Sequence record: MT446411.1
Length of the DNA: 64,000 bases
Strand: one strand, 5' to 3'
DNA from: Escherichia virus TH40
Shown: piece after piece, positions 1-64,000 of the stretch
How the letters are laid out: each line of letters opens with the position of its first letter
Numbering within the stretch: position 1 is the stretch's first letter
The notes under the pieces: model-generated
The model's input: only the letters and a program-made list of their open reading frames with translations
Databases searched by the model: none
What the model was told of the DNA's origin: nothing
Position numbers and translations under genes: made by a program

Positions 1-8
1 ATAATTCA

Positions 9-467
9 TTATGAATTTGTTTTGTTCTCGAAGTGGATTACCGGACACATCTTAGATTTACGAGCTTTAATATATTGAATGAAAACATTTTCTTTAATTT
101 CCTTTCCTTCACGTTTAGCTTTAATGCGTTCCCATTCTTTTTCTTCTTTACGTAAATCGTACCAGGCCCATAAATTCATTAGACCATACATTAGACCAAA
201 TGCTACCGTCAGAATAAGAGCCAGTGTAGCTAGTCCTAAAATAAACCCTAAGCCTAAACCGACCGGGGTGCTTAATACAAAGAAATGCTCTAATACACCT
301 GCACCCGCGACAGTTAATCCAAAAACCATACTACCGATAAAAACGGCACAAACAAAACAAGCCCAAACCATTTTCCAGAAATAAGCACACAAAGAGTGTG
401 GACGAGAATGACGGTCATAAAAACGGTCGTGGAAACGAGCATGCCATGAGTTTGTATTGATAATCAT
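9..467 (-). CDS. hypothetical membrane protein
   Basis: 152-aa ORF with long hydrophobic segments (GLGLGFILGLATLALILTVAFGLMYGL) and charged C-terminus; no recognisable family. Confidence 0.45.
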   Translation of the reverse strand: MIINTNSWHARFHDRFYDRHSRPHSLCAYFWKMVWACFVCAVFIGSMVFGLTVAGAGVLEHFFVLSTPVGLGLGFILGLATLALILTVAFGLMYGLMNLWAWYDLRKEEKEWERIKAKREGKEIKENVFIQYIKARKSKMCPVIHFENKTNS

Positions 468-478
468 AATAATTTTCC

Positions 479-1039
479 TTAAGAGTTCATAGTTGGGATA
501 ACAGAGTTCAGATAAGAGACTAAAACTTTTAGCTCGTCCTTAGTAAATACCACTTCATTAAAACCATCGTGTACTTGGGTAATACATAGTTGGTCACGGC
601 CGCCATGTTGAACAACAGCCAGTTCAGTATTATAATTCAATTCTTCTTCGTCGCCATCAAAGGTTTCACTGGAGTGAATCAGCGCATCTTGACCTGGCAC
701 TTTCCATTCAACTTCTGGCTTACATTCTTCCTGGAAGAGTTTGAAAATACAATCAAAGAATTTATCAGAATCGCTGATACTTAGACATTTTTCATCTGTT
801 TCAATATTAAACCCGCCATCGTGCTTATAAATGCGAGCGCATACGTCATCGTTAATATCAAATACACCACTAAAACTACCGCTAAGATATTCATCTTTAT
901 CCAAAACCTTTAAATCATAAAGTGGTTTGATATCTTGGATAGTCAGTACGATTTTATCGTCTTCTTGACAAAGCTCAATTGCGTTATTAACTACTTTAGC
1001 GGTCAGTTCGCCAAACAATTCAGTTGTTTCAATAATCAT
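479..1039 (-). CDS. hypothetical acidic protein
   Basis: 186-aa ORF, tightly packed with neighbours on same strand. Confidence 0.5.
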   Translation of the reverse strand: MIIETTELFGELTAKVVNNAIELCQEDDKIVLTIQDIKPLYDLKVLDKDEYLSGSFSGVFDINDDVCARIYKHDGGFNIETDEKCLSISDSDKFFDCIFKLFQEECKPEVEWKVPGQDALIHSSETFDGDEEELNYNTELAVVQHGGRDQLCITQVHDGFNEVVFTKDELKVLVSYLNSVIPTMNS

Positions 1040-1051
1040 TTTAATTTCCTC

Positions 1052-1342
1052 TTAACGGTTATGTTTTAAAATACTATAAAGAGCTTCTACTTGGCTTGCA
1101 TCCAGGTAAATAACATCATCATCTTGCTCAATGGAAATACCACCAGTATTACCTGCAACAAAATTACATTCGCACACTTCAACGGGACGGTATACGTCAC
1201 CAACTGGATGCTCAGGCTCCAGAACAATAATACCATTTTCAGAATTACCACTAGGGTCATATAACATTACAGTTTCCTCGCTAACCATGAAAAGAATAAA
1301 CCAATTAAAACAGGCCCTACAGCCATTATTAACCAAGCCCAA
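1052..1342 (-). CDS. hypothetical protein (start uncertain; track start is TTG, first ATG at 1288)
   Basis: ORF in same-strand gene array. Confidence 0.4.
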   Translation of the reverse strand: MGLVNNGCRACFNWFILFMVSEETVMLYDPSGNSENGIIVLEPEHPVGDVYRPVEVCECNFVAGNTGGISIEQDDDVIYLDASQVEALYSILKHNR

Positions 1343-1358
1343 GGTTCAAGATAGTAAA

Positions 1359-1616
1359 TCATCTCATGCTCCTATGCCAACAGTTTCTTGGTTCACGTTT
1401 AAAAACTTTATCATGCATTGATTGGCAACCAACACAATATATCACACCTTTAATCGCTTGTCTCCGCGCTTCAGGAATTTTTTCATCGCAGTCAAAACAG
1501 AATTCAGCAGACTCCCTTTCAACTGCAACCTGTGCTCTTGCATGGGTGATAGCGGCTTGTACAACCGCTTCCATCTCTAACTGTTCAGCGCCATCTTTTG
1601 CAAATCCAACAGCCAT
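1359..1616 (-). CDS. DksA/TraR-type C4 zinc-finger protein
   Basis: 85-aa ORF with CFDC-x17-CVGC spacing typical of TraR/DksA zinc fingers. Confidence 0.5.
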   Translation of the reverse strand: MAVGFAKDGAEQLEMEAVVQAAITHARAQVAVERESAEFCFDCDEKIPEARRQAIKGVIYCVGCQSMHDKVFKREPRNCWHRSMR

Positions 1617-1798
1617 TATGCTTTCAACTCATTCAGATACTCAACCAAGGCTGCTTTAGAGTTAGCCAAATCTCGTTTACACTGCTCTATTCCGGAATAT
1701 GAATATCCTTCACAATGTTCTACTGCAATATCATAAGAATCACGTTCAATAGCAGTAGCAAGTTTAAGGATTTTTTCAATTTGTTCTAAAGTAATCAT
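1616..1798 (-). CDS. hypothetical small protein
   Basis: 60-aa ORF, ATGA-type overlap with downstream gene. Confidence 0.4.
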   Translation of the reverse strand: MITLEQIEKILKLATAIERDSYDIAVEHCEGYSYSGIEQCKRDLANSKAALVEYLNELKA

Positions 1799-1801
1799 AT
1801 G

Positions 1802-2005
1802 TCACCAGTATTTGTTAATGGTAGAAATTAATTCTTGGACTTGAGTATTTTTCAGTTTACACCCACAACTTTTTAATGTTTCTTTAAAAAGTTCAACATC
1901 TTTAAGTTGTTCCTTTTCCAGGCGGATTCTGTACCCCCCTGTAATCAGCAAATATACTTCTGTCATCAAATATCTTAATTTCAAGAATATGATTATTGGT
2001 TTCAT
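1802..2005 (-). CDS. hypothetical small protein
   Basis: 67-aa ORF; start not verified. Confidence 0.35.
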   Translation of the reverse strand: MKPIIIFLKLRYLMTEVYLLITGGYRIRLEKEQLKDVELFKETLKSCGCKLKNTQVQELISTINKYW

Positions 2006-2038
2006 ATTCCAATGAAACCATGGTATTTGTAAGTTTCA

Positions 2039-2242
2039 TTATTCCACCACATATGATAATGAGAAAATTGCTGATGAAAGATGAGTAGCATCTTCTTCAC
2101 ACAGTTCAAATGGAGCTTTCTGTAAGAGTTCAACCACTTCTTCATCAGTGGCACTGTCCATAAAGATTGCATAATCATTAAGATAGATAACAACCTCATC
2201 ACCAGTATTAACTGCATCAATCTTGATATTTTTAATTCTCAT
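2039..2242 (-). CDS. hypothetical small acidic protein
   Basis: 67-aa ORF preceded by GAGGAG SD and early-promoter cassette. Confidence 0.5.
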   Translation of the reverse strand: MRIKNIKIDAVNTGDEVVIYLNDYAIFMDSATDEEVVELLQKAPFELCEEDATHLSSAIFSLSYVVE

Positions 2243-2285
2243 TGTGTTCTCCTCAGTAGTTGATGGGATAATAGTACACCCTTTT
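2243..2285 (-). promoter_or_regulatory. early-promoter-like cassette (inverted repeat with -10-like element, then SD)
   Basis: minus-strand gggtgTACTATtatcccatcaactactGAGGAG upstream of ATG; member of repeated family. Confidence 0.4.
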
Positions 2286-2307
2286 TATGAGGATGTAAAC
2301 CCCTAAA

Positions 2308-2336
2308 TGAAAAAGGTCCACCCGAAGGCAGACCTT
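2308..2336 (-). terminator. putative intrinsic terminator (imperfect hairpin + T-run)
   Basis: ggtctgcc-ttcg-ggtggacc followed by tttttcattt on minus strand after stop of 2342..2725. Confidence 0.35.
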
Positions 2337-2341
2337 TTGAA

Positions 2342-2725
2342 TTACTCTAGTGTTAACAGATACTTAGTTTGAAAGAAAACTCCAACGATATCGTCCAGAG
2401 TCGATTGAATAGCCTTAGGTACAACTTTATAGACTCTTTCAGAGCTTTTAATCATTTCATCTAAAAACAAAATTGTATCTTTCGGCAAGTCCGAGGCGGA
2501 CGGTAATGCAGCTTTGTATTGTTTCCCACTGTAACCTAACCATTGTTCACTGAACTGGTCGAGTGGACCTTGGATTTCTGTGAAGTAGAAATCATAAGCT
2601 TTATGGCGGGCGTAACTTTTGGTTTCAAGATGGGCGGACTTAAAATATGCTAAAGAGGTTAATAGCCACCCAATGTATGAATCCACCTCAGACCCACGAC
2701 CTGTTACGAAATCATCGAATTTCAT
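2342..2725 (-). CDS. hypothetical protein
   Basis: 127-aa ORF. Confidence 0.5.
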   Translation of the reverse strand: MKFDDFVTGRGSEVDSYIGWLLTSLAYFKSAHLETKSYARHKAYDFYFTEIQGPLDQFSEQWLGYSGKQYKAALPSASDLPKDTILFLDEMIKSSERVYKVVPKAIQSTLDDIVGVFFQTKYLLTLE

Positions 2726-3008
2726 CTTCCAATTTTACCTTCATTAATTTAGCGTATTCGACTGCAGCAGCCCGGCCATCAATTTGACATGTGATTTCAT
2801 TTACACATTGACTCTTATTGTTCCATTCAGTTTTAATAAAAGCCCAAAATTGTTCGGACTGCTCGACGCTGGGTTCTTTGAATTGCGAATAGATTTGCAT
2901 CGCACTATCTGCATATTGTGTAAATTTACCATCTGTAGCAGAGGACAGATTTGGGCCTAAACAGCCCATTAGTAATAGACTTAGAGAAAGTCCTCGAATA
3001 AGGTCCAT
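2712..3008 (-). CDS. putative lipoprotein
   Basis: ATG at 3008 preceded by AAGGAG; N-terminus MDLIRGLSLSLLLMGC has signal peptide plus lipobox (L-M-G-C). Confidence 0.5.
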   Translation of the reverse strand: MDLIRGLSLSLLLMGCLGPNLSSATDGKFTQYADSAMQIYSQFKEPSVEQSEQFWAFIKTEWNNKSQCVNEITCQIDGRAAAVEYAKLMKVKLEDEIR

Positions 3009-3082
3009 AAAGGACTCCTTATTGTTGGTCATGATTACGCTTTGCAGCCTTAACATAGCGGAATACTAGTTAGTAACTGTAT

Positions 3083-3358
3083 TTATAATCTTTTAAACTT
3101 GAAACAATATATTGCAAATAAATCAGAAAAATGTCTATCAACCCATATTCTTTGCACTGGACTAGTAACAGTCAGCATATAATGTGCTTTTTGTAAATTT
3201 ATTCCATTTTTATTCGGGCATTCTTTATTAACAGAATGGTACGTGCTTGCTACTATTTCAATTTCCCTTTCATATCTCTCGCTATCTGTTTGTGTGGGGA
3301 TAAATGCAATTCCAGCAATAACAAAAATAGAGATATACGTCCAAATCTTATATATCAT
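3083..3358 (-). CDS. hypothetical protein with N-terminal transmembrane helix
   Basis: 91-aa ORF; IWTYISIFVIAGIAFIPT hydrophobic stretch. Confidence 0.45.
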   Translation of the reverse strand: MIYKIWTYISIFVIAGIAFIPTQTDSERYEREIEIVASTYHSVNKECPNKNGINLQKAHYMLTVTSPVQRIWVDRHFSDLFAIYCFKFKRL

Positions 3359-3365
3359 AAGGACC

Positions 3366-3938
3366 TCAGCTTGTCAATTCGAGCCAATGTTTCCTGCATA
3401 AAGATACGTACGATTCATTCCCACCAACTAACACTTGCTCGCCGTCCTTTACAGCAGCACCGTCGATTACTCGAGCGGTCATGGTTGCTTTCCGGCCGCA
3501 ATGGCAGACGCCCTTTAATTCAACCAGTTTATCCGAAATAGCCAGAAGTCTGGCTGAACCGGGAAATAACTGACCCCGAAAATCTGTTCTTAGCCCGTAA
3601 CACATAACGGGGATATTGTAATTATCAACCACTCGTGCTAACTGGTCAATTTGCTCTGGTAGCAAAAATTGAGCTTCATCGACCAGGACACAATGGATAT
3701 CCTTTTGAGACTCGGCCCATTTATAGAATTCAAACAGGTTCATGTCGGCCGTTACCAGGTTTGCTTCCTGGCTAATACCAATACGTGATTTAATTTCAGA
3801 TTCCGAGTCCCGATTATCAATAACAGGTTTTAGCAAAAGCACACTCATTCCACGCTCTTTATAGGAATAAGCTGCAGTCAGCAATGAAGCTGTTTTGCCT
3901 GCATTCATTGCTGCGTAATGATAAATTAAACTCGCCAT
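3366..3938 (-). CDS. tk: thymidine kinase
   Basis: 190 aa; P-loop AAMNAGKT and C-terminal zinc-ribbon Cys pairs typical of type II thymidine kinase; position as in T4. Confidence 0.9.
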   Translation of the reverse strand: MASLIYHYAAMNAGKTASLLTAAYSYKERGMSVLLLKPVIDNRDSESEIKSRIGISQEANLVTADMNLFEFYKWAESQKDIHCVLVDEAQFLLPEQIDQLARVVDNYNIPVMCYGLRTDFRGQLFPGSARLLAISDKLVELKGVCHCGRKATMTARVIDGAAVKDGEQVLVGGNESYVSLCRKHWLELTS

Positions 3939-3947
3939 ATCACCTTC

Positions 3948-4133
3948 TTATTCTGTAATACTTTCCAGATAATTTTCTAAATCGTCTGAAGCCTTATTAA
4001 GGGCTTCTAGCGCTTTATAATAGTCTTCACGGGAGTAATATTCTGTATGAAGTTCTTCGTCGTATTCGCTTTTAGCATCAACAACAGTTTCAATCATATC
4101 CAGAATTTTATTTTTCTGTTCTTTAGTAATCAT
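3948..4133 (-). CDS. hypothetical small acidic protein
   Basis: 61-aa ORF. Confidence 0.4.
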   Translation of the reverse strand: MITKEQKNKILDMIETVVDAKSEYDEELHTEYYSREDYYKALEALNKASDDLENYLESITE

Positions 4134-4141
4134 AATATACC

Positions 4142-4327
4142 TTAAAGAGTATTCACATAAGCAATTAATTCGTTTTCTTTCTCATCAAACCGATTAGCAA
4201 ATTCTTCCTGATGTTCGGCATCTATCGGGCCGTATCCATCATAAAAAGCGTTCGCTTCCGTATGCTCGTCCAAAAGCTCATGGATAAGCTCAAACAATCT
4301 ACTTTTCTGACTAATACTTAAACTCAT
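4142..4327 (-). CDS. hypothetical small acidic protein
   Basis: 61-aa ORF. Confidence 0.4.
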   Translation of the reverse strand: MSLSISQKSRLFELIHELLDEHTEANAFYDGYGPIDAEHQEEFANRFDEKENELIAYVNTL

Positions 4328-4530
4328 TTCGGTTCACCTTGTTTTACAAAGTCTGGATACGGTTGAAACCCGGAATAGAAACCAGCGCCTGCATGATTCA
4401 CACACCCTTTATTAGAACAATAGCACCAATAATCAAAGTCACATATCATTTCATCGTTGCATAAAGCAAAAACAACTGGCCATTTACACTTTTCACAGTG
4501 AGCATTTTTAAGAATACTAGTTTGACTCAT
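4324..4530 (-). CDS. hypothetical Cys-rich small protein
   Basis: 68 aa with multiple CxxC-like pairs. Confidence 0.4.
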   Translation of the reverse strand: MSQTSILKNAHCEKCKWPVVFALCNDEMICDFDYWCYCSNKGCVNHAGAGFYSGFQPYPDFVKQGEPK

Positions 4531-4981
4531 AATCCACCACTATCAAATCAATATCAGGAGTAAACATATCAATTAACCGGGAAACCTTATCCCAATCACC
4601 ACCTGCAATACCACAACCAATCCTGGGAATATAAATCACAGGCTTGAACAAAAGTGATTCTGCTTGTCGATTTAATTCTATCATGCAATTTACTAAAGCA
4701 CCATAATCCAGATTTGGACCCGGTTCATACTGGGTATAAAGGTTATAACACATACCAAATCCAGTTGGTTTATGTTTAAAAACGATAGACATATCACCGA
4801 GTTTTTCCCGGGAACCGTACTCAGTTGATGTCTTATCCATTTCTAAAATTTTTGGGTAAGCCTTTGCCAGTTGACCAGCAACGCCTGAACCCATTGTATG
4901 GAAGCAGTTACAGCCATGAGCTATGATGTTTCCTTCGAGAAAGAGGGCGACAATATCGCCCTTAATATAGTTAACAATCAT
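4517..4981 (-). CDS. macro-domain protein (ADP-ribose binding/processing fold)
   Basis: 154 aa; GDI...IIAHGCNCFHTMGSGVAGQL and IPRIGCGIAGGD match macro-domain motifs (compare E. coli YmdB N-A-A-N...GGGV and ISTGVYG). Confidence 0.6.
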   Translation of the reverse strand: MIVNYIKGDIVALFLEGNIIAHGCNCFHTMGSGVAGQLAKAYPKILEMDKTSTEYGSREKLGDMSIVFKHKPTGFGMCYNLYTQYEPGPNLDYGALVNCMIELNRQAESLLFKPVIYIPRIGCGIAGGDWDKVSRLIDMFTPDIDLIVVDYESN

Positions 4982-5337
4982 TTAGAGTTCAATCCTCTAT
5001 TATAGGAATCGACTAACCTGTCAACCATACTGGTGCAGGCCGCTTTATATTTGGCACTCGACAGAATACAATCCATTTCAAATAGTTTCTTTTCATATTT
5101 GTTGGATAAAGTACTCTTTTTCATAAGAGTGTGTTCAACATCATTTTGGCCGTCTTTATATGCCGCGGTGAGCTTGGCACTAAACCGGATTACACAATCC
5201 ACATTGCTTGATGCGCAATAATCTTTGGCCGTCCTCGTTGCATATTCTATGATGCTATTATTATCATCGCTCTGTACTGAAGCTATTCCTCCCGTGCTGA
5301 ATACTAACCCTATGGCTAAAGTTATGACTCTTACCAT
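4978..5337 (-). CDS. hypothetical secreted protein
   Basis: 119 aa with N-terminal signal-peptide-like MVRVITLAIGLVFSTGGIASVQS. Confidence 0.5.
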   Translation of the reverse strand: MVRVITLAIGLVFSTGGIASVQSDDNNSIIEYATRTAKDYCASSNVDCVIRFSAKLTAAYKDGQNDVEHTLMKKSTLSNKYEKKLFEMDCILSSAKYKAACTSMVDRLVDSYNRGLNSK

Positions 5338-5880
5338 TTAATCCACCATTTTTAATAGGCCTCGTGATTTTAAGTAGTTAGCTTTTTCTAGGACCTGTGA
5401 AGCATACGTATTTCCAGCTTTCACATTCCACCCTGCGTTATATGATGATAGTGTTTTTCTTATGTCCCCCTTGTGAATGTTCAACCAGTATGAAAGCTCA
5501 ATATAAGCCCAGCGCGCGCTGTTTTCTCTCTTGCTTATCATCTTGATTATTTCTTTATCTGTCATTGTCCACCCAACCTGTTTCACGCGTTCGCGCACGG
5601 TTGGAAGATAATTTTGGAATATACCATATGCATGATGCTTATCTTTATTTAATCCTGTATTAACACCAGCAGATGATTCCTGCCAGGTTAAACCAGCCAT
5701 GATATATCCCAAACCATTATGTTGGTGCGGATTTTCTTTGTACTTACCATTTTTCTGGAACTGTTCTCCAAATGCATACGCATATTGAAGATTTTCCATC
5801 TGTTCATTACTGAAAGTAGGCTCTACGCTATGGGCAGACATACTAACTGTCAATAGTAAGGTGGCGATTACTTTTTTCAT
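5338..5880 (-). CDS. lytic transglycosylase-like protein with signal peptide
   Basis: 180 aa; signal peptide MKKVIATLLLTVSMSAHS; TWQESS ... AYGIFQ resembles SLT-domain catalytic E-S and G-[LI]-x-Q motifs. Confidence 0.55.
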   Translation of the reverse strand: MKKVIATLLLTVSMSAHSVEPTFSNEQMENLQYAYAFGEQFQKNGKYKENPHQHNGLGYIMAGLTWQESSAGVNTGLNKDKHHAYGIFQNYLPTVRERVKQVGWTMTDKEIIKMISKRENSARWAYIELSYWLNIHKGDIRKTLSSYNAGWNVKAGNTYASQVLEKANYLKSRGLLKMVD

Positions 5881-5890
5881 GAATTCCTCA

Positions 5891-6349
5891 TTAGATATAA
5901 ATCACTTTTGTGCTAATTTTTCCTTCCAGACGATTAGAGTTAACAAACGCCATACGACAACACATGGTCGGAGACTTCCCAGGAAGAGCCGGGTTAACTG
6001 TCATTCCTAGCCATAAGTTCTTGTCTGTGATTTCCAGACGAAGTGGACGGTAGTTCACATTCGGGTCAATTTGTGCTTCAACTTCTGGAAGCGGTTCCAT
6101 TTTTAAGAATTCAACAATTTCTTTTACATGTGGTGTGATTTTTCCAAACAAGTCAAAAACATATTGTTCGTCAATTTCACGTTGGATTGCACGGTCCAAC
6201 AGGTGCGGACTGTACTTAATGAAGAATGCTTCAAGGCCTGCTTCTTTACAAGCCTTGTTGATAGCATTATTAATTTTGAGGAACTCCGTTTCAAAAATAC
6301 GACGAAGTTTATTGCGGCGAATGTAAACACTTGAATCGATAGTAGTCAT
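5891..6349 (-). CDS. regB: RegB endoribonuclease
   Basis: From ATG at 6349 (GGAG SD) the protein MTTIDSSVYIRRNKLRR...HLLDRAIQREIDE...RLEITD...CRMA closely matches T4 RegB. Confidence 0.8.
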   Translation of the reverse strand: MTTIDSSVYIRRNKLRRIFETEFLKINNAINKACKEAGLEAFFIKYSPHLLDRAIQREIDEQYVFDLFGKITPHVKEIVEFLKMEPLPEVEAQIDPNVNYRPLRLEITDKNLWLGMTVNPALPGKSPTMCCRMAFVNSNRLEGKISTKVIYI

Positions 6350-6392
6350 GATTATCTCCTTTTGTTTGATGGGATAATCATAACTCATTTCA
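6350..6392 (-). promoter_or_regulatory. early-promoter-like cassette
   Basis: minus-strand gagttatgattatcccatcaaacaaaaGGAGataatcATG; member of repeated family. Confidence 0.35.
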
Positions 6393-6405
6393 ACCTGCTT
6401 GTACA

Positions 6406-6711
6406 CTATTCTTTAAAACGAATTAGCTTATTTAATGACTGTGAGACTTCAGCACGAACAGCGTGTAAATTCTTAAGCTGTTCAAGGCGTTGCTCGTAGT
6501 AAGCAATTTCATCTTCTTCAAGACAGTCGTTTGAATCTTCTTTAAGATAGTTCCCGTAGTCCTGAAAGGCCTTACGAATAACTTCTTGGAAATCGTCTAG
6601 ACTTTGAATTTTTGGTTGTTTCGATGTGAATCCAAACGGATTGGAATCATTTATGCGGCGATGAGAAGCGGTTGATAACTCATAACCAAAACCAGAATTA
6701 ATCTGCGCCAT
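6406..6711 (-). CDS. hypothetical protein
   Basis: ATG at 6711 overlaps upstream stop (TAATG). Confidence 0.45.
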
Positions 6712-6974
6712 TAGTATTTTTCCTCGGGTCGAAATACTGCACGACATGCCCACATGCTGGCTTCTTTTAGATGTTGCTTAGCATACTTAAGAGCCTGCAC
6801 TGCATCCATATCTTCTTTGGTTTGTTGCTCTGTTTCATTTTCTTTCAAGATATATGCTTCTTCAATCAGAGCATCAAACATCAATCCAAGACGGACTTCT
6901 GCATCTTTAATAGCGTTCACTTTACCGATTTTATCATCGGTATGTGGCTTGTAACCTTTGATATCTTCAATCAT
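6711..6974 (-). CDS. hypothetical protein
   Basis: ATG at 6974 with GAGGAAG SD; ATGA overlap with upstream gene. Confidence 0.4.
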
Positions 6975-7189
6975 TTCACTTCCTCGCCAGTTGCGATATC
7001 GTATTCTACCAAACGAAGTCCGTCGGTCCACCCTTGCACGGAGATATAAGTGCTAGGATAAACCAGTTCTTTACCGTTCCACTGACCACCGTCCCAAACT
7101 TCCAGAAAGTCTTGTTCGCCCGGGCCATTAAACCATTCAACGAATCTTTTCAAGGCTGCATCAGAGCCTTCAATCGTCAGTTTAGACAT
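6971..7189 (-). CDS. hypothetical protein
   Basis: ATG at 7189; track start at 7204 is GTG. Confidence 0.4.
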   Translation of the reverse strand: MSKLTIEGSDAALKRFVEWFNGPGEQDFLEVWDGGQWNGKELVYPSTYISVQGWTDGLRLVEYDIATGEEVK

Positions 7190-7478
7190 ATTTTTTCCAG
7201 TCACTAATTAATCGCACATCCTGGTCATACGTCAGGAGGCTACGAGTTATAATACCCTTACATGGTCCAGAAATAAATTCCAGAGTAAAGTAAGGAACCA
7301 ACTTCATCAAGCGAATACTCGGAGCAGTGCAACGAAATCTGGACCCAATAAAAGGTCCAGACAAAAACACATACTCAAAGAAATTAGCTTTATTAAAGAT
7401 TTCAAAATTCTTTACGAAATCCTCAGACCTAACCTTTGGAATAAAATAGATTTGGTCAAAAAGCTCTTCATGGGTCAT
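7182..7478 (-). CDS. hypothetical protein
   Basis: 98-aa ORF. Confidence 0.4.
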   Translation of the reverse strand: MTHEELFDQIYFIPKVRSEDFVKNFEIFNKANFFEYVFLSGPFIGSRFRCTAPSIRLMKLVPYFTLEFISGPCKGIITRSLLTYDQDVRLISDWKKYV

Positions 7479-8023
7479 TATTGCATTCCAATCACAAAAA
7501 ATTGAGGACGAACTGTTTCACCCGTTTTAAAACAATGAGCATGACAGCAGTGTTGTACAGTTTTCATATGGATATCGTAAATCTTGTCCATATCAGGAGC
7601 TTTAATAGGTTCATCAATTATATACAATACGCGTGAAAGTGCAAGGCCACGGAATTTAGAACCTTCATTACCGATAAAGCTACGTAATGAATCATGGAAA
7701 AGCCGGTAACGAATATCTTCCGCGCTAAAACGAATAAAATCATTTTTGATAGAATCGGATGAAATTCTTGCATAAGCCGAGGTATTAGACAGGACAATTA
7801 CTGTACCTCCGTCATAAATCCAGTTAGCGGCAAAATTAGTTACTGCAGTAGATTTACCTGATTGTCGCCCGCCATCCATACGGAGTGTGCAGTATTCTTT
7901 GAGCAAGACTTCCATTGGAGGAATATAACAATCGGTCTTACAAAGTTCTTCTATTCGAGCATCAGAATGGTGGGTAAAAGCATTCATCAGGGATAGATAA
8001 GGTCCAGTTAAAAAAGTTCTCAT
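7478..8023 (-). CDS. P-loop NTPase-like hypothetical protein
   Basis: 181 aa; Walker-A-like GGRQSGKST and Walker-B-like LYIIDEP. Confidence 0.5.
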   Translation of the reverse strand: MRTFLTGPYLSLMNAFTHHSDARIEELCKTDCYIPPMEVLLKEYCTLRMDGGRQSGKSTAVTNFAANWIYDGGTVIVLSNTSAYARISSDSIKNDFIRFSAEDIRYRLFHDSLRSFIGNEGSKFRGLALSRVLYIIDEPIKAPDMDKIYDIHMKTVQHCCHAHCFKTGETVRPQFFVIGMQ

Positions 8024-8110
8024 ATTGTTTCTCTTAAGGTTTTGGGGCCATTCCTTGGCACATTAATTCGTCCATGTATCCGAATGTAAACCCCTTACCG
8101 CACTCGGGCT
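8024..8110 (-). promoter_or_regulatory. putative early promoter
   Basis: minus-strand GTTTAC -35-like, about 17 nt, ATTAAT -10-like, then AAGAG SD and ATG. Confidence 0.3.
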
Positions 8111-8187
8111 CGACCTTATTACAGGTAGGGAAAGGTCCATCACTCAGAGGACACGACGTTCATGAGGAGAGGGTCGGTTTGCCTTTA

Positions 8188-8487
8188 TTAAAAAGAACCA
8201 GAGCCTTTAATTGTGTTCTGGCGACCTTTATTTTCGAATTCAGAATGGTCGATTTCGTATGCTTGTGCTACGCCAAAGGCCTTTTTAACTTTAGCTAAAG
8301 AACCTTTAGTTGTAACAATATTAAAAGTATTGCCTTTGGTAAAATCAACCAAATCCACTTGCACCCCTTGTTTACCAAGGCTTGCTACAATAGCATCAAC
8401 ATATTGTTGGTCTAAATTGCCTTGAACCCCAATTTGAAATGCTTTAGGAACTTTGGCTTCTGTGATAAATTCTTGATATGTTTTCAT
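8188..8487 (-). CDS. internal-protein-like head protein with capsid-targeting sequence (CTS)
   Basis: N-terminus MKTYQEFITE matches T4 IPII/IPIII CTS MKTYQEFIAE, with I-x-E prohead-protease cleavage motif. Confidence 0.7.
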   Translation of the reverse strand: MKTYQEFITEAKVPKAFQIGVQGNLDQQYVDAIVASLGKQGVQVDLVDFTKGNTFNIVTTKGSLAKVKKAFGVAQAYEIDHSEFENKGRQNTIKGSGSF

Positions 8488-8500
8488 ATTGTTTCTTTAA

Positions 8501-8815
8501 TCAAGCTTTAGGGAAATCGCGCAAAAATGCATCATAAAGTTTATTACCAATGCGACGAAATGCTTTTGCTGCATGAACGTTATCTGGGTTTGCAATTTTA
8601 ATCTGCATTACATGACTACCAGCCCATGATTTAGCTTCGTCATAATAACCTTTAATTTCTTTAATAGTCTTGCGTTTTCCACCAGGACCATCAACAGTAA
8701 TTTTCCACGAACCAGTGCTTGTTTCACTTGGTGGGGTTAACTGTTCAATCCAGACATAACCACCTTCAACACGTTGTTGAGTAGATTCAGTAATAAATTC
8801 TTGATAAGTTTTCAT
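8501..8815 (-). CDS. internal-protein-like head protein with CTS
   Basis: ATG at 8815 gives MKTYQEFITEST...; track start 8854 is an upstream extension. Confidence 0.7.
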   Translation of the reverse strand: MKTYQEFITESTQQRVEGGYVWIEQLTPPSETSTGSWKITVDGPGGKRKTIKEIKGYYDEAKSWAGSHVMQIKIANPDNVHAAKAFRRIGNKLYDAFLRDFPKA

Positions 8816-8863
8816 TTTATATTCCATTGTTTGGTTGATAAAATCATTATACAACCTTTTTAG

Positions 8864-9280
8864 TTAAGCGTACACAGCTTTCCCATAGTATTTGTACCAG
8901 GTAGGCTTTTGAGAAATTTTCTCATTCAGTCTGGCTTGACTGATTTCAATTGACCAGATTGATGGTTGATAATCATTCTTCCATTCATCAGGAATATCAT
9001 TTAAATCTTGGGTAGAAATATCTTTTATATTAAACCCTCGCTTTAAACATTCAGCAATAAGTTCTTGATGACGGTTTTTAAGGAACAAAAGCTTATCATA
9101 AAAGAAGGTGACATGACCAGTCCCTAAAAGAAAAGATGATGGGATTTTAAAGTCAGACACCTTTTTACCATTTTGTACATGCTTACGAACAGCACCAAAC
9201 ACGCGAGGAAGCTCACGATATTCAGCCATAAGGTGTTGGTCAGCAAGTTCAGATACCAGGGTTAAATTAATGCGAGTCAT
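8864..9280 (-). CDS. denV: endonuclease V (pyrimidine-dimer DNA glycosylase)
   Basis: 138 aa; [35 protein letters not shown]... near-identical to T4 DenV. Confidence 0.92.
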
Positions 9281-9322
9281 GTTTGTTCTCCGTAGTTGAT
9301 AGGGTCATTATAACCCTATCGT
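9281..9322 (-). promoter_or_regulatory. early-promoter-like cassette
   Basis: minus-strand gataGGGTTATAATGACCCtatcaactacGGAGaacaaacATG; TATAAT in loop of inverted repeat. Confidence 0.4.
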
Positions 9323-9335
9323 TTGGAGATGTAAA

Positions 9336-9824
9336 CTAATAAGCGTCAAAAGTTCCAGTACGGAAAGTTTCAATAACTCGTTTGGCCCGGTTCGGAGTCT
9401 GGACTTTATACCATCTTGAGTCCGCCAGTTCCTTAGCAGCAGCTTCCCATGATTTAGCCTTGAGCAATCGCATACCCTTAGGAAAACCAGCAACACCAGC
9501 TACACCCATTTGGAATACCATATTAATGAGTGCGCAACGACGAACTTCATCCAGTACATCATAAACAGGTTTTAAGACAGGATGTTTCAAGATTCCAGAT
9601 TTAGCTTTTTCGACCGAACGATTAAACAATGTTTCGGCTTCGTGCTGGGTTATACGGCCATTACAGACGCGACCCATGAGCTTATCGAGCTCGGCACGAG
9701 CAACATCTTTCGATGGGTTCTTAGTTATCAGTTGTCCGATACCAATGGTCCAATAACCTTCGGTATCTTTATACAAATCCAACTTACAACCTTCATCTAT
9801 GCGTAACATTTCGAATATATTCAT
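9336..9824 (-). CDS. e: lysozyme (endolysin, T4 e type)
   Basis: 162 aa; [12 protein letters not shown]...[13 protein letters not shown]...[15 protein letters not shown] matches T4 lysozyme including catalytic E11/D20/T26 context. Confidence 0.95.
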
Positions 9825-9850
9825 AATACCCCCTTATATAGGGGTATTTA

Positions 9851-10312
9851 TTATCCGAAAATTTGAGTCAAAACCTTATACATCGATTTACCCATTACGT
9901 ATTGCCATTGACTTGGTTTAATCAGAGCAAATGCATCAAACTCTGGGACCGAACTACCATCCGGGAAGGTATGATATGCGGAGCATTTACTATGTCTGAA
10001 TTGCTCATGCTCGACCGGAACCGTGTACAAAAACAGGTGAAGGTTTTTATTATCTGAATAACGAAACTCGCCTAGGTCTTTTAAGAATGCCGGGTCATAC
10101 TTGGTAAAACCTGTTTCTTCTTCACATTCACGCATAGCTGCTTCAATCAGGGATTCACCGGCTTCAACATGACCCTTAGGGATATCCCATTTATGCGCAG
10201 GCATACCCGGTTTGCGAGAACCAGTCACGCGCCCCATGAATAACTCTTTATCTTCAGTCATGAAAATAATACCAGCAGATAATTCTTTCGCCGCGTTTTT
10301 CTTACTCATCAT
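9851..10312 (-). CDS. nudE: Nudix hydrolase
   Basis: ATG at 10312; Nudix box GHVEAGESLIEAAMRECEEETG; position after e as in T4. Confidence 0.8.
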   Translation of the reverse strand: MMSKKNAAKELSAGIIFMTEDKELFMGRVTGSRKPGMPAHKWDIPKGHVEAGESLIEAAMRECEEETGFTKYDPAFLKDLGEFRYSDNKNLHLFLYTVPVEHEQFRHSKCSAYHTFPDGSSVPEFDAFALIKPSQWQYVMGKSMYKVLTQIFG

Positions 10313-10538
10313 CACGTTCCCAAGATTTTTTAAAGATTTCAGCCATAATAATTTCAATGCGTGTTTCTGTTGAAGGAGATTCACTACTAGAAGTTTGAAC
10401 TCTGTATTCAGAAATCGGGCGGAACAAGTCCAGGTCAATTTCTAAATCATCTTTGATTTCAACTTCGGGTGTACCTTTATCATAGGAATACAGGTAAGAA
10501 TCACATGACTCTGATTTAATATAAATTGCAATACTCAT
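10302..10538 (-). CDS. hypothetical acidic protein
   Basis: 78-aa ORF overlapping nudE start. Confidence 0.4.
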   Translation of the reverse strand: MSIAIYIKSESCDSYLYSYDKGTPEVEIKDDLEIDLDLFRPISEYRVQTSSSESPSTETRIEIIMAEIFKKSWERDDE

Positions 10539-11116
10539 TTACGACATTCCTCAATAAAAGAGTTCAATGTATTTTTCTTTGTGATATTGTCATATACCTT
10601 TTTAACTTTAGAAATACGAAAAGGTACTTCAATAATCGCAGTCCATAAAAATGAGGCGATAATACCTGCAATGGCCGCAGTCACTGCTGCCCCGAATATG
10701 CAAATTGGCAAGTCATTTTTCGTTGTCAGGAAAAACCACAGGATTGGAAAAAATAGTATTCCCATCCAGGCATAGAACCTGGAGCACACTAACTTGTCAT
10801 ATTCATCGCTCCATGTACGAAAACCATATTTTTCACTATAACAAATCAATGGGTCAGGTGTTTGTTCTTTATGTGGTTCTGGTTGCCAACCTTTAACGAT
10901 GTGCTTCATTTTATATTCCTCAATTAAAAGCTCTTTCATATGGCGATTGCATCGCGACCAATCAACGTTTTCCACCTTGATTCCTTCATCGCCATCATCA
11001 AGGTCAGCCCAATATCTTTTGGTAATCATAAATTCATCCCTTGGAACTGGAATACCTGCACATCCTTGTGGACCTTTCATATCACCCATGCAACCGGGTT
11101 CATACATCATTACCAT
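10535..11116 (-). CDS. hypothetical membrane protein, C-terminal F-I-E-E-C motif family
   Basis: 193 aa; two hydrophobic helices; ends NSFIEECRK. Confidence 0.5.
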   Translation of the reverse strand: MVMMYEPGCMGDMKGPQGCAGIPVPRDEFMITKRYWADLDDGDEGIKVENVDWSRCNRHMKELLIEEYKMKHIVKGWQPEPHKEQTPDPLICYSEKYGFRTWSDEYDKLVCSRFYAWMGILFFPILWFFLTTKNDLPICIFGAAVTAAIAGIIASFLWTAIIEVPFRISKVKKVYDNITKKNTLNSFIEECRK

Positions 11117-11796
11117 CCCTCCATAGGGAATTCCAGATATACTTGAGCATTAACGCGGATTTCATTGGTAATATTTTTAACACGGTCAGTGTTACGAGAT
11201 ACACGACCAAACCAGCGCCAACCGTTACTTACTGCACGAGAACCTGTATGCCATGTCTGCCAATCAAACTGGAGCAACGTGCGGTCAGGAGCATCCCACT
11301 TGGTTAATTCATTGGACTCAATTTTTTCCAGAACTTCTTTATGCCACTGGCGATAGATAAGTTCGCCTTCAGGAATCTGACTAAATTGTGCAGTTCCGGT
11401 TGCAAAATAAGTAGGGCACACATCAGCGTTAACAAGACCAAGAATATGTTCAGAATGGTAACGAGGATTATCATAATCAGGTTGCCCTGCAGTAATAAAG
11501 TGTTGACCAACCGGAATATCCGGGCGTGGTACATCGTCATGATGATAGCCAGGGATAGCTGGATACCAACCAGGCATCAACATATGAACCCGAGAATCAA
11601 ACACAACATGTTGATTAGTCCAATCAATTGGGAGATTGGCAATAAAGCTACGAGTGATTGGCCCGCCATTATCCCAAGCAAAACTCAAATCACAGTTAAA
11701 GAACATTGGTTCATTTTTGATTTGGTCATTTTGTACGTTATGTGCAAAACCACCTACTGCACGAGCTTGACTATTAAAAGTTTTAGGACCGTTCAT
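11110..11796 (-). CDS. hypothetical protein
   Basis: 228 aa; GAGGA SD before ATG 11796; no confident family assignment. Confidence 0.5.
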   Translation of the reverse strand: MNGPKTFNSQARAVGGFAHNVQNDQIKNEPMFFNCDLSFAWDNGGPITRSFIANLPIDWTNQHVVFDSRVHMLMPGWYPAIPGYHHDDVPRPDIPVGQHFITAGQPDYDNPRYHSEHILGLVNADVCPTYFATGTAQFSQIPEGELIYRQWHKEVLEKIESNELTKWDAPDRTLLQFDWQTWHTGSRAVSNGWRWFGRVSRNTDRVKNITNEIRVNAQVYLEFPMEGW

Positions 11797-11855
11797 AATA
11801 TTTTCCTCATTGATTGTGGGACCATTATGTCATAGCCCCATTTGGTTGTACACAC

Positions 11856-12815
11856 TTATTTTGAAAAAGGACGAATTAAATGTTGGTTAGCCTTGAAACG
11901 TTTAACATAGTCTTCGCGACCCAGGGTGTTGTACATATTCACTACTTCCTGGTAATGTTCCCAGGCATACTCACGAAACCATCCAGAAGTAATGGAGGTG
12001 CAGACTTTTTCCAGAGCAATATGGAAGCTCACGGATGGAGAGATACTAAACTCGTTAGGAACCTGCGAACGCTCCAGAGCGAGCACACATGCTTCTTCAT
12101 AAACCCCTGCCAGTTTAATAACATCAGGGAGTGCTTCAAATTTTTCACGCGAGGTCATGACTTCCGAATCATCCTTCATATAGAACTTATATGCAGGCTT
12201 ATCAGCAAGCGCCACGGCCTCGTGGATGGAGTCATGGTCAAGGGTATAGATTGTATCATTAAAGAAAGTTTTCTTGCCCACGTCTAGTTTAGGGTGGCTA
12301 TATGACAGTGTTTCTGCCTGACGTTGTAACATAATTTTCTGCAGTTCATCATTAAGAACAACACCCTTATTACGAAGGTAATTAATATGGCTCATGGTCT
12401 TCAGGAAGAATGGATTGTTCTTCAGGTAACGATGAGACAATTTAATTGCCAGACAAATATCAGGGGTCGCCCAATAGAAACCTGTAAGACGGTCTTTCTT
12501 AATATGATTTTCAGCGTATTTCAAGAGACGATAACTTGAGGTGAAATCTTCATCTTGAAGCTCACCAGTAATTTCTCGTACGTTGGTCAGGGCACGGACA
12601 ATATAAGCTTCAAAATAGGTTTCTTTGCCATTGTACATACATTTAAAAGCTTGGACATCAGGGTTATCCACAGGAACATGAGCACCGAACATACGTGCTT
12701 TAAAGTGGTTCCATGAGCCCTGGTCAGCGATGAAGTCCCAATCAGAGTTTTCAATTTTCTGACTTTCAATCAGACCAGCGTTATGTAATGCACGAGAACC
12801 AATAACTAACATCAT
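11856..12815 (-). CDS. hypothetical protein, possible nucleotidyltransferase-fold
   Basis: ATG pair at 12815/12812 with GAGGA SD; VIGSRALHNAG...SDWDFIA weakly resembles NTase h-G-S / D-x-D motifs. Confidence 0.45.
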   Translation of the reverse strand: MMLVIGSRALHNAGLIESQKIENSDWDFIADQGSWNHFKARMFGAHVPVDNPDVQAFKCMYNGKETYFEAYIVRALTNVREITGELQDEDFTSSYRLLKYAENHIKKDRLTGFYWATPDICLAIKLSHRYLKNNPFFLKTMSHINYLRNKGVVLNDELQKIMLQRQAETLSYSHPKLDVGKKTFFNDTIYTLDHDSIHEAVALADKPAYKFYMKDDSEVMTSREKFEALPDVIKLAGVYEEACVLALERSQVPNEFSISPSVSFHIALEKVCTSITSGWFREYAWEHYQEVVNMYNTLGREDYVKRFKANQHLIRPFSK

Positions 12816-12834
12816 AATATTTTCCTCAGATAAC

Positions 12835-13065
12835 TTAAATTTCAGCAGCAGAGATATTAGATTCATCTATCATCTCGGAGGCGGACCCCTTAACGATAGG
12901 AACCAATTTGCCATAGAGGTCTTCATTATAAGGGTCGTTGATACAGTGCGCATCTTCAAAACGAACACCGTAATCAGACTTCTTATAAACGAGACCGTAA
13001 ATCTTTGTAAACTTAGCGCGACTAATTTTTACGGGCTCATCAGCCATTGGAGCATAATACCACAT
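12835..13065 (-). CDS. hypothetical small protein
   Basis: 76-aa ORF. Confidence 0.4.
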   Translation of the reverse strand: MWYYAPMADEPVKISRAKFTKIYGLVYKKSDYGVRFEDAHCINDPYNEDLYGKLVPIVKGSASEMIDESNISAAEI

Positions 13066-13168
13066 AATATTTTCCTCATTAGTTGACGAGATAATGATAC
13101 TACGTTTCTTTAGGCTTGTACACTAAATTTCTGCGCATAAGTCCTCCTATCACATCCTTGTGATTAAA

Positions 13169-13396
13169 TTATTTTCCTAACGAAATACGAGTAGGTTTTT
13201 TACCGAAATATTCTTCATAGGAACCATCTAAACGGCCCGCTTTAGACCGACAGTACGAATCATACTTTTTGTAATAAGTCAACTCTGTATTGTAACGTGG
13301 ATGTCTATCAGCCATAATAATACTTAACGGCCAACCTTTGGCGTAATCACGAAGACCATTTATTTTACGAATATATCTTTTCTTTAATTTTAACAT
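13169..13396 (-). CDS. hypothetical small basic protein
   Basis: 75-aa ORF; ATG overlaps upstream stop. Confidence 0.4.
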   Translation of the reverse strand: MLKLKKRYIRKINGLRDYAKGWPLSIIMADRHPRYNTELTYYKKYDSYCRSKAGRLDGSYEEYFGKKPTRISLGK

Positions 13397-13614
13397 GAGC
13401 TCGGATACCAGATTTTACCATCCGGGTGAGCAACAAAGGTGCGTCCAGCTTCTTCACCATAACAAGAGCTATTCAACCAGTCTTCAAGACGAACTTCACC
13501 ATCATAATCGTCGAGCTCAATACCGAAATCTTGGGCAGAAGCCATATCTTTAACTTTCTTATACAGCGCAGCCAGTTCAAGAGCTGCTTTTTCTAATTCA
13601 TTAATATCAGACAT
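13390..13614 (-). CDS. small protein, C-terminal SS-C tail family
   Basis: 74 aa ending ...WYPSSC; SD overlapping upstream stop. Confidence 0.45.
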   Translation of the reverse strand: MSDINELEKAALELAALYKKVKDMASAQDFGIELDDYDGEVRLEDWLNSSCYGEEAGRTFVAHPDGKIWYPSSC

Positions 13615-13623
13615 TTTTATTCC

Positions 13624-13821
13624 TTAGCATTCGTAAGAGGAGGACACCCAAGAGGTACCACTAATAGTAATACAACCGTTATAAAGCGTGATATGTCGTT
13701 CTAGGTCACGAACACCGTCGATATAGATATCAGCTTCTTCTCGTTCTTCTTTACAAATCTGGATAACGTTTTCAATAGCTGCGGCTGCAGTACGGATTGC
13801 ACAATCTAATTCACGAGACAT
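13624..13821 (-). CDS. small protein, C-terminal W-V-S-S-S-x-E-C tail family
   Basis: 65 aa ending SWVSSSYEC. Confidence 0.45.
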   Translation of the reverse strand: MSRELDCAIRTAAAAIENVIQICKEEREEADIYIDGVRDLERHITLYNGCITISGTSWVSSSYEC

Positions 13822-13830
13822 AATAATTCC

Positions 13831-14112
13831 TTAACATTCAGAAGAGGAGGACACCCAACCACCTTTTTCCAGGTCAGTTGTATAGTCATGTTGGTTAACG
13901 ATAGCGTATTGGGCTTCACCGTAGTTTTCCCAATGAGCAAGGTCAGCTTTCAGGGCGCCAGGAGAATAATAGTCACCGCCCATACCGCGAGCAGGGTATA
14001 TATTAAAATGAGTCTCATATTTGTTTGCAATTTCCTCGGCACGACGAATAGCTTTATGGATATCATTTACTGCGTTGGCCAGTTCTTTATTTTTACTGTA
14101 ATCGTTCATCAT
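13831..14112 (-). CDS. small protein, C-terminal W-V-S-S-S-x-E-C tail family
   Basis: 93 aa ending GWVSSSSEC. Confidence 0.45.
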   Translation of the reverse strand: MMNDYSKNKELANAVNDIHKAIRRAEEIANKYETHFNIYPARGMGGDYYSPGALKADLAHWENYGEAQYAIVNQHDYTTDLEKGGWVSSSSEC

Positions 14113-14121
14113 ACCATTTCC

Positions 14122-14412
14122 TTAACACATCTCAGAAGAGGAGACCCAAGCACCAACGGTAACAACACCATTTTCAACCCGACCGCCATTGGCTTCAATA
14201 TGATGGGTAAACCATTCAGAGCATTCATAACCAACTGGATGATATGTACGGCCGGTGCCGTAATCACCAGTGCTGAATTCGATACCATATTCATCTGCGA
14301 TTTCTTCACAGTGTTTTTCAATTTCAGAGGTCTTATTTAGAAGAGAATAGATAGCTTTTTCTGCAGATTTCTCATCATAATACTTGGGGATAGCAATTTC
14401 AATTTTATTCAT
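14122..14412 (-). CDS. small protein, C-terminal W-V-S-S-S-x-x-C tail family
   Basis: 96 aa ending AWVSSSEMC. Confidence 0.45.
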   Translation of the reverse strand: MNKIEIAIPKYYDEKSAEKAIYSLLNKTSEIEKHCEEIADEYGIEFSTGDYGTGRTYHPVGYECSEWFTHHIEANGGRVENGVVTVGAWVSSSEMC

Positions 14413-14762
14413 GATTTACATTCCTTAATAAAGGTTTCAAGGTCATTACGTTTTGTTTTGTCTAGGAACTTATTATACTCAGCCATTGCTGAAGCATATC
14501 TCTTATATATGGGAGCATTCAAGGCGTTTGTATAACAGATATCATACACAACCGGGATAAAATAGGCCACAACAGCCGGAGCAATTATCATAAAGAAGCC
14601 CATCTCAATAGGCATGACTCCCTCGATTGCAGCCATAACCGTGGTCATTACCAGACCAACCAGACCACCGAGCATGGCAGTGACAATCCCTAATAATAAA
14701 TTGGCACCAATATCATATTCAGCCAATTGATAAACATGTGATGCAAGACTAGGCCGTTCCAT
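14409..14762 (-). CDS. hypothetical membrane protein, C-terminal F-I-K-E-C family
   Basis: ATG at 14762 with AAGGAGG SD; 2-3 TM helices; ends ETFIKECKS. Confidence 0.5.
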   Translation of the reverse strand: MERPSLASHVYQLAEYDIGANLLLGIVTAMLGGLVGLVMTTVMAAIEGVMPIEMGFFMIIAPAVVAYFIPVVYDICYTNALNAPIYKRYASAMAEYNKFLDKTKRNDLETFIKECKS

Positions 14763-15108
14763 TACGAACCTCCTTAATAAATTCTTCGGCACATTTAATT
14801 TTGTGCTCTTCTTGTAGGGAAACACATTTTTGTTCCCACTCTTTAACTCGTCCACGATATCCTTTATTCATATGATTTTGATGCCACACATTTATCAATA
14901 TCATACACAAGACCGTAATAAAAGGAGCGGCGATTATTAGTGCCCAGGCAACTCCAACACTAATGATATCCATATCCCCACAAAGCACCATCATTATAAC
15001 CCCAACAATGCATATAGACAGAGCCCCAAATGGAGGCATAAGGTCTTTATCAATTTTGTCTGCGTATACAAATTTTTCTGGTTTACTTGGTAGATATAGC
15101 GTTCGCAT
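14749..15108 (-). CDS. hypothetical membrane protein, C-terminal F-I-K-E-V family
   Basis: ATG at 15108; TM helices; ends EEFIKEVRNGTA, where the F-I-K-E codons carry the downstream SD. Confidence 0.45.
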   Translation of the reverse strand: MRTLYLPSKPEKFVYADKIDKDLMPPFGALSICIVGVIMMVLCGDMDIISVGVAWALIIAAPFITVLCMILINVWHQNHMNKGYRGRVKEWEQKCVSLQEEHKIKCAEEFIKEVRNGTA

Positions 15109-15637
15109 TTTGAGCCCCTTTAGCATATTCACGACATTCAGTAATAAAACGATTAAGCTTCCGTTGTTGTTTACGACTCTCTGATGTGTATTCAGCCGCC
15201 AAATCAAGAAGTTCAGCTTTATCATAATTTTTAATATCAGCATAAGCTGGACGACGGTCAACCATTCCAAAGTGGTCACCATTTTCTAACATCAAATAAC
15301 ATACCAAATGGTCATCATCATCCGCATCAATAAGTCGTTTATAATCGCTTGGGTCGTTTAATGCATACACTGAATAACGTAGTCCAGCGAATTCCACTCG
15401 TTGGATACCCAGATTTACGTCAATAATTTCCAAGGCATCTGCAAAAGAAAGGTCTTCAGCTAAAGCAAAAATAAAAGGCAATTTTGTAGTATCACCACGG
15501 CTAGTTGTTCTTCTTAAGAAATCATTGGAATAACCTAGGTCACCACGGATTCTATAAAGAACTGTATTAGTTTCAGTGGCAAGACCACTACCGCCAAACC
15601 ATTCTACATTTGATATAAGATTATCGTATGAAGTCAT
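15083..15637 (-). CDS. hypothetical protein, C-terminal F-I-T-E-C family
   Basis: ATG at 15637 with GAGGAG SD; ...LNRFITECREYAKG. Confidence 0.5.
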   Translation of the reverse strand: MTSYDNLISNVEWFGGSGLATETNTVLYRIRGDLGYSNDFLRRTTSRGDTTKLPFIFALAEDLSFADALEIIDVNLGIQRVEFAGLRYSVYALNDPSDYKRLIDADDDDHLVCYLMLENGDHFGMVDRRPAYADIKNYDKAELLDLAAEYTSESRKQQRKLNRFITECREYAKGAQNANAISTK

Positions 15638-15655
15638 AATATTCTCCTCTCCCAA

Positions 15656-15680
15656 TTAAGGGGGCAAAGCCCCCTTTTAT
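15656..15680. terminator. GC hairpin with flanking A/T runs
   Basis: gggggc-aaa-gccccc then tttt on plus strand, between two minus-strand genes; orientation ambiguous. Confidence 0.35.
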
Positions 15681-15681
15681 C

Positions 15682-16275
15682 TTACTTAAGTGAATTGATG
15701 TATTCTTCAATGTCAGCGGATGTGGTATCCACACCGACCTGCGGGCCTTTGAAGGTTTCAACACGCATCAGAGTGTCTTCAATATCAATCTTAGTCAATG
15801 CAGCGATTTCAACAACATCATCTGCAGTCGCAATACCCAGGGCAGATACCTTACGAGTTTCGCGGATGTATTCCAGTTTAACAGCTAGTTCCTGACGAGA
15901 ATCATCCAGCTCTTTAACTTTCAATTTAATTTCATTACGCATTTCAACATAATCATCTGCCTTCTTACGAAGTTGTTTAGCAGTGCGACGATACAGAAGA
16001 CCCAGTTTAGCATGGACTTGCACATCTGCTCCATCAGCAATCAGTTTACGGATTTCACGCTCTTTTGAAGCAGCGAGCTGGTCTTTTTCATTCGCTAACT
16101 CGCGGATGCGTTTTTCTTCATTAACAGACTTAACGTGGGCAGTCTGGAGCTCAGTAATCTTGTCAATCAGGGTAGAAGCCGCTTTGGTATACTGGTCTTC
16201 AATAGACAGGTTTTGTGCCATTGCAGTACCCAGTTTGGAGCGGATGAATTCAACAAGTTTCTTTAAAGTATTCAT
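15682..16275 (-). CDS. hypothetical coiled-coil protein
   Basis: 197 aa rich in heptad-like charged repeats. Confidence 0.5.
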
Positions 16276-16351
16276 GGTATTTCCTTCAGTTGGTTAATGT
16301 TTTATTATCCAGGGAACATACTATCATGTTCCCGTTAAAGCGTACACTGAT

Positions 16352-16657
16352 TTAGATTTTATTTTCCTGCACACCATAATACAGTTCATCAGATACAATA
16401 TTCAGGATGTGGCGAACATATTCATCATGGTATTGACAGTCAAAATCAAATGCAACAGTAGTTTCCGCTTCACGAGTGAATTTAACTTGCACATTCAGGT
16501 GATTAGTAACGTGAGTTAATTTATCAGTAAAGAACTCTTTTGCTACCGCCTGCTGGACTTGCACTTTGAACTTGGTGTTGCGAATCATATTTTCAGCAGA
16601 TGCGAAATTACCAGTTTTATCAAAGTCAACAAGCGCCAGGTTGATGATGAATTTCAT
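16352..16657 (-). CDS. hypothetical protein
   Basis: 101-aa ORF with GGAG SD. Confidence 0.5.
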   Translation of the reverse strand: MKFIINLALVDFDKTGNFASAENMIRNTKFKVQVQQAVAKEFFTDKLTHVTNHLNVQVKFTREAETTVAFDFDCQYHDEYVRHILNIVSDELYYGVQENKI

Positions 16658-16737
16658 TTTATTCTCCAGTTTTATTTGGTAACTCAGTATGGAATCATTA
16701 TGCCTTAAAGCAGGGGGCTTGTATACCCCCTTTTGAA
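16658..16737 (-). promoter_or_regulatory. hairpin plus early-promoter cassette
   Basis: minus-strand aaaaGGGGGtatacaaGCCCCC...gcATAATgattccatactgagttaccaaataaaactGGAGaataaaATG. Confidence 0.4.
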
Positions 16738-17169
16738 TTAAATTTCAAATTCTTTGCGGAAGTTGGAAGCATAAGATTGAACTGATGCTTTGTTGAATCC
16801 AAACTCACGCACAATCATATCAATAACAGCTCTGCGAGCAGCACCATTAGACATATTAACAGTTTTGAACATATCATAGCATAAATCTTTGTTGCTCATA
16901 CCGGAGCGTTTAGGTGCCTTACGCTCAGCTTTTGGTTCAGCTTTAGGAGTAGGTTTAACCTGTCCATCATTCAGACCTTTAAAAATTTTACCCGCCAGAG
17001 TTGCCAGTTTAGCAGCTTCGCCACGAGTGATACCAAATACTGCCGGGTTAAATGAAATACCTTCAGCTGTTAAACGTTTGAAGAACATACGCGCTGCGGA
17101 TTGCGCTTCAGCTTCAGAAGAGTTGTTTAATGCCAGTTTAACGTACTTAATCAGTTTTGAAGTTTTCAT
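16738..17169 (-). CDS. hypothetical protein, paralog of 17253..17678
   Basis: ATG at 17169 (MKTSKLIKYVK...); shares AARRA(V/L)ID...VQSYASNFRK C-terminal block with neighbour. Confidence 0.5.
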   Translation of the reverse strand: MKTSKLIKYVKLALNNSSEAEAQSAARMFFKRLTAEGISFNPAVFGITRGEAAKLATLAGKIFKGLNDGQVKPTPKAEPKAERKAPKRSGMSNKDLCYDMFKTVNMSNGAARRAVIDMIVREFGFNKASVQSYASNFRKEFEI

Positions 17170-17240
17170 TTTATTATCCCGTTTGTTTATTTGGTAACTC
17201 AGTATGGGATAATTATACACTATCCCACCTGGAAGTAAAA
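17170..17240 (-). promoter_or_regulatory. early promoter cassette (-35 GTTTTAC, -10 TATAAT inside inverted repeat)
   Basis: minus-strand gtGTTTTACttccaggtGGGATAgtgTATAATTATCCCatactgagttaccaaataaacaaacGGGAtaataaaATG. Confidence 0.5.
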
Positions 17241-17252
17241 CACTTTTCTCAA

Positions 17253-17678
17253 TTATTTTTGAGCTTTGCGGAAGTTAGAAGCATAAGACTGAACAACAGT
17301 CTTTTTGATATCATGGGTAGTAACCAGAACATCAATCAGAGCGCGGCGAGCTGCATTATCATTCATATCAATTTCTGCAAATGCCTGGAAGCAAATGTCA
17401 CGGGCGTTACCAGATTTGGACTGGATTTTTTCTTCTTTAACTTCTTCAATTGGGAATTCAATCATTTCAGCTTGGATTAATTCAATGATGGACTCTTTTG
17501 ACTGTTTGGTGTTTACCTTCAGTTCAGAATTAAGGGACTTAGCGATGGCAACAATCTGGGTTGAAGTCAGATGGATAAGGGCATCTTCACGAATGCAGAT
17601 TTCACATACTTCGTCAGCAACCATTTTGTTAGTGATGCGGGTAACAGAAAATGCAGAGGTCAGGGTCAGAAAGTTCAT
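17253..17678 (-). CDS. hypothetical protein, paralog of 16738..17169
   Basis: 141 aa; C-terminal ...NAARRALIDVLV...VVQSYASNFRKAQK. Confidence 0.5.
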   Translation of the reverse strand: MNFLTLTSAFSVTRITNKMVADEVCEICIREDALIHLTSTQIVAIAKSLNSELKVNTKQSKESIIELIQAEMIEFPIEEVKEEKIQSKSGNARDICFQAFAEIDMNDNAARRALIDVLVTTHDIKKTVVQSYASNFRKAQK

Positions 17679-17745
17679 TTTATTTCTCCAAAGTTTTTGT
17701 GATTCAGTGTGTAACTCAGTATGGAATCATTATGCACCCGGTCAA
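17679..17745 (-). promoter_or_regulatory. early promoter cassette
   Basis: minus-strand GTGTACA, 17 nt spacer, CATAATgattccatactgagtta...GGAGaaataaaATG. Confidence 0.4.
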
Positions 17746-17805
17746 TTCGGATGTACACTACTTTTTGAAGAAATATTAAAAATAAACCCGCCGGAGCGGG
17801 TTTGA

Positions 17806-18360
17806 TTAGTTCTTATAAAAACGGAAGGGATTGATATGAAAGGCTAACATAGCTTTCGGGATAGGACGGGACAGAAGACTTTTTAGCTTCCAACCACAAT
17901 ACACGCGCAGATAAAAGGTGATTCCACCAACTTTAAGATAAGGTACGGAAGCGAACACGCCCCATGCATTATCATTCCACATCCAGAGCCAGCCATGGTG
18001 AGCTTTATCCGGGGAGCCCGATTCAACATCAGGATTACCTTTATAATGGAATTTAGAATCACAATCGCGGCCCAGCTTATGATAAGCAAAATTGTAGGCT
18101 TTGTTTCGCCAGAGCCAGGCCACTCGCTGGAAGTAAACGCCTAACGGCCATTTTCTGATTTTTTCCCAGCGTTTAACATGACCACGGTCGCCATCAATTG
18201 GGTTGTCGTATGTCATCATCCAGTCAAATCCAAACGGAAGCTTACCAGTCTTTTTGTTATGGAACGGCACTACAAATGGTGTAAGGATAACAGCCAGAAT
18301 CATGGAGATAAAATCCAGTGGCACTAACAGAATCCAGCTTAGATATTTTAAAAGTTTCAT
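17806..18360 (-). CDS. hypothetical protein with N-terminal transmembrane segment, late-promoter driven
   Basis: 184 aa; N-terminal ILLVPLDFISMILAVILTPFVV; TATAAATA about 27 nt upstream on minus strand. Confidence 0.55.
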   Translation of the reverse strand: MKLLKYLSWILLVPLDFISMILAVILTPFVVPFHNKKTGKLPFGFDWMMTYDNPIDGDRGHVKRWEKIRKWPLGVYFQRVAWLWRNKAYNFAYHKLGRDCDSKFHYKGNPDVESGSPDKAHHGWLWMWNDNAWGVFASVPYLKVGGITFYLRVYCGWKLKSLLSRPIPKAMLAFHINPFRFYKN

Positions 18361-18386
18361 AAATTTCCTTAGTTATGGGTACGTTA

Positions 18387-18394
18387 TATTTATA
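18387..18394 (-). promoter_or_regulatory. T4-type late promoter motif TATAAATA
   Basis: exact TATAAATA on minus strand (plus tatttata) immediately after terminator hairpin and before ATG 18360. Confidence 0.5.
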
Positions 18395-18396
18395 AA

Positions 18397-18425
18397 AAAG
18401 CCCCAACCTTTCGGAAGGGGCTATA
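18397..18425 (-). terminator. intrinsic terminator
   Basis: minus-strand GCCCCttccgaaaggttGGGGC followed by TTTTTT. Confidence 0.55.
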
Positions 18426-18459
18426 CCTTGTCGGGGTTCCACCTGCAAGGCAAGTGTTC

Positions 18460-18843
18460 TTATCCGCGGGCGAATGCCATTGCAGCGCGTTCGTTGGCAC
18501 GGTCAGTGATGTTCAAGAATTTATCACGAGCGATTTCGATTGGAGCGCCAACCCAGTCAGCGGCTCCATTACCTGGAGATTGTTTAGGACGAACCATATA
18601 AGTTGAAACTTTGGAACCAGCTAGTTTAGCACCAGGTGCAGCGGCATTCTTAACGTCTTTAGCTTTGATACCAAAACCAGTTACAATGCCCCAAGAAACA
18701 CCATTAACTGGTTTCTTGAACATAACACGGTCGCCAATTGAAACCCCAGCTTTTTCTGGAGCTACTAAAGAAAATTTACCGGCTTCAGTCAGTACGGATT
18801 CGGTGATGGTATTGCGATTTAAAAATTCTGCATATGTAAGCAT
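18460..18843 (-). CDS. candidate internal protein with degenerate CTS, late-promoter driven
   Basis: 127 aa; N-terminus MLTYAEFLNRNTITE resembles CTS MKTYQEFIAE and carries an I-T-E cleavage motif; TATAAATA upstream. Confidence 0.5.
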   Translation of the reverse strand: MLTYAEFLNRNTITESVLTEAGKFSLVAPEKAGVSIGDRVMFKKPVNGVSWGIVTGFGIKAKDVKNAAAPGAKLAGSKVSTYMVRPKQSPGNGAADWVGAPIEIARDKFLNITDRANERAAMAFARG

Positions 18844-18874
18844 TTTGTTTTTCCATTATTAGGGTTGTTGTTAA

Positions 18875-18882
18875 TATTTATA
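18875..18882 (-). promoter_or_regulatory. T4-type late promoter motif TATAAATA
   Basis: minus-strand ggaaTATAAATAttaac about 32 nt upstream of ATG 18843. Confidence 0.5.
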
Positions 18883-18892
18883 TTCCATAGTA

Positions 18893-18945
18893 CCGGATGC
18901 ACCACCCGCTCGGATTTCTCATACTACCGGGCGCACCGCCCGCTC
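18893..18945 (-). repeat. tandem direct repeat (two ~24-nt GC-rich units, each a short hairpin)
   Basis: plus taccggatgcaccacccgctcgg ... taccgggcgcaccgcccgctctgg separated by 11 nt. Confidence 0.6.
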
Positions 18946-19084
18946 TGGAAAAACTCCGTAAAAGGTGCGCCGTTTCAGCTGTGATATAAGGGGCCATTAA
19001 CAAAACATAAAGATTTATTAATGTCAGTCCTTAAACAGGGAACTTCAGTCCGACGACTTACCGGTAGCGACCCGGTTTCTTGTT

Positions 19085-19160
19085 TGGTCGAGACAGTAGG
19101 AATCGAACCTACGACCCAGGACTTAGAAGGTCCTTGCTCTTCCTTCTGAGCTATGCCTCG
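19085..19160 (-). tRNA. tRNA-Arg (anticodon UCU)
   Basis: 76-nt cloverleaf folded by hand: acceptor CGAGGCA/TGTCTCG, D-arm GCTC-AGAAGGAA-GAGC, anticodon stem AGGAC/GTCCT with loop CTTCTAA, T-arm GTAGG-TTCGATT-CCTAC, encoded CCA. Confidence 0.8.
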
Positions 19161-19293
19161 TGCTTGTTCATAGCGGGGTGGACTCGAACCACCAATATTA
19201 AGTCACTCATGCTCCAAGCATGCAGGGCACTTACCCCGGACGGAATCGAACCGCATCTACAATACCTATCGCCATGATAATTTAAAATAAGTT
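19161..19293 (-). ncRNA. unresolved tRNA-like / small stable RNA region
   Basis: two T-arm-like motifs (GGTTCGATTCC, GGTGGTTCGAGTCCACC) but no canonical cloverleaf could be folded by hand. Confidence 0.25.
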
Positions 19294-19367
19294 TGGTGGC
19301 CCTGGGTGGAATCGAACCACCATCCAGCGATTATGAGTCGCTCGCTTGACCGTCCAGCTACAGGGCC
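19294..19367 (-). tRNA. tRNA with CAU anticodon (Met, or Ile if lysidine-modified as in T4)
   Basis: 74-nt cloverleaf: acceptor GGCCCTG/CAGGGCC perfect 7 bp, anticodon stem AGCGA/TCGCT with loop CTCATAA, T-arm GGTGG-TTCGATT-CCACC, encoded CCA. Confidence 0.75.
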
Positions 19368-19445
19368 TTAATTCTATTATGAAAGGCTCTTTGAGGGAAG
19401 AACCTTTGGTAATAGAGGGTACTTATTAATAATAACGCGTTTTTA

Positions 19446-19922
19446 TTAAAGCATATCAAGTGCTTTAACGTTCAGGATTTGGATTTCTTCTTCGATGATG
19501 TATAATTTCACCCACGAAACTACGCGTATAAAATCACTATCATATTCCACTGGCTCGCCCAGCAATTCCTGGAGAGAACACAATAATTCAAATTCCTGGT
19601 CATTGTCACCTTCAACCAGATTTTCAATACAAAGTGTTTTGTTAATGAATTCAGGAGTTAATTGACCAGATTTTACACCAGATTCAATGTGTGCGATAAT
19701 CAAGTCTTTAACTATGTCCCATTCTGAATTACCACATTTATTGCGGTTATTACAATGAGAGCCTTGAAAAAGTTCCAGGATATATTTGTACTGCTGGATT
19801 TCTTGTTCTTCTACACCAAATATTGTCTGGGTTTTATAGTTGTCACCATCATTTTCCAAGGTTTCAATTTCAATCACATAACCTTTAGGGATGGTCTGAC
19901 CAAATTTAATATTCATAATCAA
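19446..19922 (-). CDS. hypothetical acidic protein
   Basis: 158-aa ORF. Confidence 0.5.
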   Translation of the reverse strand: MIMNIKFGQTIPKGYVIEIETLENDGDNYKTQTIFGVEEQEIQQYKYILELFQGSHCNNRNKCGNSEWDIVKDLIIAHIESGVKSGQLTPEFINKTLCIENLVEGDNDQEFELLCSLQELLGEPVEYDSDFIRVVSWVKLYIIEEEIQILNVKALDML

Positions 19923-20299
19923 CCTTCATCAACAATAGTATGGGTATTAGCATTAACAATCTGCCACCAGTCAAAACGGTTAGAACCATATTGAGGCTTA
20001 TTCTCGTTTTCTTTAATGATATCACGCAGTTCATCTTCGGTAGCGGCTTTTGCGATTAGGTCTGCATAACCGCCACGGGGATAATAGTTATCGCCAGCAA
20101 AGAGTAAAAAGTTTGTTTTGATATTCTTGAATTCTTCAAGAGTAATAACCGTTCCAGATGGTTGAACAATATCTACGTAACTATATCCTAATTTCTGGGC
20201 ATTATCTACCGCTTCAAGCAGGGTGTCATGTGCCCACCCAATTTGACATTCTGGTTTTTCAGATGGATTTGCCTGATAATCTGCATACACTTTATACAT
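19919..20299 (-). CDS. hypothetical protein
   Basis: ATG at 20299 with SD; track start 20347 is an upstream extension. Confidence 0.5.
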   Translation of the reverse strand: MYKVYADYQANPSEKPECQIGWAHDTLLEAVDNAQKLGYSYVDIVQPSGTVITLEEFKNIKTNFLLFAGDNYYPRGGYADLIAKAATEDELRDIIKENENKPQYGSNRFDWWQIVNANTHTIVDEG

Positions 20300-20300
20300 T

Positions 20301-20486
20301 TTACTCACCTTTAGAGATTTTATCCATAACGAAAGAGATTGAACCAATTAAGAATGCAACTACTAAAGAGATTATATTCTCAGAAGTTGAAAGCATATTC
20401 AACATAAAGCCAGCAAACATGCTAAAACCAAAAGCGGTAACAGCAACAAGGGCAGTAACATTTCTAATTAATTCGCAACGTTTCAT
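20301..20486 (-). CDS. hypothetical small membrane protein
   Basis: 61 aa, two hydrophobic helices; GAGGAG SD and promoter cassette upstream. Confidence 0.5.
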   Translation of the reverse strand: MKRCELIRNVTALVAVTAFGFSMFAGFMLNMLSTSENIISLVVAFLIGSISFVMDKISKGE

Positions 20487-20530
20487 TTTATTCTCCTCAG
20501 TAGTTAATGGGATAATTATGCACTATCCCA
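20487..20530 (-). promoter_or_regulatory. early promoter cassette
   Basis: minus-strand GGGATAgtgCATAATTATCCCattaactactGAGGAGaataaaATG. Confidence 0.45.
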
Positions 20531-20543
20531 TTCAAAAGTACAC

Positions 20544-20777
20544 TTATTTTTTACGGAAAATTGATTTATACTGTTTAGCCCATTTCTCGATAACTTCTGC
20601 CGGACCCTGGATAACAAAATAGTCCCCAAACTCTTCACCGCCGAGCTGACCGTAATTATCTAAGGCGTCGCGGAGAGTTCCATAAGGCATTTCGCCCATT
20701 TTATCTTTCTTGCCGGTGTAAATGAATTGCACTTTAACATCAGCAGTTTCATTAATAAATTCTTGATAAGTTTTCAT
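20544..20777 (-). CDS. internal-protein-like small protein with CTS
   Basis: 77 aa; N-terminus MKTYQEFINE (CTS with I-N-E cleavage motif). Confidence 0.7.
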   Translation of the reverse strand: MKTYQEFINETADVKVQFIYTGKKDKMGEMPYGTLRDALDNYGQLGGEEFGDYFVIQGPAEVIEKWAKQYKSIFRKK

Positions 20778-20832
20778 GTTGTCTCCAGTAGTTGATGGGA
20801 TAATTATACTGCAGTTATCCCAGCGCGTATAC
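20778..20832 (-). promoter_or_regulatory. early promoter cassette
   Basis: minus-strand GTATAC...GGGATAactgcagTATAATTATCCCatcaactactGGAGAcaacATG. Confidence 0.45.
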
Positions 20833-21075
20833 TTATTTTAAGTCTTCCAGACGTTTTTTCATCTTGGTACCATTCTTAGCAATTTCGCCTGCATCAGAAC
20901 AAAGAGCAAGGAGAGCTTTAACTTTACCCTGGTCGCCTTTAAAAGATGATGCATCTACAGAATCAGCAAGTTCTTTGATGCGAGCAAACAGACGCTCTGC
21001 TTCAGCAAGGGCTTGACCAAGTTTAACTTCCATACCATGAGAAGATTCATTAATAAATGTTTGATAAGTTTTCAT
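20833..21075 (-). CDS. internal-protein-like small protein with CTS
   Basis: 80 aa; N-terminus MKTYQTFINE. Confidence 0.7.
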   Translation of the reverse strand: MKTYQTFINESSHGMEVKLGQALAEAERLFARIKELADSVDASSFKGDQGKVKALLALCSDAGEIAKNGTKMKKRLEDLK

Positions 21076-21083
21076 TTGAAATC

Positions 21084-21356
21084 CTATTTTAGATAAATTG
21101 CGTATTTTTTATACCCAGCTGTCTCATGGCGGAGACCCTTGTCATTGGCAAAACGCTCAATGTTATTAATTTGGTTCTGGTCAAGTTCTGAAATGTCAAA
21201 CGCGAAAAAGTTGCGTTTGTTTCCAATTGTTATATGGTCAGTTAAGTCAATGCTATACAGGTGATTGATATTGTCAATCATAGCTTTGACTGCTTTACTA
21301 ATTTTTACTTCTTCATTCAGTTGGGACTCGTTGAAAAGTTCATTAAAAGTTTTCAT
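21084..21356 (-). CDS. internal-protein-like small protein with CTS-like N-terminus
   Basis: 90 aa; N-terminus MKTFNELFNE. Confidence 0.6.
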   Translation of the reverse strand: MKTFNELFNESQLNEEVKISKAVKAMIDNINHLYSIDLTDHITIGNKRNFFAFDISELDQNQINNIERFANDKGLRHETAGYKKYAIYLK

Positions 21357-21364
21357 AAGAAACC

Positions 21365-21697
21365 TTATTTATACAGTTTAGCTAGTTCTTTACGTCCGCG
21401 AGCAGACATAATGAATTGTTCATCACCAATTTTGAAATAAGCCATGCCGCCGTCAACAGCGATACCAATTTCTTTAGTACCTTCTTTACCTTTCCACTTG
21501 CCACCAGATTTTAGGACAGCTTCAACTGCAGCTTTGGAATATTTGGATGTTTGAAAACGTTCATTACCAATCTGAAAGAAAACACCATCTGCATTTTTGG
21601 ATAAACCAAATTTCAGAGAGCCTTCACTATCATCAATTGATTTAGTCTCATTGATGGCGGATTCGGCTAAAAACTCATTATAAGTCTTGATGTTCAT
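21365..21697 (-). CDS. internal-protein-like protein with CTS-like N-terminus
   Basis: ATG at 21697 with GGAG SD gives MNIKTYNEFLAES... Confidence 0.6.
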   Translation of the reverse strand: MNIKTYNEFLAESAINETKSIDDSEGSLKFGLSKNADGVFFQIGNERFQTSKYSKAAVEAVLKSGGKWKGKEGTKEIGIAVDGGMAYFKIGDEQFIMSARGRKELAKLYK

Positions 21698-21750
21698 TTT
21701 AACTCCGTTTGTTCGTTGGTGTAGGAACATAATACTGTGCCTACACTCAT
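21698..21750 (-). promoter_or_regulatory. early promoter cassette
   Basis: minus-strand GTGTAGGcacagTATTATgttCCTACACcaacgaacaaacGGAGttaaaATG. Confidence 0.4.
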
Positions 21751-21757
21751 TTGTACA

Positions 21758-22448
<691 letters not shown>

Positions 22449-22449
<1 letters not shown>

Positions 22450-23126
22450 TATATTACCTTATTAATTTTATCAAAAAGTTCTTCGAGTGTGCCATCGTTT
22501 TTAATAACAATGTCACTAGCTAGTGGTGGAAGTCCAGCTTCCGTAATGTGTGTATCAGTAGAATGATTTGCTTCATCGCGTTCTACAAAGATTATTGTAG
22601 CACCCATCGCCCGAAGCGAATCAAGTTCGTTCTTTTGGCGAACATCAGGGACAACGTAATATTTATATCCAGAATAGAGGTTGTCAAGATAATCGCACGC
22701 AAAAGTTTTAATCCAAAACATGCTGTCGAACTCTGTACAAACGATGTCAGTTCCAAGGGTCTGCATGAAACGTCTAACTGTCCAGGGCTCAACATTATTT
22801 AGTGTGTGAAATTCAATGATTTTACGAACCATATCTGGATTCGGAAGGTCAAGATTATATTGTTGTTTTAACCATTCAAGAGCATCAACCAGAAGAATAT
22901 AAGCTTCGGTATTGTTCATTATCAAGGTTTTTTCACGGTCATAACCTTGTCCATCAAAATTTTCCAGGGTCAAATTGTGTGGCAGGTCTTGACGAACCCA
23001 CGCTTTATAAAGCGCTTCTTTAATTGGACCAGCAAGTTGCCACTTTGTTCCGTTTTGACTAATAACATAATCAGCGGTCGTATCTTTACCACTGCGTTTT
23101 TTACCCACAATCGCAATTAATTTCAT
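22449..23126 (-). CDS. 1: deoxynucleoside monophosphate kinase
   Basis: 225 aa; MKLIAIVGKKRSGKDTTADYV... matches T4 gp1 P-loop N-terminus. Confidence 0.9.
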
Positions 23127-23722
23127 ACGTTTCTCATAGATGGATGCATTGACTTAGACCTGATTTCCTGTTGCATTGCTGCATTACTATCAATCTGTGG
23201 TCTACCTTCTATTATTATACCATCAATTTCTACAGCAAAAGACTTAAAGTTAAAAGTTGCTGTTGCGTTGATAGCAGGGTCAGAATCTTCTTTATATGAA
23301 TACTGAATCTCTGACAGGTCGGACGGCCATGCTCCATAGTAATGGATTGACATGACAATTTTGTCCTTGTTGTTATCTAAGATATGAAGCGTGACCGCTT
23401 CGGGACGACCCTTTGGATGCCATGCCTTTGATTCGTGTGTGATGTAGTTATTAAGCGAGAGCATCCATTTATAGATATCAAGCCATGCTCTTAAGTCTTT
23501 GTCACACAGAAAGTTAACAATCAGCGGGTCGAATTCTATTGTACTACCAGGAAGGCTGGAGCGATTTATACCTTGCGTTCCGCCGGGGACATCTGTAACA
23601 GGAATGTGAACTCCTGGGAGGGTAACGTCTTGAACGTTGAGTTTAAAAGTCTGTGTGAGGTTTGAGTCGCTTACCTCTAATATAAAGTTAGTCGTGTTAG
23701 TTTGATTATATAAACCTGACAT
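23123..23722 (-). CDS. 3: tail tube terminator / sheath stabiliser gp3
   Basis: ATG at 23722 (MSGLYNQ...); gene order 1-3-2-4 as in T4; track start 23887 is an extension. Confidence 0.7.
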   Translation of the reverse strand: MSGLYNQTNTTNFILEVSDSNLTQTFKLNVQDVTLPGVHIPVTDVPGGTQGINRSSLPGSTIEFDPLIVNFLCDKDLRAWLDIYKWMLSLNNYITHESKAWHPKGRPEAVTLHILDNNKDKIVMSIHYYGAWPSDLSEIQYSYKEDSDPAINATATFNFKSFAVEIDGIIIEGRPQIDSNAAMQQEIRSKSMHPSMRNV

Positions 23723-23807
23723 AGTGCACCTTGTTTGCTTTAAACCAATCAGTGTTATAATGGTTCTAGACCTTTTGTCCTTACCAATAACACTGACCGA
23801 TAATAGA

Positions 23808-24632
23808 TTATGAATTTCTCCATACTTTCTGGGAAGAGAATCTTTTGCCTTTCGACATGAACTGCTGAAGGGGGAGTAATACCACATTTGCCCAGTCGCT
23901 GGGCTTGATTTCAGTGATACTACCTTTTATATTACCAGGTATATATGCTTTAATCATCTGGTCAGCCCCTTTAAATCCCTTCACCTTTGACCAATCAATC
24001 TTCAGATGAGTCTTGTTTGTAATCGTAGGAGTATTAGCATATTGCTTAAGAAGTTCCTCAAGGAACTCTTGACGTGCCTTCGGTGGAATATAGTGCAAGT
24101 TCAAACCGTACATCAAATTATGCTTACCTAGACCAAGATAAATGATTAACGGATATTTATCCCAGTATGGAAGAGTATCCTTATGCTTTGCATCATAGAT
24201 ATAAGCATAAAGTTTGCCTGGTTGAGGTTTAGCCGTTACGTGACCGCGAACTGATTTCTTAATTGTCTCTGCGAACCATCTGGCGGATTTGGTGTTGCTT
24301 GCAGCGCCTTCGTTAGCAATCTTATCTCTTATGCTCTTCCTAAAGCTATTCACCATTATCAGCTGGCGTTCCGCCTTCGTAAGTTTACCAGCAGGTTTCT
24401 TTTTGAGCTTAGATACTTTATAAGCAGTCTGAATTCTTGAATGATACCTCGACATGCTTTTGGTAAAGGTCGAATAGTTGATTCCTTTCTCTTCAGCAAA
24501 CTTCTTCGAGGTCATTCCTTTTTCTTTTGCTGTATAAAATTCAACCCCTATCTCAACCCATTGTTGTTCGGATTTACTGGGTTTCGGACCTGGTTTATCT
24601 GCAGATTCATTGATAAATGTAAAAATACTCAT
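23808..24632 (-). CDS. 2: DNA end protector protein gp2
   Basis: ATG at 24632 forms ATGA overlap with gene 4 stop and gives 274 aa, the size of T4 gp2. Confidence 0.75.
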
Positions 24633-25078
24633 CCTTTCCATCCTAATTTTTTCAGTGAGTTTTCAGTGATTATCCTGAACGTTATACCCATCTTATCCGC
24701 GGTAGCTTGCGCAGCTTTCCATTTGTCAGAGTTAACGCTCCAGGTGTACATCTCGTTAATAAATCTCTTTTTACTCGCGGCTGTATTATTAACCGGTTTG
24801 GTTGGAGGTCTTGTTTCTTTTAATGGCTTAACTTCAAAAAAGAACTGTTGTCCTGTATCAAACTTAACCCAGAAATCCATATAATATCTGCGCTTTTTCC
24901 CTTCAGCATTGCAGAAGTATGGAATAATCACAGTCTCAGAGCCCCATTGAACAACGTTCGGATGGTTGTCGAGCCATCTCATCAACCAAGCCTCCCAGCT
25001 TGACCGGTATTGTATTTTCTTCCAGTCGCCCTTATATTTTTCTATATTAGTGGGCTTAAATTTCCCGGAGTATGCCAT
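24629..25078 (-). CDS. 4: head completion protein gp4
   Basis: 149 aa at divergent junction with gene 53 as in T4. Confidence 0.8.
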
Positions 25079-25110
25079 ATAGCCTCCTAATAAATATTGA
25101 TATACTTATT

Positions 25111-25118
25111 TATAAATG
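25111..25118 (+). promoter_or_regulatory. late-promoter-like motif TATAAATG
   Basis: 7 of 8 match to TATAAATA, about 9 nt before GGAGG SD of gene 53. Confidence 0.4.
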
Positions 25119-25126
25119 GAGGCTTT

Positions 25127-25729
25127 ATGCTTTTTTCATTTTTTAACCCAATTGATTATGATGCTAAAACAATCAGAAAAAACTCGGCATCATTAACGAA
25201 AGAAGATGTCTTAAGCATCCCAATGACTGACATCTTCAGAAACTATCGTGCGTATTTTGATAAGGTTGCGGTTAATTATACACCGAAAACATATTACATC
25301 GCCGGAGCTCCGAGACCTGAAGAACTTGCATATCAGCTCTATGGTAATACTCAACTCTATTGGGTTCTCCTTATGCTTAATAATATCTATGACCCGTATT
25401 ATGGTTGGATATGTTCACAAGAATCATCATATCAGGCATCAATTCAACGCTATTCGAATATAGGTGGTAATCAGGTTCTTTATCATGTAAATGAAGATGG
25501 TGAAAAATTCTGGAATCTTGTTTCTTATCCTGATAATCCATACACATGGTATGATAAAGGTGATAAGAACAAATTATACCCACAGTATGAAGGCCCATTA
25601 GCTGCAGTGGATATCTACGAAGATGCTATTCGCAAAAATGAATATAAACGAGAAATAAAGATAATCGACCCTAATGATATCGAATCATTTATTTCGGCAT
25701 TAATCCGCGAGATGGAGAAGGCGCTATGA
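25127..25729 (+). CDS. 53: baseplate wedge protein gp53
   Basis: From ATG 25127: MLFSFFNPIDYDAKTIRKN...PMTDIFRNYRAYF matches T4 gp53. Confidence 0.9.
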   Translation: MLFSFFNPIDYDAKTIRKNSASLTKEDVLSIPMTDIFRNYRAYFDKVAVNYTPKTYYIAGAPRPEELAYQLYGNTQLYWVLLMLNNIYDPYYGWICSQESSYQASIQRYSNIGGNQVLYHVNEDGEKFWNLVSYPDNPYTWYDKGDKNKLYPQYEGPLAAVDIYEDAIRKNEYKREIKIIDPNDIESFISALIREMEKAL

Positions 25730-27468
25730 TTAATATGTCAGATAGTGTAAGTTGGTTCGTCGGTGTTGTCGAAGACCGAATGGACCCACTTCAACAAGGT
25801 CGTGTTCGTGTTCGGGTATGGGGTATGCATCCATATGAGAAATCACAAGGGCCTGTAAAAGGTATCAGAACTGAAGACCTACCATGGATGTCCGTACTGA
25901 TGCCAACATCATCTGCATCGGTTTCCGGTATTCAAACTGCCATGACTGGTATGGTACCAGGGACTCAGGTATATGGTCACTTTTTGGACAAGTGGAAGCT
26001 CAATGGATTAGTCCTTGGTACATATGGCTCAGCATCAAGACAGAAGGCAAACACAACAGAAGGTTTTAGTGACCCCACAGGGCAATATCCACTTTATGTG
26101 GGCAATGATGCTGCTGCGCTTAACCGAGGCGGTGAGGTCGGTTATGATGACACTTCAAACGTAATACAAGATGCAAACACTGATGTAGGTATTAATCCAG
26201 ACGGGTTAGATTTAAGCCAAGTTAAGCCTGATGATAATCCTAATTTCACAATAGAAAACATGCTTCACCGCGATGAAGGTCTTCGTCTGAAAGTATATTG
26301 GGACACTGAAGGTTATCCTACTATAGGTATAGGACACTTAATTACACCACAACCTATTAGAGATATGAATCAGATAAACAAAATATTATCTAATCAAATA
26401 GGCCGTGAAGTTAAAGGTAACCCTGGTGCAATATCAATGGACGAGGCTTCTAAGTTATTCCAAGAAGACCTTAAAAAAGTCCAAAATGATATAGGTAGAC
26501 ATAGTGTTGTAGGTCCGGTTTACAATAAAGAAAACCGTTCAAGACAAATGGCTCTTGAAAACATGGCTTTCCAAATGGGATTAGGTGGACTTGCTAAATT
26601 CCGTGGAATGCTTAGTGCAATGTTAATAGGCGATTATAAAAAGGCATTTGAAGAAGCTCGCAATTCAGTATGGTTTAACCAAACTAAAGGACGTGCATCA
26701 AGGGTATCAATGATTATCCTCACCGGTAATATGGAATCATACGGTATTATGGCCCCAAAAGAAATGGAATTTAATGGGCGTTCTTATAGGATGATTCAAA
26801 CCTTTGCAGCCCCTACAAATTCCGACCCGGCCGACCCGTGGACTCCAGAAGATACGAGGATTCTGTTTAAAGAGCCAGAATCAAGTTACAAGGGCGAATA
26901 TCCTTATGTGCAGACAATGCAAACTGAAGGCGGTCATATTCAGGAATTCGATAACACTCCAGGACAAGAACGTTATCGACTGATTCATCCGACCGGTTCC
27001 TATGAGGAAGTTGCACCAGATGGTCGTAAGACTTCGAAGACGGTAGCCGATGGCTATTATATGACCCAGGGCGATTCAAGCACTTATGTTGGTGGGAATA
27101 ATAAAGTCAACGTTGGTGGTGATGAAACCTATTACAATATGGCTAACGTTCGTCGTCAGACCGATGGAAACGAAACCATCCATATTCGTGGTAACGAAGA
27201 GAAAACTGTAGAAGGTAATGGAACACTCAGAGTTAAAGGCAACGTTACTGTTATTGTTGAAGGAAATGCTGATGTTACTGTTAAGGGTGATGCGACTACC
27301 TTAGTAGAAGGTAATGAAACTCGCACGACTAATGGTAATTTAAACTGGACTGTAAATGGTACCGTATCTTGGACTTGTGCAGGTGCTTGGTCCGAGACTA
27401 TGGCTTCAATGAGTTCTATTACATCTAGTCAATATACTATTGATGGTTCGAGGATTGACATTGGCTAA
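25726..27468 (+). CDS. 5: baseplate hub / cell-puncturing protein gp5 with lysozyme domain
   Basis: 580 aa; OB-fold N-terminus, central lysozyme domain (LRLKVYWDTEGYPTIGIGHLI) and C-terminal VxGxxxV beta-helix repeats. Confidence 0.92.
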   Translation: MINMSDSVSWFVGVVEDRMDPLQQGRVRVRVWGMHPYEKSQGPVKGIRTEDLPWMSVLMPTSSASVSGIQTAMTGMVPGTQVYGHFLDKWKLNGLVLGTYGSASRQKANTTEGFSDPTGQYPLYVGNDAAALNRGGEVGYDDTSNVIQDANTDVGINPDGLDLSQVKPDDNPNFTIENMLHRDEGLRLKVYWDTEGYPTIGIGHLITPQPIRDMNQINKILSNQIGREVKGNPGAISMDEASKLFQEDLKKVQNDIGRHSVVGPVYNKENRSRQMALENMAFQMGLGGLAKFRGMLSAMLIGDYKKAFEEARNSVWFNQTKGRASRVSMIILTGNMESYGIMAPKEMEFNGRSYRMIQTFAAPTNSDPADPWTPEDTRILFKEPESSYKGEYPYVQTMQTEGGHIQEFDNTPGQERYRLIHPTGSYEEVAPDGRKTSKTVADGYYMTQGDSSTYVGGNNKVNVGGDETYYNMANVRRQTDGNETIHIRGNEEKTVEGNGTLRVKGNVTVIVEGNADVTVKGDATTLVEGNETRTTNGNLNWTVNGTVSWTCAGAWSETMASMSSITSSQYTIDGSRIDIG

Positions 27469-27478
27469 TATACTTCCG

Positions 27479-28000
27479 ATGAGCACTGACCTAGGAGACT
27501 CCATGGAAGGAGCCTCAATCGATGTTACGTTTACAGCTCAATTAGAAACAAACGAAACATTAGTCGAAATAAATATAACTGAATATGAGGCCACCCCTGG
27601 CGTTAATGTTGAGGGAAATCATCTTTATGGTGTTTATGAATCCGTGTTCGGATTTGCAGATGATGCACTTAAATATCGGCTTAATGATGAATTTAAAACT
27701 GCTGGTTCATGGGAAGACCTTCCTACCGATAAGAGTACTCAATTGTATCTCTGGAGGGCCCCATCGAGCCTCCAGAAGGTCTTTTCATACACGGTAACCC
27801 TAACCTATGATTTTCAAGAAGAGAGCTCTGGTGGAGACACAGGGAACTCTGGTGGCAGTAATAGCCGTACAGGTAATGAGACCGACCCACCTCCTGCTCC
27901 AGTAAGAAAGACAATGACAAAAGTTTACACAAAAACTATCGTTGGCAACTGGTCAAGATGGGCCGATAAATTGCGTTCATACGTATACGCGAGGGATTAA
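27479..28000 (+). CDS. hypothetical protein in gene 5.1 position (start uncertain; alternatives 27443 ATG, 27440 TTG)
   Basis: ORF between gene 5 and 5.4. Confidence 0.5.
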
Positions 28001-28293
28001 TGGCTGGATTAAGTTTTAATCAATGTGTTACAGCAGGCCACGAAGCATGGCCGCCGACTGTAATTAATGCAACTCAAGGTAAAGTATTCACCGGGGGAAT
28101 TCCAGTATTAGTTGCCGGAGACCCTATTACCGAGCATACCGAAATTAAAAAACCATATGAAACCCACGGCGGAGTAACACAACCGCGTACATCAAAGGTA
28201 TTCGTTACCGGTAAGAAAGCTGTTCAAATGGCAGACCCGATTTCATGTGGTGATACTGTGGCTCAAGCCTCATCAAAAGTCTTTATAAAATAG
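28000..28293 (+). CDS. 5.4: PAAR-like baseplate spike tip protein gp5.4
   Basis: 97 aa; [20 protein letters not shown]...[18 protein letters not shown] matches T4 gp5.4. Confidence 0.9.
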
Positions 28294-28301
28294 GAAATAA
28301 A

Positions 28302-30248
28302 ATGGCTACTCCTACGAATTACCAATTAACAAGAACCGTTAACGCTATCCCAAAAGTATTTGTGGGAGCTACGTTTGAAGAAATTAAAAAGAACATCATC
28401 GACTGGTTATCAAGCCAGGATGAATTTAAGGATTATGATTTCGTAGGTTCGCGAATGAATATCCTGATTGACATGCTTGCATATAATACATTGTATATGC
28501 AGCAGTTTGCTAATACAGCGGTTTATGAATCATTTATCGGAACTGCAAACTTAAGGTCTTCAGTTGTTCAGGCTGCGCAGGATAATGGATATCTTCCATC
28601 TTCTCGCTCGGCTGCAAAGACTTCGGTTATGTTGACATGTTCTCATGCTCTACAACCATCGAATATTGAAATCCCACGAGGAACTAAATTCCTGGCTTAT
28701 GCTCGTGATACATCAGCTGACCCTTATGTTTTTGTTACCACGGAAAACGTTATCGCGGTTAAAGATATTAACAACCAATACCTTCCGATTGTATCTCTGG
28801 CACAGGGTCGTATTATTCGTACGGAACTTTTATATGACCCGAAACAACCTATTCTTATCCGCGACCCGGATATTGACCGCAAAGAAGTTAAGTTATATGT
28901 GAATGGTGTTGAGTGGGATGACTGGACGAACAAATCAATGGTTCACGCTGGTTCGACTTCCACCATATTTTATATGCGTGAAACAATTGATGGCTATACC
29001 GAATTTTTCTTCGGTGAAGGTGAATCCACCAAATCTGTGGCCGGTGGCGTTATGGAAGCCAACTATATTGGCGGTCTTAAACCTGTGCAAGATTCAACAA
29101 TTGTTATTGAGTATCTTCGCACTTCCGGGGCAGATGCAAACGGCGCTGTTGATTTTAGTTATGCTGATACTTTGTCTTATATTACAGTGGATAAAATTAC
29201 CGAAAACTATAATAACGACCCTGATTATGTCGGTGCTGATGGTGGCGGTGACCCAGAAGATATCGAACGTATCCGTGAACTGGCTGTTGTTAAACGTGAA
29301 GCGCAGATGCGTGCTGTCACCGGAACAGATTATGATACCTTCGTATCCGAAAGATTTGGGTCAATTGTACAAGCCGTGCAGACGTTTACAGACGCTAATA
29401 AACCTGGATATGCGTTTATATCAGTTAAGCCTAAATCGGGCTTGTATCTCACTGCAGTGCAGCGTGAGGACATCCAGAACTACCTTAGCGAGTTCAACGT
29501 ATCAACAATTACACCATCGGTAATTTCTCCGGATTATTTGTTCCTTAAACATAATATCAAAGTGTCTTATGCGCTGAACAAATTGCAAGAATCTGAACAA
29601 TGGTTGCAAGCACAAATCATTAATCAGATTGACCGTTATTATATTGATGAAGTTGAAATCTTTAACAGAAGTTTTGCTAAGTCAAAAATGCTTACATACG
29701 TGGATAATACCGACCATAGTATTCTTGGCTCGTCTGCAACCATTTCGATGGTGCGTGAAGTCCTGAACTTCTTTAAGACTCCGGAATCCGGCATTAAATA
29801 CTATAACCAGTATGGCAACCGTTCAGTCGAATCAAGCGAATTTGAATTTGTTCCGACTACGGGTGAAGCCTATAACGTTCGCATTGTTGCAACTGATAAA
29901 GATTCTCGCGGTGATGGCAAAATGGTAATTGGTCCATTCCGTCCGGGTGATGTTATCGAAAACGTAAACATCCAGCCTTACCTACAAGATGACTTTAATA
30001 AAATGGAAGCTCCGGCTGACCAAACAGTTTATTACGCAATTGGCGAAATTGACTATTACTCTGACTATATTTTTTGGGATATCGCCGCGATTGGATTGAC
30101 ATCCGAGCGCTTTGAAGTTCAATCAATCGAACTTTATGCAAGTCCCAACCAAGATAATATATACACGCAAGATGGTTCACTGATTGTATTTGAGAATGAC
30201 CTTCGTCCGCAATATACAAAGATTGACCTTGAACCGATTACACTATAA
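28302..30248 (+). CDS. 6: baseplate wedge protein gp6
   Basis: 648 aa; size and order match T4 gp6. Confidence 0.88.
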   Translation: MATPTNYQLTRTVNAIPKVFVGATFEEIKKNIIDWLSSQDEFKDYDFVGSRMNILIDMLAYNTLYMQQFANTAVYESFIGTANLRSSVVQAAQDNGYLPSSRSAAKTSVMLTCSHALQPSNIEIPRGTKFLAYARDTSADPYVFVTTENVIAVKDINNQYLPIVSLAQGRIIRTELLYDPKQPILIRDPDIDRKEVKLYVNGVEWDDWTNKSMVHAGSTSTIFYMRETIDGYTEFFFGEGESTKSVAGGVMEANYIGGLKPVQDSTIVIEYLRTSGADANGAVDFSYADTLSYITVDKITENYNNDPDYVGADGGGDPEDIERIRELAVVKREAQMRAVTGTDYDTFVSERFGSIVQAVQTFTDANKPGYAFISVKPKSGLYLTAVQREDIQNYLSEFNVSTITPSVISPDYLFLKHNIKVSYALNKLQESEQWLQAQIINQIDRYYIDEVEIFNRSFAKSKMLTYVDNTDHSILGSSATISMVREVLNFFKTPESGIKYYNQYGNRSVESSEFEFVPTTGEAYNVRIVATDKDSRGDGKMVIGPFRPGDVIENVNIQPYLQDDFNKMEAPADQTVYYAIGEIDYYSDYIFWDIAAIGLTSERFEVQSIELYASPNQDNIYTQDGSLIVFENDLRPQYTKIDLEPITL

Positions 30249-30250
30249 GC

Positions 30251-30270
30251 CTCTTCGGAGGCTTTTTAAG
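30251..30270 (+). terminator. intrinsic terminator
   Basis: gcctc-ttcg-gaggc followed by ttttt right after gene 6 stop. Confidence 0.6.
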
Positions 30271-30276
30271 GAAACC

Positions 30277-33200
30277 ATGATGAGTGTTAAAGCCCCTTAT
30301 GTAACCAGCTTACGGATTGATAAACTATCTGCTAACCAGGTTAGCATAAAATGGGATAATGTTGGCGCCAACTTTTATTATTTTGTTGAGATTGCTACGA
30401 CAAAAGAAAATGGTGTTGCTATTCCAGAAGAAAATCTGTTATGGAGGAATTTAGGTTATACTCCAGACAATGAATGGTTCGAACAAAATTTTATTCGTCC
30501 AGTATCATTTTACAAAATGCGTGTTGCTGTTGCAGCAATGGGTTTTGAACAATCTGATTGGGTTTATACCGAAGAATTTGAAACCTTTGCAACTAACGCA
30601 TATACATTTGAGCACATGCGTGAATTTACATTAACAAATAAATTCATCGAAGAAAAATTTACAAACAATAACCAAGCTTATATCAACTTTAATAATGATG
30701 CAATTATGGCATCGCTGATGTCTGAAGATTTTAGCTTTACTCCTGCGTATTCTCATTTGTCTTCAATTTCAAACTATGTATTAAAAGAAGACCAATACCA
30801 CGAAATCCAGGGTAGCATTCAGCCGGTGTGTAACGATGTTAATCGTACGATGATTGCTGAACTCGGTGGCGTACTGTATTTGTTTGAACGATTCCAGACA
30901 ACTGTCAAAGTCTCCAATGATAAAGGGCAGAACTGGTATTATGTAAAATTGTTTAATGACCGTATCGGTAACCCGGTATCGCGCACAATTTATTATCAAT
31001 CAGATACGACAACTTATGTACTCGGGTATGACCGAATTTTTTACGGCCGCAAATCAAGTGACATAAGATGGTCTGCTGATGATATTCGATTCAGTTCCCA
31101 GGATATAACATTTGCAAAAATTGGTTCGGATATCAATCTTGGATTTGATATTGAAATATTTGGCACATACGCAAGACTTCCTGCTTATATCTCGACAATT
31201 GCCGAAGCAATCACTACGACCGATTCCATGATTTACGTTGCCGGGCGCGACCGCGTGTACAAAGCTAAATCTTCTGATGCTCCAATTGATAACGACCCCA
31301 ACTCCCCAACATTCGGTGAAAAATTATTTGAAGCTGGATATAGCACAATAAGTGGTAACCCAAAAGCTGTTTGTTATAAGATGGATGCAATTGATGGTGA
31401 AGTATTTGCATTAATCACGGGGGAAGTAAAAGAAGAGCGACAAGACCCGACTAAACCTGAAAACGTTGTCGATTCGTTATCTAAGGGCGTTTATAAATTA
31501 AATGCTGACACCGATACATGGACACGAGTTTTTGGTAACACAGAGGATGAACGTCGACGTATTGAACATGGTTACACAAGCATGTCAACCGACGGAATTG
31601 AACTTTTTATCAGTTCAAGTAACTTCCGTTATTCCGTAGAGCCGGATACTGAACTCCCTGCTAAGTATCCTGAAGAAGTTAATGAAGCAGTCAAATATGT
31701 GTATGACGAACAATGGATACATGACAAGCATTATTTGATGATGAGTTTTAGGTCGAATAAAGATTCAGGTTGGGAAGAGTTTAAACCTGGCCGTATGTCA
31801 TATTACGCTGAACCGTTCTTTAACTGGTCTCGTCGTGATGATACTCGTTGTTGGATTACTACGTCAGACAGAGCTCTGGTTGTATATAATGACATGCTGT
31901 ATCAAAAGATTATCGATACCTTTGGTGGTTCATCCCCTGAACGTATTGTACACGAATACTGGAATAAAGGTCAAGTAAAAGTTACTTCTCCTAACATCGA
32001 ATTCAATGGCTTTAAAAAATACGCCTCGGGTATTATGTTACACAAAAATACTGGAGAGCTTATTGGCTATTTTGAATTTGACTATCGTAGGCGTGATGAA
32101 GTTAGATTAATCTGGAAACCGAAAGAAGTTATGTTCACTGCAGAATTACAGAACCAGGAACATGATATTCCATGGACACCAGATAATGACGAACAAGAGA
32201 AAGACCCAGACTTGCGTCCTCTTTTAACAAAGATGGTTCCAGATAGTTATTTGCTCCAGGATAGCAACTTTGAAAAATTCTGTGAATATTATTTGCAGTT
32301 TATCAGTGATGGCTCTGGTACATATTATAACAACCTTTTGAACTTAATTCGCAACCAGTACCCGCGCGAGGAAGATGCATGGGAATACCTTTGGAGCGAA
32401 ATGTACAAAAGAAATATATATTTGTCAAAGACCAAGCGTGACGAAGTAGTTCGTTTCTTTGAAGCAAGACAGTCTGATTTTTGGGCCACTAAGGGTACTG
32501 AAGCATCCTATAAATTTTTGTTCAAATTGTTATATAATGAAGACGTTGAAATCGATATTGAATCCAAGAACGGAACCGAGTATGACATAATCGTCGAATC
32601 TGATAACATCAGCGAAGATATTGTTGGACAAACAATTTACACACCAACTGGTCGCAGTAACGTTACTTATATGGAACGTGACTACAAACAGGGTAAATTG
32701 AGATGGCGTATCACGATTCATAACTTACTTGGTCGCTTTATTGTTGGGCAAGAAATTAAATCCGAAAGGACTTCCTTTGAAGGTATGATTGTTCAGGGTG
32801 TTCGTGGGAAAGAATTACTTAGCAACAACATCGATTATATCAACCGAAATCGTTCTTACTATGTAATGACCATTAAATCAAGTCTCCCAACATCTCGTTA
32901 TCGTAATGACGTATTGCGATTTGTTCATCCGGTTGGATTTGGATTCGTTGGAATTACATTATTGACAATGTTTGTTAATGCTGGTCTGTCATTAAAACAT
33001 ACCGAAACTATTATCAATAAACTGAACAACTATCGTTGGTCGTCAGGTATTCCGTCAGAATGGTGCGACCGTATCGCAGTTATTGGGGCCGATGGAAACA
33101 TTGAGCGTAGTCCTGTTACAGGTGAAGCGGTATATAATATTGCTCCTAATGCAGGTTTACCATTCCCATTACCAGCAGATTATGATGCCGAAAACGATTT

Positions 33201-33375
33201 TTCAGATTTTCATGGGACTCTCCCGTCTGAACGTCGTAAAAAATACAGTCCATTGTTTGACCAGTCTGCCGTGACTTTTGCTAACTGGCGCAATTTGGTT
33301 AATCAACGTCTTAAGGATGATATTGGTAATCCACGCGACCCGAAAGAACCCACACAGGTAAAGGTAAATGAATAA
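30277..33375 (+). CDS. 7: baseplate wedge protein gp7
   Basis: ATG at 30277 (AAGGA SD) gives 1032 aa = T4 gp7 length; MMSVKAPYVTSLRIDKLSANQV matches T4 gp7. Confidence 0.9.
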   Translation: MMSVKAPYVTSLRIDKLSANQVSIKWDNVGANFYYFVEIATTKENGVAIPEENLLWRNLGYTPDNEWFEQNFIRPVSFYKMRVAVAAMGFEQSDWVYTEEFETFATNAYTFEHMREFTLTNKFIEEKFTNNNQAYINFNNDAIMASLMSEDFSFTPAYSHLSSISNYVLKEDQYHEIQGSIQPVCNDVNRTMIAELGGVLYLFERFQTTVKVSNDKGQNWYYVKLFNDRIGNPVSRTIYYQSDTTTYVLGYDRIFYGRKSSDIRWSADDIRFSSQDITFAKIGSDINLGFDIEIFGTYARLPAYISTIAEAITTTDSMIYVAGRDRVYKAKSSDAPIDNDPNSPTFGEKLFEAGYSTISGNPKAVCYKMDAIDGEVFALITGEVKEERQDPTKPENVVDSLSKGVYKLNADTDTWTRVFGNTEDERRRIEHGYTSMSTDGIELFISSSNFRYSVEPDTELPAKYPEEVNEAVKYVYDEQWIHDKHYLMMSFRSNKDSGWEEFKPGRMSYYAEPFFNWSRRDDTRCWITTSDRALVVYNDMLYQKIIDTFGGSSPERIVHEYWNKGQVKVTSPNIEFNGFKKYASGIMLHKNTGELIGYFEFDYRRRDEVRLIWKPKEVMFTAELQNQEHDIPWTPDNDEQEKDPDLRPLLTKMVPDSYLLQDSNFEKFCEYYLQFISDGSGTYYNNLLNLIRNQYPREEDAWEYLWSEMYKRNIYLSKTKRDEVVRFFEARQSDFWATKGTEASYKFLFKLLYNEDVEIDIESKNGTEYDIIVESDNISEDIVGQTIYTPTGRSNVTYMERDYKQGKLRWRITIHNLLGRFIVGQEIKSERTSFEGMIVQGVRGKELLSNNIDYINRNRSYYVMTIKSSLPTSRYRNDVLRFVHPVGFGFVGITLLTMFVNAGLSLKHTETIINKLNNYRWSSGIPSEWCDRIAVIGADGNIERSPVTGEAVYNIAPNAGLPFPLPADYDAENDFSDFHGTLPSERRKKYSPLFDQSAVTFANWRNLVNQRLKDDIGNPRDPKEPTQVKVNE

Positions 33376-34372
33376 TTCATCTGTAGTTTATCGTTCGATA
33401 ATTACCTCGAAATTTCGAACTGAAAAAATGTATAACTTTTATAAAATGATTGGTAACGAGCCTGACCAGAATACGATGTATGTAACATTCGGTCGTGCTG
33501 AACCCTGGGCTTCGAATGAGAATGACCCGGGGTTCGCCCCTCCTTATCCGGTTGATACAGCACAAGGTGTTGAAGATACTTGGACCAATATGATGGGGGC
33601 AGTCAAAGTTTATAAATCAATGCTTGATTGTGTTGTCCCACGTAAAGACTGGGGCGATATCAGATATCCTAATCCGCTTAACTTCCAGGTAGGGGAAATT
33701 GTTGTAGCTAACAGTGCTCCATATAACCGAACTGATGTTGGTAAAGGTTGGATGGTTTATCGTTGCGTGGATGTTCCTGATGTTGGGACTTGCTCCATTT
33801 ATTCCATTATCAATAAAGAAGAGTGCTTAAAACTCGGTGGTAAATGGACGGCAGAATATAACTCGACGAGAGCTCCAGCAGGGACTGGCGACACTGAAGG
33901 ACGAGTTGATATGGGCGATGGTTATCTCTGGGAATATTTGTATGAGATTCCGCCTGATGTATCCATCAACCGTTGTACTAACGAATATATTGTTGTTCCA
34001 TGGCCTGAAGAAATCGAAGAAGACCCGTCACGTTGGGGTTACAAAGACAATATCAGCTGGCAACAAGATGATTTCGGTTTAATATATAGAATCAAAGGAT
34101 ATACAATCAGATTTAAAGCATTTATGGATTCCATTTACTTCCCGGAATTCAGTCTCCCGGGAAACAAAGGCTTCCGACAGCTGTCGATTATATCCAACCC
34201 ACTTGAAGTTAAAGTACATCCTAATGACCCAAATATCAAAGCAATCAAAGAATACTACGATGCAATTGATTTGGACCGTCATTCTGGGGAAATGATTTAT
34301 ATGGAAAACCGCCCACCAATTATTCGTGCAATGGACCAGACAGAAGAAGTTAACATTATTTTTGAATTCTAA
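33368..34372 (+). CDS. 8: baseplate wedge protein gp8
   Basis: 334 aa, same as T4 gp8. Confidence 0.88.
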   Translation: MNNSSVVYRSIITSKFRTEKMYNFYKMIGNEPDQNTMYVTFGRAEPWASNENDPGFAPPYPVDTAQGVEDTWTNMMGAVKVYKSMLDCVVPRKDWGDIRYPNPLNFQVGEIVVANSAPYNRTDVGKGWMVYRCVDVPDVGTCSIYSIINKEECLKLGGKWTAEYNSTRAPAGTGDTEGRVDMGDGYLWEYLYEIPPDVSINRCTNEYIVVPWPEEIEEDPSRWGYKDNISWQQDDFGLIYRIKGYTIRFKAFMDSIYFPEFSLPGNKGFRQLSIISNPLEVKVHPNDPNIKAIKEYYDAIDLDRHSGEMIYMENRPPIIRAMDQTEEVNIIFEF

Positions 34373-34374
34373 CT

Positions 34375-34396
34375 AGGGACCTTCGGGTCCCTTTTT
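34375..34396 (+). terminator. intrinsic terminator
   Basis: gggacc-ttcg-ggtccc followed by tttttt. Confidence 0.7.
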
Positions 34397-34400
34397 TATT

Positions 34401-34408
34401 CTATAAAT
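34401..34408 (+). promoter_or_regulatory. T4-type late promoter TATAAATA
   Basis: exact motif 29 nt upstream of gene 9 ATG. Confidence 0.6.
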
Positions 34409-34436
34409 ATAGCTATATCAATAACGAGGCTTACCT

Positions 34437-35306
34437 ATGATTAATCAAACCCCAAAATTATTAGTAGACATCGGCGAGATTGGTAACGCCAGCACCGGTG
34501 ATATTCTATATGAAGGCGGTCGTAAACTGAACGTGGATTTAGACAGTTTGTATAATACATTTGGCGACCAGCGTCTGTACTCTGTGAACAATGGAGAAAA
34601 CACCCAGGTCCTTCATGCGACTGGGTACTATCAAAAAGCTACAAATATCATCGAATGGAACTCAACTGTTGCTCTCGGTTCTATGCGTGATGTCAATACT
34701 GCCGAAGGTGTTATCACCGCAAGAATTGCAAAAGGTAAAGCAGGCGAAGGTGTTATCTTTATTAACTCCAATGGTTCATTATCTACCTCGATGCCTCTGG
34801 AAGTTGAACTACAAGGCACGGATTCATTCCTGACCGCTGCAACGAACAAAATGAAATTTACTCAGCCTTATACAAAAATTACATTGTGGTGTATTGACGA
34901 TGCTAACGGCGTAGGGACCTGGGACTACAAAATTGAAAGTATGTTTGGTAACCAATCTGTATTGCTCGACAAAACATACAATATGAGCTCGGTTGTTCGT
35001 GATATTCCAATCGCTTACCGCGCAGATTATAAAACTATCAAATTGATGCTGACAGCTATTTCAACAGACGAAACTAAATACAAAGCATCAGAAATGTTAC
35101 TTTACATCGACCTTAAAGCCCGCAAGGTATATAGCACAGAATACGCTGTAATCAGACGTGGACAAGCTAACGACGATGATGAGATATATGCTATCGATTT
35201 TAGAATTGATAACCAGGACATCATACAGGCGGCTATAAGCTCACCCACTGCCATGAAGCTCGCTATTAAAGTAATTTCCGCCCAAACAATCGGAGTACCG
35301 GTATAA
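34437..35306 (+). CDS. 9: baseplate protein gp9 (long tail fiber socket)
   Basis: 289 aa (T4 gp9 288 aa). Confidence 0.88.
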   Translation: MINQTPKLLVDIGEIGNASTGDILYEGGRKLNVDLDSLYNTFGDQRLYSVNNGENTQVLHATGYYQKATNIIEWNSTVALGSMRDVNTAEGVITARIAKGKAGEGVIFINSNGSLSTSMPLEVELQGTDSFLTAATNKMKFTQPYTKITLWCIDDANGVGTWDYKIESMFGNQSVLLDKTYNMSSVVRDIPIAYRADYKTIKLMLTAISTDETKYKASEMLLYIDLKARKVYSTEYAVIRRGQANDDDEIYAIDFRIDNQDIIQAAISSPTAMKLAIKVISAQTIGVPV

Positions 35307-37117
35307 TGAAACAGAATTTAAAAATTGGAAATATGGTTGATGATGGTACGGGTGATTACCTTCGTCTCGGCGGTCAAAAAATAAATAATAACTTTGATGA
35401 CCTTTATTATCAGCTAGGGGACGGTGAAAATCCCCATGCAGCTGGTGCATGGAAAACTTGGACTACGCAAGAAGGTACCGAGTTGTCCGCTGTTATGGGC
35501 CGAAGCTATACCATCGATACATCAGCGGGTGCCGTTCGAGTCGTCCTTCCGAAAGGAACAACTCAAGAATACAATTATGTAATTCGCTTGCGTGATGTGT
35601 TTGCTACCTGGCAAATCAACCCGGTGACAATTGTTCCTGCAGTCGGGGATACGATTAAAGGCTCACCGAATCCAGTAGAAATTAAACGCAACTTAGCCGA
35701 CCTTGAACTTGTATATTGTTCACCAGGTCGTTGGGAATATATCGATAATAAACAAGTCGATAAAATTTCAAATAACGACGTTGCCACAGTTGCATCCCAA
35801 CAGTTTATTGCCACCGAAGGACAAACTGACTTTATCAATGTGTTTGGTGCTATTCCATATAGCGTATCGAACTTAGAAGTCAAACATCGTGGTAACGACC
35901 TGTTTTATGGTAAAGATGATATTTTTGACCCGGTGAATGCTGAATTTGGTTCCCCTGGTGCAAACCCTGGTGAAATCGTTGCGCTTGATGGTAAAAGCAT
36001 CCGTCTGAAAATGCCATGTGCTGAAGGTGATACTGTTATCATCCGAACATTTAATGATGGTATTGCTCAATGGCGTAGTTCGTATAATCGTCGTGATATA
36101 CTTGTTCGTAGTCAAGACAGGACCAAAGAAACAACAATTAATGGTTCTTTGATTGTTACAGATTTGGCAACCAAACACACCTTTACAATTGAAGAACTTG
36201 GTATTTCTCCGGGTAGCCCAATTAACCCAAACGCATGTCAGGTATTCATTAACAGTATTTTACAACATCAGGCTGGTACTGCGGGAACTCCAGTATTTTA
36301 TTGTGAAGGTGCACAAGGTTCTACTGCTGCAGAATGTAGTGCAAATGGTGGTAGCTGGTCTGAATCAAACCAGGATTATTTGCTGCAATTTGATGATGAT
36401 AACCGTATCGAAGGCATTAGCATTTACCGTGAATTTGAAGACGGTGATATTCTGTCGGTCATTTGGTACAATAACGATATCGGCACAACTATGACCATGG
36501 ATGAAATCCGTGATGAGACTGATACTCTTTATGTTTCTCAGGGCAATACGTTGAGCCTAACCGGTCGTGTGCGTATTACAGATTTTGATAATCCGTTTGC
36601 ACCAAACGTTGAACCAGTCGGTCTTCAGGAAGTTGTTCCATCTTCTGTTGGCGCTATCTTTGAATTATTCTATCCGGTCGGTACAATTTACGAAAATACG
36701 GTTAACCCAAATAACCCGGTTACTTATATGGGATTTGGTTCATGGAAACGTTTGAAAGAACGTGTAATTGTTGCCTGGTCAGACGACCCTGCCTCAAACT
36801 TCCATACAAACAATAATGACCTGGATTCTGGTGGTAACCCACAAGCGACAGCAGGTGGTACAGGTGGTAGCGTTGAAGTTCATATTAAAGATATAAACGT
36901 ACCTAAACTTGAAACTGATGAGAAGGTTTTAGTTGTTGATGATAATGGCCCGATTGTTGTCGGTGGTTGTCAGGTAGACCCGGATGCACAAGGTCCAGCC
37001 TATACCAAATACAGAGAAGACAAAGCCACCATTAACCAGGCGCAAGACCCTCAAGCTCAACCGGTTTATACAATGCCTCCATATTTGATTGCTCATCGCT
37101 GGGTAAGGATTGCTTAA
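35306..37117 (+). CDS. 10: baseplate wedge protein gp10
   Basis: 603 aa (T4 gp10 602 aa). Confidence 0.88.
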   Translation: MKQNLKIGNMVDDGTGDYLRLGGQKINNNFDDLYYQLGDGENPHAAGAWKTWTTQEGTELSAVMGRSYTIDTSAGAVRVVLPKGTTQEYNYVIRLRDVFATWQINPVTIVPAVGDTIKGSPNPVEIKRNLADLELVYCSPGRWEYIDNKQVDKISNNDVATVASQQFIATEGQTDFINVFGAIPYSVSNLEVKHRGNDLFYGKDDIFDPVNAEFGSPGANPGEIVALDGKSIRLKMPCAEGDTVIIRTFNDGIAQWRSSYNRRDILVRSQDRTKETTINGSLIVTDLATKHTFTIEELGISPGSPINPNACQVFINSILQHQAGTAGTPVFYCEGAQGSTAAECSANGGSWSESNQDYLLQFDDDNRIEGISIYREFEDGDILSVIWYNNDIGTTMTMDEIRDETDTLYVSQGNTLSLTGRVRITDFDNPFAPNVEPVGLQEVVPSSVGAIFELFYPVGTIYENTVNPNNPVTYMGFGSWKRLKERVIVAWSDDPASNFHTNNNDLDSGGNPQATAGGTGGSVEVHIKDINVPKLETDEKVLVVDDNGPIVVGGCQVDPDAQGPAYTKYREDKATINQAQDPQAQPVYTMPPYLIAHRWVRIA

Positions 37118-37782
37118 TGAAAACATTAACGAATAAAAAGGCTGGAGTAATTTCCCGCCTTGCTAGTTGCTTAGAATTTCAAAATACATCAAAAAATATT
37201 ACGGCTGTCATGGGTCAACGAGCAATCGGCGGCCCATCTGCAACACAAACAACCGAGGGTATTTTTTATCCAACAGTTCAGAGCGCAATAGATGATATTG
37301 CGTTTCGATATGAGCTTCCGGTTGGCAGTGTAATTACTAATACGAATAACCTTTCTCCTGCGGCAATCAGTCAGTCGGATAAAATTAAATTTACCGGGTC
37401 TATTTCTGGTGCTGGAGTTGGTGATACTGTTTTATTTTTCATTTTTGGTATTCCAGTTGAGGTTATTGTCGGGGATTCGGCTGTATTAGTTGCTTCCAAG
37501 GTTAACGATGCTTTGTTAGCGGCTGTTGCTGATAGTTTAATTGTGTCAAGCTCTGCAATTGATAGTGTAGACCAGTCTATATTAAATATTACATATAACG
37601 ATTATCAAAACCATAATTTTGCACCTTTTGCTCAATATGGTTGTACGCTTAGCCAGACTATTATACAACAACCGCGCGGTGGTTATGGTTCCTGGGAATA
37701 TCTTGGAACTTCAACCCAGACATTATCAGGTGGCACAGCAGATGGCGCAATTTCACTTTACCATTATAAGCGAGTATCGTAA
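37117..37782 (+). CDS. 11: baseplate wedge protein gp11 (short tail fiber connector)
   Basis: 221 aa. Confidence 0.85.
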   Translation: MKTLTNKKAGVISRLASCLEFQNTSKNITAVMGQRAIGGPSATQTTEGIFYPTVQSAIDDIAFRYELPVGSVITNTNNLSPAAISQSDKIKFTGSISGAGVGDTVLFFIFGIPVEVIVGDSAVLVASKVNDALLAAVADSLIVSSSAIDSVDQSILNITYNDYQNHNFAPFAQYGCTLSQTIIQQPRGGYGSWEYLGTSTQTLSGGTADGAISLYHYKRVS

Positions 37783-39332
37783 TGACAACGACTAACACGC
37801 TAAAACACATTAGCGATAAATCCGAATATAAAACATTCGACCCGACGGGAACAGCTTTCCCGTCGACTGTTACCAACGTACAAGAGGCTTTAGGGTCTCT
37901 TAATAAAATTGCGTTAGATGGATATATCCCAGCCTCATCCGAAACGACCGCAGGACTCATCAGGCTAGCCACCACACAAGAAGTTATTGATGGTATTAGT
38001 CCAGACTCTGCAGTTACTCCAGCGACCTTAAAAGCTCGTTTAGACATTCCTACGCAAGCTACAGAAACTTATGTAGGTATTACCCGTTATGCAACCAATG
38101 CCGAAGCAATTGCCGGGACAGTAACCGATGCGGCTATTGTTCCATCTTCATTAAAAGCAACAATTGATGATGTTTTTACTGTTCGTGTTGGTACCGAAAA
38201 TAATTTGGGTGTTCTTCGTATTAGTACCGAGGATGCAGCTTTAGCTGGCACAGATGACACAACCGCTATGTCTCCGTTGAAAGTTGCTCTGGCAATTGGC
38301 AAAGCAACAGCGGCGCTTCCAACTTATTCAACTGCCACACAAACTGTTTCTGGTTTAGTACGAATTGCTACAAATGCTGAAGTGCAAGCAGGAACCCTGG
38401 GTGACGGTGTAGCAATTTCTCCAGCAGGTTTAAATGCTCGTACAGCAACACAAGACCGCGCTGGGATTATTCGTCTTGGTAATCAGTCAGAGATTAATAA
38501 CAGTGCTGATGGTGTTGCGGTAACTGGCGCAACTCTTAATGGTCGTGGAGCCACAACCGATAATCGCGGCGTCGTTAGATTAACTACTCAGGCTGGGGTT
38601 GCTCCTGGTGGTGATGGTGCCGGTGCACTGGCTTGGAATGCTGATGTAATCAACACTCGTGGTGGTCAACGAATTAATGGAAGTCTTTTTTTAGATTATA
38701 TTTCCACCGGCAATTTTGATTCCAATACAGCTCATATGGGCGGTCAATTACTTTCTACACAGCGTTATGCTTCTGAACGGGTTCCAGTTGGAACGGTGAT
38801 GATGTTCGCAGGTGATAGTGCTCCTCCTGGCTGGATTATGTGTCACGGCGGCACCGTTAATGGTGACCAATTCCCTGACTATCGAAATACTGTTGGAACT
38901 CGTTTCGGTGGCGATTGGACCAACGTCGGTATTCCTGATATGCGTGGTTTGTTTGTTCGTGGTGCTGGTACCGGTGGACATATTCTGAATAACCGCGGTC
39001 AAGATGGTTATGGCAAAGACCGTTTGGGTGTTGGTTGTGATGGTTCATGGGTCGGTGGTGTACAAGCTCAGCAAATGTCATATCATAAACACGCGGGTGG
39101 TTGGGGTGAATACCAACGTAACGAAGCTCCATTTGGTGCATCAGTTTATCAAGGTTATCTAGGTACAAGAAAATATGCAGACTGGGATAACGCTTCATAT
39201 TTTACTAACGATGGATTTGAACTCGGTGGCGGCAGAGATGCTTTAGGTACGTTAAACCGTGAAGGTCTTATTGGTTATGAAACTCGCCCATGGAATATGT
39301 CTTTAAACTATATTATCAAAATTCATTACTAA
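37782..39332 (+). CDS. 12: short tail fiber protein gp12
   Basis: 516 aa, repetitive G/A/T-rich fibre sequence. Confidence 0.88.
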   Translation: MTTTNTLKHISDKSEYKTFDPTGTAFPSTVTNVQEALGSLNKIALDGYIPASSETTAGLIRLATTQEVIDGISPDSAVTPATLKARLDIPTQATETYVGITRYATNAEAIAGTVTDAAIVPSSLKATIDDVFTVRVGTENNLGVLRISTEDAALAGTDDTTAMSPLKVALAIGKATAALPTYSTATQTVSGLVRIATNAEVQAGTLGDGVAISPAGLNARTATQDRAGIIRLGNQSEINNSADGVAVTGATLNGRGATTDNRGVVRLTTQAGVAPGGDGAGALAWNADVINTRGGQRINGSLFLDYISTGNFDSNTAHMGGQLLSTQRYASERVPVGTVMMFAGDSAPPGWIMCHGGTVNGDQFPDYRNTVGTRFGGDWTNVGIPDMRGLFVRGAGTGGHILNNRGQDGYGKDRLGVGCDGSWVGGVQAQQMSYHKHAGGWGEYQRNEAPFGASVYQGYLGTRKYADWDNASYFTNDGFELGGGRDALGTLNREGLIGYETRPWNMSLNYIIKIHY

Positions 39333-39340
39333 GGACCAAA

Positions 39341-40966
39341 ATGATTAATAAACTCAGTCTCAAAGAACTGCCGTATAGCATCGGTATTCCAGACGAAGGT
39401 CAACAGAGAATTCGTTGGATACAAAACGGCGATTGTATGACTGCGGCCAGTACCAAATATGGTCATGATGGTAATTTGAACGCCGCTGCAGTTGGCGTTC
39501 AAACAAACGTAGATACACTCGACGACAACTCAAATGCATCTAAAGAAAAAATAAACGAAATTATTGATAACGTCAATAATATTCAGGAAGCTTTGAATAT
39601 AACAACTAACACGGAAGTTGTTAAACAAATTGAAAAAAACCGTACAGATATTCTTGACCTTGATGAACGTCAATTTAATACCGAATTGTTATCAAGCGAA
39701 ACATCTGAAGACCTTAAAAAGTTAAAAGAAGATGTTGGTGTTTATGACCCGTTAACCGATTCATATTATCGCACAGTTCGTAATGACCTCGTATGGATTA
39801 AAAATGAATTAGGCCAGTATGTTGACCAAGATATAAATGGTCTCCAGGTTATCGGCAATCCGTCAAGAGGCATGAAACGTCGCATCATCGATAACAGTTC
39901 GGCTATTGTTGCCCATGGAGTTCGTATTAAGACTCTTGAGGATAATTACCATGATTCTGATGTTGGTTCTCTTAACGTAAAAGTAATTAAAATTCGCGAA
40001 GAATTGGGTGAGTCGACTTTAGCAGTAGGTAAACCAGCTGTATTTGTTCGACTGAATACTCTTGACGACAAAGTAGTCGAAATTGACGAAGATATTGCCA
40101 ATATTCAAGAAGATATCGGTTTTGGCACCGGGCTTGCAATTACAACTCGCGTTGAAAATCTTGGTGGACGTGTTTCGGTCAATGAAACAGATATTGCGAA
40201 TATCAAACCAAGACTCACTAAGGTTGAAGCTGATATCGGCACCGCTCTGGAACCATTAACAATTAATGGTCGAATCAGTGCTTTGCGTTCGGATGTTAAT
40301 GGCTTACAGGTTGTTGTTGGCCAGGATTCAAGCTCTGGTTTACGCGGAACCACTGCATGGCTTTCTCAGAGAATCGGTACAGAGCAATCTCCGGAGCCAA
40401 ACACTATCACGTATAAGTTGAATGCGACCACTACACTGGCTAACGAAACTGCATCAGGCCTTCAGGATGTACAGGCCGAAATCGGTACAAATAACACTGG
40501 TATGAAAGGCTCTATTTTGACTTTAACTAGCCAGATGAATGGTACAAACCCTAACGGTGCTACCGTGGCTGAACGTGGTGTTCTTCCGGTTGTAATTAAC
40601 TTGGATATGCTGATGGCGTCCAAGCTGAACGACGCACCATTGGACAATAAGTTATATGGTCGCAAGCAAGGAAACTGGGCTGAAATTATCGATACCAAAA
40701 CCGAGATTGATGCAATTAAACTCGATACTGCAAAAATTGCACCATTAACCACTCGCGTGACAACCCTTGAAGGTACAGTAACTCCGCTCCCTGGTCGCCT
40801 GGATGTGGCCGAGGCGAAGATAACTACTTTAGAAGGTAAAGTATCAGCCTTAGAAACAGAGCTCGCCAAAAGGCCTCCTGTCGCTCCTGCAGCTGATGGT
40901 CTCCCTTATGTGCTCGTTGATAATGCATGGGTTCTTTTGTCTACATTCGTGACTGTTGGACCATAA
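39341..40966 (+). CDS. wac: fibritin (whisker antigen control)
   Basis: ATG at 39341 (AAGGA SD); coiled-coil body; ...IRWIQNG... N-terminus and foldon-like C-terminus PYVLVDNAWVLLSTFV. Confidence 0.88.
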   Translation: MINKLSLKELPYSIGIPDEGQQRIRWIQNGDCMTAASTKYGHDGNLNAAAVGVQTNVDTLDDNSNASKEKINEIIDNVNNIQEALNITTNTEVVKQIEKNRTDILDLDERQFNTELLSSETSEDLKKLKEDVGVYDPLTDSYYRTVRNDLVWIKNELGQYVDQDINGLQVIGNPSRGMKRRIIDNSSAIVAHGVRIKTLEDNYHDSDVGSLNVKVIKIREELGESTLAVGKPAVFVRLNTLDDKVVEIDEDIANIQEDIGFGTGLAITTRVENLGGRVSVNETDIANIKPRLTKVEADIGTALEPLTINGRISALRSDVNGLQVVVGQDSSSGLRGTTAWLSQRIGTEQSPEPNTITYKLNATTTLANETASGLQDVQAEIGTNNTGMKGSILTLTSQMNGTNPNGATVAERGVLPVVINLDMLMASKLNDAPLDNKLYGRKQGNWAEIIDTKTEIDAIKLDTAKIAPLTTRVTTLEGTVTPLPGRLDVAEAKITTLEGKVSALETELAKRPPVAPAADGLPYVLVDNAWVLLSTFVTVGP

Positions 40967-40971
40967 CAAAA

Positions 40972-40989
40972 GGGCTTCGGCCCTTTTTT
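40972..40989 (+). terminator. intrinsic terminator
   Basis: gggc-ttcg-gccc followed by tttttt after wac. Confidence 0.7.
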
Positions 40990-40991
40990 CG

Positions 40992-40999
40992 TATAAATA
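40992..40999 (+). promoter_or_regulatory. T4-type late promoter TATAAATA
   Basis: exact motif upstream of gene 13. Confidence 0.6.
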
Positions 41000-41017
41000 C
41001 AGTAAAGAGGAAAACAT

Positions 41018-41956
41018 ATGGCAACTGAATCATACAACCCGAAACAATTAAAAGATGCAATCCTTCGACGTCTTGGTGCTCCAATTACGAATATCGAAGT
41101 TACGACCGAACAGGTCTATGATTGCATCCAGCGTGCATTAGAATTATATGGTGAATATCATTATAATGGTTATAACAAAGGTTATCAGGCTTTTTATATC
41201 GGTCATGATGACGTTTCACAGCAGAAATTTCGCGATGGCGTTTTCGATTTAAAAGGCCGTAATATTTTTGCAGTAACGCAGATTATTCGTACTAACGTCG
41301 GTTCATTAACTTCGATGGATGGTCAAGCTACATATCCATGGTTCACAGATTTTGTTCTAGGACTGGCCGGGATTAACGGTGGAATGGGTAGCTCATGTAA
41401 CAGCTTTGGTCCAAATGCTTTTGGTGCAGACCTTGGTTATTTTACACAGCTTATGCAATATCGTTCAATGATGCAAGACCTGATGGTTCCGCTTCCGGAT
41501 TACTGGTATAATGACGATACTGAACAACTTAAAATTATGGGTAACTTCCGACAGGGAGATGTGATTGTAATTGAAGTTTATACCAAATCGTATAACGGCG
41601 TGGATTCAATGGTAGGCAATACAGCTGGATATGGTTTTGCTTCGGCCGATTGTGATAATCCGTGGAATGCTGGCGCACAGTGGGATAACCCGGCGCGCAG
41701 AATAAGCGGCATGAGAGCAGGTGAGGACCTTGGACTTCAAGATGGCGCATACAACAACCGTTGGGTGAAAGACTATGCCACGGCGCTCGTTAAGGAAGTT
41801 AACGGCAACGTATTGGCTAAACACCAGGGGATGATGATGCCAGGTGGTACCACGGTTGATGGTGTTCGTTTAATTGAAGAAGCTCGTATGGAAAAAGAAC
41901 GTCTTCGTGAGGAACTTGACCTGCTGGATGCACCGGCTGGAATACTAATTGGGTGA
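41018..41956 (+). CDS. 13: neck protein gp13
   Basis: 312 aa (T4 gp13 309 aa). Confidence 0.88.
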
Positions 41957-41959
41957 TTA

Positions 41960-42595
41960 ATGACTACTTACTATAGACTTTATGTATCAACATTTGAAAC
42001 ATCTAATGGGATAATGGTATATGGCGGTAAACGCCATTCACATTATGAAGATTCTAAAGCGGATAGTTATTTCGGTTCTGGTACTATTGTCAAGCGAGCT
42101 AAACAAAAATACGGAAGGAAATGTTTAGTCGACATTACATGGTCTAAACCTTTTGAATCGCCTGCCCTATTAAAAGAAGCCGAAGCCTTACTAGTCAGTG
42201 AGCTTTTAGAAAGTTTCGATAATTGTGCAAATTTACATCCAACAGGGGGAGGCGGACCAGAAGGTTATAGTTGTCCAGAAGATTCCCCTGCCTTTGGTAA
42301 AAAGAGAACAGCAGAATCAAGAAAACGAATGTCAGACGCAGCAAAACAAAGGGAATGGTCAGAAGAAGGATTAAAACGTCGTAAAGAATCAACAGCTCGA
42401 ATGTGGATTGATTTTAAGGACAGACATCCAGATTTTTCTGATGATAAAAATCCGGCCGCGCGTAAAATTATTACCGGCGACCTAGAATTTTGTACCGGAA
42501 GAAAATGTGCAGAATATTATTCGATAACACCGGCGACGGTCATTTACAGATGTAAAAGTACAGCCGAAAAATGGAAATTATGGAATTATGCGTAA
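41960..42595 (+). mobile_element. freestanding GIY-YIG-family homing endonuclease gene (Seg / I-TevI-like)
   Basis: 211 aa; N-terminal YRLYV...NGIMVYGG...YFGSG (GIY-YIG-like), NUMOD-like basic linker, C-terminal [34 protein letters not shown] aligning with I-TevI DNA-binding tail FDCAADAARHFKISSGLVTYRVKSDKWNWFYI; inserted between genes 13 and 14. Confidence 0.6.
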
Positions 42596-43376
42596 TTCTT
42601 ATGATGCAAGCTTATTCGCTCGGCTCGAAGATGGAACCGGGTATGACAATACAAACTCGTCAGAGATACTCAACCAATATGTAAACTTTATGCATCATGA
42701 AAATACCCAGACTTTAGCAGATGCTATTGTTGCTGAAAGTATTCAGATGCGCGGAATGTCTCTCTATTATATCCCAAGACAATTCGTTAAACCGGATTTA
42801 TTATTCGGTGAAGACCTCCAGAGTAAATTTGATAAAGCATGGAAATTTGCTGGATATCTGGATACGTTCGATGCATATCAGGGTGATGGTTCTATCTTTA
42901 GTAAATTCGGTATGACTGTGAACGATGAAATTACAATATCGATTAACCCTAATCTGTTTAAACACCAATGTAACGGAACTGAACCTATCGCCGGGGATTT
43001 GATTTATTTCCCTCTTGATAACAGCCTGTTCGAAATTACATGGGTGCAACCTTATGACCCATTCTATCAGGTAGGTCAAAATGCTATCCGTAAAATCACC
43101 GCGAGCAAATACATTTACTCCGGGGAAGAACTTAAACCTGAATTGCAACGGAATGAAGGTATTAATATTTCAGAATTCAGCGAGCTCGATTTACAACCAA
43201 TCCACAATATTGATGGCCTTACAGATATCAGCGATATCCCTTATGCTGAATCCAATGAGATTAACGCAGAAGCAGCTGAATATGTTAAACCATATTTTGT
43301 GCAGAATGGTCGTGGACTTGAGGCTCCACCTAAGGCAAAACAGGATAGCTTTGACGATAGTTTCTTTGATGAATAA
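42588..43376 (+). CDS. 14: neck protein gp14
   Basis: 262 aa (T4 gp14 256 aa). Confidence 0.85.
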
Positions 43377-43419
43377 ATACATTTATTAATGCGCCCGAAC
43401 TGGGCGCCTGGAGGTTACT

Positions 43420-44291
43420 TTGTTTGGGCATTTTTATAATTCGTCTCTGCGTCGCTATATCGTTTTAATGGGCGATTTATTTTCCCATGTACAAGTGGCC
43501 AGAACCAGAGAAGACACTGGACTTAAATATATTAAGGTCCCTATTTCTTATGCTTCAAAAGAAAAATTCATGATGCAGCTTGGAAAATGGACCGCTATTC
43601 AGAATACACCGACTCCTGACATGTCACCACAAGAACGTGCTGCTCAGAAGGCTAAAATCGAGACCGTATTGCCCCGTATGAACCTGCATATGGTTGACTT
43701 GATGTATAACGGGCAATATAAAACGGCTCTCCAGAATCACACACAGGCGCGATTTGCTAATAACGACCCTCGCAAGCAGATATCTCAATATTCTCCTGTA
43801 CCGGTCAAAATGATTTTCGAGCTTGGAATATATACAAGGCATCAAGATGATATGTTCCAGATTATCGAACAAATCATGCCTTACTTCCAACCACATTTTA
43901 ATACAACTATCACCGAACTTTACACGAATGAAATTACATTCGAACGTGATATAAGAATCGTATTGCAGTCAATTGCTATGGATGAGCAAATTGAAGGTGA
44001 TGCAATGACTCGTCGTAGACTCGAATGGTCCATTATGTTCGAAGTTAACGGTTGGTTATATCCACCGGTCAAGGAAGTAGCCGGGGAAATCCGTACTATC
44101 TATCTTGACTTCTTTGCAAATTCCAGAGAGCTTGCACCGGAGGGCAATTTCGAATCTGTTGACTCGGAAGCTGTTCCACGAGACGTCGACCAAGAAGACT
44201 GGCAAGGTGAATCTGTTCAAACATATTCGCAGGATATTCCTGTACCGGTTGACCCAGCGCCGCCAGCCCCAAGAAAAAATAGGGTACCACT

Positions 44292-44295
<4 letters not shown>
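43420..44295 (+). CDS. 15: tail sheath stabiliser / tail completion protein gp15 (TTG start)
   Basis: (M)[24 protein letters not shown] matches T4 gp15 MFGYFYNSSFRRY...; initiation codon is TTG preceded by GGAGG. Confidence 0.85.
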
Positions 44296-46602
<2,307 letters not shown>

Positions 46603-46631
46603 AAGTAAAGCAAACTATTAGAGGACTCAAA

Positions 46632-48611
46632 ATGGCTTTATTATCCCCGGGCATTGAGCTCAAAGAAACAACGGTACAAAGCACTGTTGTTCGTAACGCG
46701 ACGGGTCGTGCGGCGCTGGTTGGTAAATTCCAGTGGGGCCCAGCTTTCCAGGTAACTCAAATTACAAACGAAGTTGAACTTGTTGATTTGTTTGGTGGTC
46801 CGAATAATGAAACAGCAGATTACTTTATGAGTGGGATGAACTTCCTGCAATATGGTAACGACCTCCGTACTGTACGTGTTGTTAACCGTGACGAAGCTAA
46901 AAACGCATCCCCTATTGCTGGCAATATTGAAACTACCATCGTAACTGCTGGTACAAACTATGCTGTCGGTGATGTTATTCAGGTTAAACACAACCAGACT
47001 GTTGTTGAACCGGCTGGCCGTGTGACCAAGGTCGACGTTGATGGTAAAATTCAGGCAATCTTTATTCCTACCGATAAGATTATTGCATTTGCCAAAACTA
47101 TTAACCAGTATCCTAATTTAGGTAGTGCATGGACTGCAGAAGTTACGACCACTTCTTCCGGTGTATCTGGTACCATCACTGTTGGGAAAATTGTTACCGA
47201 TTCTGGCATTCTGTTGACTGAAGCAGAAAACAGTGAAGAAGCAATTACTTCTCTGGAATTCCAGGCATCACTGGCAAAATATGCAATGCCGGGTGTTGTT
47301 GCTCTTTATCCAGGCGAAATCGGTTCGACTCTGGAAGTTGAAATCGTATCTAAAGCTGAATTTGAAAAAGGCGCAGCTGCAAATCTGAATATTTTCCCGG
47401 GCGGCGGAACGCGTGCTTCTGTGGCTCGTGCCGTGTTTAACTATGGCCCTCAGTCTGAAAACCAATATGCAATTATCGTTCGCCGCGATGGTGCAATCGT
47501 CGAAAACGTTGTTTTGTCTACCAAGCAGGGCGAAAAAGATGTTTACGGTAATAACATTTATCTGGATGACTACTTTGCAAAAGGTACTTCCAACTACATC
47601 TATGCAACATCTCGCAACTGGCCTGTAGGCTTCAGTGGTATCATCAATCTGTCTGGTGGTATTTCTGCAAACGATAAGATTACCGCTGGTGATTTGATGC
47701 AAGGTTGGGACCTGTTTGCTGACCGTGAAGCACTGCATATTAACCTGCTTATCGCTGGTGCAGTAGCTGGTGAAGGTGATGCGACCGCTTCCACTGTTCA
47801 GAAACACGTGGTTTCTATTGCTGACGAACGTCAGGATTGTCTGGCATTTATTTCCCCGCCGAAAGGTCTGTTGGTTAACGTTCCTCTGACCCGTGCAGTG
47901 GATAACCTGATTGACTGGCGTACAGGTGCTGGCGCATTTGATACTGATAACATGAATATCAGCACGACTTATGCAGCGATTGATGGCAACTATAAATATC
48001 AGTATGATAAATATAATGACGTTAACCGTTGGGTTCCTCTGGCAGCTGATATGGCTGGTCTGTGTGCTCGTACTGATGATGTTTCTCAGCCTTGGATGTC
48101 TCCGGCTGGTTATAACCGCGGTCAGATTCTGAACGTTCTGAAATTGGCTGTTGAACCACGTCAGACCCAACGTGACCGCATGTATCAAGAAGCTATCAAC
48201 CCGGTTGTTGGTTTCGCAGGTGGTGATGGTTTTGTTCTGTACGGTGATAAGACTGCAACTAAAGTTCCATCTCCGATGGACCATATTAACGTTCGTCGTC
48301 TTACGAATATGCTGAAGAAAAATATCGGTGATGCATCCAAATATAAACTGTTTGAGCTTAACGATAACTTCACTCGTGCATCATTCCGTATGGAAACTTC
48401 TCAATACTTGGATGGTATTCGTGCACTTGGTGGCATTTATGAAGGTCGTGTAGTTTGTGATACTACTAACAACACCCCGTCGGTCATAGACCGAAATGAG
48501 TTTGTTGCTAGCATTTATTTTAAACCTGCGCGCAGCATCAACTACATCACTCTTAATTTCGTAGCCACTAGCACTGGTGCTGATTTTGATGAGCTGATTG
48601 GGCCACAATAA
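46632..48611 (+). CDS. 18: tail sheath protein gp18
   Basis: 659 aa, same as T4 gp18; N-terminus M-x-LLSPGIELKETTVQSTVV. Confidence 0.95.
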   Translation: MALLSPGIELKETTVQSTVVRNATGRAALVGKFQWGPAFQVTQITNEVELVDLFGGPNNETADYFMSGMNFLQYGNDLRTVRVVNRDEAKNASPIAGNIETTIVTAGTNYAVGDVIQVKHNQTVVEPAGRVTKVDVDGKIQAIFIPTDKIIAFAKTINQYPNLGSAWTAEVTTTSSGVSGTITVGKIVTDSGILLTEAENSEEAITSLEFQASLAKYAMPGVVALYPGEIGSTLEVEIVSKAEFEKGAAANLNIFPGGGTRASVARAVFNYGPQSENQYAIIVRRDGAIVENVVLSTKQGEKDVYGNNIYLDDYFAKGTSNYIYATSRNWPVGFSGIINLSGGISANDKITAGDLMQGWDLFADREALHINLLIAGAVAGEGDATASTVQKHVVSIADERQDCLAFISPPKGLLVNVPLTRAVDNLIDWRTGAGAFDTDNMNISTTYAAIDGNYKYQYDKYNDVNRWVPLAADMAGLCARTDDVSQPWMSPAGYNRGQILNVLKLAVEPRQTQRDRMYQEAINPVVGFAGGDGFVLYGDKTATKVPSPMDHINVRRLTNMLKKNIGDASKYKLFELNDNFTRASFRMETSQYLDGIRALGGIYEGRVVCDTTNNTPSVIDRNEFVASIYFKPARSINYITLNFVATSTGADFDELIGPQ

Positions 48612-48645
48612 TTATCATCGCTTAGAATGAATTAATCAGTTAGAA

Positions 48646-48696
48646 ACCGTAGAACCATTATACAGTGGTATAAATAAAAGCATAATCGGTTCTACG
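48646..48696 (+). promoter_or_regulatory. late promoter TATAAATA (48669-48676) inside the loop of a 10-bp perfect inverted repeat
   Basis: ccgtagaacc ... gtggTATAAATAaaag ... ggttctacgg. Confidence 0.5.
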
Positions 48697-48755
48697 GGCT
48701 CCTGTGGTTGATTCTGGGAAGCCATTATCTTGAGATGATGAATCATATTACCTAG

Positions 48756-48763
48756 TATAAATA
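48756..48763 (+). promoter_or_regulatory. T4-type late promoter TATAAATA
   Basis: exact motif about 50 nt upstream of gene 19 ATG. Confidence 0.6.
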
Positions 48764-48815
48764 CATGCATCAGGGACGCGTTCGCGCGACCTGTGTCTAT
48801 AAAGAGGATTCCTTA

Positions 48816-49307
48816 ATGGAGTTGACCGATATCACACGCGCTTTCGAATCCGGCGACTTTGCTCGCCCTAACCTGTTCGAAGTCGAAATCCCATTCCTGG
48901 GTAAAAACTTTGCTTTCCATTGTAAAGCAGCCCCGATGCCAGCAGGCATTGTAGAAAAAGTTCCTGTCGGCTACATGAACCGTAAAATCAACGTTGCGGG
49001 CGACCGTACATTTGATGACTGGACTATTACGATTTATAACGACGATGCTCATAAAGTTCGTCAAGCAATTGTTGATTGGCAAAACCTGTGTCACGGTATG
49101 ACTAACGAAATCACCGGTGCAGCTCCTGCTGATTATAAGAAAACCGCTACTGTCCGCCAGTTCCATCGTGATGGTAAGACCGTTACGAAAGAAGTTGTTA
49201 TTACCGGCATGTGGCCAACCAACGTTGGGGAAGTCCAGATGGATTGGGACTCCAATAATGAGATTGAGACGTTCGAAGCAACGTTCGCAATTGACTGGTG
49301 GGAATAA
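48816..49307 (+). CDS. 19: tail tube protein gp19
   Basis: From ATG 48816: MELTDITRAFESGDFARPNLFEVEIPFLG matches T4 gp19; track start 48765 is an extension. Confidence 0.92.
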   Translation: MELTDITRAFESGDFARPNLFEVEIPFLGKNFAFHCKAAPMPAGIVEKVPVGYMNRKINVAGDRTFDDWTITIYNDDAHKVRQAIVDWQNLCHGMTNEITGAAPADYKKTATVRQFHRDGKTVTKEVVITGMWPTNVGEVQMDWDSNNEIETFEATFAIDWWE

Positions 49308-49308
49308 G

Positions 49309-49316
49309 TATAAATA
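49309..49316 (+). promoter_or_regulatory. T4-type late promoter TATAAATA
   Basis: exact motif right after gene 19 stop, upstream of gene 20. Confidence 0.6.
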
Positions 49317-49326
49317 AAGTTATTAT

Positions 49327-49346
49327 GAGGCTTCGGCCTCATTTCC
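49327..49346 (+). terminator. hairpin, weak terminator or 5'UTR structure
   Basis: gaggc-ttcg-gcctc followed by atttccc (poor T-run). Confidence 0.35.
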
Positions 49347-49364
49347 CAAACTTCGGAGACTCTA

Positions 49365-50939
49365 ATGGCAGGTTTTAACACAATACTAAATTTTCTTAAG
49401 CCTTGGGCTAAAGAAGATGAACAAGAATATAAGCAACAAGAAAAAAATAATTTAGAGTCAATGACCGGGCCGAAGTTTGACGATGGGGCTCGCGAAATTG
49501 AGTCACAAGAACAAAACGTCCCGTATAATGCATTGATGCAACAGATGTTCGGGAGTAATGAACCTGAAGTAAAAAATACCAGGGAATTAATTGACACTTA
49601 CCGCAACTTACTAAATAATTATGAAGTTGATAACGCGGTGCAAGAAATTGTGTCTGATGCTATCGTTTTTGAAGACGGTAAAGATGTTGTATCTCTTAAC
49701 CTTGATGCTACCGAATTTAGTCAGAAAATTAAAGACCGAATCCTCGAAGAATTCTCGGAAGTTAATAACCTCCTTAATTTCGAGCGTAAAGGTTCTGACC
49801 ACTTTAAACGTTGGTATGTGGATTCTCGAATTTTCTTCCACAAAATTATCAACCCAGCAAAACTTAAAGATGGGGTCCAAGAACTTCGTCGCCTTGACCC
49901 AAGACAAATCCAGTTCATCCGTGAAATCGTTACACGCATGGAAAATGGTACAAAAATTGTCGACGGTTACAGAGAATATTTTGTATACGATACTGGCCAT
50001 GAAAGTTATTGTGCCGATGGTCGTATATATGAAGCGGGTACTAAAATAAAAATTCCTCGTGCGGCGATTGTATATGCGCATTCTGGATTACTCGATTGCT
50101 GTGGTAAGAATATCATCGGATACTTACAACGAGCAATTAAACCTGCAAACCAATTAAAACTATTAGAAGATGCTTTAGTCATTTATCGTATAACTCGTGC
50201 ACCAGACCGCCGAGTCTTTTATATCGATACCGGGAATATGCCGTCTCGTAAAGCAGCAGCACACATGCAACATATTATGAATACGATGAAAAACCGTGTC
50301 GTATATGATGCAACCACGGGTAAAATCAAAAATCAACAGCACAACATGTCTATGACAGAAGACTATTGGTTGCAACGTCGTGATGGTAAAGCAGTCACCG
50401 AAGTTGATACTCTCCCGGGCGCGCAAGGCATGTCGGATATGGACGATGTTCGCTGGTTTAAGAACAACCTATATCAGGCTCTCCGAATTCCATTATCTCG
50501 TATCCCTAATGACCAAAACAGCGGCGTTATGTTTGATGCGGGCGCGACAATTACTCGCGATGAATTGAATTTCTCTAAATGGATTAGGCAGCTACAGAAT
50601 AAATTTGAAGAAGTTTTCCTCGACCCGCTTAAAACCAACCTTATCCTGAAAAAAATTATTTCAGAAGAGGAATGGGAAAAGGAACTAAATAATATTAAAG
50701 TTACGTTCAACCGTGATAGCTATTTCACTGAAATGAAAGACGCAGAAATCATGGAACGCAGAATCAATATGCTAACGATGGCTGAACCGTTTATCGGTAA
50801 ATATATTTCGCATCAAACGGCTATGAAGGACTTCCTCCAGATGTCTGATGAAGAAATTAATCAAGAAGCTAAGCAAATTGAATTGGAGTCCAAAGAGGCT
50901 CGTTTCCAAAACCCTGAAGAAGAAGAAGAGGATTTCTAA
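49365..50939 (+). CDS. 20: portal vertex protein gp20
   Basis: 524 aa, same as T4 gp20. Confidence 0.92.
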
Positions 50940-51193
50940 TGGATGATTTATTTGAAGCCATTAAATCAAACGACCTCGTAGCCGTTCGCAAATATTTTGC
51001 TGAAAACATTGGCCCAGTATGCGGTAGTTTGATTGAAGAACGTAAGATTGAAATTGCACGTTCCATCATGATTGAAGGCGAAGAGCCTAAAGAAGATGAT
51101 GAAGACGGTAAAGCAGAAAAGAAAGACAAAAAAGAATCTGATGACGCTGACGAAGGCGACGATGACGAAGATGATGATGAGGACGATGAATAA
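50939..51193 (+). CDS. 67: prohead core protein gp67
   Basis: 84 aa with poly-acidic C-terminus, between 20 and 68 as in T4. Confidence 0.8.
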
Positions 51194-51621
51194 TGTTTAT
51201 TATCCCTGATGATTACGAATTAACTCTTGAAAACATTGAAAGTGTTTCCGAAGAAGCTCAGGGACAATTTGATTCATTATCTGAAGCCTTAGAAAAAGAC
51301 GATATAAATATTATTGTAGAAAACATGTTTGCAGCCGGTGAATATGAAAAAGCAACGGTTATCGGCGCGCTGAATGAAGGTGTTCAGCTTAACGAATTTA
51401 TCGTTAAACATGTATCGTCTCGCGGCGAGTTAACCCGCACAAAAGACCTAGCTACTCGTAAGCGTAATGCTTTCCAAACAACTGGTCTTTCTAAAGCTAA
51501 ACGTCGTCAAATTGCCCGTCTGGCTACTAAAACAAAAAGAGCAAACCCATCTACGCAAATCAGAGCAGAGCGCAAGCGCAAAAAAGCTCGAGCTAAGCGT
51601 AAAGCATTCGGACTTGATTAA
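51193..51621 (+). CDS. 68: prohead core protein gp68
   Basis: 142 aa, position as in T4. Confidence 0.8.
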
Positions 51622-52259
51622 TGGAACAGAAACCAGAGTTACTAATTGAACACTGGGGTCAACCGGGCGAAATTAAAGATGGTGTACCGATGTTGGAATC
51701 TCATGACGGTTCCAGCAGCGGTTTAAAGCCAGGACTTTATATTGAAGGTATTTTCCTACAAGCTGAAGTTGTTAACCGTAATAAACGACTTTATCCTAAA
51801 CATATTTTGGAAAAAGCCGTTGCTGATTATATGACAGAACAGGTTGCTACTAAACAAGCTTTAGGAGAATTAAATCATCCGCCCCGTGCTAACGTCGACC
51901 CTATGCAAGCCGCTATTATTATTGAAGATATGTGGTGGAAAGGTAATGATGTATATGGCCGAGCGCGTATTATCGAAGGCGACCATGGCCCAGGTGATAA
52001 ACTTGCTGCAAATATAAGAGCAGGTTGGATTCCAGGTGTATCTAGTCGTGGACTTGGTTCCTTGACTAAATCAGCAAAAGGTTATAGCATCGTTAATGAA
52101 GGTTTTAAATTGACGGTTGGAGTAGATGCAGTATGGGGGCCAAGTGCTCCGGACGCTTGGGTCAAACCAAAGCAGATTACAGAATCACAAACGGCAGTTG
52201 CCGATACCAGTGCCGATGACGCCTTTATGGCTCTCGCAGAGGCTTTAAAGACGTTATAA
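51621..52259 (+). CDS. 21: prohead core protease gp21
   Basis: 212 aa, same as T4 gp21. Confidence 0.9.
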   Translation: MEQKPELLIEHWGQPGEIKDGVPMLESHDGSSSGLKPGLYIEGIFLQAEVVNRNKRLYPKHILEKAVADYMTEQVATKQALGELNHPPRANVDPMQAAIIIEDMWWKGNDVYGRARIIEGDHGPGDKLAANIRAGWIPGVSSRGLGSLTKSAKGYSIVNEGFKLTVGVDAVWGPSAPDAWVKPKQITESQTAVADTSADDAFMALAEALKTL

Positions 52260-52262
52260 ATA
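52255..52262 (+). promoter_or_regulatory. T4-type late promoter TATAAATA
   Basis: exact motif overlapping gene 21 stop, upstream of gene 22. Confidence 0.6.
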
Positions 52263-52291
52263 AATGTATATCTTAACAACAGGACTACAAA

Positions 52292-53110
52292 ATGCTTAAA
52301 GAACAACTCATTTCTGAAGCTCAGAATATCGATGCTTCCGTTGCTCTCGATAGTATTTTCGAATCAGTTAATTTGTCCCCGGAAGCGAAAGCTACCTTCG
52401 GCACTGTATTCGAAGCTACCGTCAAGCAACACGCCATCAAACTGGCAGAATCTCACATTCACGCCATCGCTGAAAAAGCTGAAGAAGAAGTCGAAAAGAA
52501 TAAAGAAGAAGCCGACGAAAAAGCAGAGAAAAAACTGAAAGAATCTGCAGCTAAATTCCTGGACCACGTTGCTAAAGAATGGCTCGCTGAAAATAAACTG
52601 GCTGTCGACCGTGGCATTAAAGCTGACCTGTTCGAATCCATGTTCACCGGCATGAAAGAACTGTTCGTTGAGCACAACGTTGTTGTTCCAGAAGAATCTG
52701 TCGATGTTGTTGCAGAAATGCAGGAAGAACTGGCTGAACAGAAAGAAGAAACCGCTAATCTGTTCGAAGAAGTTGCTAAGCGTGATGCTTATATCAATTA
52801 TGTCCAACGTGAAGTTGCGTTGACTGAAGCGACTAAAGACCTGACTGAATCTCAAAAAGAAAAAGTTGGTTCTCTGGTAGAAGGCATGGAATACTCTGAT
52901 GCATTCGGTACCAAAATTGGCGTTATCGTTGAAATGGTTAAAGGTCAGGTAGAACCCACCGACAAACCAATCACCGAAGCCGCTATAAATAAAAATGTAG
53001 ACGATGCTGCGGCACTGAATTACATTTCAGAAGCAGTTGAAGAAAAAGGCGCCAAGCCTACCCTGTCCTTCGCGGACTTGTCTGCTCTCGCAGCATCACG
53101 AATTTCTTAA
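52292..53110 (+). CDS. 22: prohead core scaffold protein gp22
   Basis: 272 aa, acidic coiled-coil. Confidence 0.88.
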   Translation: MLKEQLISEAQNIDASVALDSIFESVNLSPEAKATFGTVFEATVKQHAIKLAESHIHAIAEKAEEEVEKNKEEADEKAEKKLKESAAKFLDHVAKEWLAENKLAVDRGIKADLFESMFTGMKELFVEHNVVVPEESVDVVAEMQEELAEQKEETANLFEEVAKRDAYINYVQREVALTEATKDLTESQKEKVGSLVEGMEYSDAFGTKIGVIVEMVKGQVEPTDKPITEAAINKNVDDAAALNYISEAVEEKGAKPTLSFADLSALAASRIS

Positions 53111-53131
53111 TTTAATAAGGTTATACAACAC

Positions 53132-54691
53132 ATGAAAAAGAATGCATTAGTTCAAAAATGGTCCGCTCTGCTGGAAAACGAAGCTCTTCCGGAAATCGTT
53201 GGTGCTTCTAAACAAGCTATCATCGCTAAAATCTTTGAAAACCAGGAACAAGATATTCTGACCGCTCCTGAATACCGTGACGAAAAAATCTCCGAAGCAT
53301 TTGGTTCTTTCCTGACCGAAGCTGAAATCGGTGGTGACCATGGTTATGATGCTACCAATATCGCTGCTGGCCAGACCTCTGGTGCAGTAACTCAGATTGG
53401 GCCGGCAGTTATGGGTATGGTTCGTCGTGCTATCCCGCATCTGATTGCGTTTGATATTTGTGGCGTACAGCCTCTGAACAACCCGACTGGCCAGGTATTT
53501 GCCCTGCGTGCAGTTTACGGTAAAGACCCTGTAGCTGCTGGTGCTAAAGAAGCTTTCCACCCGATGTATGCTCCAAATGCTATGTTCTCTGGTCAGGGCG
53601 CTGCTGAGGCTTTCGAAGCTCTGGCTGCAAGCAAAGTTCTTACCGTTGGTAAAATTTATTCTCACTTCTTCGAAGCAACCGGTGCCGCGCACTTCCAGGC
53701 TGTTGAAGCTGTAACCGTTGATGCTGCTGCTACTGATGCCGCTAAACTTGACGCCGAAGTTACCAAACTGCTCGAAGCTGGTAAGCTGGCCGAAATCGCT
53801 GAAGGTATGGCTACCTCTATCGCCGAATTGCAGGAAGGCTTCAACGGTTCTACTGATAACCCGTGGAACGAAATGGGCTTCCGTATCGATAAACAAGTTA
53901 TCGAAGCTAAATCCCGTCAGCTGAAAGCAAGTTACTCCATCGAACTGGCACAGGACCTGCGCGCTGTTCATGGTATGGATGCTGATGCCGAATTGAGTGG
54001 TATTCTGGCTACCGAAATTATGCTGGAAATCAACCGCGAAGTTATCGATTGGATTAACTACTCCGCACAGGTTGGTAAATCTGGTATGACCAACACCGTT
54101 GGCGCTAAAGCTGGTGTGTTTGACTTCCAGGACCCGATTGATATCCGTGGCGCTCGTTGGGCTGGTGAAAGCTTCAAAGCTTTACTGTTCCAGATTGATA
54201 AAGAAGCCGCTGAAATCGCTCGTCAGACTGGCCGTGGTGCAGGTAACTTCATCATCGCTTCCCGTAACGTAGTTAACGTACTGGCTGCAGTTGATACCTC
54301 CGTATCTTATGCTGCTCAGGGTCTGGGTAAAGGTTTCAACGTTGACACCACTAAAGCTGTGTTCGCTGGTGTTCTGGGTGGCAAATACCGTGTATACATC
54401 GACCAGTATGCTCGTGCAGACTATTTCACCATCGGTTACAAAGGCGCTAACGAAATGGATGCTGGTATCTACTACGCACCATATGTTGCACTGACCCCGC
54501 TGCGTGGCTCTGACCCGAAAAACTTCCAGCCGGTTATGGGCTTCAAAACCCGTTACGGTATCGGTATTAACCCGTTCGCTGACCCGGTAGCTCAGGCTCC
54601 AACCAAGCGCATTCAGAACGGCATGCCGGACATCGTTAACAGCCTCGGCTTGAACGGTTACTTCCGCCGCGTATATGTTAAAGGAATTTAA
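53132..54691 (+). CDS. 23: major capsid protein gp23
   Basis: 519 aa (T4 gp23 521 aa). Confidence 0.95.
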   Translation: MKKNALVQKWSALLENEALPEIVGASKQAIIAKIFENQEQDILTAPEYRDEKISEAFGSFLTEAEIGGDHGYDATNIAAGQTSGAVTQIGPAVMGMVRRAIPHLIAFDICGVQPLNNPTGQVFALRAVYGKDPVAAGAKEAFHPMYAPNAMFSGQGAAEAFEALAASKVLTVGKIYSHFFEATGAAHFQAVEAVTVDAAATDAAKLDAEVTKLLEAGKLAEIAEGMATSIAELQEGFNGSTDNPWNEMGFRIDKQVIEAKSRQLKASYSIELAQDLRAVHGMDADAELSGILATEIMLEINREVIDWINYSAQVGKSGMTNTVGAKAGVFDFQDPIDIRGARWAGESFKALLFQIDKEAAEIARQTGRGAGNFIIASRNVVNVLAAVDTSVSYAAQGLGKGFNVDTTKAVFAGVLGGKYRVYIDQYARADYFTIGYKGANEMDAGIYYAPYVALTPLRGSDPKNFQPVMGFKTRYGIGINPFADPVAQAPTKRIQNGMPDIVNSLGLNGYFRRVYVKGI

Positions 54692-54714
54692 TCCTAGATT
54701 AAGTTAAATAAAAA

Positions 54715-54741
54715 GGGACCCTTGAGGTCCCTTTCTTGTTT
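54715..54741. terminator. bidirectional intrinsic terminator
   Basis: gggacc-cttga-ggtccc then tttcttgtttt on plus strand; lies between convergent gene 23 (+) and ORF 54742..55023 (-). Confidence 0.65.
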
Positions 54742-55023
54742 TCATACCATACCATTTAAATGAACTTCTACCCGGCGCTTGATGAGGTCTCTGAAGTTAA
54801 CATTGTTTTCTTGAAGTTTCAACCAGTTACCATTTTTATCTTTAGTGTGAGTAGAATAATTACCATTCCACCAGAAATCAGTGTCATATGCTAAGTTTTC
54901 ATATTTTTTAACTAGTTTGTTCAGAGCATTACCATTAACACCATTTGGGTATTTGTTGACCAATGCAATAACTTCAATTTCCAATTTTTTAAAGGTGTTC
55001 AGAAGGAAAGTTGCTTTGTTCAT
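54742..55023 (-). CDS. hypothetical protein (accessory gene between 23 and 24)
   Basis: 93-aa ORF on opposite strand with its own early-type promoter and GGAG SD. Confidence 0.55.
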   Translation of the reverse strand: MNKATFLLNTFKKLEIEVIALVNKYPNGVNGNALNKLVKKYENLAYDTDFWWNGNYSTHTKDKNGNWLKLQENNVNFRDLIKRRVEVHLNGMV

Positions 55024-55090
55024 TTTTAAACTCCAGGTTTTGTTTGTTAACTCAGTATGGAATCATTATGTCTTATCTTAATCTGGTTGT
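55024..55090 (-). promoter_or_regulatory. early promoter cassette
   Basis: minus-strand GTTTACaaccagattaagataagaCATAATgattccatactgagttaacaaacaaaacctGGAGtttaaaaATG. Confidence 0.45.
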
Positions 55091-55100
55091 AAACAACTTT

Positions 55101-55108
55101 TATAAATA
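55101..55108 (+). promoter_or_regulatory. T4-type late promoter TATAAATA
   Basis: exact motif upstream of first gene 24 copy. Confidence 0.6.
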
Positions 55109-55134
55109 AAGTATATCACAAAAGGAAAGCGCAA

Positions 55135-56415
55135 ATGGCAAAGATTAACAAATTACTGCGCGAGTCAACTATTACTACCAGCAACTCCTTGGGCCGCCCG
55201 AATCTTGTTGCTTTGACCCGCGCTACGACTAAATTGATTTACCGCGATATCATCGCTGAACAACGTACTAACCAACCTGTTGCTGCACTGTATGGTGTTA
55301 AATATCTTACTCCTGATAATGAATTCAGTTTCCAGACGGGCGCTACTTATGGAGGCGAAGTCGGTTCTAAAGACCGCACAACTATTCCAGAATTAACTAC
55401 AGCCACTCAGCCTGTGGCTAAAGGCGAATATGTAAAATACCAAAATATCGTTTACAAAGCTCTGGTTGATAATCCATTTGCATCGACCACAGAAACAGTG
55501 TTATCTGATGTTCTGCAAGAAGGTCTTATTGCATCGACTATTCGCCTTGTTCCTGATGCCGCACACACTGAAAAATTCGAAGCCGGTGATGTTGAAATTA
55601 GCAATGCTGTATTCCAGGTTAATAAATGGAATGCTCCGGTTAAAACACGTAAATTGAAAACTGCATTAACTGTTGAACTTGCTCAGGATATGGAAGCAAA
55701 TGGTTTTAACGCTCCTGCTTTCTTGGAAGACCTGCTTGCCACTATTATGGCAGATGAAATTAACAAAGATGTTCTTCAGTCTCTTATTACCGTTTCCAAG
55801 CGTTATAAAGTAACTGGCGTTTCTGACAATGGCACCATCGATTTAACATATGATGCAGCTCCAGAAGGCGCACGTAAACTGTATGAACTGGTTTGCGAAA
55901 TGAACTCCGAAATTCAGAAAACTACATCTTATTCCGGTACCTTTGTTGTTGCCTCTAGCCGTGTTGCTGCTATGTTGGCCGGTTCTGGTTGGTTGAAACA
56001 CAGACCAGAAGACGAACAGTGGCTCCCCGAAACAGCGTACGGTTATTTGATTAATGGCCTCCCTGTATTCTGTGATGTTAACAGTCCATTGGATTATGTA
56101 ACTGTTGGTGTTAAAGAAAATTACGGCGGAAACGAAGTCGTAGGCTCAATTTTCTATGCTCCTTATACCGAAGGCCTGGACTTGGATGATGAAGAGCACG
56201 TTGGTGCGTTTAAGGTCATTGTGGACCCAGACAGCTTGCAGCCATCTATCTCTCTGATGGTTCGTTACGCACTTTCAGCTAACCCGTACACCGTTGCTAA
56301 AGACGATAAAGAAGCTCGTATTATCGATGCAACCAATATGGATTTAATGGCCGGTCAGAGCAATATGTCTTATCTGCTCGGTGTTAAACTTCCGCCAATC
56401 ATTTATGAGGCGTAA
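55135..56415 (+). CDS. 24: capsid vertex protein gp24
   Basis: 426 aa; MAKINKLLRESTITTSNSLGRPNLVALTRATTKLIY close to T4 gp24. Confidence 0.92.
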   Translation: MAKINKLLRESTITTSNSLGRPNLVALTRATTKLIYRDIIAEQRTNQPVAALYGVKYLTPDNEFSFQTGATYGGEVGSKDRTTIPELTTATQPVAKGEYVKYQNIVYKALVDNPFASTTETVLSDVLQEGLIASTIRLVPDAAHTEKFEAGDVEISNAVFQVNKWNAPVKTRKLKTALTVELAQDMEANGFNAPAFLEDLLATIMADEINKDVLQSLITVSKRYKVTGVSDNGTIDLTYDAAPEGARKLYELVCEMNSEIQKTTSYSGTFVVASSRVAAMLAGSGWLKHRPEDEQWLPETAYGYLINGLPVFCDVNSPLDYVTVGVKENYGGNEVVGSIFYAPYTEGLDLDDEEHVGAFKVIVDPDSLQPSISLMVRYALSANPYTVAKDDKEARIIDATNMDLMAGQSNMSYLLGVKLPPIIYEA

Positions 56416-57699
56416 ATGCAAAAGATTAATGCACTAATTCACGAATCAACATTAACGGCGGCCAACCAGGTCGCCCGTCCTAATTTGCTTTCTTATACTC
56501 AGGCTACGAATAAACGAATTTTTAAAGCACTCGTGGCCGAACAGAAAACTACCCAGCCTGTTGCAGCCCTGTATGGTGTTCGTGTTCTGAACCCAGATGA
56601 TAAAATGACTTATCTCGGTGGAGCAACATTTGCAGGTCAGATTGGTATGTTCGAGCGTAAGAATATTCCAGAATTTACAAACAAAGACGAAGCTTATGCA
56701 GTCGGCGATATGTTCCAGTTTGAAAGTGTTGTGTTCAAAGTTTTGGAAGCATCCCCATTCGCCGGTACACTCGAAACTGATTTAGGTGAAGTTATTTCTG
56801 AAGCCATTGCTGCTGGGCATATAAGAATGATGTCAGATGCTGCTTTCACTGATAAATTTGAAAAGGGGCATCCTGAAATTGCTGAAGCTGGTTTTCGTAT
56901 CGATAAATGGCAGACTGAAGTTAAATCCAGAAAGTTGAAAACTTCTTTAACTGTCGAGCTTGCCCAGGACCTGGAAGCAAACGGTTTTGATGCAACAGAC
57001 TTCATCGATAATATTCTCGGCATTCAAATGGCAGAGGAAATTAATAAGGATGTATTGCAATCCCTTATTACTGTTAGTTCCCGCTTCAAGGTGCAAGGTG
57101 TTTCGGAAAAAGGTGTATTGAATCTTACTGACCCGAAATATGATAATGCCCAGGACCGCGCACGAACCCTGTATTATTATATGTGTGAAATGAATTCTGC
57201 AGTTCAACGTCAGACTTCGTTTGCTGGTACATATGCAGTTGCTTCTTCCCGTTGTGCAGCTATTTTAGCCGCTTCTGGCTGGGTTGAGAAAAAGGAAGAC
57301 CAGGATGAATTGGCCTATGGTGTTCTGAAGAACGGTTTGCCTCTTTACGCTGATATGAATAGTCCATGCGATTATGTTATTGTTGGTGTAAATGCGGATA
57401 TGGGTGAAGGTCAGACGGTCGCATCTTTATATTATGCGCCTTATACGGAAGGACTTAGCGAAGTTGATGATGAGGGTGATACCTCGGTTGGGGAATTCAA
57501 GGTTATTGTTGACCCCGAAAGCTTACAACCTACGGTTGCACTGTTAGCTCGTTATGCTTTGACTGCGAACCCTTACACCGTTGCTAAAGATGATAAAGAA
57601 GCTCGCCTTATTGATGGAGCTGATATGGATAAGATGGCTAACCAAAGTCAATTGAGTTCTTATCTTGGTGTTAAACTTCCACCGCTGGAAAAAGAATAA
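56416..57699 (+). CDS. capsid vertex protein gp24 paralog (second tandem copy)
   Basis: 427 aa; MQKINALIHESTLTAANQVARPNLLSYTQATNKRIF... collinear with upstream gp24 but diverged. Confidence 0.85.
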   Translation: MQKINALIHESTLTAANQVARPNLLSYTQATNKRIFKALVAEQKTTQPVAALYGVRVLNPDDKMTYLGGATFAGQIGMFERKNIPEFTNKDEAYAVGDMFQFESVVFKVLEASPFAGTLETDLGEVISEAIAAGHIRMMSDAAFTDKFEKGHPEIAEAGFRIDKWQTEVKSRKLKTSLTVELAQDLEANGFDATDFIDNILGIQMAEEINKDVLQSLITVSSRFKVQGVSEKGVLNLTDPKYDNAQDRARTLYYYMCEMNSAVQRQTSFAGTYAVASSRCAAILAASGWVEKKEDQDELAYGVLKNGLPLYADMNSPCDYVIVGVNADMGEGQTVASLYYAPYTEGLSEVDDEGDTSVGEFKVIVDPESLQPTVALLARYALTANPYTVAKDDKEARLIDGADMDKMANQSQLSSYLGVKLPPLEKE

Positions 57700-57719
57700 G
57701 GGCCTTGCGGCCCTTTTTT
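57700..57719. terminator. bidirectional intrinsic terminator
   Basis: gggcc-ttgc-ggccc with flanking T/A runs, between convergent gp24 paralog and rnlB. Confidence 0.65.
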
Positions 57720-58725
57720 ATTCACTAATTAATGCAATCCATACATGTCTTAATGTTTCTTTTACATTTGCGATAAGTTGCTTTTTAACTTCAACAGGAT
57801 TTTCTGTCTGGGTTAATTCAAGTCCTTCACGACCCGCTTCTTCCAGGATATCCTGGACAGTCAAACCCATTACCTTTCCAAAATCCTTAGGTGTTACTTC
57901 CCCAATCTTACTGATAACATTATTGATACGGTTGACAGTCACATAATCAGTAAACTTCCATAAAACATCCAGGTCTTCCTGTGACAACACAACTGCAGCT
58001 TTAATAGGCTTATCAGACTTTTTCTTTTCACTGAATTTAGAGTTCTTGCATTTAATCGCTACGCGCTCACCGTTAGGTAACCATGCAGGAACATCAGGTT
58101 TTAATACAAATCCTTCAGCAGTGAATACTTTACCTTCCACCTTTGCATCAAAATCAGTGGTATTTGCTGTAGTCAATCCTGCGTTATCCACTGTAAAATT
58201 GTAATCAGGGACCACAGAATCCAGGTCATTAGGGAGCTTAATCAAGTCTTCAAAGCTACCTGTGGCCAGGCGTGGGGCAACTTTAAACTTATGAATAATA
58301 CAAAAGGCTTCCATAAGTGTGTCAGTCAGGACGGATTCAGAGCCATCTTCCTTAGTAACGCGGATATCAAACACATAGAAATCTTTATCGCCGTAATCCA
58401 CATTCTTCTGAATACCTGTACCAGCAAACTCGCCATAAATCTGGTAAGCCTGGTAATTAATATCCTGCAAAAGTTTCTGCACAGATTTAATAGAATCTGT
58501 GTAGTTCTTTAATACAATTTCATAACCATAGAAATCTTCTGCAGGTAGAATAGGTCCAGTGCGTTTCGCGCATGTCACATTGTCTTGTTCAATGATTAAT
58601 GAAAAGTTGGTACCATGAATTTTCTCACGAGCTACCCATTCACCGCTGGTGAAGCCTTGCAGGCGAATCTTTTCAATGAACTTGTTATTATAGTGATTTT
58701 CAAGGCTGTTGTATTTCTTAAACAT
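57718..58725 (-). CDS. rnlB: RNA ligase 2
   Basis: 335 aa; [19 protein letters not shown]...[12 protein letters not shown] (KxHG adenylation motif) matches T4 Rnl2. Confidence 0.92.
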
Positions 58726-58855
58726 AATCTCTCACTTTTGATGTTATAAATATCATTATAAATTAGACCCGCTATACTTTCTTTCTCTGAAAGGAATTAA
58801 TAGTCACAAAGGGTCTAGAACCATTATACCGCATTTTTATTTGAAGCAAAAAGGG

Positions 58856-59119
58856 TCAGAATTTTACATACAGCATTGGCTTGGATTCTTGCCAATCATA
58901 ATTCCAGGTAAAAGATGTAAATTTTTCTGCTCGCAGAAATTCAGATATCTTTGCGCGGTTTCCTTCTTCATACTCTTTTTCAGAAACTGCCATATTAACA
59001 GCATCTTTGCCGTTCTCGGCGGCGGCAATAGCCACTTTGCGAAATATAGAAATAAAGTCATTTGCAACTTTATCTTGTGACTCTTTGTCTATTTGGCGTA
59101 GTTCTTCTGCGAATGTCAT
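58856..59119 (-). CDS. hypothetical protein (gene 24.2 position)
   Basis: 87-aa ORF. Confidence 0.5.
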   Translation of the reverse strand: MTFAEELRQIDKESQDKVANDFISIFRKVAIAAAENGKDAVNMAVSEKEYEEGNRAKISEFLRAEKFTSFTWNYDWQESKPMLYVKF

Positions 59120-59319
59120 TTCTTCACCTTTTTGTTATTCAAACGTTTACGATAAACAATCTTTTCTTTCGCTTTAAATTTAGCTTTGGCTTGTTCTACA
59201 TCAACCCAGGCCTTTGCCATCTCTTTAGCAGTCCCGCCTAATACCTTGGCGATTTCAATAAATGTCATGCCAGATTCATGCAGAAAATGTACTTTAACCT
59301 TATCCATAATGATTCTCAT
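59116..59319 (-). CDS. hypothetical protein (gene 24.3 position; start 59319 or 59307)
   Basis: 67-aa ORF; -35 GTTTAC / -10 TAAGAT-like promoter upstream. Confidence 0.45.
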   Translation of the reverse strand: MRIIMDKVKVHFLHESGMTFIEIAKVLGGTAKEMAKAWVDVEQAKAKFKAKEKIVYRKRLNNKKVKK

Positions 59320-59464
59320 GTTGAGTTAGTGAAGCTATCTTAACATGGAATTTTTAACTTGTAAACATGATTTTTATGCCAGATGAACAATTGTTATGGT
59401 ATGACCACAAGGACTTACCGGAGAAGGGGCCCAGGCAATGTTTGCTCAGTACCATAAAAATAAA

Positions 59465-59484
59465 GGGACCGAAGGTCCCTTTTT
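59465..59484. terminator. bidirectional intrinsic terminator downstream of hoc
   Basis: gggacc-gaa-ggtccc with T-runs on both strands. Confidence 0.65.
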
Positions 59485-59486
59485 AA

Positions 59487-60620
59487 TTAATAAACGTAAT
59501 CGTATATAATACCAGTTTCTAAAGCGGTGCGATGAATAACTCGACCATTACGAGATTCTTGTACATCAACCTCTGGATAGTCGGTAATCATTTTTTGAAG
59601 TGTGTATCGGTGCAAATAATACGGGCTATCCGGGTCATCAGTTTTCCAGTCTTGGCCGGCAAGAGTCATTTTCTGAATTTCATCCATAACCCACCAACCA
59701 CACCAGATATAAGCTGAATTACGTACTGGCAATGGGTGAATATATGGTAATTCGCCATCTGGAACTGGTGCGACTTTAGCCGTGACTGTTACATTACCAG
59801 TTTTGGTAACGGTTACAGGGTTATAATCTGTAGCAGATACAACAACAGAAACTTCAATTAACTGGGAACCTTCGGCGCTTGTATCGATTGCTAAAGTATC
59901 CGTGGTACCAGCGACTGGTGAACCATCTTTCTTCCAAGAATAGGCAAAAGTAGCACCGGCAGGCGCACCGGCTACAGTAGCTTTAAAAGAAGCCGGAGTT
60001 CCTGAAGGAACATTAATAGAGGTCGGTGCTAAAGTAACAGAAACACCCGACATAGTTTTCTTAACAAAAGTTACCGCAGCTCCTTTAGATGCGGTGCCAT
60101 TATTATAATCGGGTGCAGAAACAGTAACTTCACAGTTCAATGTATAATTTGCTTCTGCTGATTCGGTGACGGTAATAGTTTTACCAGTTTGACCTGCGAT
60201 TACGCTAGTGTTACGTTTCCAAACGTAAGCGATTGTTGCACCAGAAGGAGCGCCTGTCACGTTAGCAGTAACAACTTGAGATTGCCCCACTTCTTTAGTA
60301 ACAGAGGCAGGGTCTAAAGTCAATGTAATAGCAGGCATTGTTTTATTCTGGATAGTTAAAGTTGTCTCAGCCTCAGCAGTTTCCGGTTCACCGTCTGCCG
60401 GAGTGGTAGTTGCAACAACTTTAATAGTCTTACTGCCTGCTGGGCCAACAGCGACATAAGCCATTGCTGCAGTCACAGAAGATTGAGGAACGCCATCAAC
60501 GGTCCATACAAATGATTCAACACCTTCAGCTGCAGCACCAGAGCCGGTTGCAGTGAAATTGGTTGTTGCTCCAATAACGGCCGTAGCCGCCAAAGGAGCA
60601 ATAGCTACGGTATAAGCCAT
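59487..60620 (-). CDS. hoc: head outer capsid protein Hoc
   Basis: 377 aa; Ig-like repeats and C-terminal capsid-binding region ...YIHPLPVRNSAYIWCGWWVMDEIQKMT...YYLHRYTLQKM matching T4 Hoc. Confidence 0.9.
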   Translation of the reverse strand: MAYTVAIAPLAATAVIGATTNFTATGSGAAAEGVESFVWTVDGVPQSSVTAAMAYVAVGPAGSKTIKVVATTTPADGEPETAEAETTLTIQNKTMPAITLTLDPASVTKEVGQSQVVTANVTGAPSGATIAYVWKRNTSVIAGQTGKTITVTESAEANYTLNCEVTVSAPDYNNGTASKGAAVTFVKKTMSGVSVTLAPTSINVPSGTPASFKATVAGAPAGATFAYSWKKDGSPVAGTTDTLAIDTSAEGSQLIEVSVVVSATDYNPVTVTKTGNVTVTAKVAPVPDGELPYIHPLPVRNSAYIWCGWWVMDEIQKMTLAGQDWKTDDPDSPYYLHRYTLQKMITDYPEVDVQESRNGRVIHRTALETGIIYDYVY

Positions 60621-60629
60621 AATAAACCC

Positions 60630-61295
60630 TTATTTTAAAGTGACAAAAGATGAGTTACGAGTTTCTCGTACTAGAACAGACCCATTACGATTGATGTAAT
60701 AAATCAAACTGAATAGGGTTTGATGCGCGGTGGGATGTGGGAAAGCAGTTGGACGTTCTTTCCAATCCGGAGTCTCAGAAATCCACTGATAAATCCACCA
60801 TGGAACAGTACAGAATCCAGGGTTCTTGCCAATAAGCATAAGATTTGGACTAAAGTTTTTTGGTAGAGCAAATACAGGTTTTTCAGATTCGATAACCTTA
60901 GCAACAGCTGCTTCGAACTTTTCTTCGATAAAAGGAACATCTTCTTCGACCAAAACAACTGGTTCTTTGATTTCAACAACTTCAACCTTTGCTTCGGTTG
61001 GAGCATCAAATAAGAGTTTAGCTTCTTCTTTAGCTGACTCATCGCCATCAAATTTAGCACCTGACAATTCATCGTCAGCATCAATAAGGTCGGTGATGCT
61101 CAGGCCTTCATTATCATCAGGCATAGGCATGTCAGCAAATGCTTTAAGTCCTGCTTCCAGGTCAGCCAACATATTATCAAAGGTTTTTGTTTTCTTAACA
61201 TCAACGCCAAGTGATGCTGCATATTCGGCTAATTTTTCTTTGGCTTCTTTTTTCTCGAGGACACGAATTTCCTCAATGTAGTTCTTGTCAATCAT
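60630..61295 (-). CDS. inh: acidic protein in inh position (inhibitor of prohead protease-like)
   Basis: 221 aa, position between hoc and uvsW as T4 inh. Confidence 0.65.
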   Translation of the reverse strand: MIDKNYIEEIRVLEKKEAKEKLAEYAASLGVDVKKTKTFDNMLADLEAGLKAFADMPMPDDNEGLSITDLIDADDELSGAKFDGDESAKEEAKLLFDAPTEAKVEVVEIKEPVVLVEEDVPFIEEKFEAAVAKVIESEKPVFALPKNFSPNLMLIGKNPGFCTVPWWIYQWISETPDWKERPTAFPHPTAHQTLFSLIYYINRNGSVLVRETRNSSFVTLK

Positions 61296-61313
61296 GATGA
61301 ACCTCGGTTAGTG

Positions 61314-61321
61314 TATAAATA
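61314..61321 (+). promoter_or_regulatory. T4-type late promoter TATAAATA
   Basis: exact motif 29 nt upstream of uvsW ATG. Confidence 0.6.
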
Positions 61322-61349
61322 TAGATATATTTATTACCTTGGAATCATC

Positions 61350-62849
61350 ATGGATATTAAAATCAACTTTCTAAATTTTAGTCACGTGCATGTTGAATGT
61401 GAAGATGGAATCTTCTACGAACTCCGTGATTACTTCAGCTTCGAAGCTGAAAACTATCGCTTCAATCCAAAATTCAAGCAGGGAGTTTGGGACGGACGAA
61501 TCCGCCTCCTGGATTACAATCGTAAATTACCATACGGTTTGGTTAATCAAATTAAAAAGTTCGCTGACCAGTTTGGCTATTCATTCTGGATTGACCCACA
61601 AATCACCGAGAAAGAAGAAATCTCTCGCGAAGAATTCGACAAATGGGTCGAGTCAAAAGAAATCTATTCAGGCAATACTAAGATAACGCCCCATTGGTAT
61701 CAATCTGACGCCGTATATGATGGTCTGGTCAACAGAAGAAAGATTCTGAACTTACCTACGTCTGCAGGTAAAAGTCTCATCCAGGCGCTTCTGGCGCGAT
61801 ATTATCTCGAGAACTATGAAGGCAAGGTACTTATCCTTGTTCCTACAACCGCGCTTGTTGACCAGATGATTAATGACTTTGTTGATTATCGTCTGTTCCC
61901 TCGTGAAGCTTGTCTGGGTATTCGTTCTGGTACCAAACGCGATTCTGATGCGATGATTTATGTATCGACTTATCAGACGGCTGTAAAACAACCTAAAGAA
62001 TGGTTTGAACAGTTTGGTCAGTTTATGAATGACGAATGTCATATGGCTACAGGTAAATCAATTTCGACGGTTATCGAAGGCCTTACGAATTGTATGTTTA
62101 AATTTGGTTTGTCCGGTTCACTCCGTGACGGCAAAGCCAACCTTATGCAATATATGGGTCTGTTTGGTGATATCTTTAAACCAGTATCAACATCTAAATT
62201 GATGGAAGATGGTCAGGTCACTGACCTTAAAATAAATAGTATTTTCCTTCGTTACCCTGATGAATTTACCGTTAAAATGAAAGGTAAAACTTATCAGGAT
62301 GAAATTAAGGTAATTACAAAAGCTACACGCCGAAATAAATGGGTAACAAATCTTGCTCTCAAGCTTGCTAAAAAAGATGAAAACGTCTTTTTGATGTTTA
62401 AGAATATCGAGCACGGTAAATCGATGTTTGAAATGCTTAAGGAAGCTGGTCATGAGAAAGTGTATTATGTTTCCGGGGAAGTTGATACCGAAACTCGTAA
62501 TGCATTAAAGGTCATGGCAGAGAATGGAAAGGGAATTATCGTTGTAGCTTCATATGGCGTATTCTCGACGGGTATTTCCGTTAAAAACCTCCATCATATT
62601 ATTTTCGCCCACCCGGTCAAGTCAAAGGTAATTGTACTCCAGACAATTGGTCGTGTGCTTCGAAAACATGAATCCAAATCACAAGCAAACGTTTTTGATA
62701 TCGTGGATGATATGGGGGTTAAACCTAAATCGGTAAATGCTAAAAAGAAATATGTTCATTTGAACTTTGCCCTAAAACATGGTCTTGAACGTATACAACG
62801 ATATGCTGATGAACGTTTTAACTATGTAATTAAACAGGTGGAAATTTGA
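61350..62849 (+). CDS. uvsW: UvsW ATP-dependent DNA/RNA helicase
   Basis: From ATG 61350: MDIKINFLNFSHVHVECEDGIFYELRDYF..., DExH helicase motifs (LPTSAGKS, MNDECH) match T4 UvsW. Confidence 0.92.
   Translation: MDIKINFLNFSHVHVECEDGIFYELRDYFSFEAENYRFNPKFKQGVWDGRIRLLDYNRKLPYGLVNQIKKFADQFGYSFWIDPQITEKEEISREEFDKWVESKEIYSGNTKITPHWYQSDAVYDGLVNRRKILNLPTSAGKSLIQALLARYYLENYEGKVLILVPTTALVDQMINDFVDYRLFPREACLGIRSGTKRDSDAMIYVSTYQTAVKQPKEWFEQFGQFMNDECHMATGKSISTVIEGLTNCMFKFGLSGSLRDGKANLMQYMGLFGDIFKPVSTSKLMEDGQVTDLKINSIFLRYPDEFTVKMKGKTYQDEIKVITKATRRNKWVTNLALKLAKKDENVFLMFKNIEHGKSMFEMLKEAGHEKVYYVSGEVDTETRNALKVMAENGKGIIVVASYGVFSTGISVKNLHHIIFAHPVKSKVIVLQTIGRVLRKHESKSQANVFDIVDDMGVKPKSVNAKKKYVHLNFALKHGLERIQRYADERFNYVIKQVEI
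62827..62845 (+). repeat. 19-bp direct repeat, copy 1 (3' end of uvsW)
   Basis: taattaaacaggtggaaat, identical to 63519..63537. Confidence 0.8.
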
Positions 62850-63541
62850 ATTATCAAAAAATATATGATGATTTAATTGGGAGTCGAAAGGCTTCCAAAC
62901 CGATTGGATATACAGAATCTCACCATATCATTCCAGAATGTATGGGTGGGCCTGATACACAAGAAAACAGAGTCAACCTTACTCCGGAAGAACATTTCAT
63001 TGCACATAAATTATTGGCCAAAATTCATCCCAATCATTACGGTCTTATAAAGGCCGTCATTGCTATGGGTATGAGCTCTCGGACACACCAACGACAATTT
63101 AATAAATCGTATGGATGGGAGCGTAGACAAATGTCAGTTCTTCAAACGGGTGAAGGTAATCCTTTTTATGGTAAGCACCATACTGAAGAACATAAAGAAT
63201 ATATGAGTCAATTATTGAAGGGTCGCAAAATAACTTGGGCTGATAAAATATCCGTGACAAAGAAAGCGAATCCGTATAAATACTCTCAAGCACAATGTCA
63301 AGCTATATCAGAAAGAAATAAAGGTGAAGGCAATTGGATGTATGGTAAATCACATACACCAGAAGCATCGAAGAAAATTTCAGATAAAGCGAAAGAACGT
63401 TATAAAGACCCGTCTAAAAATCCGGCAGCTAAAAAGGTTGTTATAGGTGGAGTTGAATATGGTTCAATGAAACAAGCTTCAGAAGCTACGGGGCTTTCTA
63501 AATATAAAATTAGAAATTTAATTAAACAGGTGGAAATATAA
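62846..63541 (+). mobile_element. freestanding HNH-family homing endonuclease gene with NUMOD-like repeats
   Basis: 231 aa; HNH core ESHHIIPECMGG...ENRVNLTPEEHFIAH, NUMOD-like GNPFYGKHHTEEHK and GNWMYGKSHTPEASKK, helix-turn-helix-like C-terminus; TTG start overlapping uvsW stop; inserted between uvsW and uvsW.1. Confidence 0.65.
63519..63537 (+). repeat. 19-bp direct repeat, copy 2 (3' end of HNH gene)
   Basis: taattaaacaggtggaaat; both uvsW and the HNH ORF end with residues ...IKQVEI. Confidence 0.8.
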
Positions 63542-63768
63542 TGAAATCCTTCGAAGAAATTATGTACGAAGCATCAATTGAAGGCTTTATGGCTAAGATT
63601 GGTTCCTGCCAGACCATAGACGGTCTGAAGGAGTTGGAAAGCTATTATAAAAAACGCAGTAAAGAAGCTGAACTAAAAGATTCCGATGATATCAGTGTTC
63701 GTGATGCTCTTGCCGGTAAACGCGCCGAGCTTGAGGATATGGACGATGATGAAGACGAAGATTTCTAA
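63541..63768 (+). CDS. uvsW.1: UvsW.1-like small acidic protein
   Basis: 75 aa beginning MKSFEE, ATG overlapping upstream stop (TAATG). Confidence 0.7.
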   Translation: MKSFEEIMYEASIEGFMAKIGSCQTIDGLKELESYYKKRSKEAELKDSDDISVRDALAGKRAELEDMDDDEDEDF

Positions 63769-63774
63769 ATAAAA

Positions 63775-63800
63775 AGGCCCCAACCAAAAGGAAGGGGCAA
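63775..63800 (-). terminator. intrinsic terminator for minus-strand transcript
   Basis: minus-strand gcccc-ttccttttggtt-ggggc followed by ctttttattta. Confidence 0.5.
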
Positions 63801-63825
63801 AACCAAAAATGGTTAACAACACTAG

Positions 63826-63993
63826 CTAAATTAAAAGTTGGGTCTCGTTCAGTTGCTCTTCTGTATTTTCCGTAACTGGCAAACTCTGAACATAATTATA
63901 ACAGGCGCCCGGATGCACCGGACCTTGGTCTGTATCCACAACCAATGCAGAATCGATTGGAGTTTTACAGACAACACAAATCTTATCTGACAT
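63826..63993 (-). CDS. hypothetical small Cys-containing protein (below ORF-track length cutoff)
   Basis: 55-aa ORF translated by hand: MSDKICVVCKTPIDSALVVDTDQGPVHPGACYNYVQSLPVTENTEEQLNETQLLI; followed by terminator. Confidence 0.35.
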   Translation of the reverse strand: MSDKICVVCKTPIDSALVVDTDQGPVHPGACYNYVQSLPVTENTEEQLNETQLLI

Positions 63994-64000
63994 GATTGTC

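What the first reader, a model, noticed from the sequence alone, without database searches (positions are those of the whole stretch)
19161..19293. Non-canonical tRNA-like segment between tRNA(CAU) and tRNA-Arg(UCU)
The 133 nt between the two clean tRNAs contain two T-arm-like motifs (GGTTCGATTCC and GGTGG-TTCGAGT-CCACC) and several stems, but I could not pair a 7-bp acceptor stem for either. This could be a degenerate tRNA, a tRNA with an unusual structure, or a tRNA-derived small stable RNA processed with the cluster.
Basis: seen in the sequence. Interest (0 to 1): 0.5.

Follow-up and report, generated by a model that had tools for sequence, protein, structure and literature searches.

The report
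Conserved double-T-arm tRNA-like phage RNA
The stretch between the two phage tRNA genes is neither a broken tRNA nor junk: it is one ~108-nt structured RNA gene shaped like two nested tRNA-like folds, conserved in unrelated phages, annotated in no record examined, and of unknown function.

Summary
On the minus strand, the 133-nt spacer between tRNA(CAU) and tRNA-Arg(UCU) carries two canonical T-loop hairpins. ARAGORN and Rfam call nothing there. Neither hairpin has its own acceptor stem. Instead one acceptor-like stem (19276-19270 with 19175-19169) encloses both, defining a single RNA of about 108 nt.

The same RNA occurs in T4-like phages of three genera, in N4-like podoviruses (G7C and KP8 groups), in a 95-kb uncultivated phage and, more distantly, in three Streptomyces phages. 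No record examined annotates it as an RNA gene. Every helix shows compensatory changes: 97.5% of cells are paired, and 10 of 31 pairs changed on both sides in an unbiased alignment. A covariance model scores members at 38-136 bits and ordinary tRNAs at 25 bits or less.

The outer part is an acceptor plus T-arm minihelix. The inner part is a variable-loop-like stretch, a T hairpin, a capped stem and a D-arm-like hairpin, the same permuted order as the tRNA-like domain of bacterial YrlA Y RNAs. It has no anticodon arm, so it cannot decode.

It is not a member of the tRNA, tmRNA, YrlA or T4 rnaC families. It most likely matures like a tRNA and acts as a tRNA mimic; its target is unknown.

The parts
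19169..19276 (-). The whole tRNA-like RNA as delimited by the covariance model (about 108 nt; the discriminator-like A at 19168 follows).
   Evidence: Model R1 scores it 101 bits, E=7e-25.
19270..19276 (-). 5' strand of the acceptor-like stem (CAUGGCG). The next base, A 19269, faces C 19176 as a mismatch that is N-C in every family member.
   Evidence: 100% of cells are paired and 4-5 of the 6 modelled pairs show changes on both sides.
19169..19175 (-). 3' strand of the acceptor-like stem (CGCUAUG). It starts one nucleotide (C 19176) after the outer T stem. No CCA is encoded.
   Evidence: sequence.
19263..19268 (-). Linker UAGGUA holding the conserved YUGGU-like motif. GGUA (19266..19263) can pair with UAUU (19197..19194) as 'helix 2', or the GG may act as a D-loop analogue for the outer T loop.
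   Evidence: The GG is invariant. Helix 2 is 97-99% paired, but within the enteric set it shows only one-sided changes, so it is the least certain helix.
19255..19260 (-). GUAGAU, a variable-loop-like stretch just 5' of the inner T hairpin. It is nearly invariant in the enteric-phage copies.
   Evidence: Alignment A1. The same GUAGA + T-arm arrangement occurs in ordinary phage tRNAs.
19240..19254 (-). Inner T hairpin 'T1': GCGG-UUCGAUU-CCGU, a 4-bp stem with a canonical 7-nt T loop.
   Evidence: 100% paired, with a C-G to G-C swap between the T4-like and G7C-like copies.
19223..19239 (-). Hairpin 2, a variable capped stem in the position of the closed 'acceptor stem' of YrlA. The window copy lacks one A (CUAGC becomes CUGC) at its 3' base, an A present in every other copy.
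   Evidence: 4 of 7 pairs changed on both sides. Hairpin 2 is absent in L025. The deletion is visible.
19208..19222 (-). Hairpin 3, D-arm-like: CAUGC-UUGGA-GCAUG, with an invariant GG in the loop.
   Evidence: 2-3 pairs changed on both sides. The loop UUGGW resembles the Y16 Y17 G18 G19 U20 core of a D loop (established tRNA knowledge).
19194..19207 (-). 3' linker AGUGACUUAAUAUU, holding the conserved GACUUAAUA and the 3' strand of helix 2.
   Evidence: Alignment A1.
19177..19193 (-). Outer T arm: GGUGG-UUCGAGU-CCACC (5 bp with a 7-nt T loop).
   Evidence: 99-100% paired, with 2-3 pairs changed on both sides.
19277..19293 (-). A/U-rich 5' leader of 17 nt between the CCA end of tRNA(CAU) and the RNA. 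Other T4-like phages have only 2-3 nt here.
   Evidence: Alignment.
19161..19168 (-). Discriminator-like A plus the 7-nt trailer ACAAGCA, running up to the 5' end of tRNA-Arg.
19294..19367 (-). Flanking tRNA(CAU), upstream in the direction of transcription.
19085..19160 (-). Flanking tRNA-Arg(UCU), downstream.

Best explanation
The spacer encodes one functional, non-decoding tRNA-like RNA of about 108 nt, a member of a phage RNA family that has no Rfam model and is annotated in none of the records examined. The outer layer is a tRNA-type acceptor stem (6-7 bp, with a conserved N-C mismatch at the junction) stacked on a canonical T arm. In place of the D and anticodon arms there is a nested module: a variable-loop-like GUAGA, a second T hairpin, a capped variable stem and a D-arm-like hairpin with a GG loop. 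This is the circularly permuted tRNA order also seen in the tRNA-like domain of bacterial YrlA Y RNAs. The following steps are inferred and not shown. The RNA is transcribed with the tRNA cluster. RNase P cuts it at the 5' end of the acceptor stem. The 3' end is trimmed, and possibly given CCA by the host enzyme. The two T loops dock on the two GG motifs to form two tRNA-like elbows. The mature RNA would then act by tRNA mimicry, as a decoy or adaptor for a tRNA-recognising host or phage factor, for example a tRNA-targeting defence nuclease or a tRNA processing or modifying enzyme. The confidence given (0.75) applies to the statement as a whole up to and including maturation as a stable tRNA-like RNA. 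'Conserved structured non-decoding RNA gene' alone I rate at about 0.9, maturation by the tRNA pathway at about 0.6, and any specific decoy function at about 0.25.
For: Conservation. Spacer nt 18-133 is 95-98% identical in Dhakavirus, Kanagawavirus and Karamvirus phages whose flanks differ. Spacer nt 34-124 is 74-79% identical in N4-like Gamaleyavirus phages. Further copies occur in Klebsiella phage KP8 and relatives (92 bits), in a 95-kb uncultivated phage (66 bits), and in Streptomyces phages YDN12, Abt2graduatex2 and Geonosis (38-52 bits, with a model built without them).

Structure. RNAalifold on a plain MAFFT alignment recovers the acceptor stem, T1, hairpin 3 and the T arm, with 9 of 20 pairs compensatory. 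The 31-pair model is 97.5% paired with 10 pairs changed on both sides; 0 of 500 shuffles reach this, and slid controls give 39-56% paired. The model-fitted alignments give 16 of 31 and 22 of 31 such pairs. The comparative fold lies within 0.7-4.1 kcal/mol of each sequence's minimum free energy.

Specificity. Ordinary tRNAs score 25 bits or less with R1.

Context. In the enteric and uncultivated phages the RNA always sits in or next to tRNA genes, on the same strand.

Not decoding. No tRNA finder or model accepts it. T1-loop position 57 varies G/A among close relatives, as expected for a T loop and not for an anticodon.

Analogy. [quoted passage not shown]
Against: There is no expression or processing data for any member. 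Single-sequence folding is not more stable than shuffles (z = -0.9 to -2.3). Helix 2 has only one-sided changes within the enteric set. The window copy carries a 1-nt deletion found in no other copy. No CCA is encoded. No partner protein co-occurs consistently; the downstream ORFs differ between phages. The decoy or adaptor function is pure inference, perhaps 25% likely in the specific form of an anti-defence decoy. In the Streptomyces phages the RNA is not next to any tRNA, so co-processing with tRNAs is not universal.
Confidence: 0.75

Rival explanations
1. The spacer holds the decayed remains of one or two tRNA genes (for example the tRNA-Asn that related phages carry at this position), now non-functional.
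For: JS98-type Dhakavirus phages have tRNA-Asn exactly here. The segment has T-arm motifs but fails tRNA detection. The window copy has a private 1-nt deletion.
Against: The sequence is unrelated to JS98 tRNA-Asn apart from the T loop (R1 gives that tRNA 12.3 bits). The segment is conserved at 74-98% in phages of different families with unrelated flanks, and changes are compensatory in every helix. Pseudogenes do not preserve pairing across Straboviridae, Schitoviridae and Streptomyces phages.
Confidence: 0.03
2. It is a real but aberrant decoding tRNA. T1 would be the anticodon arm, with its loop UUCGAUU read as anticodon CGA (Ser), or CAA (Leu) in some copies. Hairpin 2 would be the long variable arm of a class II tRNA.
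For: A scan for closely spaced T-loop-like motifs pulls out class II tRNA-like genes whose anticodon loop mimics a T loop, for example L197. Hairpin 2 follows T1 directly, as a variable arm would.
Against: There is no D arm between the acceptor stem and T1; only 12-15 unpaired-looking nt lie there. Position 37 would be U in all copies, whereas tRNAs have a purine. A D-arm-like hairpin lies on the wrong side, after the 'variable arm'. L025 lacks hairpin 2 altogether. The 'anticodon' would switch between CGA and CAA among near-identical G7C-like phages (U1G, PhAPEC5), which is ordinary R57 variation for a T loop. ARAGORN and the Rfam tRNA model reject it (17.4 bits against a threshold of 29).
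Confidence: 0.04
3. It is only a processing punctuation signal, like plant-mitochondrial t-elements. The tRNA-like fold would recruit RNase P and 3' nucleases to cut the polycistronic transcript, freeing neighbouring tRNAs or the mRNA just downstream, and the excised RNA would have no function of its own.
For: In KLB31, PEi20, CkP1 and L016 a ribosome-binding site and start codon follow within about 10-25 nt. It always lies on the transcribed strand of a tRNA and ORF cluster.
Against: An acceptor/T minihelix would be enough for punctuation, yet the inner module is conserved as strongly as the outer one (T1, hairpin 3, GUAGAU, GACUUAAUA). In the window it is flanked by two tRNAs that already provide such sites. 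In G7C-like phages no ORF follows.
Confidence: 0.12
4. It is a phage Y RNA of the YrlA type that works with a Ro60/Rsr protein.
For: The inner module has the YrlA order V-T-AS-D, and YrlA-like RNAs are known in phages (PMC4201824).
Against: The Rfam YrlA model gives no meaningful hit. Its only match (14.5 bits against a threshold of 69) is the known 'dimeric tRNA' artefact spanning the outer T arm and tRNA-Arg. The GNCGAAN0-1G Ro-binding motif is absent from the G7C, KP8 and L025 copies (reading). Where YrlA has the Ro-binding helix, this RNA has a tRNA acceptor/T arm. No rsr gene was seen in any annotated neighbourhood.
Confidence: 0.04
5. It is the orthologue of T4 species 1 RNA (rnaC), moved to a new place in the cluster.
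For: T4 rnaC also ends in ACUUAAUAA + T arm + acceptor-like 3' strand, and is a stable RNA from the tRNA region. The window has rnaD but no rnaC.
Against: rnaC scores 13.2 bits with R2 with filters off, below ordinary T4 tRNAs (10-25 bits), and R1 does not find it at all. Its interior has no second T hairpin and a different helix layout. Its position differs: downstream of rnaD rather than upstream of tRNA-Arg.
Confidence: 0.05

Closest known systems
tRNA-like domain of bacterial YrlA Y RNAs (Rfam RF02553; Chen et al. 2014, PMC4201824)
   Same: It has the same circularly permuted order of tRNA parts: variable region, T stem-loop, a capped stem that is not conserved in sequence and stands for the acceptor stem, then a D-like stem-loop with GG. 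The module is attached to the rest of the RNA through the helix that corresponds to the anticodon stem. YrlA also occurs in phages, and one member is cut by RNase P and receives CCA.
   Different: The module here is attached not to a Ro60-binding helix but to a second, outer tRNA acceptor/T-arm minihelix. There is no GNCGAA motif, no rsr neighbour and no significant score with the YrlA covariance model. One member (L025) lacks the capped stem.
Phage T4 species 1 and species 2 RNAs (rnaC, rnaD)
   Same: They are small RNAs encoded in the tRNA cluster of a T4-type phage. rnaC carries an acceptor/T-arm minihelix at its ends. Their biological roles are unknown (PMC3014915, PMC9697503).
   Different: There is no detectable homology (13.2 bits). 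The interior architecture and the position in the cluster differ. Unlike rnaC and rnaD, this family is shared with N4-like and Streptomyces phages.
tRNA-like domain of tmRNA
   Same: An acceptor stem plus T arm, with no D stem. A short 5' linker holds a GG, and a helix leaves from the anticodon-stem position with its 3' strand abutting the T arm.
   Different: There is no mRNA-like reading frame and there are no pseudoknots. G3-U70 is present only in some T4-like copies and not in CkP1, G7C, KP8, L025 or YDN12. Neither ARAGORN nor the Rfam tmRNA models detect it.
Canonical tRNA (RF00005)
   Same: A 7-position acceptor stem, a 5-bp T stem with a UUCRANU loop, location among tRNA genes, and a probable origin from tRNA sequences (GUAGA + T arm resembles the variable loop + T arm of phage tRNAs).
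   Different: There is no anticodon arm and no D arm in the normal position. It has a second T hairpin, is about 108 nt long, and scores below the threshold of every tRNA detector used.

Membership tests
Canonical tRNA (Rfam RF00005 / ARAGORN) | Score at or above the covariance-model gathering threshold (29 bits), or detection by ARAGORN | tested here: not met
   The window spacer gives no hit, even at E<=10. The G7C copy scores 17.4 bits through a forced alignment. ARAGORN finds nothing at the Streptomyces copies.
Canonical tRNA (Rfam RF00005 / ARAGORN) | Acceptor stem directly stacked on a 5-bp T stem with a 7-nt UUCRANN loop | tested here: met
   Present, and covarying. There is, however, a conserved N-C mismatch at position 7-66.
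Canonical tRNA (Rfam RF00005 / ARAGORN) | Anticodon arm (5-bp stem, 7-nt loop with U33 and purine 37), and a D arm between the acceptor and anticodon arms | tested here: not met
   No such arm exists. The hairpins in the interior are a T-type hairpin (position 37 would be U) and a 5-nt-loop GG hairpin lying 3' of it.
tmRNA | G3-U70 alanine identity pair conserved across members | tested here: not met
   Pair 3-70 is G-U in 5 sequences, and C-G, U-A, A-U or G-C in the others.
tmRNA | Tag reading frame and pseudoknots; detection by ARAGORN or the Rfam tmRNA models | tested here: not met
   ARAGORN finds none. The Rfam tmRNA models match only the bare T hairpins, at 5-18 bits against thresholds of 47-84.
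YrlA / bacterial Y RNA (RF02553) | tRNA-like module in the order V - T - capped stem - D | tested here: met
   The order GUAGA - T1 - hairpin 2 - hairpin 3 is supported by covariation. The YrlA order is taken from PMC4201824.
YrlA / bacterial Y RNA (RF02553) | Ro60-binding 5' motif GNCGAAN0-1G and an enclosing Ro-binding helix | tested here: not met
   Read directly from the sequences. The T4-like copies have GGCGAUAG, which departs from the motif at one position. The G7C, KP8, L025 and YDN12 copies have nothing similar. The enclosing helix is a tRNA acceptor stem plus T arm.
YrlA / bacterial Y RNA (RF02553) | Covariance-model score at or above 69 bits; gene next to rsr (Ro60) | tested here: not met
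   The best hit is 14.5 bits, and it spans the outer T arm and tRNA-Arg. No rsr or TROVE gene is annotated in any neighbourhood inspected. The proteins were not searched by profile.
T4 species 1 RNA (rnaC) | Sequence and structure homology to T4 rnaC | tested here: not met
   R1 gives no hit at E<=5. R2 with filters off gives 13.2 bits over part of rnaC, below the T4 tRNAs.
T4 species 1 RNA (rnaC) | Position downstream of tRNA-Arg and rnaD | tested here: not met
   The element lies upstream of tRNA-Arg. The window's rnaD homologue (19083..18964) is not followed by an rnaC.
The family defined here (models R1 and R2) | One acceptor stem enclosing two T hairpins, with a GG-loop hairpin between them and an N-C mismatch at 7-66; R1 score well above the tRNA background | tested here: met
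   The window copy scores 101 bits, E=7e-25. The background from tRNAs is 25 bits or less.
The family defined here (models R1 and R2) | Accumulation as a discrete processed RNA in infected cells | not testable with these tools
   No transcriptome data were available for VR5-, G7C-, KP8- or YDN12-type phages.

The most novel reading that the evidence does not exclude
This is the first recognised member of a widespread class of phage-encoded 'nested double tRNA' RNAs. Such an RNA presents two tRNA elbows and one free acceptor end, is matured by the host tRNA machinery, and serves as a decoy or adaptor against a conserved tRNA-recognising system. The target could be, for example, tRNA-cleaving or tRNA-modifying anti-phage defences, or RNase P or CCA-enzyme control. 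That would explain its sporadic, horizontally transferred distribution in virulent phages of both enterobacteria and Streptomyces. Perfectly enclosed double-T-hairpin RNAs are far more frequent in IMG/VR than chance allows, which hints that the class is much larger than the family modelled here.
Probability: 0.3. Interest if true: 0.8.

Novelty: new variant of a known kind. Interest (0 to 1): 0.62.

Why it matters
Phage tRNA clusters are usually annotated with tRNA finders alone, and anything those tools reject is left blank. Here the blank holds an RNA gene that selection has kept in shape in at least three unrelated phage lineages, on hosts as far apart as E. coli and Streptomyces.

It adds a new architecture to the short list of natural tRNA mimics (tmRNA, YrlA, T4 species 1 RNA, viral 3' tRNA-like structures). 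This one nests one tRNA-like fold inside another.

The two covariance models (R1, R2) built here would allow the family to be annotated if exported. The phages that carry it (G7C, KP8, VR5) can be grown and manipulated genetically, so deletion and small-RNA experiments are direct. If it proves to be a decoy for tRNA-directed immunity, or a hijacker of tRNA enzymes, it would also suggest what the long-unexplained T4 stable RNAs may be for.

Tried and rejected
1. Public detectors. ARAGORN, and Rfam at both gathering and permissive thresholds, were run on the window, the G7C locus and the YDN12 locus. They returned only bare T-hairpin matches and weak chance hits (RAGATH-36 12-15 bits, throat-1 8 bits, YrlA 14.5 bits as a dimeric-tRNA artefact).

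2. Thermodynamic significance of the single sequence. It is not significant on either strand.

3. Decayed tRNA-Asn. Rejected by direct comparison with JS98.

4. Homology to T4 rnaC. Rejected by the covariance models.

5. Alanine identity (G3-U70) as a general feature. Rejected because it is not conserved.

6. A conserved protein partner immediately downstream. Rejected because the ORFs differ.

7. A host or plasmid copy. None was found in one genome for each of 185,579 bacterial and archaeal species using a 21-base two-motif pattern (3 pattern hits, none confirmed by the model). None was found in 5,426 complete E. coli genomes or in PLSDB plasmids by blastn.

8. The pattern GGTGN{2,6}GTAGATNNGGTTC was too loose.

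9. The scan for two closely spaced T loops is contaminated by class II tRNA-like genes whose CGA or CAA anticodon loops imitate T loops (for example L197). The 28-39-bit R2 hits from it were therefore not counted as family members.

10. Literature searches for a prior description (G7C/N4-like/tRNA-like; T4-like small stable RNA; phage tRNA mimic/decoy) found none in the library searched.
Full report
**Where the window comes from**

The region is 98-99% identical to Escherichia phages TH22, TH15, VR5 and VR25, T4-type phages of the genus Dhakavirus. The local genes are all on the minus strand. Homologues of T4 trna.4, trna.3 and trna.2 come first, then tRNA(CAU) at 19367..19294, the 133-nt spacer, and tRNA-Arg(UCU) at 19160..19085. 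At the same position phage T4 carries the homing-endonuclease gene segB, and JS98-type Dhakavirus phages carry tRNA-Asn. The site is therefore a variable slot in the cluster.

**Checking the observation**

Read on the minus strand, the spacer contains GGUUCGAUUCC (19252..19242) and GGUGG-UUCGAGU-CCACC (19193..19177), as reported. The motif GGTTCRANTCC occurs four times in the 64-kb window against 0.19 expected, and all four lie within 220 nt on this strand. ARAGORN and Rfam report nothing in the spacer, even at E<=10. The folding energy of the single sequence is no better than that of shuffles. On this evidence alone the segment could still have been dismissed.

**Related sequences**

- A sensitive blastn search of 50,697 phage records found the spacer in 39 of them.
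- From nucleotide 18 onwards, which is exactly where the enclosing stem begins, it is 95-98% identical in other T4-type genera whose flanks differ. These are Kanagawavirus KLB31, PEi20 and PEi26, and Karamvirus CkP1.
- Nucleotides 34-124 are 74-79% identical in 28 N4-like podoviruses of the genus Gamaleyavirus (G7C, EC1-UPM, pSb-1, St11Ph5, PhAPEC5/7 and others).
- None of these 39 records annotates an RNA there. One (Mimir124) lists a hypothetical protein over it.
- Pattern scans of IMG/VR and of metagenomes, screened with a covariance model, added nine more G7C-like copies, Klebsiella phage KP8 with seven relatives, and a 95-kb uncultivated phage whose copy lacks one hairpin.
- A scan of one genome for each of 185,579 bacterial and archaeal species gave three pattern hits, none confirmed by the model.
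- Blastn found nothing in 5,426 complete E. coli genomes or in 72,556 plasmids.

**Structure**

A plain MAFFT alignment of 19 distinct sequences (A1) was given to RNAalifold. Without guidance it predicted four helices:

- a stem joining the two ends,
- a 4-bp hairpin with the first T loop (T1),
- a 5-bp hairpin with loop UUGGW (hairpin 3),
- the 5-bp outer T arm.

Nine of its 20 pairs have compensatory changes. My 31-pair model adds two helices. One is a variable hairpin between T1 and hairpin 3 (hairpin 2). The other is a 4-bp helix, GGUR with UAYU, that closes the interior (helix 2).

| Alignment | Sequences | Cells paired | Pairs changed on both sides |
|---|---|---|---|
| A1, plain MAFFT | 19 | 97.5% | 10 of 31 |
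| A2, fitted to the model | 25 distinct | 99.0% | 16 of 31 |
| A4, fitted, with Streptomyces copies | 21 | 98.1% | 22 of 31 |

On all three alignments, 0 of 500 shuffles reached the observed percentage paired or number of pairs changed on both sides. On A1, sliding the 3' partners by 1-3 columns gives only 39-56% paired. A2 and A4 lean towards the model because they were fitted to it.

The acceptor-like stem is the best supported helix, with five of its six modelled pairs covarying. The sequences are CAUGGCG/CGCUAUG in the window, GACGGG/CCCGUU in G7C, GGUGGG/CCCACU in St11Ph5, GGCAAG/CUUGCC in KP8 and ACAGGU/GCCUGU in L025. Helix 2 is the least certain, because within the enteric set it shows only one-sided changes.

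When the acceptor stem and the two T hairpins are imposed, the rest of the fold follows on its own. The result costs 0.7-4.1 kcal/mol relative to each sequence's minimum free energy.

**Anatomy in tRNA terms**

The 3' strand of the enclosing stem begins one nucleotide after the outer T stem. Numbered as a tRNA, the stem has six pairs plus a position 7-66 that is a mismatch in every member (A-C, U-C or C-C, always with C at 66). A discriminator-like base follows, usually A, and no CCA is encoded.

After the 5' strand come two or three nucleotides and a conserved YUGGU-like motif (UAGGU, CUGGU, UUGGU, AUGGU). Next comes GUAGA(U) and then T1, an arrangement that ordinary phage tRNAs show as variable loop plus T arm. 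Hairpin 2 follows T1 directly. It is variable in sequence and length, often capped by a GNRA-like loop, and absent in L025. After U-A comes hairpin 3, whose loop UUGGW matches the Y16-Y17-G18-G19-U20 core of a D loop.

The inner order is therefore variable loop, T arm, capped stem, D arm. That is a tRNA opened at the anticodon loop and closed at the acceptor end. Chen et al. described the same order for the tRNA-like domain of bacterial YrlA Y RNAs (PMC4201824).

In this RNA the module hangs on an outer tRNA-type acceptor/T-arm minihelix rather than on a Ro60-binding helix. Together with the 5' GG linker, that outer part has the topology of the tRNA-like domain of tmRNA. The molecule thus carries two T loops and two GG motifs. 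I infer that these form two tRNA-like elbows; this has not been shown.

**What it is not**

- **Not a decoding tRNA.** There is no anticodon arm. T1 cannot serve as one, because position 37 would be U, no D arm precedes it, and its 'anticodon' would switch between CGA and CAA among near-identical G7C-like phages. That switch is ordinary purine variation at T-loop position 57.
- **Not a decayed tRNA-Asn**.
- **Not tmRNA.** G3-U70 is not conserved, there is no reading frame, and no detector finds it.
- **Not a YrlA family member.** It lacks the Ro-binding motif, no rsr gene is nearby, and the only YrlA model hit (14.5 bits) is the dimeric-tRNA artefact its authors warn about.
- **Not detectably related to T4 species 1 RNA.** T4 rnaC shares only the generic ACUUAAUA + T arm + acceptor ending. 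It scores 13.2 bits, below ordinary T4 tRNAs.

**Wider distribution**

I scanned IMG/VR for two T-loop motifs closer together than two full tRNAs would allow.

Among the 135 occurrences examined, at least a dozen have a perfect Watson-Crick 7-mer that encloses both hairpins and abuts the second T stem. My own estimate of the chance expectation is under one, from 78 trial positions against 4^7 possible 7-mers. With G-U pairs allowed, the excess over a shuffled control is modest (33 against 16).

The set also contains class II tRNA-like genes whose anticodon loop imitates a T loop, so I do not count these hits wholesale.

One hit is clearly the same family. Streptomyces phage YDN12 and two relatives score 38-52 bits with the model built only from the enteric copies and L025 (E about 1e-8 to 1e-12). 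They show every feature:

- acceptor stem GCGGCG/CGCCGY,
- an A-C mismatch at 7-66,
- an AUGGU linker,
- T1,
- a perfect 8-bp hairpin 2,
- a GG-loop hairpin 3,
- the outer T arm,
- discriminator A.

Closely related Streptomyces phages lack it, and no tRNA gene lies nearby there.

The T4-type copies in three genera are nearly identical despite different flanks. Homing-endonuclease genes lie close by: segB in the same slot of T4, HNH genes in G7C and L025. All this points to horizontal spread as a small cassette.

**How it probably works**

Shown:
- The RNA structure is conserved and covaries.
- In the enteric and uncultivated phages it lies on the same strand within tRNA clusters. The simple scan found no minus-strand terminator site between 18600 and 20200 in the window.

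Inferred:
- It is co-transcribed with the tRNAs.
- RNase P cuts before the acceptor stem, and cleavage at the 5' end of tRNA-Arg leaves the 7-nt trailer for exonucleolytic trimming.
- The mature RNA of about 108 nt is stable, like T4 RNAC and RNAD, whose roles are also unknown (PMC3014915, PMC9697503).
- It acts by mimicry on a factor that reads the tRNA shape.

Because the family spans Gram-negative and Gram-positive hosts, the target should be either a universal part of tRNA metabolism or a widespread tRNA-directed defence. I rate 'functional structured tRNA-like RNA that does not decode' at about 0.9. Maturation by the tRNA pathway I rate at about 0.6. Any specific decoy function I rate at about 0.25.

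**The window's own copy**

It differs from VR5, TH15, TH22 and VR25 by one substitution in the trailer and by loss of the A in CUAGC, at the junction of hairpins 2 and 3. That A is present in every other copy and corresponds to the U8-A9-like position of the inner module. The model score drops from 107.5 to 101 bits. This may be a sequencing error, a tolerated variant or a slight defect; I cannot tell which.

**Verdict**

It is one conserved RNA gene with a nested double tRNA-like architecture. Its pieces resemble known tRNA mimics, but it is a member of none of them, it has no Rfam model, and it was annotated in no record I saw. I found no prior description in the literature library searched, though that cannot exclude one elsewhere.

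Noticed in passing
window 18964-19083 (minus strand): Directly downstream of tRNA-Arg lies a homologue of T4 rnaD (species 2 RNA). The aligned stretch has 87% mean column identity and ends in the same ...GAAACGGCGCACC. No rnaC homologue follows it, unlike in T4.
   Followed up: partly
window 18886-18911 and 18920-18945: There are two copies of a 26-nt direct repeat (CATAGTACCGGATGCACCACCCGCTC, 85% identical, 34 nt apart) just downstream of the rnaD homologue on the transcribed strand. A TATAAATA (the T4 late-promoter consensus, from my own knowledge) follows at about 18872-18879 on the minus strand. Its meaning is unknown.
   Followed up: no
L007 (phage G7C) 1966-3156; also L013, L026, L031: G7C-like phages have an ORF-free stretch of about 1.2 kb between gp47.2 and a terminator. 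It holds this RNA plus several other T-arm-like hairpins and weak tRNA-like model hits. ARAGORN calls an odd tRNA-Ile(AAU) about 200-375 nt downstream in PhAPEC5 and L026, but none in G7C. This may be a cluster of further non-canonical tRNA-like RNAs.
   Followed up: partly
L186 (Klebsiella phage KP8) 2537-2603 = L168 7435-7499: A 65-67-nt 'tRNA-OTHER' lies about 90 nt upstream of the KP8 copy. It has an acceptor stem and a T arm but only about 28 nt in between, so it is another truncated tRNA-like gene in the same cluster.
   Followed up: no
IMG/VR loci L193, L216, L226, L232, L236, L238, L281 (coordinates): These are uncultivated-phage RNAs with the same outline: one perfect 7-bp stem enclosing two T hairpins, often with one extra nucleotide before the 3' strand. 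Their interiors differ. They score 28-37 bits with model R2 and may form sister families of a larger class.
   Followed up: partly
L197 851-921 and similar hits: Some phage class II tRNA-like genes have an anticodon arm that reads GG-UUCGAUU-CC, which would be anticodon CGA with U at position 37. Such an arm is indistinguishable from a T arm by motif, and it is a trap for motif-based searches.
   Followed up: no
L307 (Streptomyces phage YDN12) 1440-1512: Two long perfect GC-rich hairpins sit immediately upstream of the Streptomyces copy. One scores 37 bits (below threshold) with the mycobacterial F6 sRNA model on both strands. They are probably terminators, so the RNA there would need its own promoter or read-through.
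   Followed up: no
L004, L005, L016, downstream of the RNA: In Kanagawavirus-type phages the RNA is followed within about 20 nt by a conserved 74-aa ORF and then a YbiA-like (T4 30.3) gene. CkP1 has an unrelated 165-aa ORF instead.
   Followed up: partly

Follow-up and report, generated by a model that had tools for sequence, protein, structure and literature searches.

The stretch of DNA analysed here, hereafter the window, comprises 64,000 nucleotides of Escherichia virus TH40 (record MT446411.1) and comes from a Gaprivervirus genome, i.e., that of a T4-like phage of the Tevenvirinae. Within positions 20544-21697 the ORF listing and the minus-strand sequence place four consecutive small genes, all on the minus strand, which are given below together with the neighbouring gene on either side.

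20301-20486, minus strand: trna.4, a small membrane protein (PHROG 1692), by synteny the conserved downstream flank of the slot
20544-20777, minus strand: ip6, 77 aa, leader MKTYQEFINE
20833-21075, minus strand: ip5, 80 aa, leader MKTYQTFINE
21084-21356, minus strand: ip9, 90 aa, leader MKTFNELFNE
21365-21697, minus strand: the fourth gene, of the VR7 gp156 family and here called orf4, 110 aa, leader MNIKTYNEFLAE
21758-22213, minus strand: 57B/Acb1 (Pfam PF23474 Acb1, E 1e-59), the conserved upstream flank by synteny with VR26 and T4

The coordinates and N-termini of these four tandem genes agree exactly with those reported in the preliminary description of this DNA. A ribosome-binding site of the GGAG/AGGA type lies 7-8 nt upstream of each of the four. 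For orf4 there is an alternative in-frame ATG upstream, at 21730, and either start is used in public records; we favour 21697 because the homologues begin directly at MKTY. An Rfam search of positions 17000-23000 returned two tRNAs and nothing else.

A 2-kb query around the array matched 385 phage records, among them Escherichia phage vB_EcoM_VR26, to which it aligned from end to end at 97.5% identity. The VR26 annotation reads, in order, a hypothetical protein (VR7 gp156-like), ip9, ip5 and ip6, between 57B and trna.4, with 57A, gp1, gp3 and gp2 upstream and tRNA genes downstream, and the order in the window is identical. The window shares families, locus and leader with the Ip5, Ip6 and Ip9 systems annotated in VR7, VR25, VR26, RB51, RB15 and T6. 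It departs from them in nothing substantial: against VR26 about 2.5% of the nucleotides are changed, and its Ip9 leader is divergent. Synteny from 57B to trna.4 shows that the corresponding slot of T4 holds ipI alone, as had been claimed. Comparison across T4-like genomes likewise upheld the description of the locus as hypervariable, since the content of the slot differs among close relatives. The Gapriverviruses compared all have the pair orf4-ip9 and differ in their distal cassettes, as follows.

Window and VR26: orf4, ip9, ip5, ip6
VR25: orf4, ip9, a 99-aa protein starting MQTFHEFLVE, ip6
EAWsc9: orf4, ip9, the VR25-type 99-aa MQTFHEFLVE protein, ip5, an 84-aa protein
RZ: orf4, ip9, ip5, an 84-aa protein, a 73-aa protein
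SP18: orf4, ip9, a pseudogene, a 92-aa protein
T4: ipI only

What the four proteins have in common is their N-terminus. A regular expression for this leader gave six matches in a six-frame translation of the window, each of which forms the start of a minus-strand ORF; in 100 shuffles the strict form of the pattern gave 0 matches. Four of the matches are the array genes and the other two form a second internal-protein locus.

8501-8815, minus strand: 104 aa, leader MKTYQEFITE, PHROG 3966
8188-8487, minus strand: 99 aa, leader MKTYQEFITE, PHROG 2667 (internal head protein)

This pair sits downstream of e and denV, and its T4 counterpart is ipIII/ipII beside e and denV. Across the six genes, mean amino-acid identity is 68% in codons 1-10 vs 7% in codons 11-40. 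When the leaders were removed and nine sequences compared by BLASTP (the four array proteins, the two from 8188-8815 and T4 IPI, IPII and IPIII), no significant pairwise similarity was found, the best E being 0.08. The claim that the array proteins are otherwise unrelated to each other is thus sound at the level of BLASTP, but in a profile comparison the alignment of Ip6 with the first repeat of the orf4 protein ran on after the leader and took in 46 columns (30% identity, probability 95%), which makes a remote relationship between these two possible.

The N-terminus had been equated with the capsid targeting sequence of T4 IPI, IPII and IPIII alike. This is right for IPII and IPIII, whose leader MKTYQEFIAE nearly equals MKTYQEFINE and MKTYQTFINE, although both are encoded elsewhere in T4 (by e and denV) and their mature parts are unrelated to those of the array proteins. 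It does not extend to T4 IPI, with its 19-residue leader MKTFKEFTSTTTPVSTITE ending in I-T-E as against 10-12 residues in the window. The likeness to IPI/IPI* lies instead in the slot between 57B and trna.4 and in the combination of a cleavable leader with a small mature protein; the mature parts are without similarity, and one gene stands in T4 where the window has four. A reading of the N-termini as signal peptides was dropped because the leaders are acidic and aromatic and have no hydrophobic core.

The T4 leader is well characterised. The first ten residues of IPIII suffice to target foreign proteins into the T4 head, mutagenesis of IPIII has shown positions 4 and 7 to be critical for targeting and 8 and 10 for processing, the prohead protease gp21 cuts after Glu in L/I-x-E, and the internal proteins enter the scaffolding core before the shell closes (PMC9026906). 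In three of the four leaders (Ip6, Ip5 and orf4) the critical positions are occupied by Y, F, I/L and E, so that position 4 is aromatic and position 7 is Phe as targeting requires, and the leaders end in I-N-E (Ip6 and Ip5) or L-A-E (orf4), which conform to the L/I-x-E motif. The orf4 leader is displaced two residues from the N-terminus (MNI-KTY...). The Ip9 leader has these targeting residues in part: it reads F4, as in T4 IPI, then L7, F8 and E10, and ends in F-N-E, with a canonical L-N-E at residues 13-15. The (L/I)-x-E cleavage sites that the preliminary description had ascribed to the array are therefore present in three leaders but not at the end of the Ip9 leader. The protease and core genes on which such a leader depends lie in the same window, at 50939-53110.

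50939-51193, plus strand: gp67, core protein (Pfam PF17634, among the matches at 50939-53110)
51193-51621, plus strand: gp68, core protein, assigned by position only and without a Pfam match
51621-52259, plus strand: gp21 prohead protease (PF03420 Peptidase_S77, E 6e-102)
52292-53110, plus strand: gp22 scaffold (Pfam PF25623, among the matches at 50939-53110)

Elsewhere in the window, an ORFan at 18460-18843 has a leader-like start, MLTYAEFLNRNTITE, and a late promoter. It could encode a further, unrecognised packaged protein with a long leader of the IPI type.

All four array proteins have PHROG matches (E 1e-33 to 1e-56), and the Ip families are matched over their full length, with E-values of 1e-41 to 1e-56 for the internal head and virion protein families. 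Ip6 falls in PHROG 8111 (internal virion protein, E 2.5e-51), Ip5 in PHROG 3499 (internal head protein, E 2e-41), Ip9 in PHROG 7673 (internal head protein) and the orf4 protein in PHROG 3966, of unknown function. By tblastn the families occur in 245 (Ip6), 496 (Ip5), 172 (Ip9) and 55 (orf4) phage records. Ip6 is 100% identical to Ip6 of VR7, and the VR26 record reads 'similar to T6 Ip6'. Ip5 has 82% identity to Ip5 of RB51 and 81% to a T2 protein, copies about 49% identical to it adjoin the lysozyme gene e in RB69-like phages, and the sequence pattern of its mature part suggests helices. Ip9 is 100% identical to Ip9 of VR7 and 78% identical to that of RB15 (UniProt Q38376); most members of its family carry the standard leader MKTYQEFIxE, of which MKTFNELFNE in the window is a divergent variant. 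Ip7 of phage OLB35 matches Ip9 in the C-terminal half only, which points to exchange within genes too.

None of the four proteins had a match in Pfam, and sequence searches of the PDB with all four gave nothing meaningful, the sole matches being weak ones of coiled-coil type for Ip5. The best similarity of any window protein to T4 IPI* was E 0.41 over 15 residues, and judged on their mature parts the window proteins do not belong to the IPI* family. IPI* itself is reportedly an inhibitor of GmrSD, a result said to come from Bair, Rifat and Black in 2007 and from Rifat and co-workers in 2008.

The fourth gene is the one without a family name. Among the listed records of the 55 that hold it, it is labelled 'hypothetical', and in one further record 'profilin'. 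Its homologues at 47-72% identity start MKTYxEF[LI]xE. When 1.84 billion representative proteins were searched with an orf4 profile, seven were returned; four of the five that we read are about 100-111 aa long and start MKT[YF]K.FL.ES, and relatives found at the profile level with less than 40% identity still start MKT[YF]xxFLxES. The other matches, P0032 (E 4e-6) and P0035 (E 3e-4), were weak and partial ones to longer proteins with repeats, and the search turned up no recognisable cellular homologue and no Whirly or PUR protein. Given the leader-bearing homologues and these profile-level relatives, we therefore conclude from sequence that orf4 is an unnamed internal-protein family. PHROG 3966 also includes the 8501-8815 protein, and homology of the two proteins was considered on that ground and rejected: profile comparison aligned only the 12-residue leader, and this PHROG is apparently held together largely by the leader.

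The two halves of the orf4 protein align with each other (hhalign probability 95%), i.e., the protein contains an internal duplication, and Ip6 could be a single-repeat relative of it. Structure prediction, which the preliminary description had proposed as a check, was run on two of the proteins. The Ip9 model (pLDDT 76.6) shows an alpha-beta sandwich without special features, and its structural matches were uninformative. The AlphaFold2 model of orf4 (pLDDT 75.5, pTM 0.62) has a leader helix followed by two beta4-alpha units, predicted to form a Whirly-like domain. This predicted fold is similar to those of Whirly, PUR-alpha and MRP1-MRP2, which are binders of single-stranded nucleic acid, at 8-14% sequence identity to the respective structures. 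However, the similarity comes without a sequence-family match: no hit to Pfam PurA, Whirly, SsgA or MRP was obtained at E <= 10 from any of 11 members of the orf4 family, which thus lies outside these families by sequence. We regard the Whirly/PUR-like fold as a lead and not as a finding because of this lack of Pfam support and the moderate confidence of the model. If the lead is good, the orf4 family may bind single-stranded nucleic acid at DNA entry, e.g., to shield the DNA end or to sequester defence RNA, and its binding mode would then differ from the enzyme inhibition exerted by Ip1, Ip2 and Ip3. The joint reading, in which orf4 would found an injected Whirly/PUR-like family and the 18460-18843 protein would be packaged as well, is speculative and in our judgement improbable.

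The longer intergenic regions of the array resemble each other and carry predicted regulatory elements, listed here with a late-promoter motif.

21698-21765, minus strand: element between 57B and orf4, with -35-like GTGTAC, a 7-bp stem-loop GTGTAGG...CCTACAC containing -10-like TATTAT, then the ribosome-binding site
20778-20840, minus strand: element between ip5 and ip6, with GTATAC, a stem-loop GGGATAA...TTATCCC containing TATAAT, then the ribosome-binding site
20487-20551, minus strand: element between ip6 and trna.4, a second copy of the promoter/stem-loop repeat (fold -13.9 kcal/mol, z -2.7)
21366-21373, minus strand: TATAAATA, a T4 late-promoter motif, which overlaps the stop codon of orf4; the ATG of ip9 follows 10 nt downstream

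The three elements align with one another and with the 57B|ipI and ipI|trna.4 regions of T4. Their consensus is -35-like GT(G/T)TAC, a hairpin with -10-like TA(T/C)(A/T)AT and a ribosome-binding site, with hairpin fold energies of -8.8 to -14 kcal/mol; the 57B-orf4 element was also matched by a promoter scan at 21757-21729 (fold -14 kcal/mol, z -1.9). The elements at 20778-20840 and 20487-20551 are direct repeats (D3 and D8, 86-92% identity) that bracket the ip6 cassette, and ip5 and ip6 themselves share 86-93% DNA identity over their first 29-43 nt. In sequence the elements look like the PeSL shuffling elements of T4-like phages (Arbiol et al. 2010; Comeau et al. 2014, PMC4122927), since a putative early-type promoter, a stem-loop and a ribosome-binding site are repeated beside variable ORFs and occur on both sides of a variable cassette. 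They differ in one respect: published figures of PeSLs place the stem-loop upstream of the promoter, whereas in the window the -10 hexamer is inside the loop or the 3' arm of the hairpin. The pattern of cassettes, repeats and within-gene exchange matches the PeSL shuffling model, from which we infer recombination, and the PeSL authors themselves tie that model to the 1994 observations on the internal-protein locus (PMC4122927). The late-promoter motif occurs 21 times in the 64-kb window vs 5.3 expected. The copy at 21366-21373 is a candidate promoter for ip9, although its sequence may simply reflect the codons L-Y-K-stop, with which it coincides, and the distance to the ATG is as short as 10 nt.

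The explanation we favour, at a probability of roughly 85%, is that the array is a hyperplastic ipI locus of a Gaprivervirus, i.e., four leader-tagged internal-protein genes whose products are packaged, cleaved and injected to act against host defences, and which are shuffled as cassettes. By analogy with T4 IPIII, the leader of about ten residues would bind each protein to the gp22/gp67/gp68 core during prohead assembly, and gp21 would then cut after the terminal Glu of the leader. The mature protein of 7-11 kDa would remain in the head with the DNA, be injected with it at the next infection and most likely act at once on entry against host defences. The array itself would gain, lose and swap cassettes by recombination at the repeated promoter/stem-loop elements and at the conserved leader-coding 5' ends. 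Packaging, cleavage and injection of the four proteins are well-founded predictions by analogy to T4; a literature search found no virion proteomics for Gapriverviruses. Set against this explanation are the L7/F8 and F-N-E of the Ip9 leader, the displacement of the orf4 leader and the lack of resemblance of any array protein to T4 IPI*.

The proteins might instead be packaged mainly as bulk DNA-associated head contents, serving charge balance, condensation or ejection, or protection of the DNA end, and not as specific inhibitors. The mature orf4 and Ip5 proteins are basic (pI 9.3 and 8.8), the modelled Whirly/PUR-like fold of orf4 is typical of single-stranded nucleic-acid binders, and solid-state NMR work, in the passage where a review cites it (PMC3012670), has internal-protein lysines touching DNA phosphates. 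However, Ip9 and Ip6 in their mature form have pI values close to neutral (6.8 and 7.8), and a bulk role leaves unexplained why sequence-unrelated proteins are swapped among near-identical phages. Furthermore, all three T4 internal proteins tested are specific inhibitors: the GmrSD enzyme inhibited is from E. coli CT596 for Ip1, from ECOR21 for Ip2 and from ECOR17 for Ip3, with no cross-activity (PMC12373910). We consider such a bulk role unlikely.

Somewhat less probable still is that one or more cassettes, with Ip9 and orf4 as the candidates, are decaying or non-functional and are expressed but unpackaged. The Ip9 leader departs from the consensus of its own family at positions 4, 7 and 8, and the SP18 slot contains a pseudogene, yet T4 IPI likewise has F at position 4, the ORFs are kept at full length behind good ribosome-binding sites, and both Ip9 and orf4 are 98-100% conserved across many Gaprivervirus isolates. 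Very unlikely is that the shared 5' end is kept mainly as DNA or RNA, as a translation-initiation or recombination handle, with some ORFs not targeted to the head, since, for all the nucleotide identity of the ip5 and ip6 starts and the repeated intergenic elements that bracket cassettes, distant members hold the amino-acid pattern with differing codons (E10 is GAG or GAA, and position 8, I/L, is ATT, ATC, TTA or TTC), relatives less than 40% identical keep the MKT[YF]xxFLxES start, and the ten-residue IPIII leader alone packages foreign proteins (PMC9026906). A role of the 5' end at the DNA or RNA level and a protein-targeting role are not mutually exclusive.

Within the favoured explanation of packaged and injected internal proteins, the precedent of T4 Ip1, Ip2 and Ip3 makes an anti-defence role the best bet, at odds slightly better than even. 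The preliminary description had already read the array as a set of injected anti-defence effectors, which is also the accepted view in the literature (PMC3012670; PMC12373910), where internal proteins are seen as a diverse defence set with the leader alone in common (PMC3012670). When ten further ip genes, unnamed in the main text of that study, were set against five more active GmrSD systems, no new inhibition was found (PMC12373910). The modification of Gaprivervirus DNA is unsettled (PMC8056088), and the relevant restriction enzymes may therefore differ from those of T4. Our searches of the literature for Ip5, Ip6 and Ip9, which were swamped by inositol-phosphate papers, found no published target for any of them.

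The novelty that the preliminary description implied for an expanded array does not stand. In later papers, Repoila, Tetart, Bouet and Krisch (1994, EMBO J 13:4181) are credited with the hypervariable internal-protein locus of T-even phages (PMC12373910, PMC3012670, PMC4122927, PMC9026906) and with the concept of unrelated small proteins that share the leader alone and are presumed to be injected counter-defence factors. The names ip5, ip6 and ip9, borne by three of the four genes, reportedly derive from that work, and the concept is restated in reviews (PMC3012670, PMC9026906) and in a functional study of 2025 (PMC12373910). Because the concept is thus credited to 1994 and a public genome, VR26, has exactly this array of four genes, we class the array as already known, together with its leader, its variability and the hypothesis of an anti-defence role; all of this is textbook knowledge and no new concept arises. 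The additions made here are small, namely the recognition of the orf4 family as an internal protein, the flanking promoter/stem-loop repeats and the ORFan at 18460-18843.

The value of the array lies in its pointing to uncharacterised members of the internal-protein set and to a gap in annotation, as the orf4 family should carry the internal protein label. To our knowledge, targets are known for just three internal proteins, T4 Ip1, Ip2 and Ip3, and we found no assigned function for Ip5, Ip6, Ip9 or the orf4 family, each of which is represented in 55 to 496 sequenced phages. Host immunity meets injected internal proteins before any other protein of the phage. To learn what these families target would add to the known arms race between phages and type IV restriction or other defences, and would bear on the prediction of host range for therapeutic T4-like phages.

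The internal-protein genes of the window are not confined to the four-gene array at 20544-21697, as a second locus lies downstream of both denV and the lysozyme gene e:

8188-8487, minus strand, leader-bearing gene with the start MKTYQEFITE
8501-8815, minus strand, leader-bearing gene with the same start
8864-9280, denV
9336-9824, lysozyme e

This locus is the counterpart of the T4 ipII/ipIII locus, although the proteins differ from those of T4, as does their order relative to denV. The 8188-8487 product falls into PHROG 2667 (internal head protein), that of 8501-8815 into PHROG 3966.

A further gene, encoding a 127-aa ORFan, may specify an additional packaged protein:

~18395-18425, terminator-like hairpin and T-run, downstream of the ORFan
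18460-18843, minus strand, leader-like ORFan, N-terminus MLTYAEFLNRNTITE
18875-18882, late-promoter motif TATAAATA, 32 nt upstream of the ORFan

Its N-terminus matches the capsid targeting sequence at T3, Y4, E6, F7 and L8, and residues 13-15 form an I-T-E site, which also ends the long leader of T4 IPI. No family was found for it in PHROG or Pfam. Just 15 phage records contain it, every copy at least 99% identical; most label it 'hypothetical' and the remainder are unannotated. In a database of 5.8 billion proteins it falls in a single cluster.

The main array is adjoined on its upstream side by gene 57B:

21758-22213, minus strand, 57B, Pfam Acb1 (anti-CBASS nuclease), E 1e-59

This match places a known anti-defence gene beside the internal-protein cassettes. 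Between 57B and trna.4, the phages EAWsc9 and VR25 carry a 99-aa protein with the variant leader MQTFHEFLVE (positions 1530-1829 and 1450-1749 of their respective slot-locus sequences). It is labelled 'internal head protein' in VR25 and 'homing endonuclease' in EAWsc9, and the latter looks like a mis-annotation. Variation also extends inside genes: the C-terminal 35 residues of Ip9 (21084-21356), SELDQNQINNIERFANDKGLRHE.AGYKKYAIYLK, share ~80% identity with the C-terminus of Ip7 from phage OLB35, while the N-terminal half of that protein is unrelated to Ip9, a pattern which points to mosaicism within internal-protein genes.

Elsewhere in the window, the vertex protein gp24 is represented by two adjacent paralogues directly after gp23, and a homing-endonuclease-like ORF is flanked on one side by a DNA-helicase ORF of 512 aa and on the other by an ORF of 75 aa that likewise matches a helicase family:

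53132-54691, gp23
55135-56415, plus strand, gp24-like ORF, 426 aa, PHROG 138 (major-head-protein)
56416-57699, plus strand, gp24-like ORF, 427 aa, PHROG 138
62846-63541, plus strand, homing-endonuclease-like ORF, PHROG 655, E 6e-57

The endonuclease arrangement suggests that a mobile element of this kind either splits or follows a helicase gene, uvsW-like judging by its position.

The products of 8501-8815 and 21365-21697 both give full-length matches to PHROG 3966 (E ~1e-33 each), but when compared with each other as profiles they align only over their 12-residue leaders. From these alignments, PHROG 3966 seems to group unrelated mature domains through their common leader, a reason for caution in annotation drawn from the PHROG library.

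Follow-up and report, generated by a model that had tools for sequence, protein, structure and literature searches.

The junction between neck genes 13 and 14 of Escherichia virus TH40 (MT446411.1) encodes a 211-aa protein, and the question raised by this locus is what that protein is and how its gene came to lie within a conserved block of late genes. Selfish homing endonuclease genes are abundant in T4-like phage genomes, and a preliminary description had proposed an additional mobile insertion at this point. The window analyzed here is a 64,000-nucleotide stretch of this phage, and all positions given below refer to it. Based on the evidence presented here, it is very probable that the gene belongs to the Seg class of T4 homing endonuclease genes, stands free rather than within an intron, and spreads by classic homing.

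The gene is a single ORF with an ATG start that occupies positions 41,960 to 42,595 on the + strand, the coordinates already proposed for it, and its designation as a free-standing homing endonuclease gene draws on the ORF listing, a match to the "homing endonuclease" family PHROG 314 (1.8e-29), and matches to homing endonuclease (HEase) models of PADLOC. Eight phage records contain an identical or nearly identical protein, approximately 40 further records contain homologues with 48–59% identity, and a profile search of 1.84 billion representative proteins returned 7069 relatives at E≤1e-3, so that the ORF is far beyond what chance would produce. The source phage is a T4-type member of Gaprivervirus in the SP18/VR7 group, and its 13–14 region is 98.4% identical to that of Yersinia phage vB_YenM_P8 and 95.5% identical to that of Shigella phage SP18. 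The identity of both neighbors as neck genes, as proposed previously, is borne out by family matches: gene 13 (neck, head-tail adaptor Ad2; 41,018 to 41,956, + strand) matches PHROG 211 (4e-42), and gene 14 (neck, head closure Hc2; 42,588 to 43,376, + strand) matches Pfam T4_neck-protein (1e-101) and the PHROG for head closure Hc2. The spacer between the TGA of gene 13 and the ATG of the endonuclease gene is TTA (41,957 to 41,959), which is 3 nt rather than the 4 nt given in the preliminary description. At the other end, the endonuclease TAA (42,593 to 42,595) lies beyond the gene 14 ATG at 42,588, an overlap of 8 nt (ATGCGTAA) that agrees with the overlap noted earlier. The gene 14 ATG is thus embedded in the last codons of the endonuclease gene (WNYA*), with the N terminus of gp14 replaced (MRNSY versus MATY), and the endonuclease ATG sits at the position of the gene 14 start of insert-free phages. 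The absence of any gene here in T4 was also correctly anticipated, as gene 13 ends at 94,553 and gene 14 starts at 94,555 in NC_000866, without a gene between them.

For expression, the gene appears to rely entirely on its surroundings. A T4-type late promoter motif (TATAAATA; 40,992 to 40,999, + strand) lies upstream of gene 13, and motif scans, which found 21 matches to the late promoter motif in the window versus 5.3 expected, place the next one on the + strand at 46,096. These scans found neither a promoter nor a terminator belonging to the endonuclease gene itself and no terminator-like sites between 40,800 and 43,600. With the only nearby late promoter located before gene 13 and no terminators, the gene is thus a cassette that lacks a promoter and is read as part of the late 13-14-15 message, and its transcript probably originates at the motif at 40,992 to 40,999. 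Several seg and mob genes of T4 are likewise promoterless cassettes, among them segF, which is served by an upstream host promoter and similarly overlaps its neighbor (PMC2988022). Only a weak GGA-type ribosome-binding sequence is found near the gene 14 ATG, and RNA structure over the starts and ribosome-binding sites of the endonuclease gene or gene 14 was not significant (z-scores of -0.3 to +0.6). Given the 8-nt overlap, translation of gene 14 may be coupled to that of the endonuclease.

The N-terminal half of the protein is a Seg-type GIY-YIG nuclease domain (residues 1–100; 41,960 to 42,259, + strand), as indicated by its conserved residues, profile matching, a structural model, and BLASTP alignments to the T4 Seg proteins. 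The first tyrosine of the GIY-YIG motif, on beta-strand 1, is Y8 (41,981 to 41,983), which lies in YRLYV and corresponds to Y6 of I-TevI, and it is invariant in alignments of both 32 and 42 relatives. In the second motif, on beta-strand 2 and within the 10–13 residues after the first that the superfamily shows, V-Y21-G-G23 corresponds to V-Y17-V-G19 of I-TevI, with both Y21 (42,020 to 42,022) and G23 invariant. E75 (42,182 to 42,184) aligns with Glu75 of I-TevI, the position of the catalytic metal-binding glutamate, and is likewise invariant, as are Y37, G39-S40-G41, and G52 in the alignments of 32 to 42 relatives, while N91 (42,230 to 42,232; all four on the + strand) shows no variation among the 32 sequences of the head alignment and is conserved at ≥90% across the alignment of 42. 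A profile trimmed to the head domain found the catalytic domain of I-TevI (1ln0) as its best PDB match, and although this match is weak (E=0.012), the alignment pairs Y8 with Y6, Y21 with Y17, E75 with E75, and N91 with N90. The AlphaFold model of residues 1–102 (pLDDT 90.3, pTM 0.79) follows the order beta-beta-alpha-beta-alpha and displays the alpha/beta fold with a three-stranded sheet that characterizes GIY-YIG domains. BLASTP against the T4 proteins ranked SegF closest (33% over 129 aa), followed by SegC, SegB, SegE, SegA, and SegD, and its match to I-TevI was confined to the tail.

Searches that started from the single sequence or from untrimmed models were less revealing. The Pfam scan of the protein found no GIY-YIG model (PF01541, PF19835) at E≤1, NCBIfam TIGR01453, a group I intron endonuclease model, reached 17.9 bits versus a cut-off of 56 and did so in the tail region only, phmmer of the protein against PDB sequences returned no match, and Foldseek with the full-length model returned no significant match. 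The profile built from the wide alignment detected only low-complexity noise from the charged linker among PDB sequences, and trimming to the head domain was needed for the match to 1ln0. Even within the family, Pfam SegE_GIY-YIG (PF19835) was matched by only 4 of the 42 relatives. The missed curated GIY-YIG cut-offs are a failure of model sensitivity and no argument against the fold. The presence of both a GIY-YIG domain and the tail domain described below is established by family profiles and structure prediction, not by single-sequence Pfam scans, which stay below threshold. Regarding the N terminus, which had been described as GIY-YIG-like but degenerate, the profile, the invariant residues, and the model support the GIY-YIG assignment and not the degeneracy, as this is an ordinary Seg-type variant. 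The position of Arg27 of I-TevI aligns with His28, is occupied by K, R, T, or H across the relatives, and has K24, R25, and H26 close by. BLASTP alignments show the same GxH/KxS pattern at this position in the T4 Seg proteins, which are listed as active (PMC2988022).

The failure of curated GIY-YIG models to detect the protein, together with the lack of a clear equivalent of Arg27, could instead be taken as signs of a decayed or domesticated endonuclease, one that now serves as a DNA binder or as a translated leader feeding the gene 14 start and that neither cuts nor homes. Such a fate has precedents among the defective endonucleases of T4, for example I-TevIII (by annotation), and the gene 14 ATG within the last endonuclease codons, with its weak GGA-type site, is also compatible with it, as gene 14 expression may depend on translation of the endonuclease. 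A leader peptide, however, would have no need of a conserved 100-residue nuclease fold, and Y8, Y21, E75, and N91 would not be expected to stay invariant even in distant relatives. Considering these points and the selection and distribution data below, we regard decay or domestication as unlikely.

The C-terminal part of the protein is related to the DNA-binding portion of I-TevI, as the preliminary description had recognized from an alignment of the C terminus. A profile built from 10 family sequences matches the I-TevI DNA-binding domain (1i3j) with E=3.4e-5 over I-TevI residues 186–242, which comprise the minor-groove helix and the helix-turn-helix, and the homology thus falls within the C-terminal helix-turn-helix region of I-TevI (residues ~186–245). 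The corresponding I-TevI-type helix-turn-helix DNA-binding domain occupies residues ~152–211 (42,413 to 42,592, + strand), an assignment drawn from the family profile and from homologues. The endonuclease itself is below threshold for Pfam I-TevI_DNA-bd (PF20987), and its homologues with 52–59% identity score 21–26 bits against a cut-off of 27. Between head and tail lies a NUMOD3-like motif (residues 109–125; 42,284 to 42,334, + strand), which is also sub-threshold in this protein (Pfam PF07460, 16.2 bits; cut-off of 20.4) and reaches up to 2.3e-22 in relatives. Reading the sequence from residue 100 to 160 reveals no CxC...CxxC zinc-finger pattern, with C105 as the sole cysteine there, and given this absence, the region would work like the I-TevI tail and not as a copy of the full I-TevI linker.

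The endonuclease therefore combines a SegF-like GIY-YIG head with an I-TevI-like tail, and it differs from each of the known proteins that it resembles. SegF is the closest T4 paralogue of the head (86 bits with the domain profile) and shares the motif set FYRTYI...YAGKHxS...DxYxGSG...KYG...E...N..GG.GG, but its site is soc/56 rather than 13/14, and it has been characterized biochemically, whereas the protein in the window is known from its sequence. Past the head, the only likeness to SegF that emerged was a profile match reaching approximately position 161 and some brief BLASTP segments without significance; the I-TevI-type tail is established for the window protein only. I-TevI, the td intron endonuclease of T4 (1ln0, 1i3j, 1t2t), is intron-encoded and 245 aa long, in contrast to the free-standing gene and 211-aa protein found here; its head is only remotely similar, its Arg27 is not conserved in the window protein, and its zinc finger has no counterpart in the window linker. 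The GIY-YIG head of T4 SegC is 30% identical over 126 aa, but T4 segC lies between genes 5.1 and 5.3 (140 aa), and SegF is the closer paralogue.

Comparison of the 13/14 junction among close relatives reveals a clear signature of mobility and yields exact boundaries for the insert. Among 32 close Gaprivervirus records, the insert is present in 8 and absent from 24. Where the insert is absent, gene 13 ends and gene 14 begins in a clean TAATG overlap (...GGTGGGCTAATGGCTACWTATGAC...), and the insert-free 13/14 junction of UPEC07 or VR7 reads ...CCGACTCCTATATTGGTGGGCTAATGGCTACTTATGACGCAAGATTATTCGCCCGGCTCGAAGACGG... The insert-free phage UPEC07 is mostly 98–100% identical to the window over the surrounding ±3 kb, with 90–97% in a few 100-nt windows, and approximately 85% identical in the 100 nt on each side of the insert. 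SP18, which carries the insert on a backbone that is 91–97% identical in genes 13 and 14 and ~60% identical in wac, has an insert 99–100% identical to that of the window and a downstream flank that is 100% identical.

Both flanks are linked to the insert. Downstream, the first ~85 nt of gene 14 (42,596 to 42,680, + strand) contain at least 13 substitutions compared with all insert-free relatives, a cluster found in 8/8 insert-carrying and 0/24 insert-free records, and a 120-nt probe for this flank matches all 8 insert-carrying records at ≥97.5% and all 24 insert-free records at 86–88%. The region is a candidate co-conversion tract, possibly including changes that confer immunity, and such complete linkage is as expected for co-conversion tracts or cleavage-immunity changes. 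Upstream, the linked flank together with the 3-nt spacer spans 41,935 to 41,959 (+ strand), with the last 7 codons of gene 13 diverged (PAGILIG* versus PTPILVG* in insert-free relatives), and this window-type flank is common to the window, SP18, P8, M719, and RZ but not VR26. The C terminus of gene 13 in the window is closer to the PPAGILVG* of Mosigvirus than to the PTPILVG* of its own genus. There are hints that the upstream flank may have been co-converted from a donor outside Gaprivervirus, and no donor of the insert-linked flank was found among the insert-free phages in the collection. The exact-site polymorphism among near-identical genomes and the insert-linked flank substitutions are consistent with the additional mobile insertion that had been proposed for this junction.

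The same distribution bears on the possibility that the gene is ancestral and non-mobile, with the insert-free genomes having arisen by repeated precise deletion. The occurrence of homologues at the same junction in at least five genera can be read as ancient vertical inheritance, but the empty sites are perfect, with TAATG in Gaprivervirus or TAATATG in Mosigvirus and T4 and the MATY start intact, and the empty state is that of the majority, in 24/32 and ~140/150 records, respectively. In addition, occupancy differs between near-identical backbones, while distant backbones share a 99–100% identical insert and a 100% identical downstream flank, and the dS between alleles (0.37) is far above that of the host backbones. 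An ancestral gene lost by repeated deletion is therefore very improbable.

The allele of VR26 provides a second view of the insert. It has the native upstream flank, and its endonuclease gene opens with gene 14's own ATGGCTACATAT. A total of 48 nucleotides distinguish the allele of the window from that of VR26, and judging from this divergence, the two Gaprivervirus alleles predate the divergence of their backbones. The dN/dS between them is 0.05, and the endonuclease is therefore under strong purifying selection. This value, which applies across the whole ORF, nuclease head included, is difficult to reconcile with decay, as is a patchy distribution at odds with backbone relatedness; the complete linkage of the flanks is likewise the product to be expected of ongoing or recent homing rather than of an endonuclease that has ceased to cut.

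A classic homing cycle would account for these observations. When a carrier and an insert-free relative infect the same cell, the tail would bind the conserved gene 13/gene 14 junction, and the GIY-YIG head would then cut near the bound junction. Recombination-dependent repair would copy the endonuclease gene along with ~25 nt of upstream and ~85 nt of downstream flank. The carrier would be protected both because the insert splits the site and because the flank substitutions alter it, and the endonuclease would supply gene 14 with a replacement start codon within its own last codons. In this scheme, we infer that the protein cleaves DNA, where its recognition and cleavage site lies, and that the carrier is immune. 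The protein might instead serve mainly in competition or exclusion, by degrading DNA from co-infecting or superinfecting phages generally rather than copying itself into a single site. However, the I-TevI-type site-specific tail, the fixed site across genera, and the linked co-conversion tracts all point to site-specific homing, and marker exclusion would be a by-product of the same homing mechanism. Membership in a defence system was considered and rejected, since PADLOC gives homing endonuclease models only. A general exclusion nuclease is the most improbable of the explanations weighed here, and all three alternatives to intron-less homing fit the data worse than it does.

The 13/14 junction is also occupied outside Gaprivervirus. 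In Mosigvirus-type phages, an insert is present in ~13 of 150 records, and comparison of F2 with BEU50 and G2285 places it after the fourth codon of gene 14 (MATY); gene 14 has acquired a new start (MSTY) within the final endonuclease codons, and the next 30 nt contain ~10 substitutions. The VR26 and Mosigvirus alleles both open with ATG-GCN-ACN-TAY of gene 14. Homologues with 48–57% identity lie at the 13/14 junction in Slopekvirus (KpF2, phT4A), Krischvirus (G5211), and Dhakavirus (vB_EcoM_005). The gene 14 ATG always lies within or directly next to the conserved C-terminal W-(N/S/R)-Y codons. The Dhakavirus ESCO10 (Escherichia phage vB_EcoM_ESCO10) carries an HNH-headed endonuclease at this junction (L021:1174-1818), and other Dhakaviruses carry the GIY-YIG version, namely vB_EcoM_005 and, by its annotation, MX01.

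The ESCO10 endonuclease matches that of the window in its insertion site and in the WNY/ATG overlap with gene 14, and its NUMOD3 and I-TevI-type tail is 32% identical to the window tail over 111 aa (E of 1e-13). Its head, however, is HNH/MobE-like rather than GIY-YIG, with the motif HHIVPK...N...H, a Pfam HNH score of 20.1 bits, and 42–49% identity to MobE-type genes. The tail homology and the shared junction support the tail as the determinant of junction targeting, and the comparison of these sequences suggests that nuclease heads may have been swapped on a shared DNA-binding tail. A broader reading, which we offer only tentatively and consider somewhat doubtful, is that the 13/14 junction is a shared docking site for a modular family of endonucleases, in which the tail and the embedded gene 14 start are conserved while the head can be exchanged in place, and in which the cassette copies the first codons of gene 14, employs its translation start, and renders gene 14 expression dependent on translation of the cassette itself. 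The heads at such a site would be GIY-YIG in Gaprivervirus, Mosigvirus-type phages, Slopekvirus, Krischvirus, and some Dhakavirus, and HNH in ESCO10. If this is true, the cost of the cassette would be hidden, and its precise loss would be harder.

The call of a homing endonuclease at 13/14 is already in public records, and the presence of the gene is unsurprising. The protein is 100% identical to SP18 gp176, annotated as "segC homing endonuclease, similar to SegC of phage Phi1", and proteins annotated "homing endonuclease" are 100% identical in P8 and pEC-M719-6WT.2 and 99.5% identical in RZ. The segC name is a label of similarity and not of orthology, because T4 segC lies elsewhere and SegF is closer, and with regard to naming, the head is nearer SegF and the tail nearer I-TevI. 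Our literature search found no paper on an endonuclease gene at the 13/14 junction, and a table of mobile elements in a T4 review contains no endonuclease gene at this position (PMC2988022). The gene adds one more Seg-type homing endonuclease to the T4-like catalogue, which is a modest gain. Searched as single sequences, members of this whole subfamily escape the curated GIY-YIG profiles, and their genes therefore tend to receive "hypothetical" labels. The near-identical phage pairs with and without the insert offer a ready system in which to map a new GIY-YIG target site within an essential late gene, and together with the HNH-headed counterpart at the same site they make it possible to study how nuclease domains are exchanged on a common DNA-binding module.

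Several existing records differ in how they annotate this block. In the SP18 record, gene 14 starts 95 nt past the endonuclease stop, which gives a shortened 228-aa product, and in the VR26 record, the endonuclease begins at the internal Met19 and loses the first GIY-YIG strand. Product names in the 13/14 block are shifted by at least one gene in the JQD51 and ESCO10 records.

Elsewhere in the window, a second putative homing endonuclease gene (62,846 to 63,541, + strand; 231 aa, TTG start, open frame from 62,834) directly follows a uvsW-like helicase gene (61,311 to 62,849). Its product contains a pair of NUMOD3 motifs (67.9 bits) and shares 31.8% identity over 236 aa with the HNH/Mob-type endonuclease of ESCO10, and it also aligns with the tail portion of the family profile built for the 13/14 endonuclease. 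Upstream of gene 13, wac (fibritin; 39,290 to 40,966) is strongly mosaic, with 36–68% identity to SP18, VR7, and VR20 and large indels, and is mostly 93–100% identical to UPEC07 and P8, with one 100-nt window at 90%; the adjoining gene 13 is >90% identical in all five of these phages. The wac ATG at 39,290 overlaps the end of gene 12, and some records annotate its start ~50 nt downstream.

Follow-up and report, generated by a model that had tools for sequence, protein, structure and literature searches.

An ancient tandem pair of gp24-type capsid vertex genes in a Gaprivervirus-like phage

The stretch of DNA analyzed here (the window; 64,000 nucleotides of record MT446411.1, Escherichia virus TH40) belongs to a Gaprivervirus-like phage, with 99.4% nucleotide identity to Yersinia phage vB_YenM_P8 and 92 to 94% to VR7/VR20. 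Between g23 and rnlB, the window carries an a-type gp24 gene followed directly, on the same strand, by a b-type gp24 gene (Table 1). The initial annotation had described two adjacent, collinear gp24-like genes of 426 and 427 amino acids, the second starting right behind the stop of the first, and this description is accurate: the open reading frames lie exactly where it placed them, both encode full-length gp24 homologues, and the TAA of copy 1 (56413 to 56415) is followed without a gap by the ATG of copy 2. The flanking order—g23, a small minus-strand ORF, 24a, 24b, and rnlB—is common to the window and the known pairs. An Rfam scan of the window returned two tRNAs only, with no match in the gp24 locus.

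Table 1. Features of the gp24 locus in the window
Feature	Position	Strand	Description
gp23 ORF	53132-54691		From the ORF list
Bidirectional terminator-like hairpin	54710-54736	.	After gene 23; 12-pair and 9-pair stems, T run on each strand
T4-type late promoter TATAAATA	55101-55108	+	27 nt 5' of copy 1 ATG
Shine-Dalgarno-like AAGGAAAG	55122-55129	+	Before copy 1; read from sequence; kept in related phages
gp24 copy 1 (a-type)	55135-56415	+	426 aa; orthologue of JS98 24a, VR7 24(1)
Copy 1 decapeptide MAKINKLLRE	55135-55164	+	Ends L-R-E before Ser11; alignment with T4 gp24
Shine-Dalgarno GAGG for copy 2	56407-56410	+	Within last copy 1 codons (Y-E-A); 5 nt before ATG
gp24 copy 2 (b-type)	56416-57699	+	427 aa; orthologue of JS98 24b, VR7 24(2)
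Copy 2 decapeptide MQKINALIHE	56416-56445	+	Ends I-H-E before Ser11
Bidirectional intrinsic terminator	57698-57719	.	GGGCC-TTGC-GGCCC plus T run; directly after copy 2 stop

The two copies aligned with each other over their full length at 55% identity (BLASTP E = 1e-173), a likeness far beyond chance. Copy 1 is nearer to T4 gp24, as had been claimed from the sequence at the outset (69 to 70% identity versus 55 to 56% for copy 2). Both proteins matched Pfam PF07068 (329 and 327 bits) and the T4 gp24 structures 1yue/5vf3 over residues 1 to 424 (E = 6e-194 for copy 1 and 4e-148 for copy 2), whereas gp23 chains matched far more weakly (E about 1e-10 to 1e-12; residues 156 to 393). Fold modeling covered copy 2; copy 1 is 69% identical to 1yue. 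The best match of the copy 2 AlphaFold model (pLDDT, 74.9; pTM, 0.71) was 5vf3_a, gp24 of the mature T4 capsid (TM, 0.82/0.84; E = 2.5e-49), in comparison with TM values of 0.55 to 0.59 for gp23 chains; in the PDB copy searched, gp24 structures come from T4 only, and no solved capsid with two gp24 types is present. The model predicts an HK97-like fold in its gp24 version for copy 2.

In T4, the consensus for the end of a propeptide is L/I-x-E. A 10-residue propeptide motif ending (L/I)-x-E was kept in all a- and b-type sequences, and every b-type orthologue has (L/I)-x-E-S. In T4, gp24 loses its first 10 residues (PMC9958956), and the decapeptide of copy 1 corresponds by alignment to this propeptide, cut from T4 gp24 by the gp21 protease; cleavage is predicted here as well. 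Both copies keep the short propeptide of 10 residues, compared with the 65-residue propeptide of gp23.

Judged by the signals around them, 24a and 24b are one late bicistronic unit consisting of late promoter, 24a, coupled 24b, and terminator. The hairpin behind gene 23 marks the upstream boundary of this unit. An upstream sequence had been noted for the first copy only, and the distribution of the late promoter motif agrees: TATAAATA stands before copy 1, and the next plus-strand match is at 58745, with none on that strand between 55108 and 58745 and hence none before copy 2. Matches to TATAAATA in the window number 21, against 5.3 expected. An internal promoter for copy 2 was considered and rejected, as the region lacks not only TATAAATA but also any convincing sigma-70-like site usefully placed. 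The motif is also found 5' of the first gp24 gene in JS98, VR7, Melville, F48, IME523, dhabil, T4, KP1, and HX01. A late gene that has a late promoter to itself thus stands just 3' of gene 23, a layout shared with T4, in which gp24 likewise follows g23 with the same promoter.

Since the GAGG for copy 2 lies inside the end of copy 1, close to the copy 2 start codon, translational coupling is indicated. GAGG together with an adjacent, overlapping, or 1-nt-spaced stop and start was found in the four Tevenvirinae genera examined for it (Gaprivervirus, Dhakavirus, Gelderlandvirus, and Kanagawavirus); the Marfavirus junction has a weaker GTGAG instead. Gene order and tight start/stop coupling were alike in every genus examined, and order and junction are conserved in at least six phage groups. 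The initial annotation had also raised condition-dependent vertex composition, which, as far as gene expression is concerned, co-transcription and coupling in every genus disfavor. The terminator behind copy 2 is common to this gene and the convergent rnlB. Codon adaptation was moderate (0.47 for copy 1 and 0.41 for copy 2) and was rejected as an expression proxy, both values being intermediate and uninformative on stoichiometry.

The gp24 pair is already known, and the window contributes one more member. The two genes are named 24a/24b in JS98 and 24(1)/24(2) in VR7; S16-, Kanagawavirus-, and Marfavirus-type phages have them under the name vertex protein I/II, as do VR5/20/25/26 and CGG4-1 (capsid or head vertex protein). 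They are also annotated in Melville, F48, IME523, and dhabil. The pair entered GenBank with the JS98 record and is no novelty in itself. Those of JS98, vB_EcoM-VR7 (Gaprivervirus), VR5/20/25/26, S16, Melville, and CGG4-1 are orthologous gene for gene to the pair in the window, at 89 to 97% identity for copy 1 and 95 to 98% for copy 2 (for JS98, a Dhakavirus, 89% to 24a and 95 to 96% to 24b). Known pairs share order, adjacent stop and start, flanks, and promoter, and nothing of substance differs in the window. The Melville genome announcement states the tandem duplication in Melville and S16 (PMC6486254). In a full-text literature search, this announcement alone mentioned the duplication, with nothing on virion content, and no proteomic or cryo-EM paper on any two-gp24 phage was found in the literature searched.

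A survey of related phages, one of the follow-ups suggested with the original description, recovered b-type orthologues and with them the pair in at least 113 GenBank phage records, at 78% identity or more, while T4, Mosigvirus, Moonvirus, and Karamvirus had a single copy. No b-type gene or remnant was present between T4 gene 24 and rnlB, which are separated by a gap of 30 bp. An a-type gene preceded the b-type gene in 22/22 loci from isolates and IMG/VR. The same order was found in contigs resembling Erwinia phage FBB1, in which the b-type gene is only 66 to 69% identical. Neither 50,697 phage records nor IMG/VR nor the examined loci of a 5.8-billion-protein search yielded a b-type gene as the sole gp24.

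Neighbor-joining trees of gp24 with bootstrap were built under three distance corrections and for three column sets, and the results held across them. Copy 1 grouped with the single gp24 of T4-type phages (T4, Mosigvirus, Moonvirus, and Karamvirus) at 89 to 96% bootstrap, within an a clade that includes the T4 group (79 to 96% support). Copy 2 fell in a separate clade with 100% support that spans at least six phage groups and reaches FBB1-like genomes. The two copies of a genome were never sisters (0%; 0/900 bootstrap replicates). Synapomorphies pointed the same way, with 7 to 10 uniting copy 1 and the T4 group versus 1 uniting copy 1 and copy 2, and a 4-residue insertion is common to copy 1 and the T4 group only. 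Considering that the copies are never sisters and that the b clade is fully supported in at least six groups, the pair is ancient. By its placement in the trees, copy 2 is an old, separately conserved lineage and not a fresh, diverging duplicate. Of the initial reading as a tandem duplication with a diverged second copy, the two intact tandem paralogues stand, while the implied origin of the second from its neighbor gives way to an ancient b lineage.

Both copies are under strong purifying selection, with dN/dS values of 0.04 to 0.15 for copy a and 0.02 to 0.10 for copy b, compared with 0.04 to 0.20 for gp23. A decaying copy 2 was accordingly rejected, in line with the initial view that both frames are intact; copy 2 is conserved at least as well as copy 1 (312 invariant columns in the b clade versus 298 in the a clade). 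Between a and b, dN was ~0.37 in 7/7 genomes from five genera, and dS was saturated (1.4 to 2.6). Gene conversion between the copies was also rejected, given this steady dN and the low identity of the longest nucleotide stretches that a repeat search found in common (197 nt at 72% and 80 nt at 70%). Fixed differences between a and b numbered 45, and the b type has its own 3-residue insertion (residues 353 to 355) and a 4-residue deletion after residue 296. Fixed derived changes were most numerous in the b lineage (25, compared with 9 in copy 1 and 6 in the T4 group), and 8/25 of those in the b lineage lie within the first 60 residues, which comprise the N-arm; this arm makes inter-subunit contacts after expansion (PMC9958956). 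We read this pattern as a signature of sub-functionalization.

These data bear directly on a recent local tandem duplication, in which copy 2 would be a fast-diverging or decaying duplicate of copy 1. Adjacency, collinearity, and equal length of the genes would fit such an event, as would the lesser likeness of copy 2 to T4 gp24 and the number of fixed derived changes on the b stem, ~3 times that on the a stem. We nevertheless find it hardly credible: it is at odds with the absence of sister pairs among 900 replicates, with the synapomorphies and insertion that tie copy 1 to the T4 group, with the low dN/dS of copy 2, with the lack of high-identity nucleotide tracts, and with an a/b split of the same depth in all seven genomes, which is present in FBB1-like phages as well.

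The single gp24 genes of T4-type phages are, in these trees, nested inside the a lineage. Since copy 1 groups with them and copy 2 stands apart as far as FBB1-like genomes, the second copy was probably lost in T4-type phages. The simplest origin of the pair would be a single duplication that predates the divergence of FBB1-like, T4-type, and JS98-type phages, with the b copy later lost in the lineage of T4, Mosigvirus, Moonvirus, and Karamvirus. A less probable course, although one that deserves weight, is that a deep-branching T4-like phage was the lateral source of the b-type gene, which came to lie behind a resident gp24, or that the whole a-b cassette spread laterally. Mosaicism is common in T4-type phages. 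In the gp23 tree, two-copy genera were not monophyletic but scattered among single-copy ones (Melville with Jiaodavirus and Winklervirus; F48 with Karamvirus), which leaves room for lateral movement of the cassette or of b, and the a and b clades joined with a support of only 13 to 28%. However, the gp23 nodes concerned reached only 65 to 74%, and this tree was set aside as a species-tree proxy, being too weakly resolved to separate loss from cassette transfer. The a and b subtrees also mirror each other, and a phage with b alone did not appear in any of the searches above. Support for the relation among a, b, and the single Jiaodavirus gp24 was 10 to 55%. The latter gene (in KP1) is a/T4-like at its ends and b-like in its middle; because outgroups share most of the b-like states there, retention of ancestral states accounts for them as well as a mosaic origin does.

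Taken as a whole, we consider it reasonably probable that the locus is an ancient, already annotated gp24a/gp24b pair whose products are used jointly at the vertices, have sub-functionalized, and were reduced to one by loss on the T4 side. Both proteins would be made together late in infection, enter the shell of the prohead as vertex (penton) subunits, and undergo trimming by the gp21 protease, with the vertex job divided between a and b. Most likely, a and b would each form pentamers of their own or combine in a fixed mixture, and the N-terminal arm and A-domain loops of the b type may be adapted to different neighbor contacts.

It is unlikely, in our estimation, that the a type alone builds the eleven vertices and that the b type has moved to another capsid-related job, which would be, for example, that of a transient prohead or assembly factor (gp21 activation trigger), a minor special-site shell component, or a decoy. 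The b type has neither gained nor lost a domain, and its full length, its whole gp24 fold, its retained propeptide motif, and its production by translational coupling with the a type are what one would expect of a shell subunit produced in similar amounts. What speaks for another job is the burst of fixed changes in the b lineage, which cluster in the N-arm and A-domain region, together with the fact that T4-type phages do well with the a type alone. In addition, PMC9958956 reports the view that the protease is activated when gp24 attaches, a sub-role that would be separable in principle.

Still more doubtful is that a and b can stand in for each other at the vertices, mix randomly, and are kept for robustness or dosage. 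Co-transcription and coupling of the genes are compatible with this, and T4 is known to be flexible in what occupies its vertices, as bypass mutants of gp23 can take the place of gp24 (PMC9958956, PMC10580926). Yet one would not expect redundant copies to last as two distinct, separately conserved lineages through synonymous saturation, retaining all of their fixed differences and never homogenizing, and every genome examined with the b type also has the a type. Returning to a divided vertex job, its most specific form, which we regard as rather unlikely as it stands, is that a and b are separate homopentamers on non-equivalent vertices of the prolate head and that the single gp24 of T4 is a simplification by loss. 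One type would, for example, sit at the single apical vertex, across the head from the portal, and the other at the ten shoulder vertices. If true, position-specific penton paralogues would be seen here for the first time in tailed phages.

Beyond the known pairs, a close system is T4 gp24 itself (PDB 1YUE, 5VF3, and 7VRT), a single pentameric vertex protein of the same family and fold with the same 10-residue propeptide; T4 differs in having one gp24 gene, which is of the a lineage in trees. A like process one level up is the gp23-to-gp24 duplication, in which a shell-protein gene was copied beside its parent and the copy specialized for a position of different geometry (PMC9958956, PMC10580926). 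In that case, identity is ~20% and the hexamer and pentamer roles have been demonstrated, whereas a and b are 55% identical and their division of roles is putative. A further parallel is provided by CsoS4A and CsoS4B of alpha-carboxysomes, which are encoded by adjacent paralogous genes and are both vertex-capping pentamers of one polyhedral shell. They differ from the gp24 pair in having the BMC-P and not the HK97 fold, in belonging to a cellular shell, and in lacking maturation cleavage.

Because the pair is strictly conserved, co-expressed, and strongly selected, it poses a clean structural question, that of two penton proteins in one prolate HK97-type capsid. Since T4 gp24 falls inside one of two paralogue lineages, the textbook capsid with one vertex protein may be a derived, reduced state, which would be a modest but real change to the account of T4 head evolution.

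Two adjacent plus-strand gp24 genes occupy the head region, exactly as the initial annotation had placed them (see the table), and the pairwise alignment it had proposed showed their proteins to be 55% identical end to end (E = 1e-173). Both copies matched Pfam PF07068, and their matches to experimental structures of T4 gp24 spanned residues 1 to 424 (copy 1, E = 6e-194; copy 2, E = 4e-148); chains of gp23, the major capsid protein, reached only about 1e-11. Copy 1 was closer to T4 gp24 (69 to 70% identity) than copy 2 (55 to 56%), as had been noted. The best match of the copy 2 AlphaFold model (pLDDT 74.9) was 5vf3_a, gp24 in the mature T4 capsid (TM 0.82 to 0.84), and its match to gp23 was weaker (TM 0.55 to 0.59). 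Every a-type (copy 1-like) and b-type (copy 2-like) sequence retained a decapeptide at its N terminus, with (L/I)-x-E as the last three residues and Ser11 next; this decapeptide is the counterpart of the 10 residues removed from T4 gp24 by the prohead protease (PMC9958956). Both copies showed each testable hallmark of the gp24 family, with pentamer formation and cleavage predicted from sequence.

Features of the gp24 pair and its immediate flanks (window positions)
Feature	Position	Strand	Remarks
Terminator-like hairpin	54710-54736		3′ of gp23
T4 late-promoter motif TATAAATA	55101-55108	+	27 nt 5′ of copy 1 ATG
Copy 1 ORF (gp24)	55135-56415	+	426 aa
GAGG 5′ of copy 2	56407-56410	+	Built from last copy 1 codons (Y-E-A); 5 nt to ATG
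TAA stop of copy 1	56413-56415	+	Copy 2 ATG directly next
Copy 2 ORF (gp24)	56416-57699	+	427 aa
Strong bidirectional terminator	57698-57719		3′ of copy 2 stop

The neighborhood is that of the T4 head module: genes for gp20, gp67/68-like, gp21 (prohead protease), gp22, and gp23, a small minus-strand ORF, and both gp24 genes, followed 3′ by rnlB, 24.2/24.3-like genes, hoc and inh (minus strand), and uvsW. The initial annotation had correctly described copy 2 as starting directly after the copy 1 stop and the promoter motif as preceding copy 1 only; a motif search of the window found the next plus-strand TATAAATA at 58745 and none between. The copy 1 stop and copy 2 start were adjacent, overlapping, or 1 nt apart in all five genera examined, and the GAGG was kept in four of them, with a weaker GTGAG in Marfavirus. 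Given one promoter, the GAGG, and a tight, conserved junction, both gp24 proteins are predicted to be made from a single late mRNA with translational coupling. Such an arrangement argues, at the level of gene expression, against the condition-dependent vertex composition that had been suggested. Between g23 and g24, a 93-aa minus-strand ORF (54742 to 55023) matched phrog_6003, of unknown function (E = 9e-47); its counterparts in JS98 (orf173) and VR7 (ORF190c) are listed as hypothetical, and homing endonuclease genes fill its slot in the T4 record examined.

The 3.1-kb region was 99.4% identical to that of Yersinia phage vB_YenM_P8, about 99% identical to those of UPEC07, TH22, and TH55, and 92 to 94% identical to those of VR7, VR20, VR25, and VR26, indicating a Gaprivervirus-like phage. 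Relatives' records annotate both genes as capsid vertex proteins, named 24a/24b in JS98 (Dhakavirus), 24(1)/24(2) in VR7, and "capsid vertex protein I/II" in VR phages; two vertex proteins are also annotated in Melville and S16 (Gelderlandvirus), F48 and Marfa (Marfavirus), and IME523 (Kanagawavirus). The locus belongs to this already annotated gp24a/gp24b pair, whose existence was known. In the survey of related phages that had been recommended, close relatives of copy 2 occurred in 113 phage records (tblastn restricted to close relatives). At E ≤ 1e-60, gp24 was found in 1377 records, and matching places exceeded records by 118, so about 8% of gp24-bearing records have two copies; nearly all of these are accounted for by the a/b pair family. 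No statement on which copy sits in the virion was found in the literature searched, and T4 was the sole source of gp24 structures in a PDB search.

Neighbor-joining trees with bootstrapping, first of 26 and later of 32 gp24 sequences, placed all second copies in one clade (100%) and all first copies in a common clade (79 to 96%) with the single gp24 of T4, Mosigvirus, Moonvirus, and Karamvirus (the T4 group). The T4 group was sister to the copy 1 clade (89 to 96%), and first copies of Erwinia phage FBB1-like genomes branched lower. Support was 0% for copies 1 and 2 as sisters and 0 to 3% for first copies without T4, and it was stable under three distance corrections, use of gap-free columns, and removal of the most variable region. 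Between 7 and 10 conserved synapomorphies united copy 1 with the T4 group, compared with 1 uniting copy 1 with copy 2 and 2 uniting copy 2 with the T4 group; a 4-residue insertion (KPEDDKYLSQNAYG in T4) was common to copy 1 and the T4 group and absent from copy 2 and outgroups. Of the "tandem duplication" first annotated, the adjacent gp24 paralogues stand, but a recent event does not, given that each copy is more closely related to genes in other phages than to its neighbor.

The a and b subtrees mirrored one another, and the a-type gene preceded the b-type gene in 22 of 22 loci (isolates plus IMG/VR). A large protein search found b-type proteins, only 66 to 69% identical, in Erwinia phage FBB1 and metagenome contigs with the same gp23, gp24, gp24 order and overlapping stop/start. 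No gene conversion tracts between copies 1 and 2 were found. The simplest history would be a single old duplication that gave a and b, with loss of b on the T4 group stem and both genes kept by FBB1-like phages and by Marfa-, Kanagawa-, Gelderland-, Dhaka-, and Gaprivervirus. Alternatively, b may have been acquired laterally or the cassette may have spread laterally, in line with a gp23 tree that scatters the two-copy genera with weak support and gp24 trees that fix no branching order among a, b, and Jiaodavirus gp24.

In the gp23 tree, the two-copy genera were not monophyletic (Melville grouped with Jiaodavirus and Winklervirus, and F48 with Karamvirus, at nodes of only 65 to 74%), whereas both gp24 paralogue trees united them at 100%; this conflict may point to g23 and the g24a-g24b cassette having been exchanged as separate modules. 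The single Jiaodavirus gp24 (Klebsiella phage KP1, locus L008, 3001 to 4281) was equidistant from copies 1 and 2 (64% each). Its informative sites were mostly a/T4-like in the first 60 (13:1) and last 80 residues (11:1) and more often b-like in the middle (17:9). It may derive from old recombination or from the fusion of an a/b pair, or it could equally represent a pre-duplication lineage retaining ancestral states, since outgroups have many "b" states too.

Pairwise Nei-Gojobori estimates for seven genomes from five genera gave dN/dS values of 0.04 to 0.15 for copy 1, 0.02 to 0.10 for copy 2, and 0.04 to 0.20 for gp23, with synonymous sites saturated between genera. Invariant alignment columns were more numerous in the copy 2 clade (312) than in the copy 1 clade (298). 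Together with the retained decapeptide, these values indicate that neither copy is decaying and both are functional genes, in agreement with the initial reading of two intact frames. For gp23, dS between related phages was about one-third that of either gp24 copy (0.12 versus 0.38 for the window versus VR7), and its GC3 (0.45) was the highest of eleven ORFs compared at 49 to 63 kb of the window; both would fit strong selection on codon use in the major capsid gene.

Coexpression, an intact fold, a retained propeptide, strict linkage, and long-term purifying selection suggest that both proteins serve as vertex subunits of the prohead shell and undergo maturation by gp21. The b protein may instead have given up the vertex and taken on a different capsid-related role. 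Fixed derived substitutions numbered 25 in the b lineage (8 of them within the first 60 residues), 9 in copy 1, and 6 in the T4 group, and the 45 fixed a/b differences were densest at T4 residues 11 to 60 (20% of positions) and 241 to 340 (17%). After expansion, the N-terminal arm takes on an ordered form at the outer surface and touches neighboring subunits, and gp23 mutations bypassing gp24 map to the A-domain interface between subunits within one capsomer (PMC9958956). A burst of change in the N-arm and A domain, then stasis, is what adaptation of the b protein to different neighbors would be expected to produce. The a and b proteins might also be interchangeable subunits that mix. Since two subunit types cannot alternate in a five-membered ring, separate a-pentamers and b-pentamers, at nonequivalent vertices of the prolate head, seem somewhat more likely than fixed heteropentamers.

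Farther 3′, the window encodes a 377-aa Hoc-like head decoration protein (59487 to 60620, minus strand) with repeated Ig-like segments and a conserved C-terminal E-S-R-N-G motif, described as capsid binding (PMC10385173); JS98 Hoc, at the same position, has only about 280 aa. FBB1-like contigs carry two additional plus-strand ORFs 3′ of gp24b (L043, 2676 to 4506; L044, 4845 to 6382), one of which (332 to 346 aa) has a faint collagen-repeat match, and VR7 has a collagen-triple-helix-like plus-strand ORF slightly farther downstream (L003, 7244 to 8086), where the window has hoc. These ORFs may be alternative head decoration genes in the same neighborhood. The mechanically called uvsW-like helicase ORF (61311 to 62849) starts with GTG; its true start is likely an ATG located 13 codons farther on (about 61350; MDIKINF...), 5′ of which lies a late-promoter motif TATAAATA (61314 to 61321). 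Rfam matches in the window were two tRNA genes only (19088 to 19160 and 19297 to 19367, minus strand).

The closest functional analogy to the a/b pair is the older gp23-to-gp24 duplication; outside viruses, it is the paired pentamer paralogues of carboxysome shells. The residual interest lies in a possible division of labor between two penton proteins, apparently unstudied, and in the indication that the single gp24 of T4 reflects the loss of an ancient partner.
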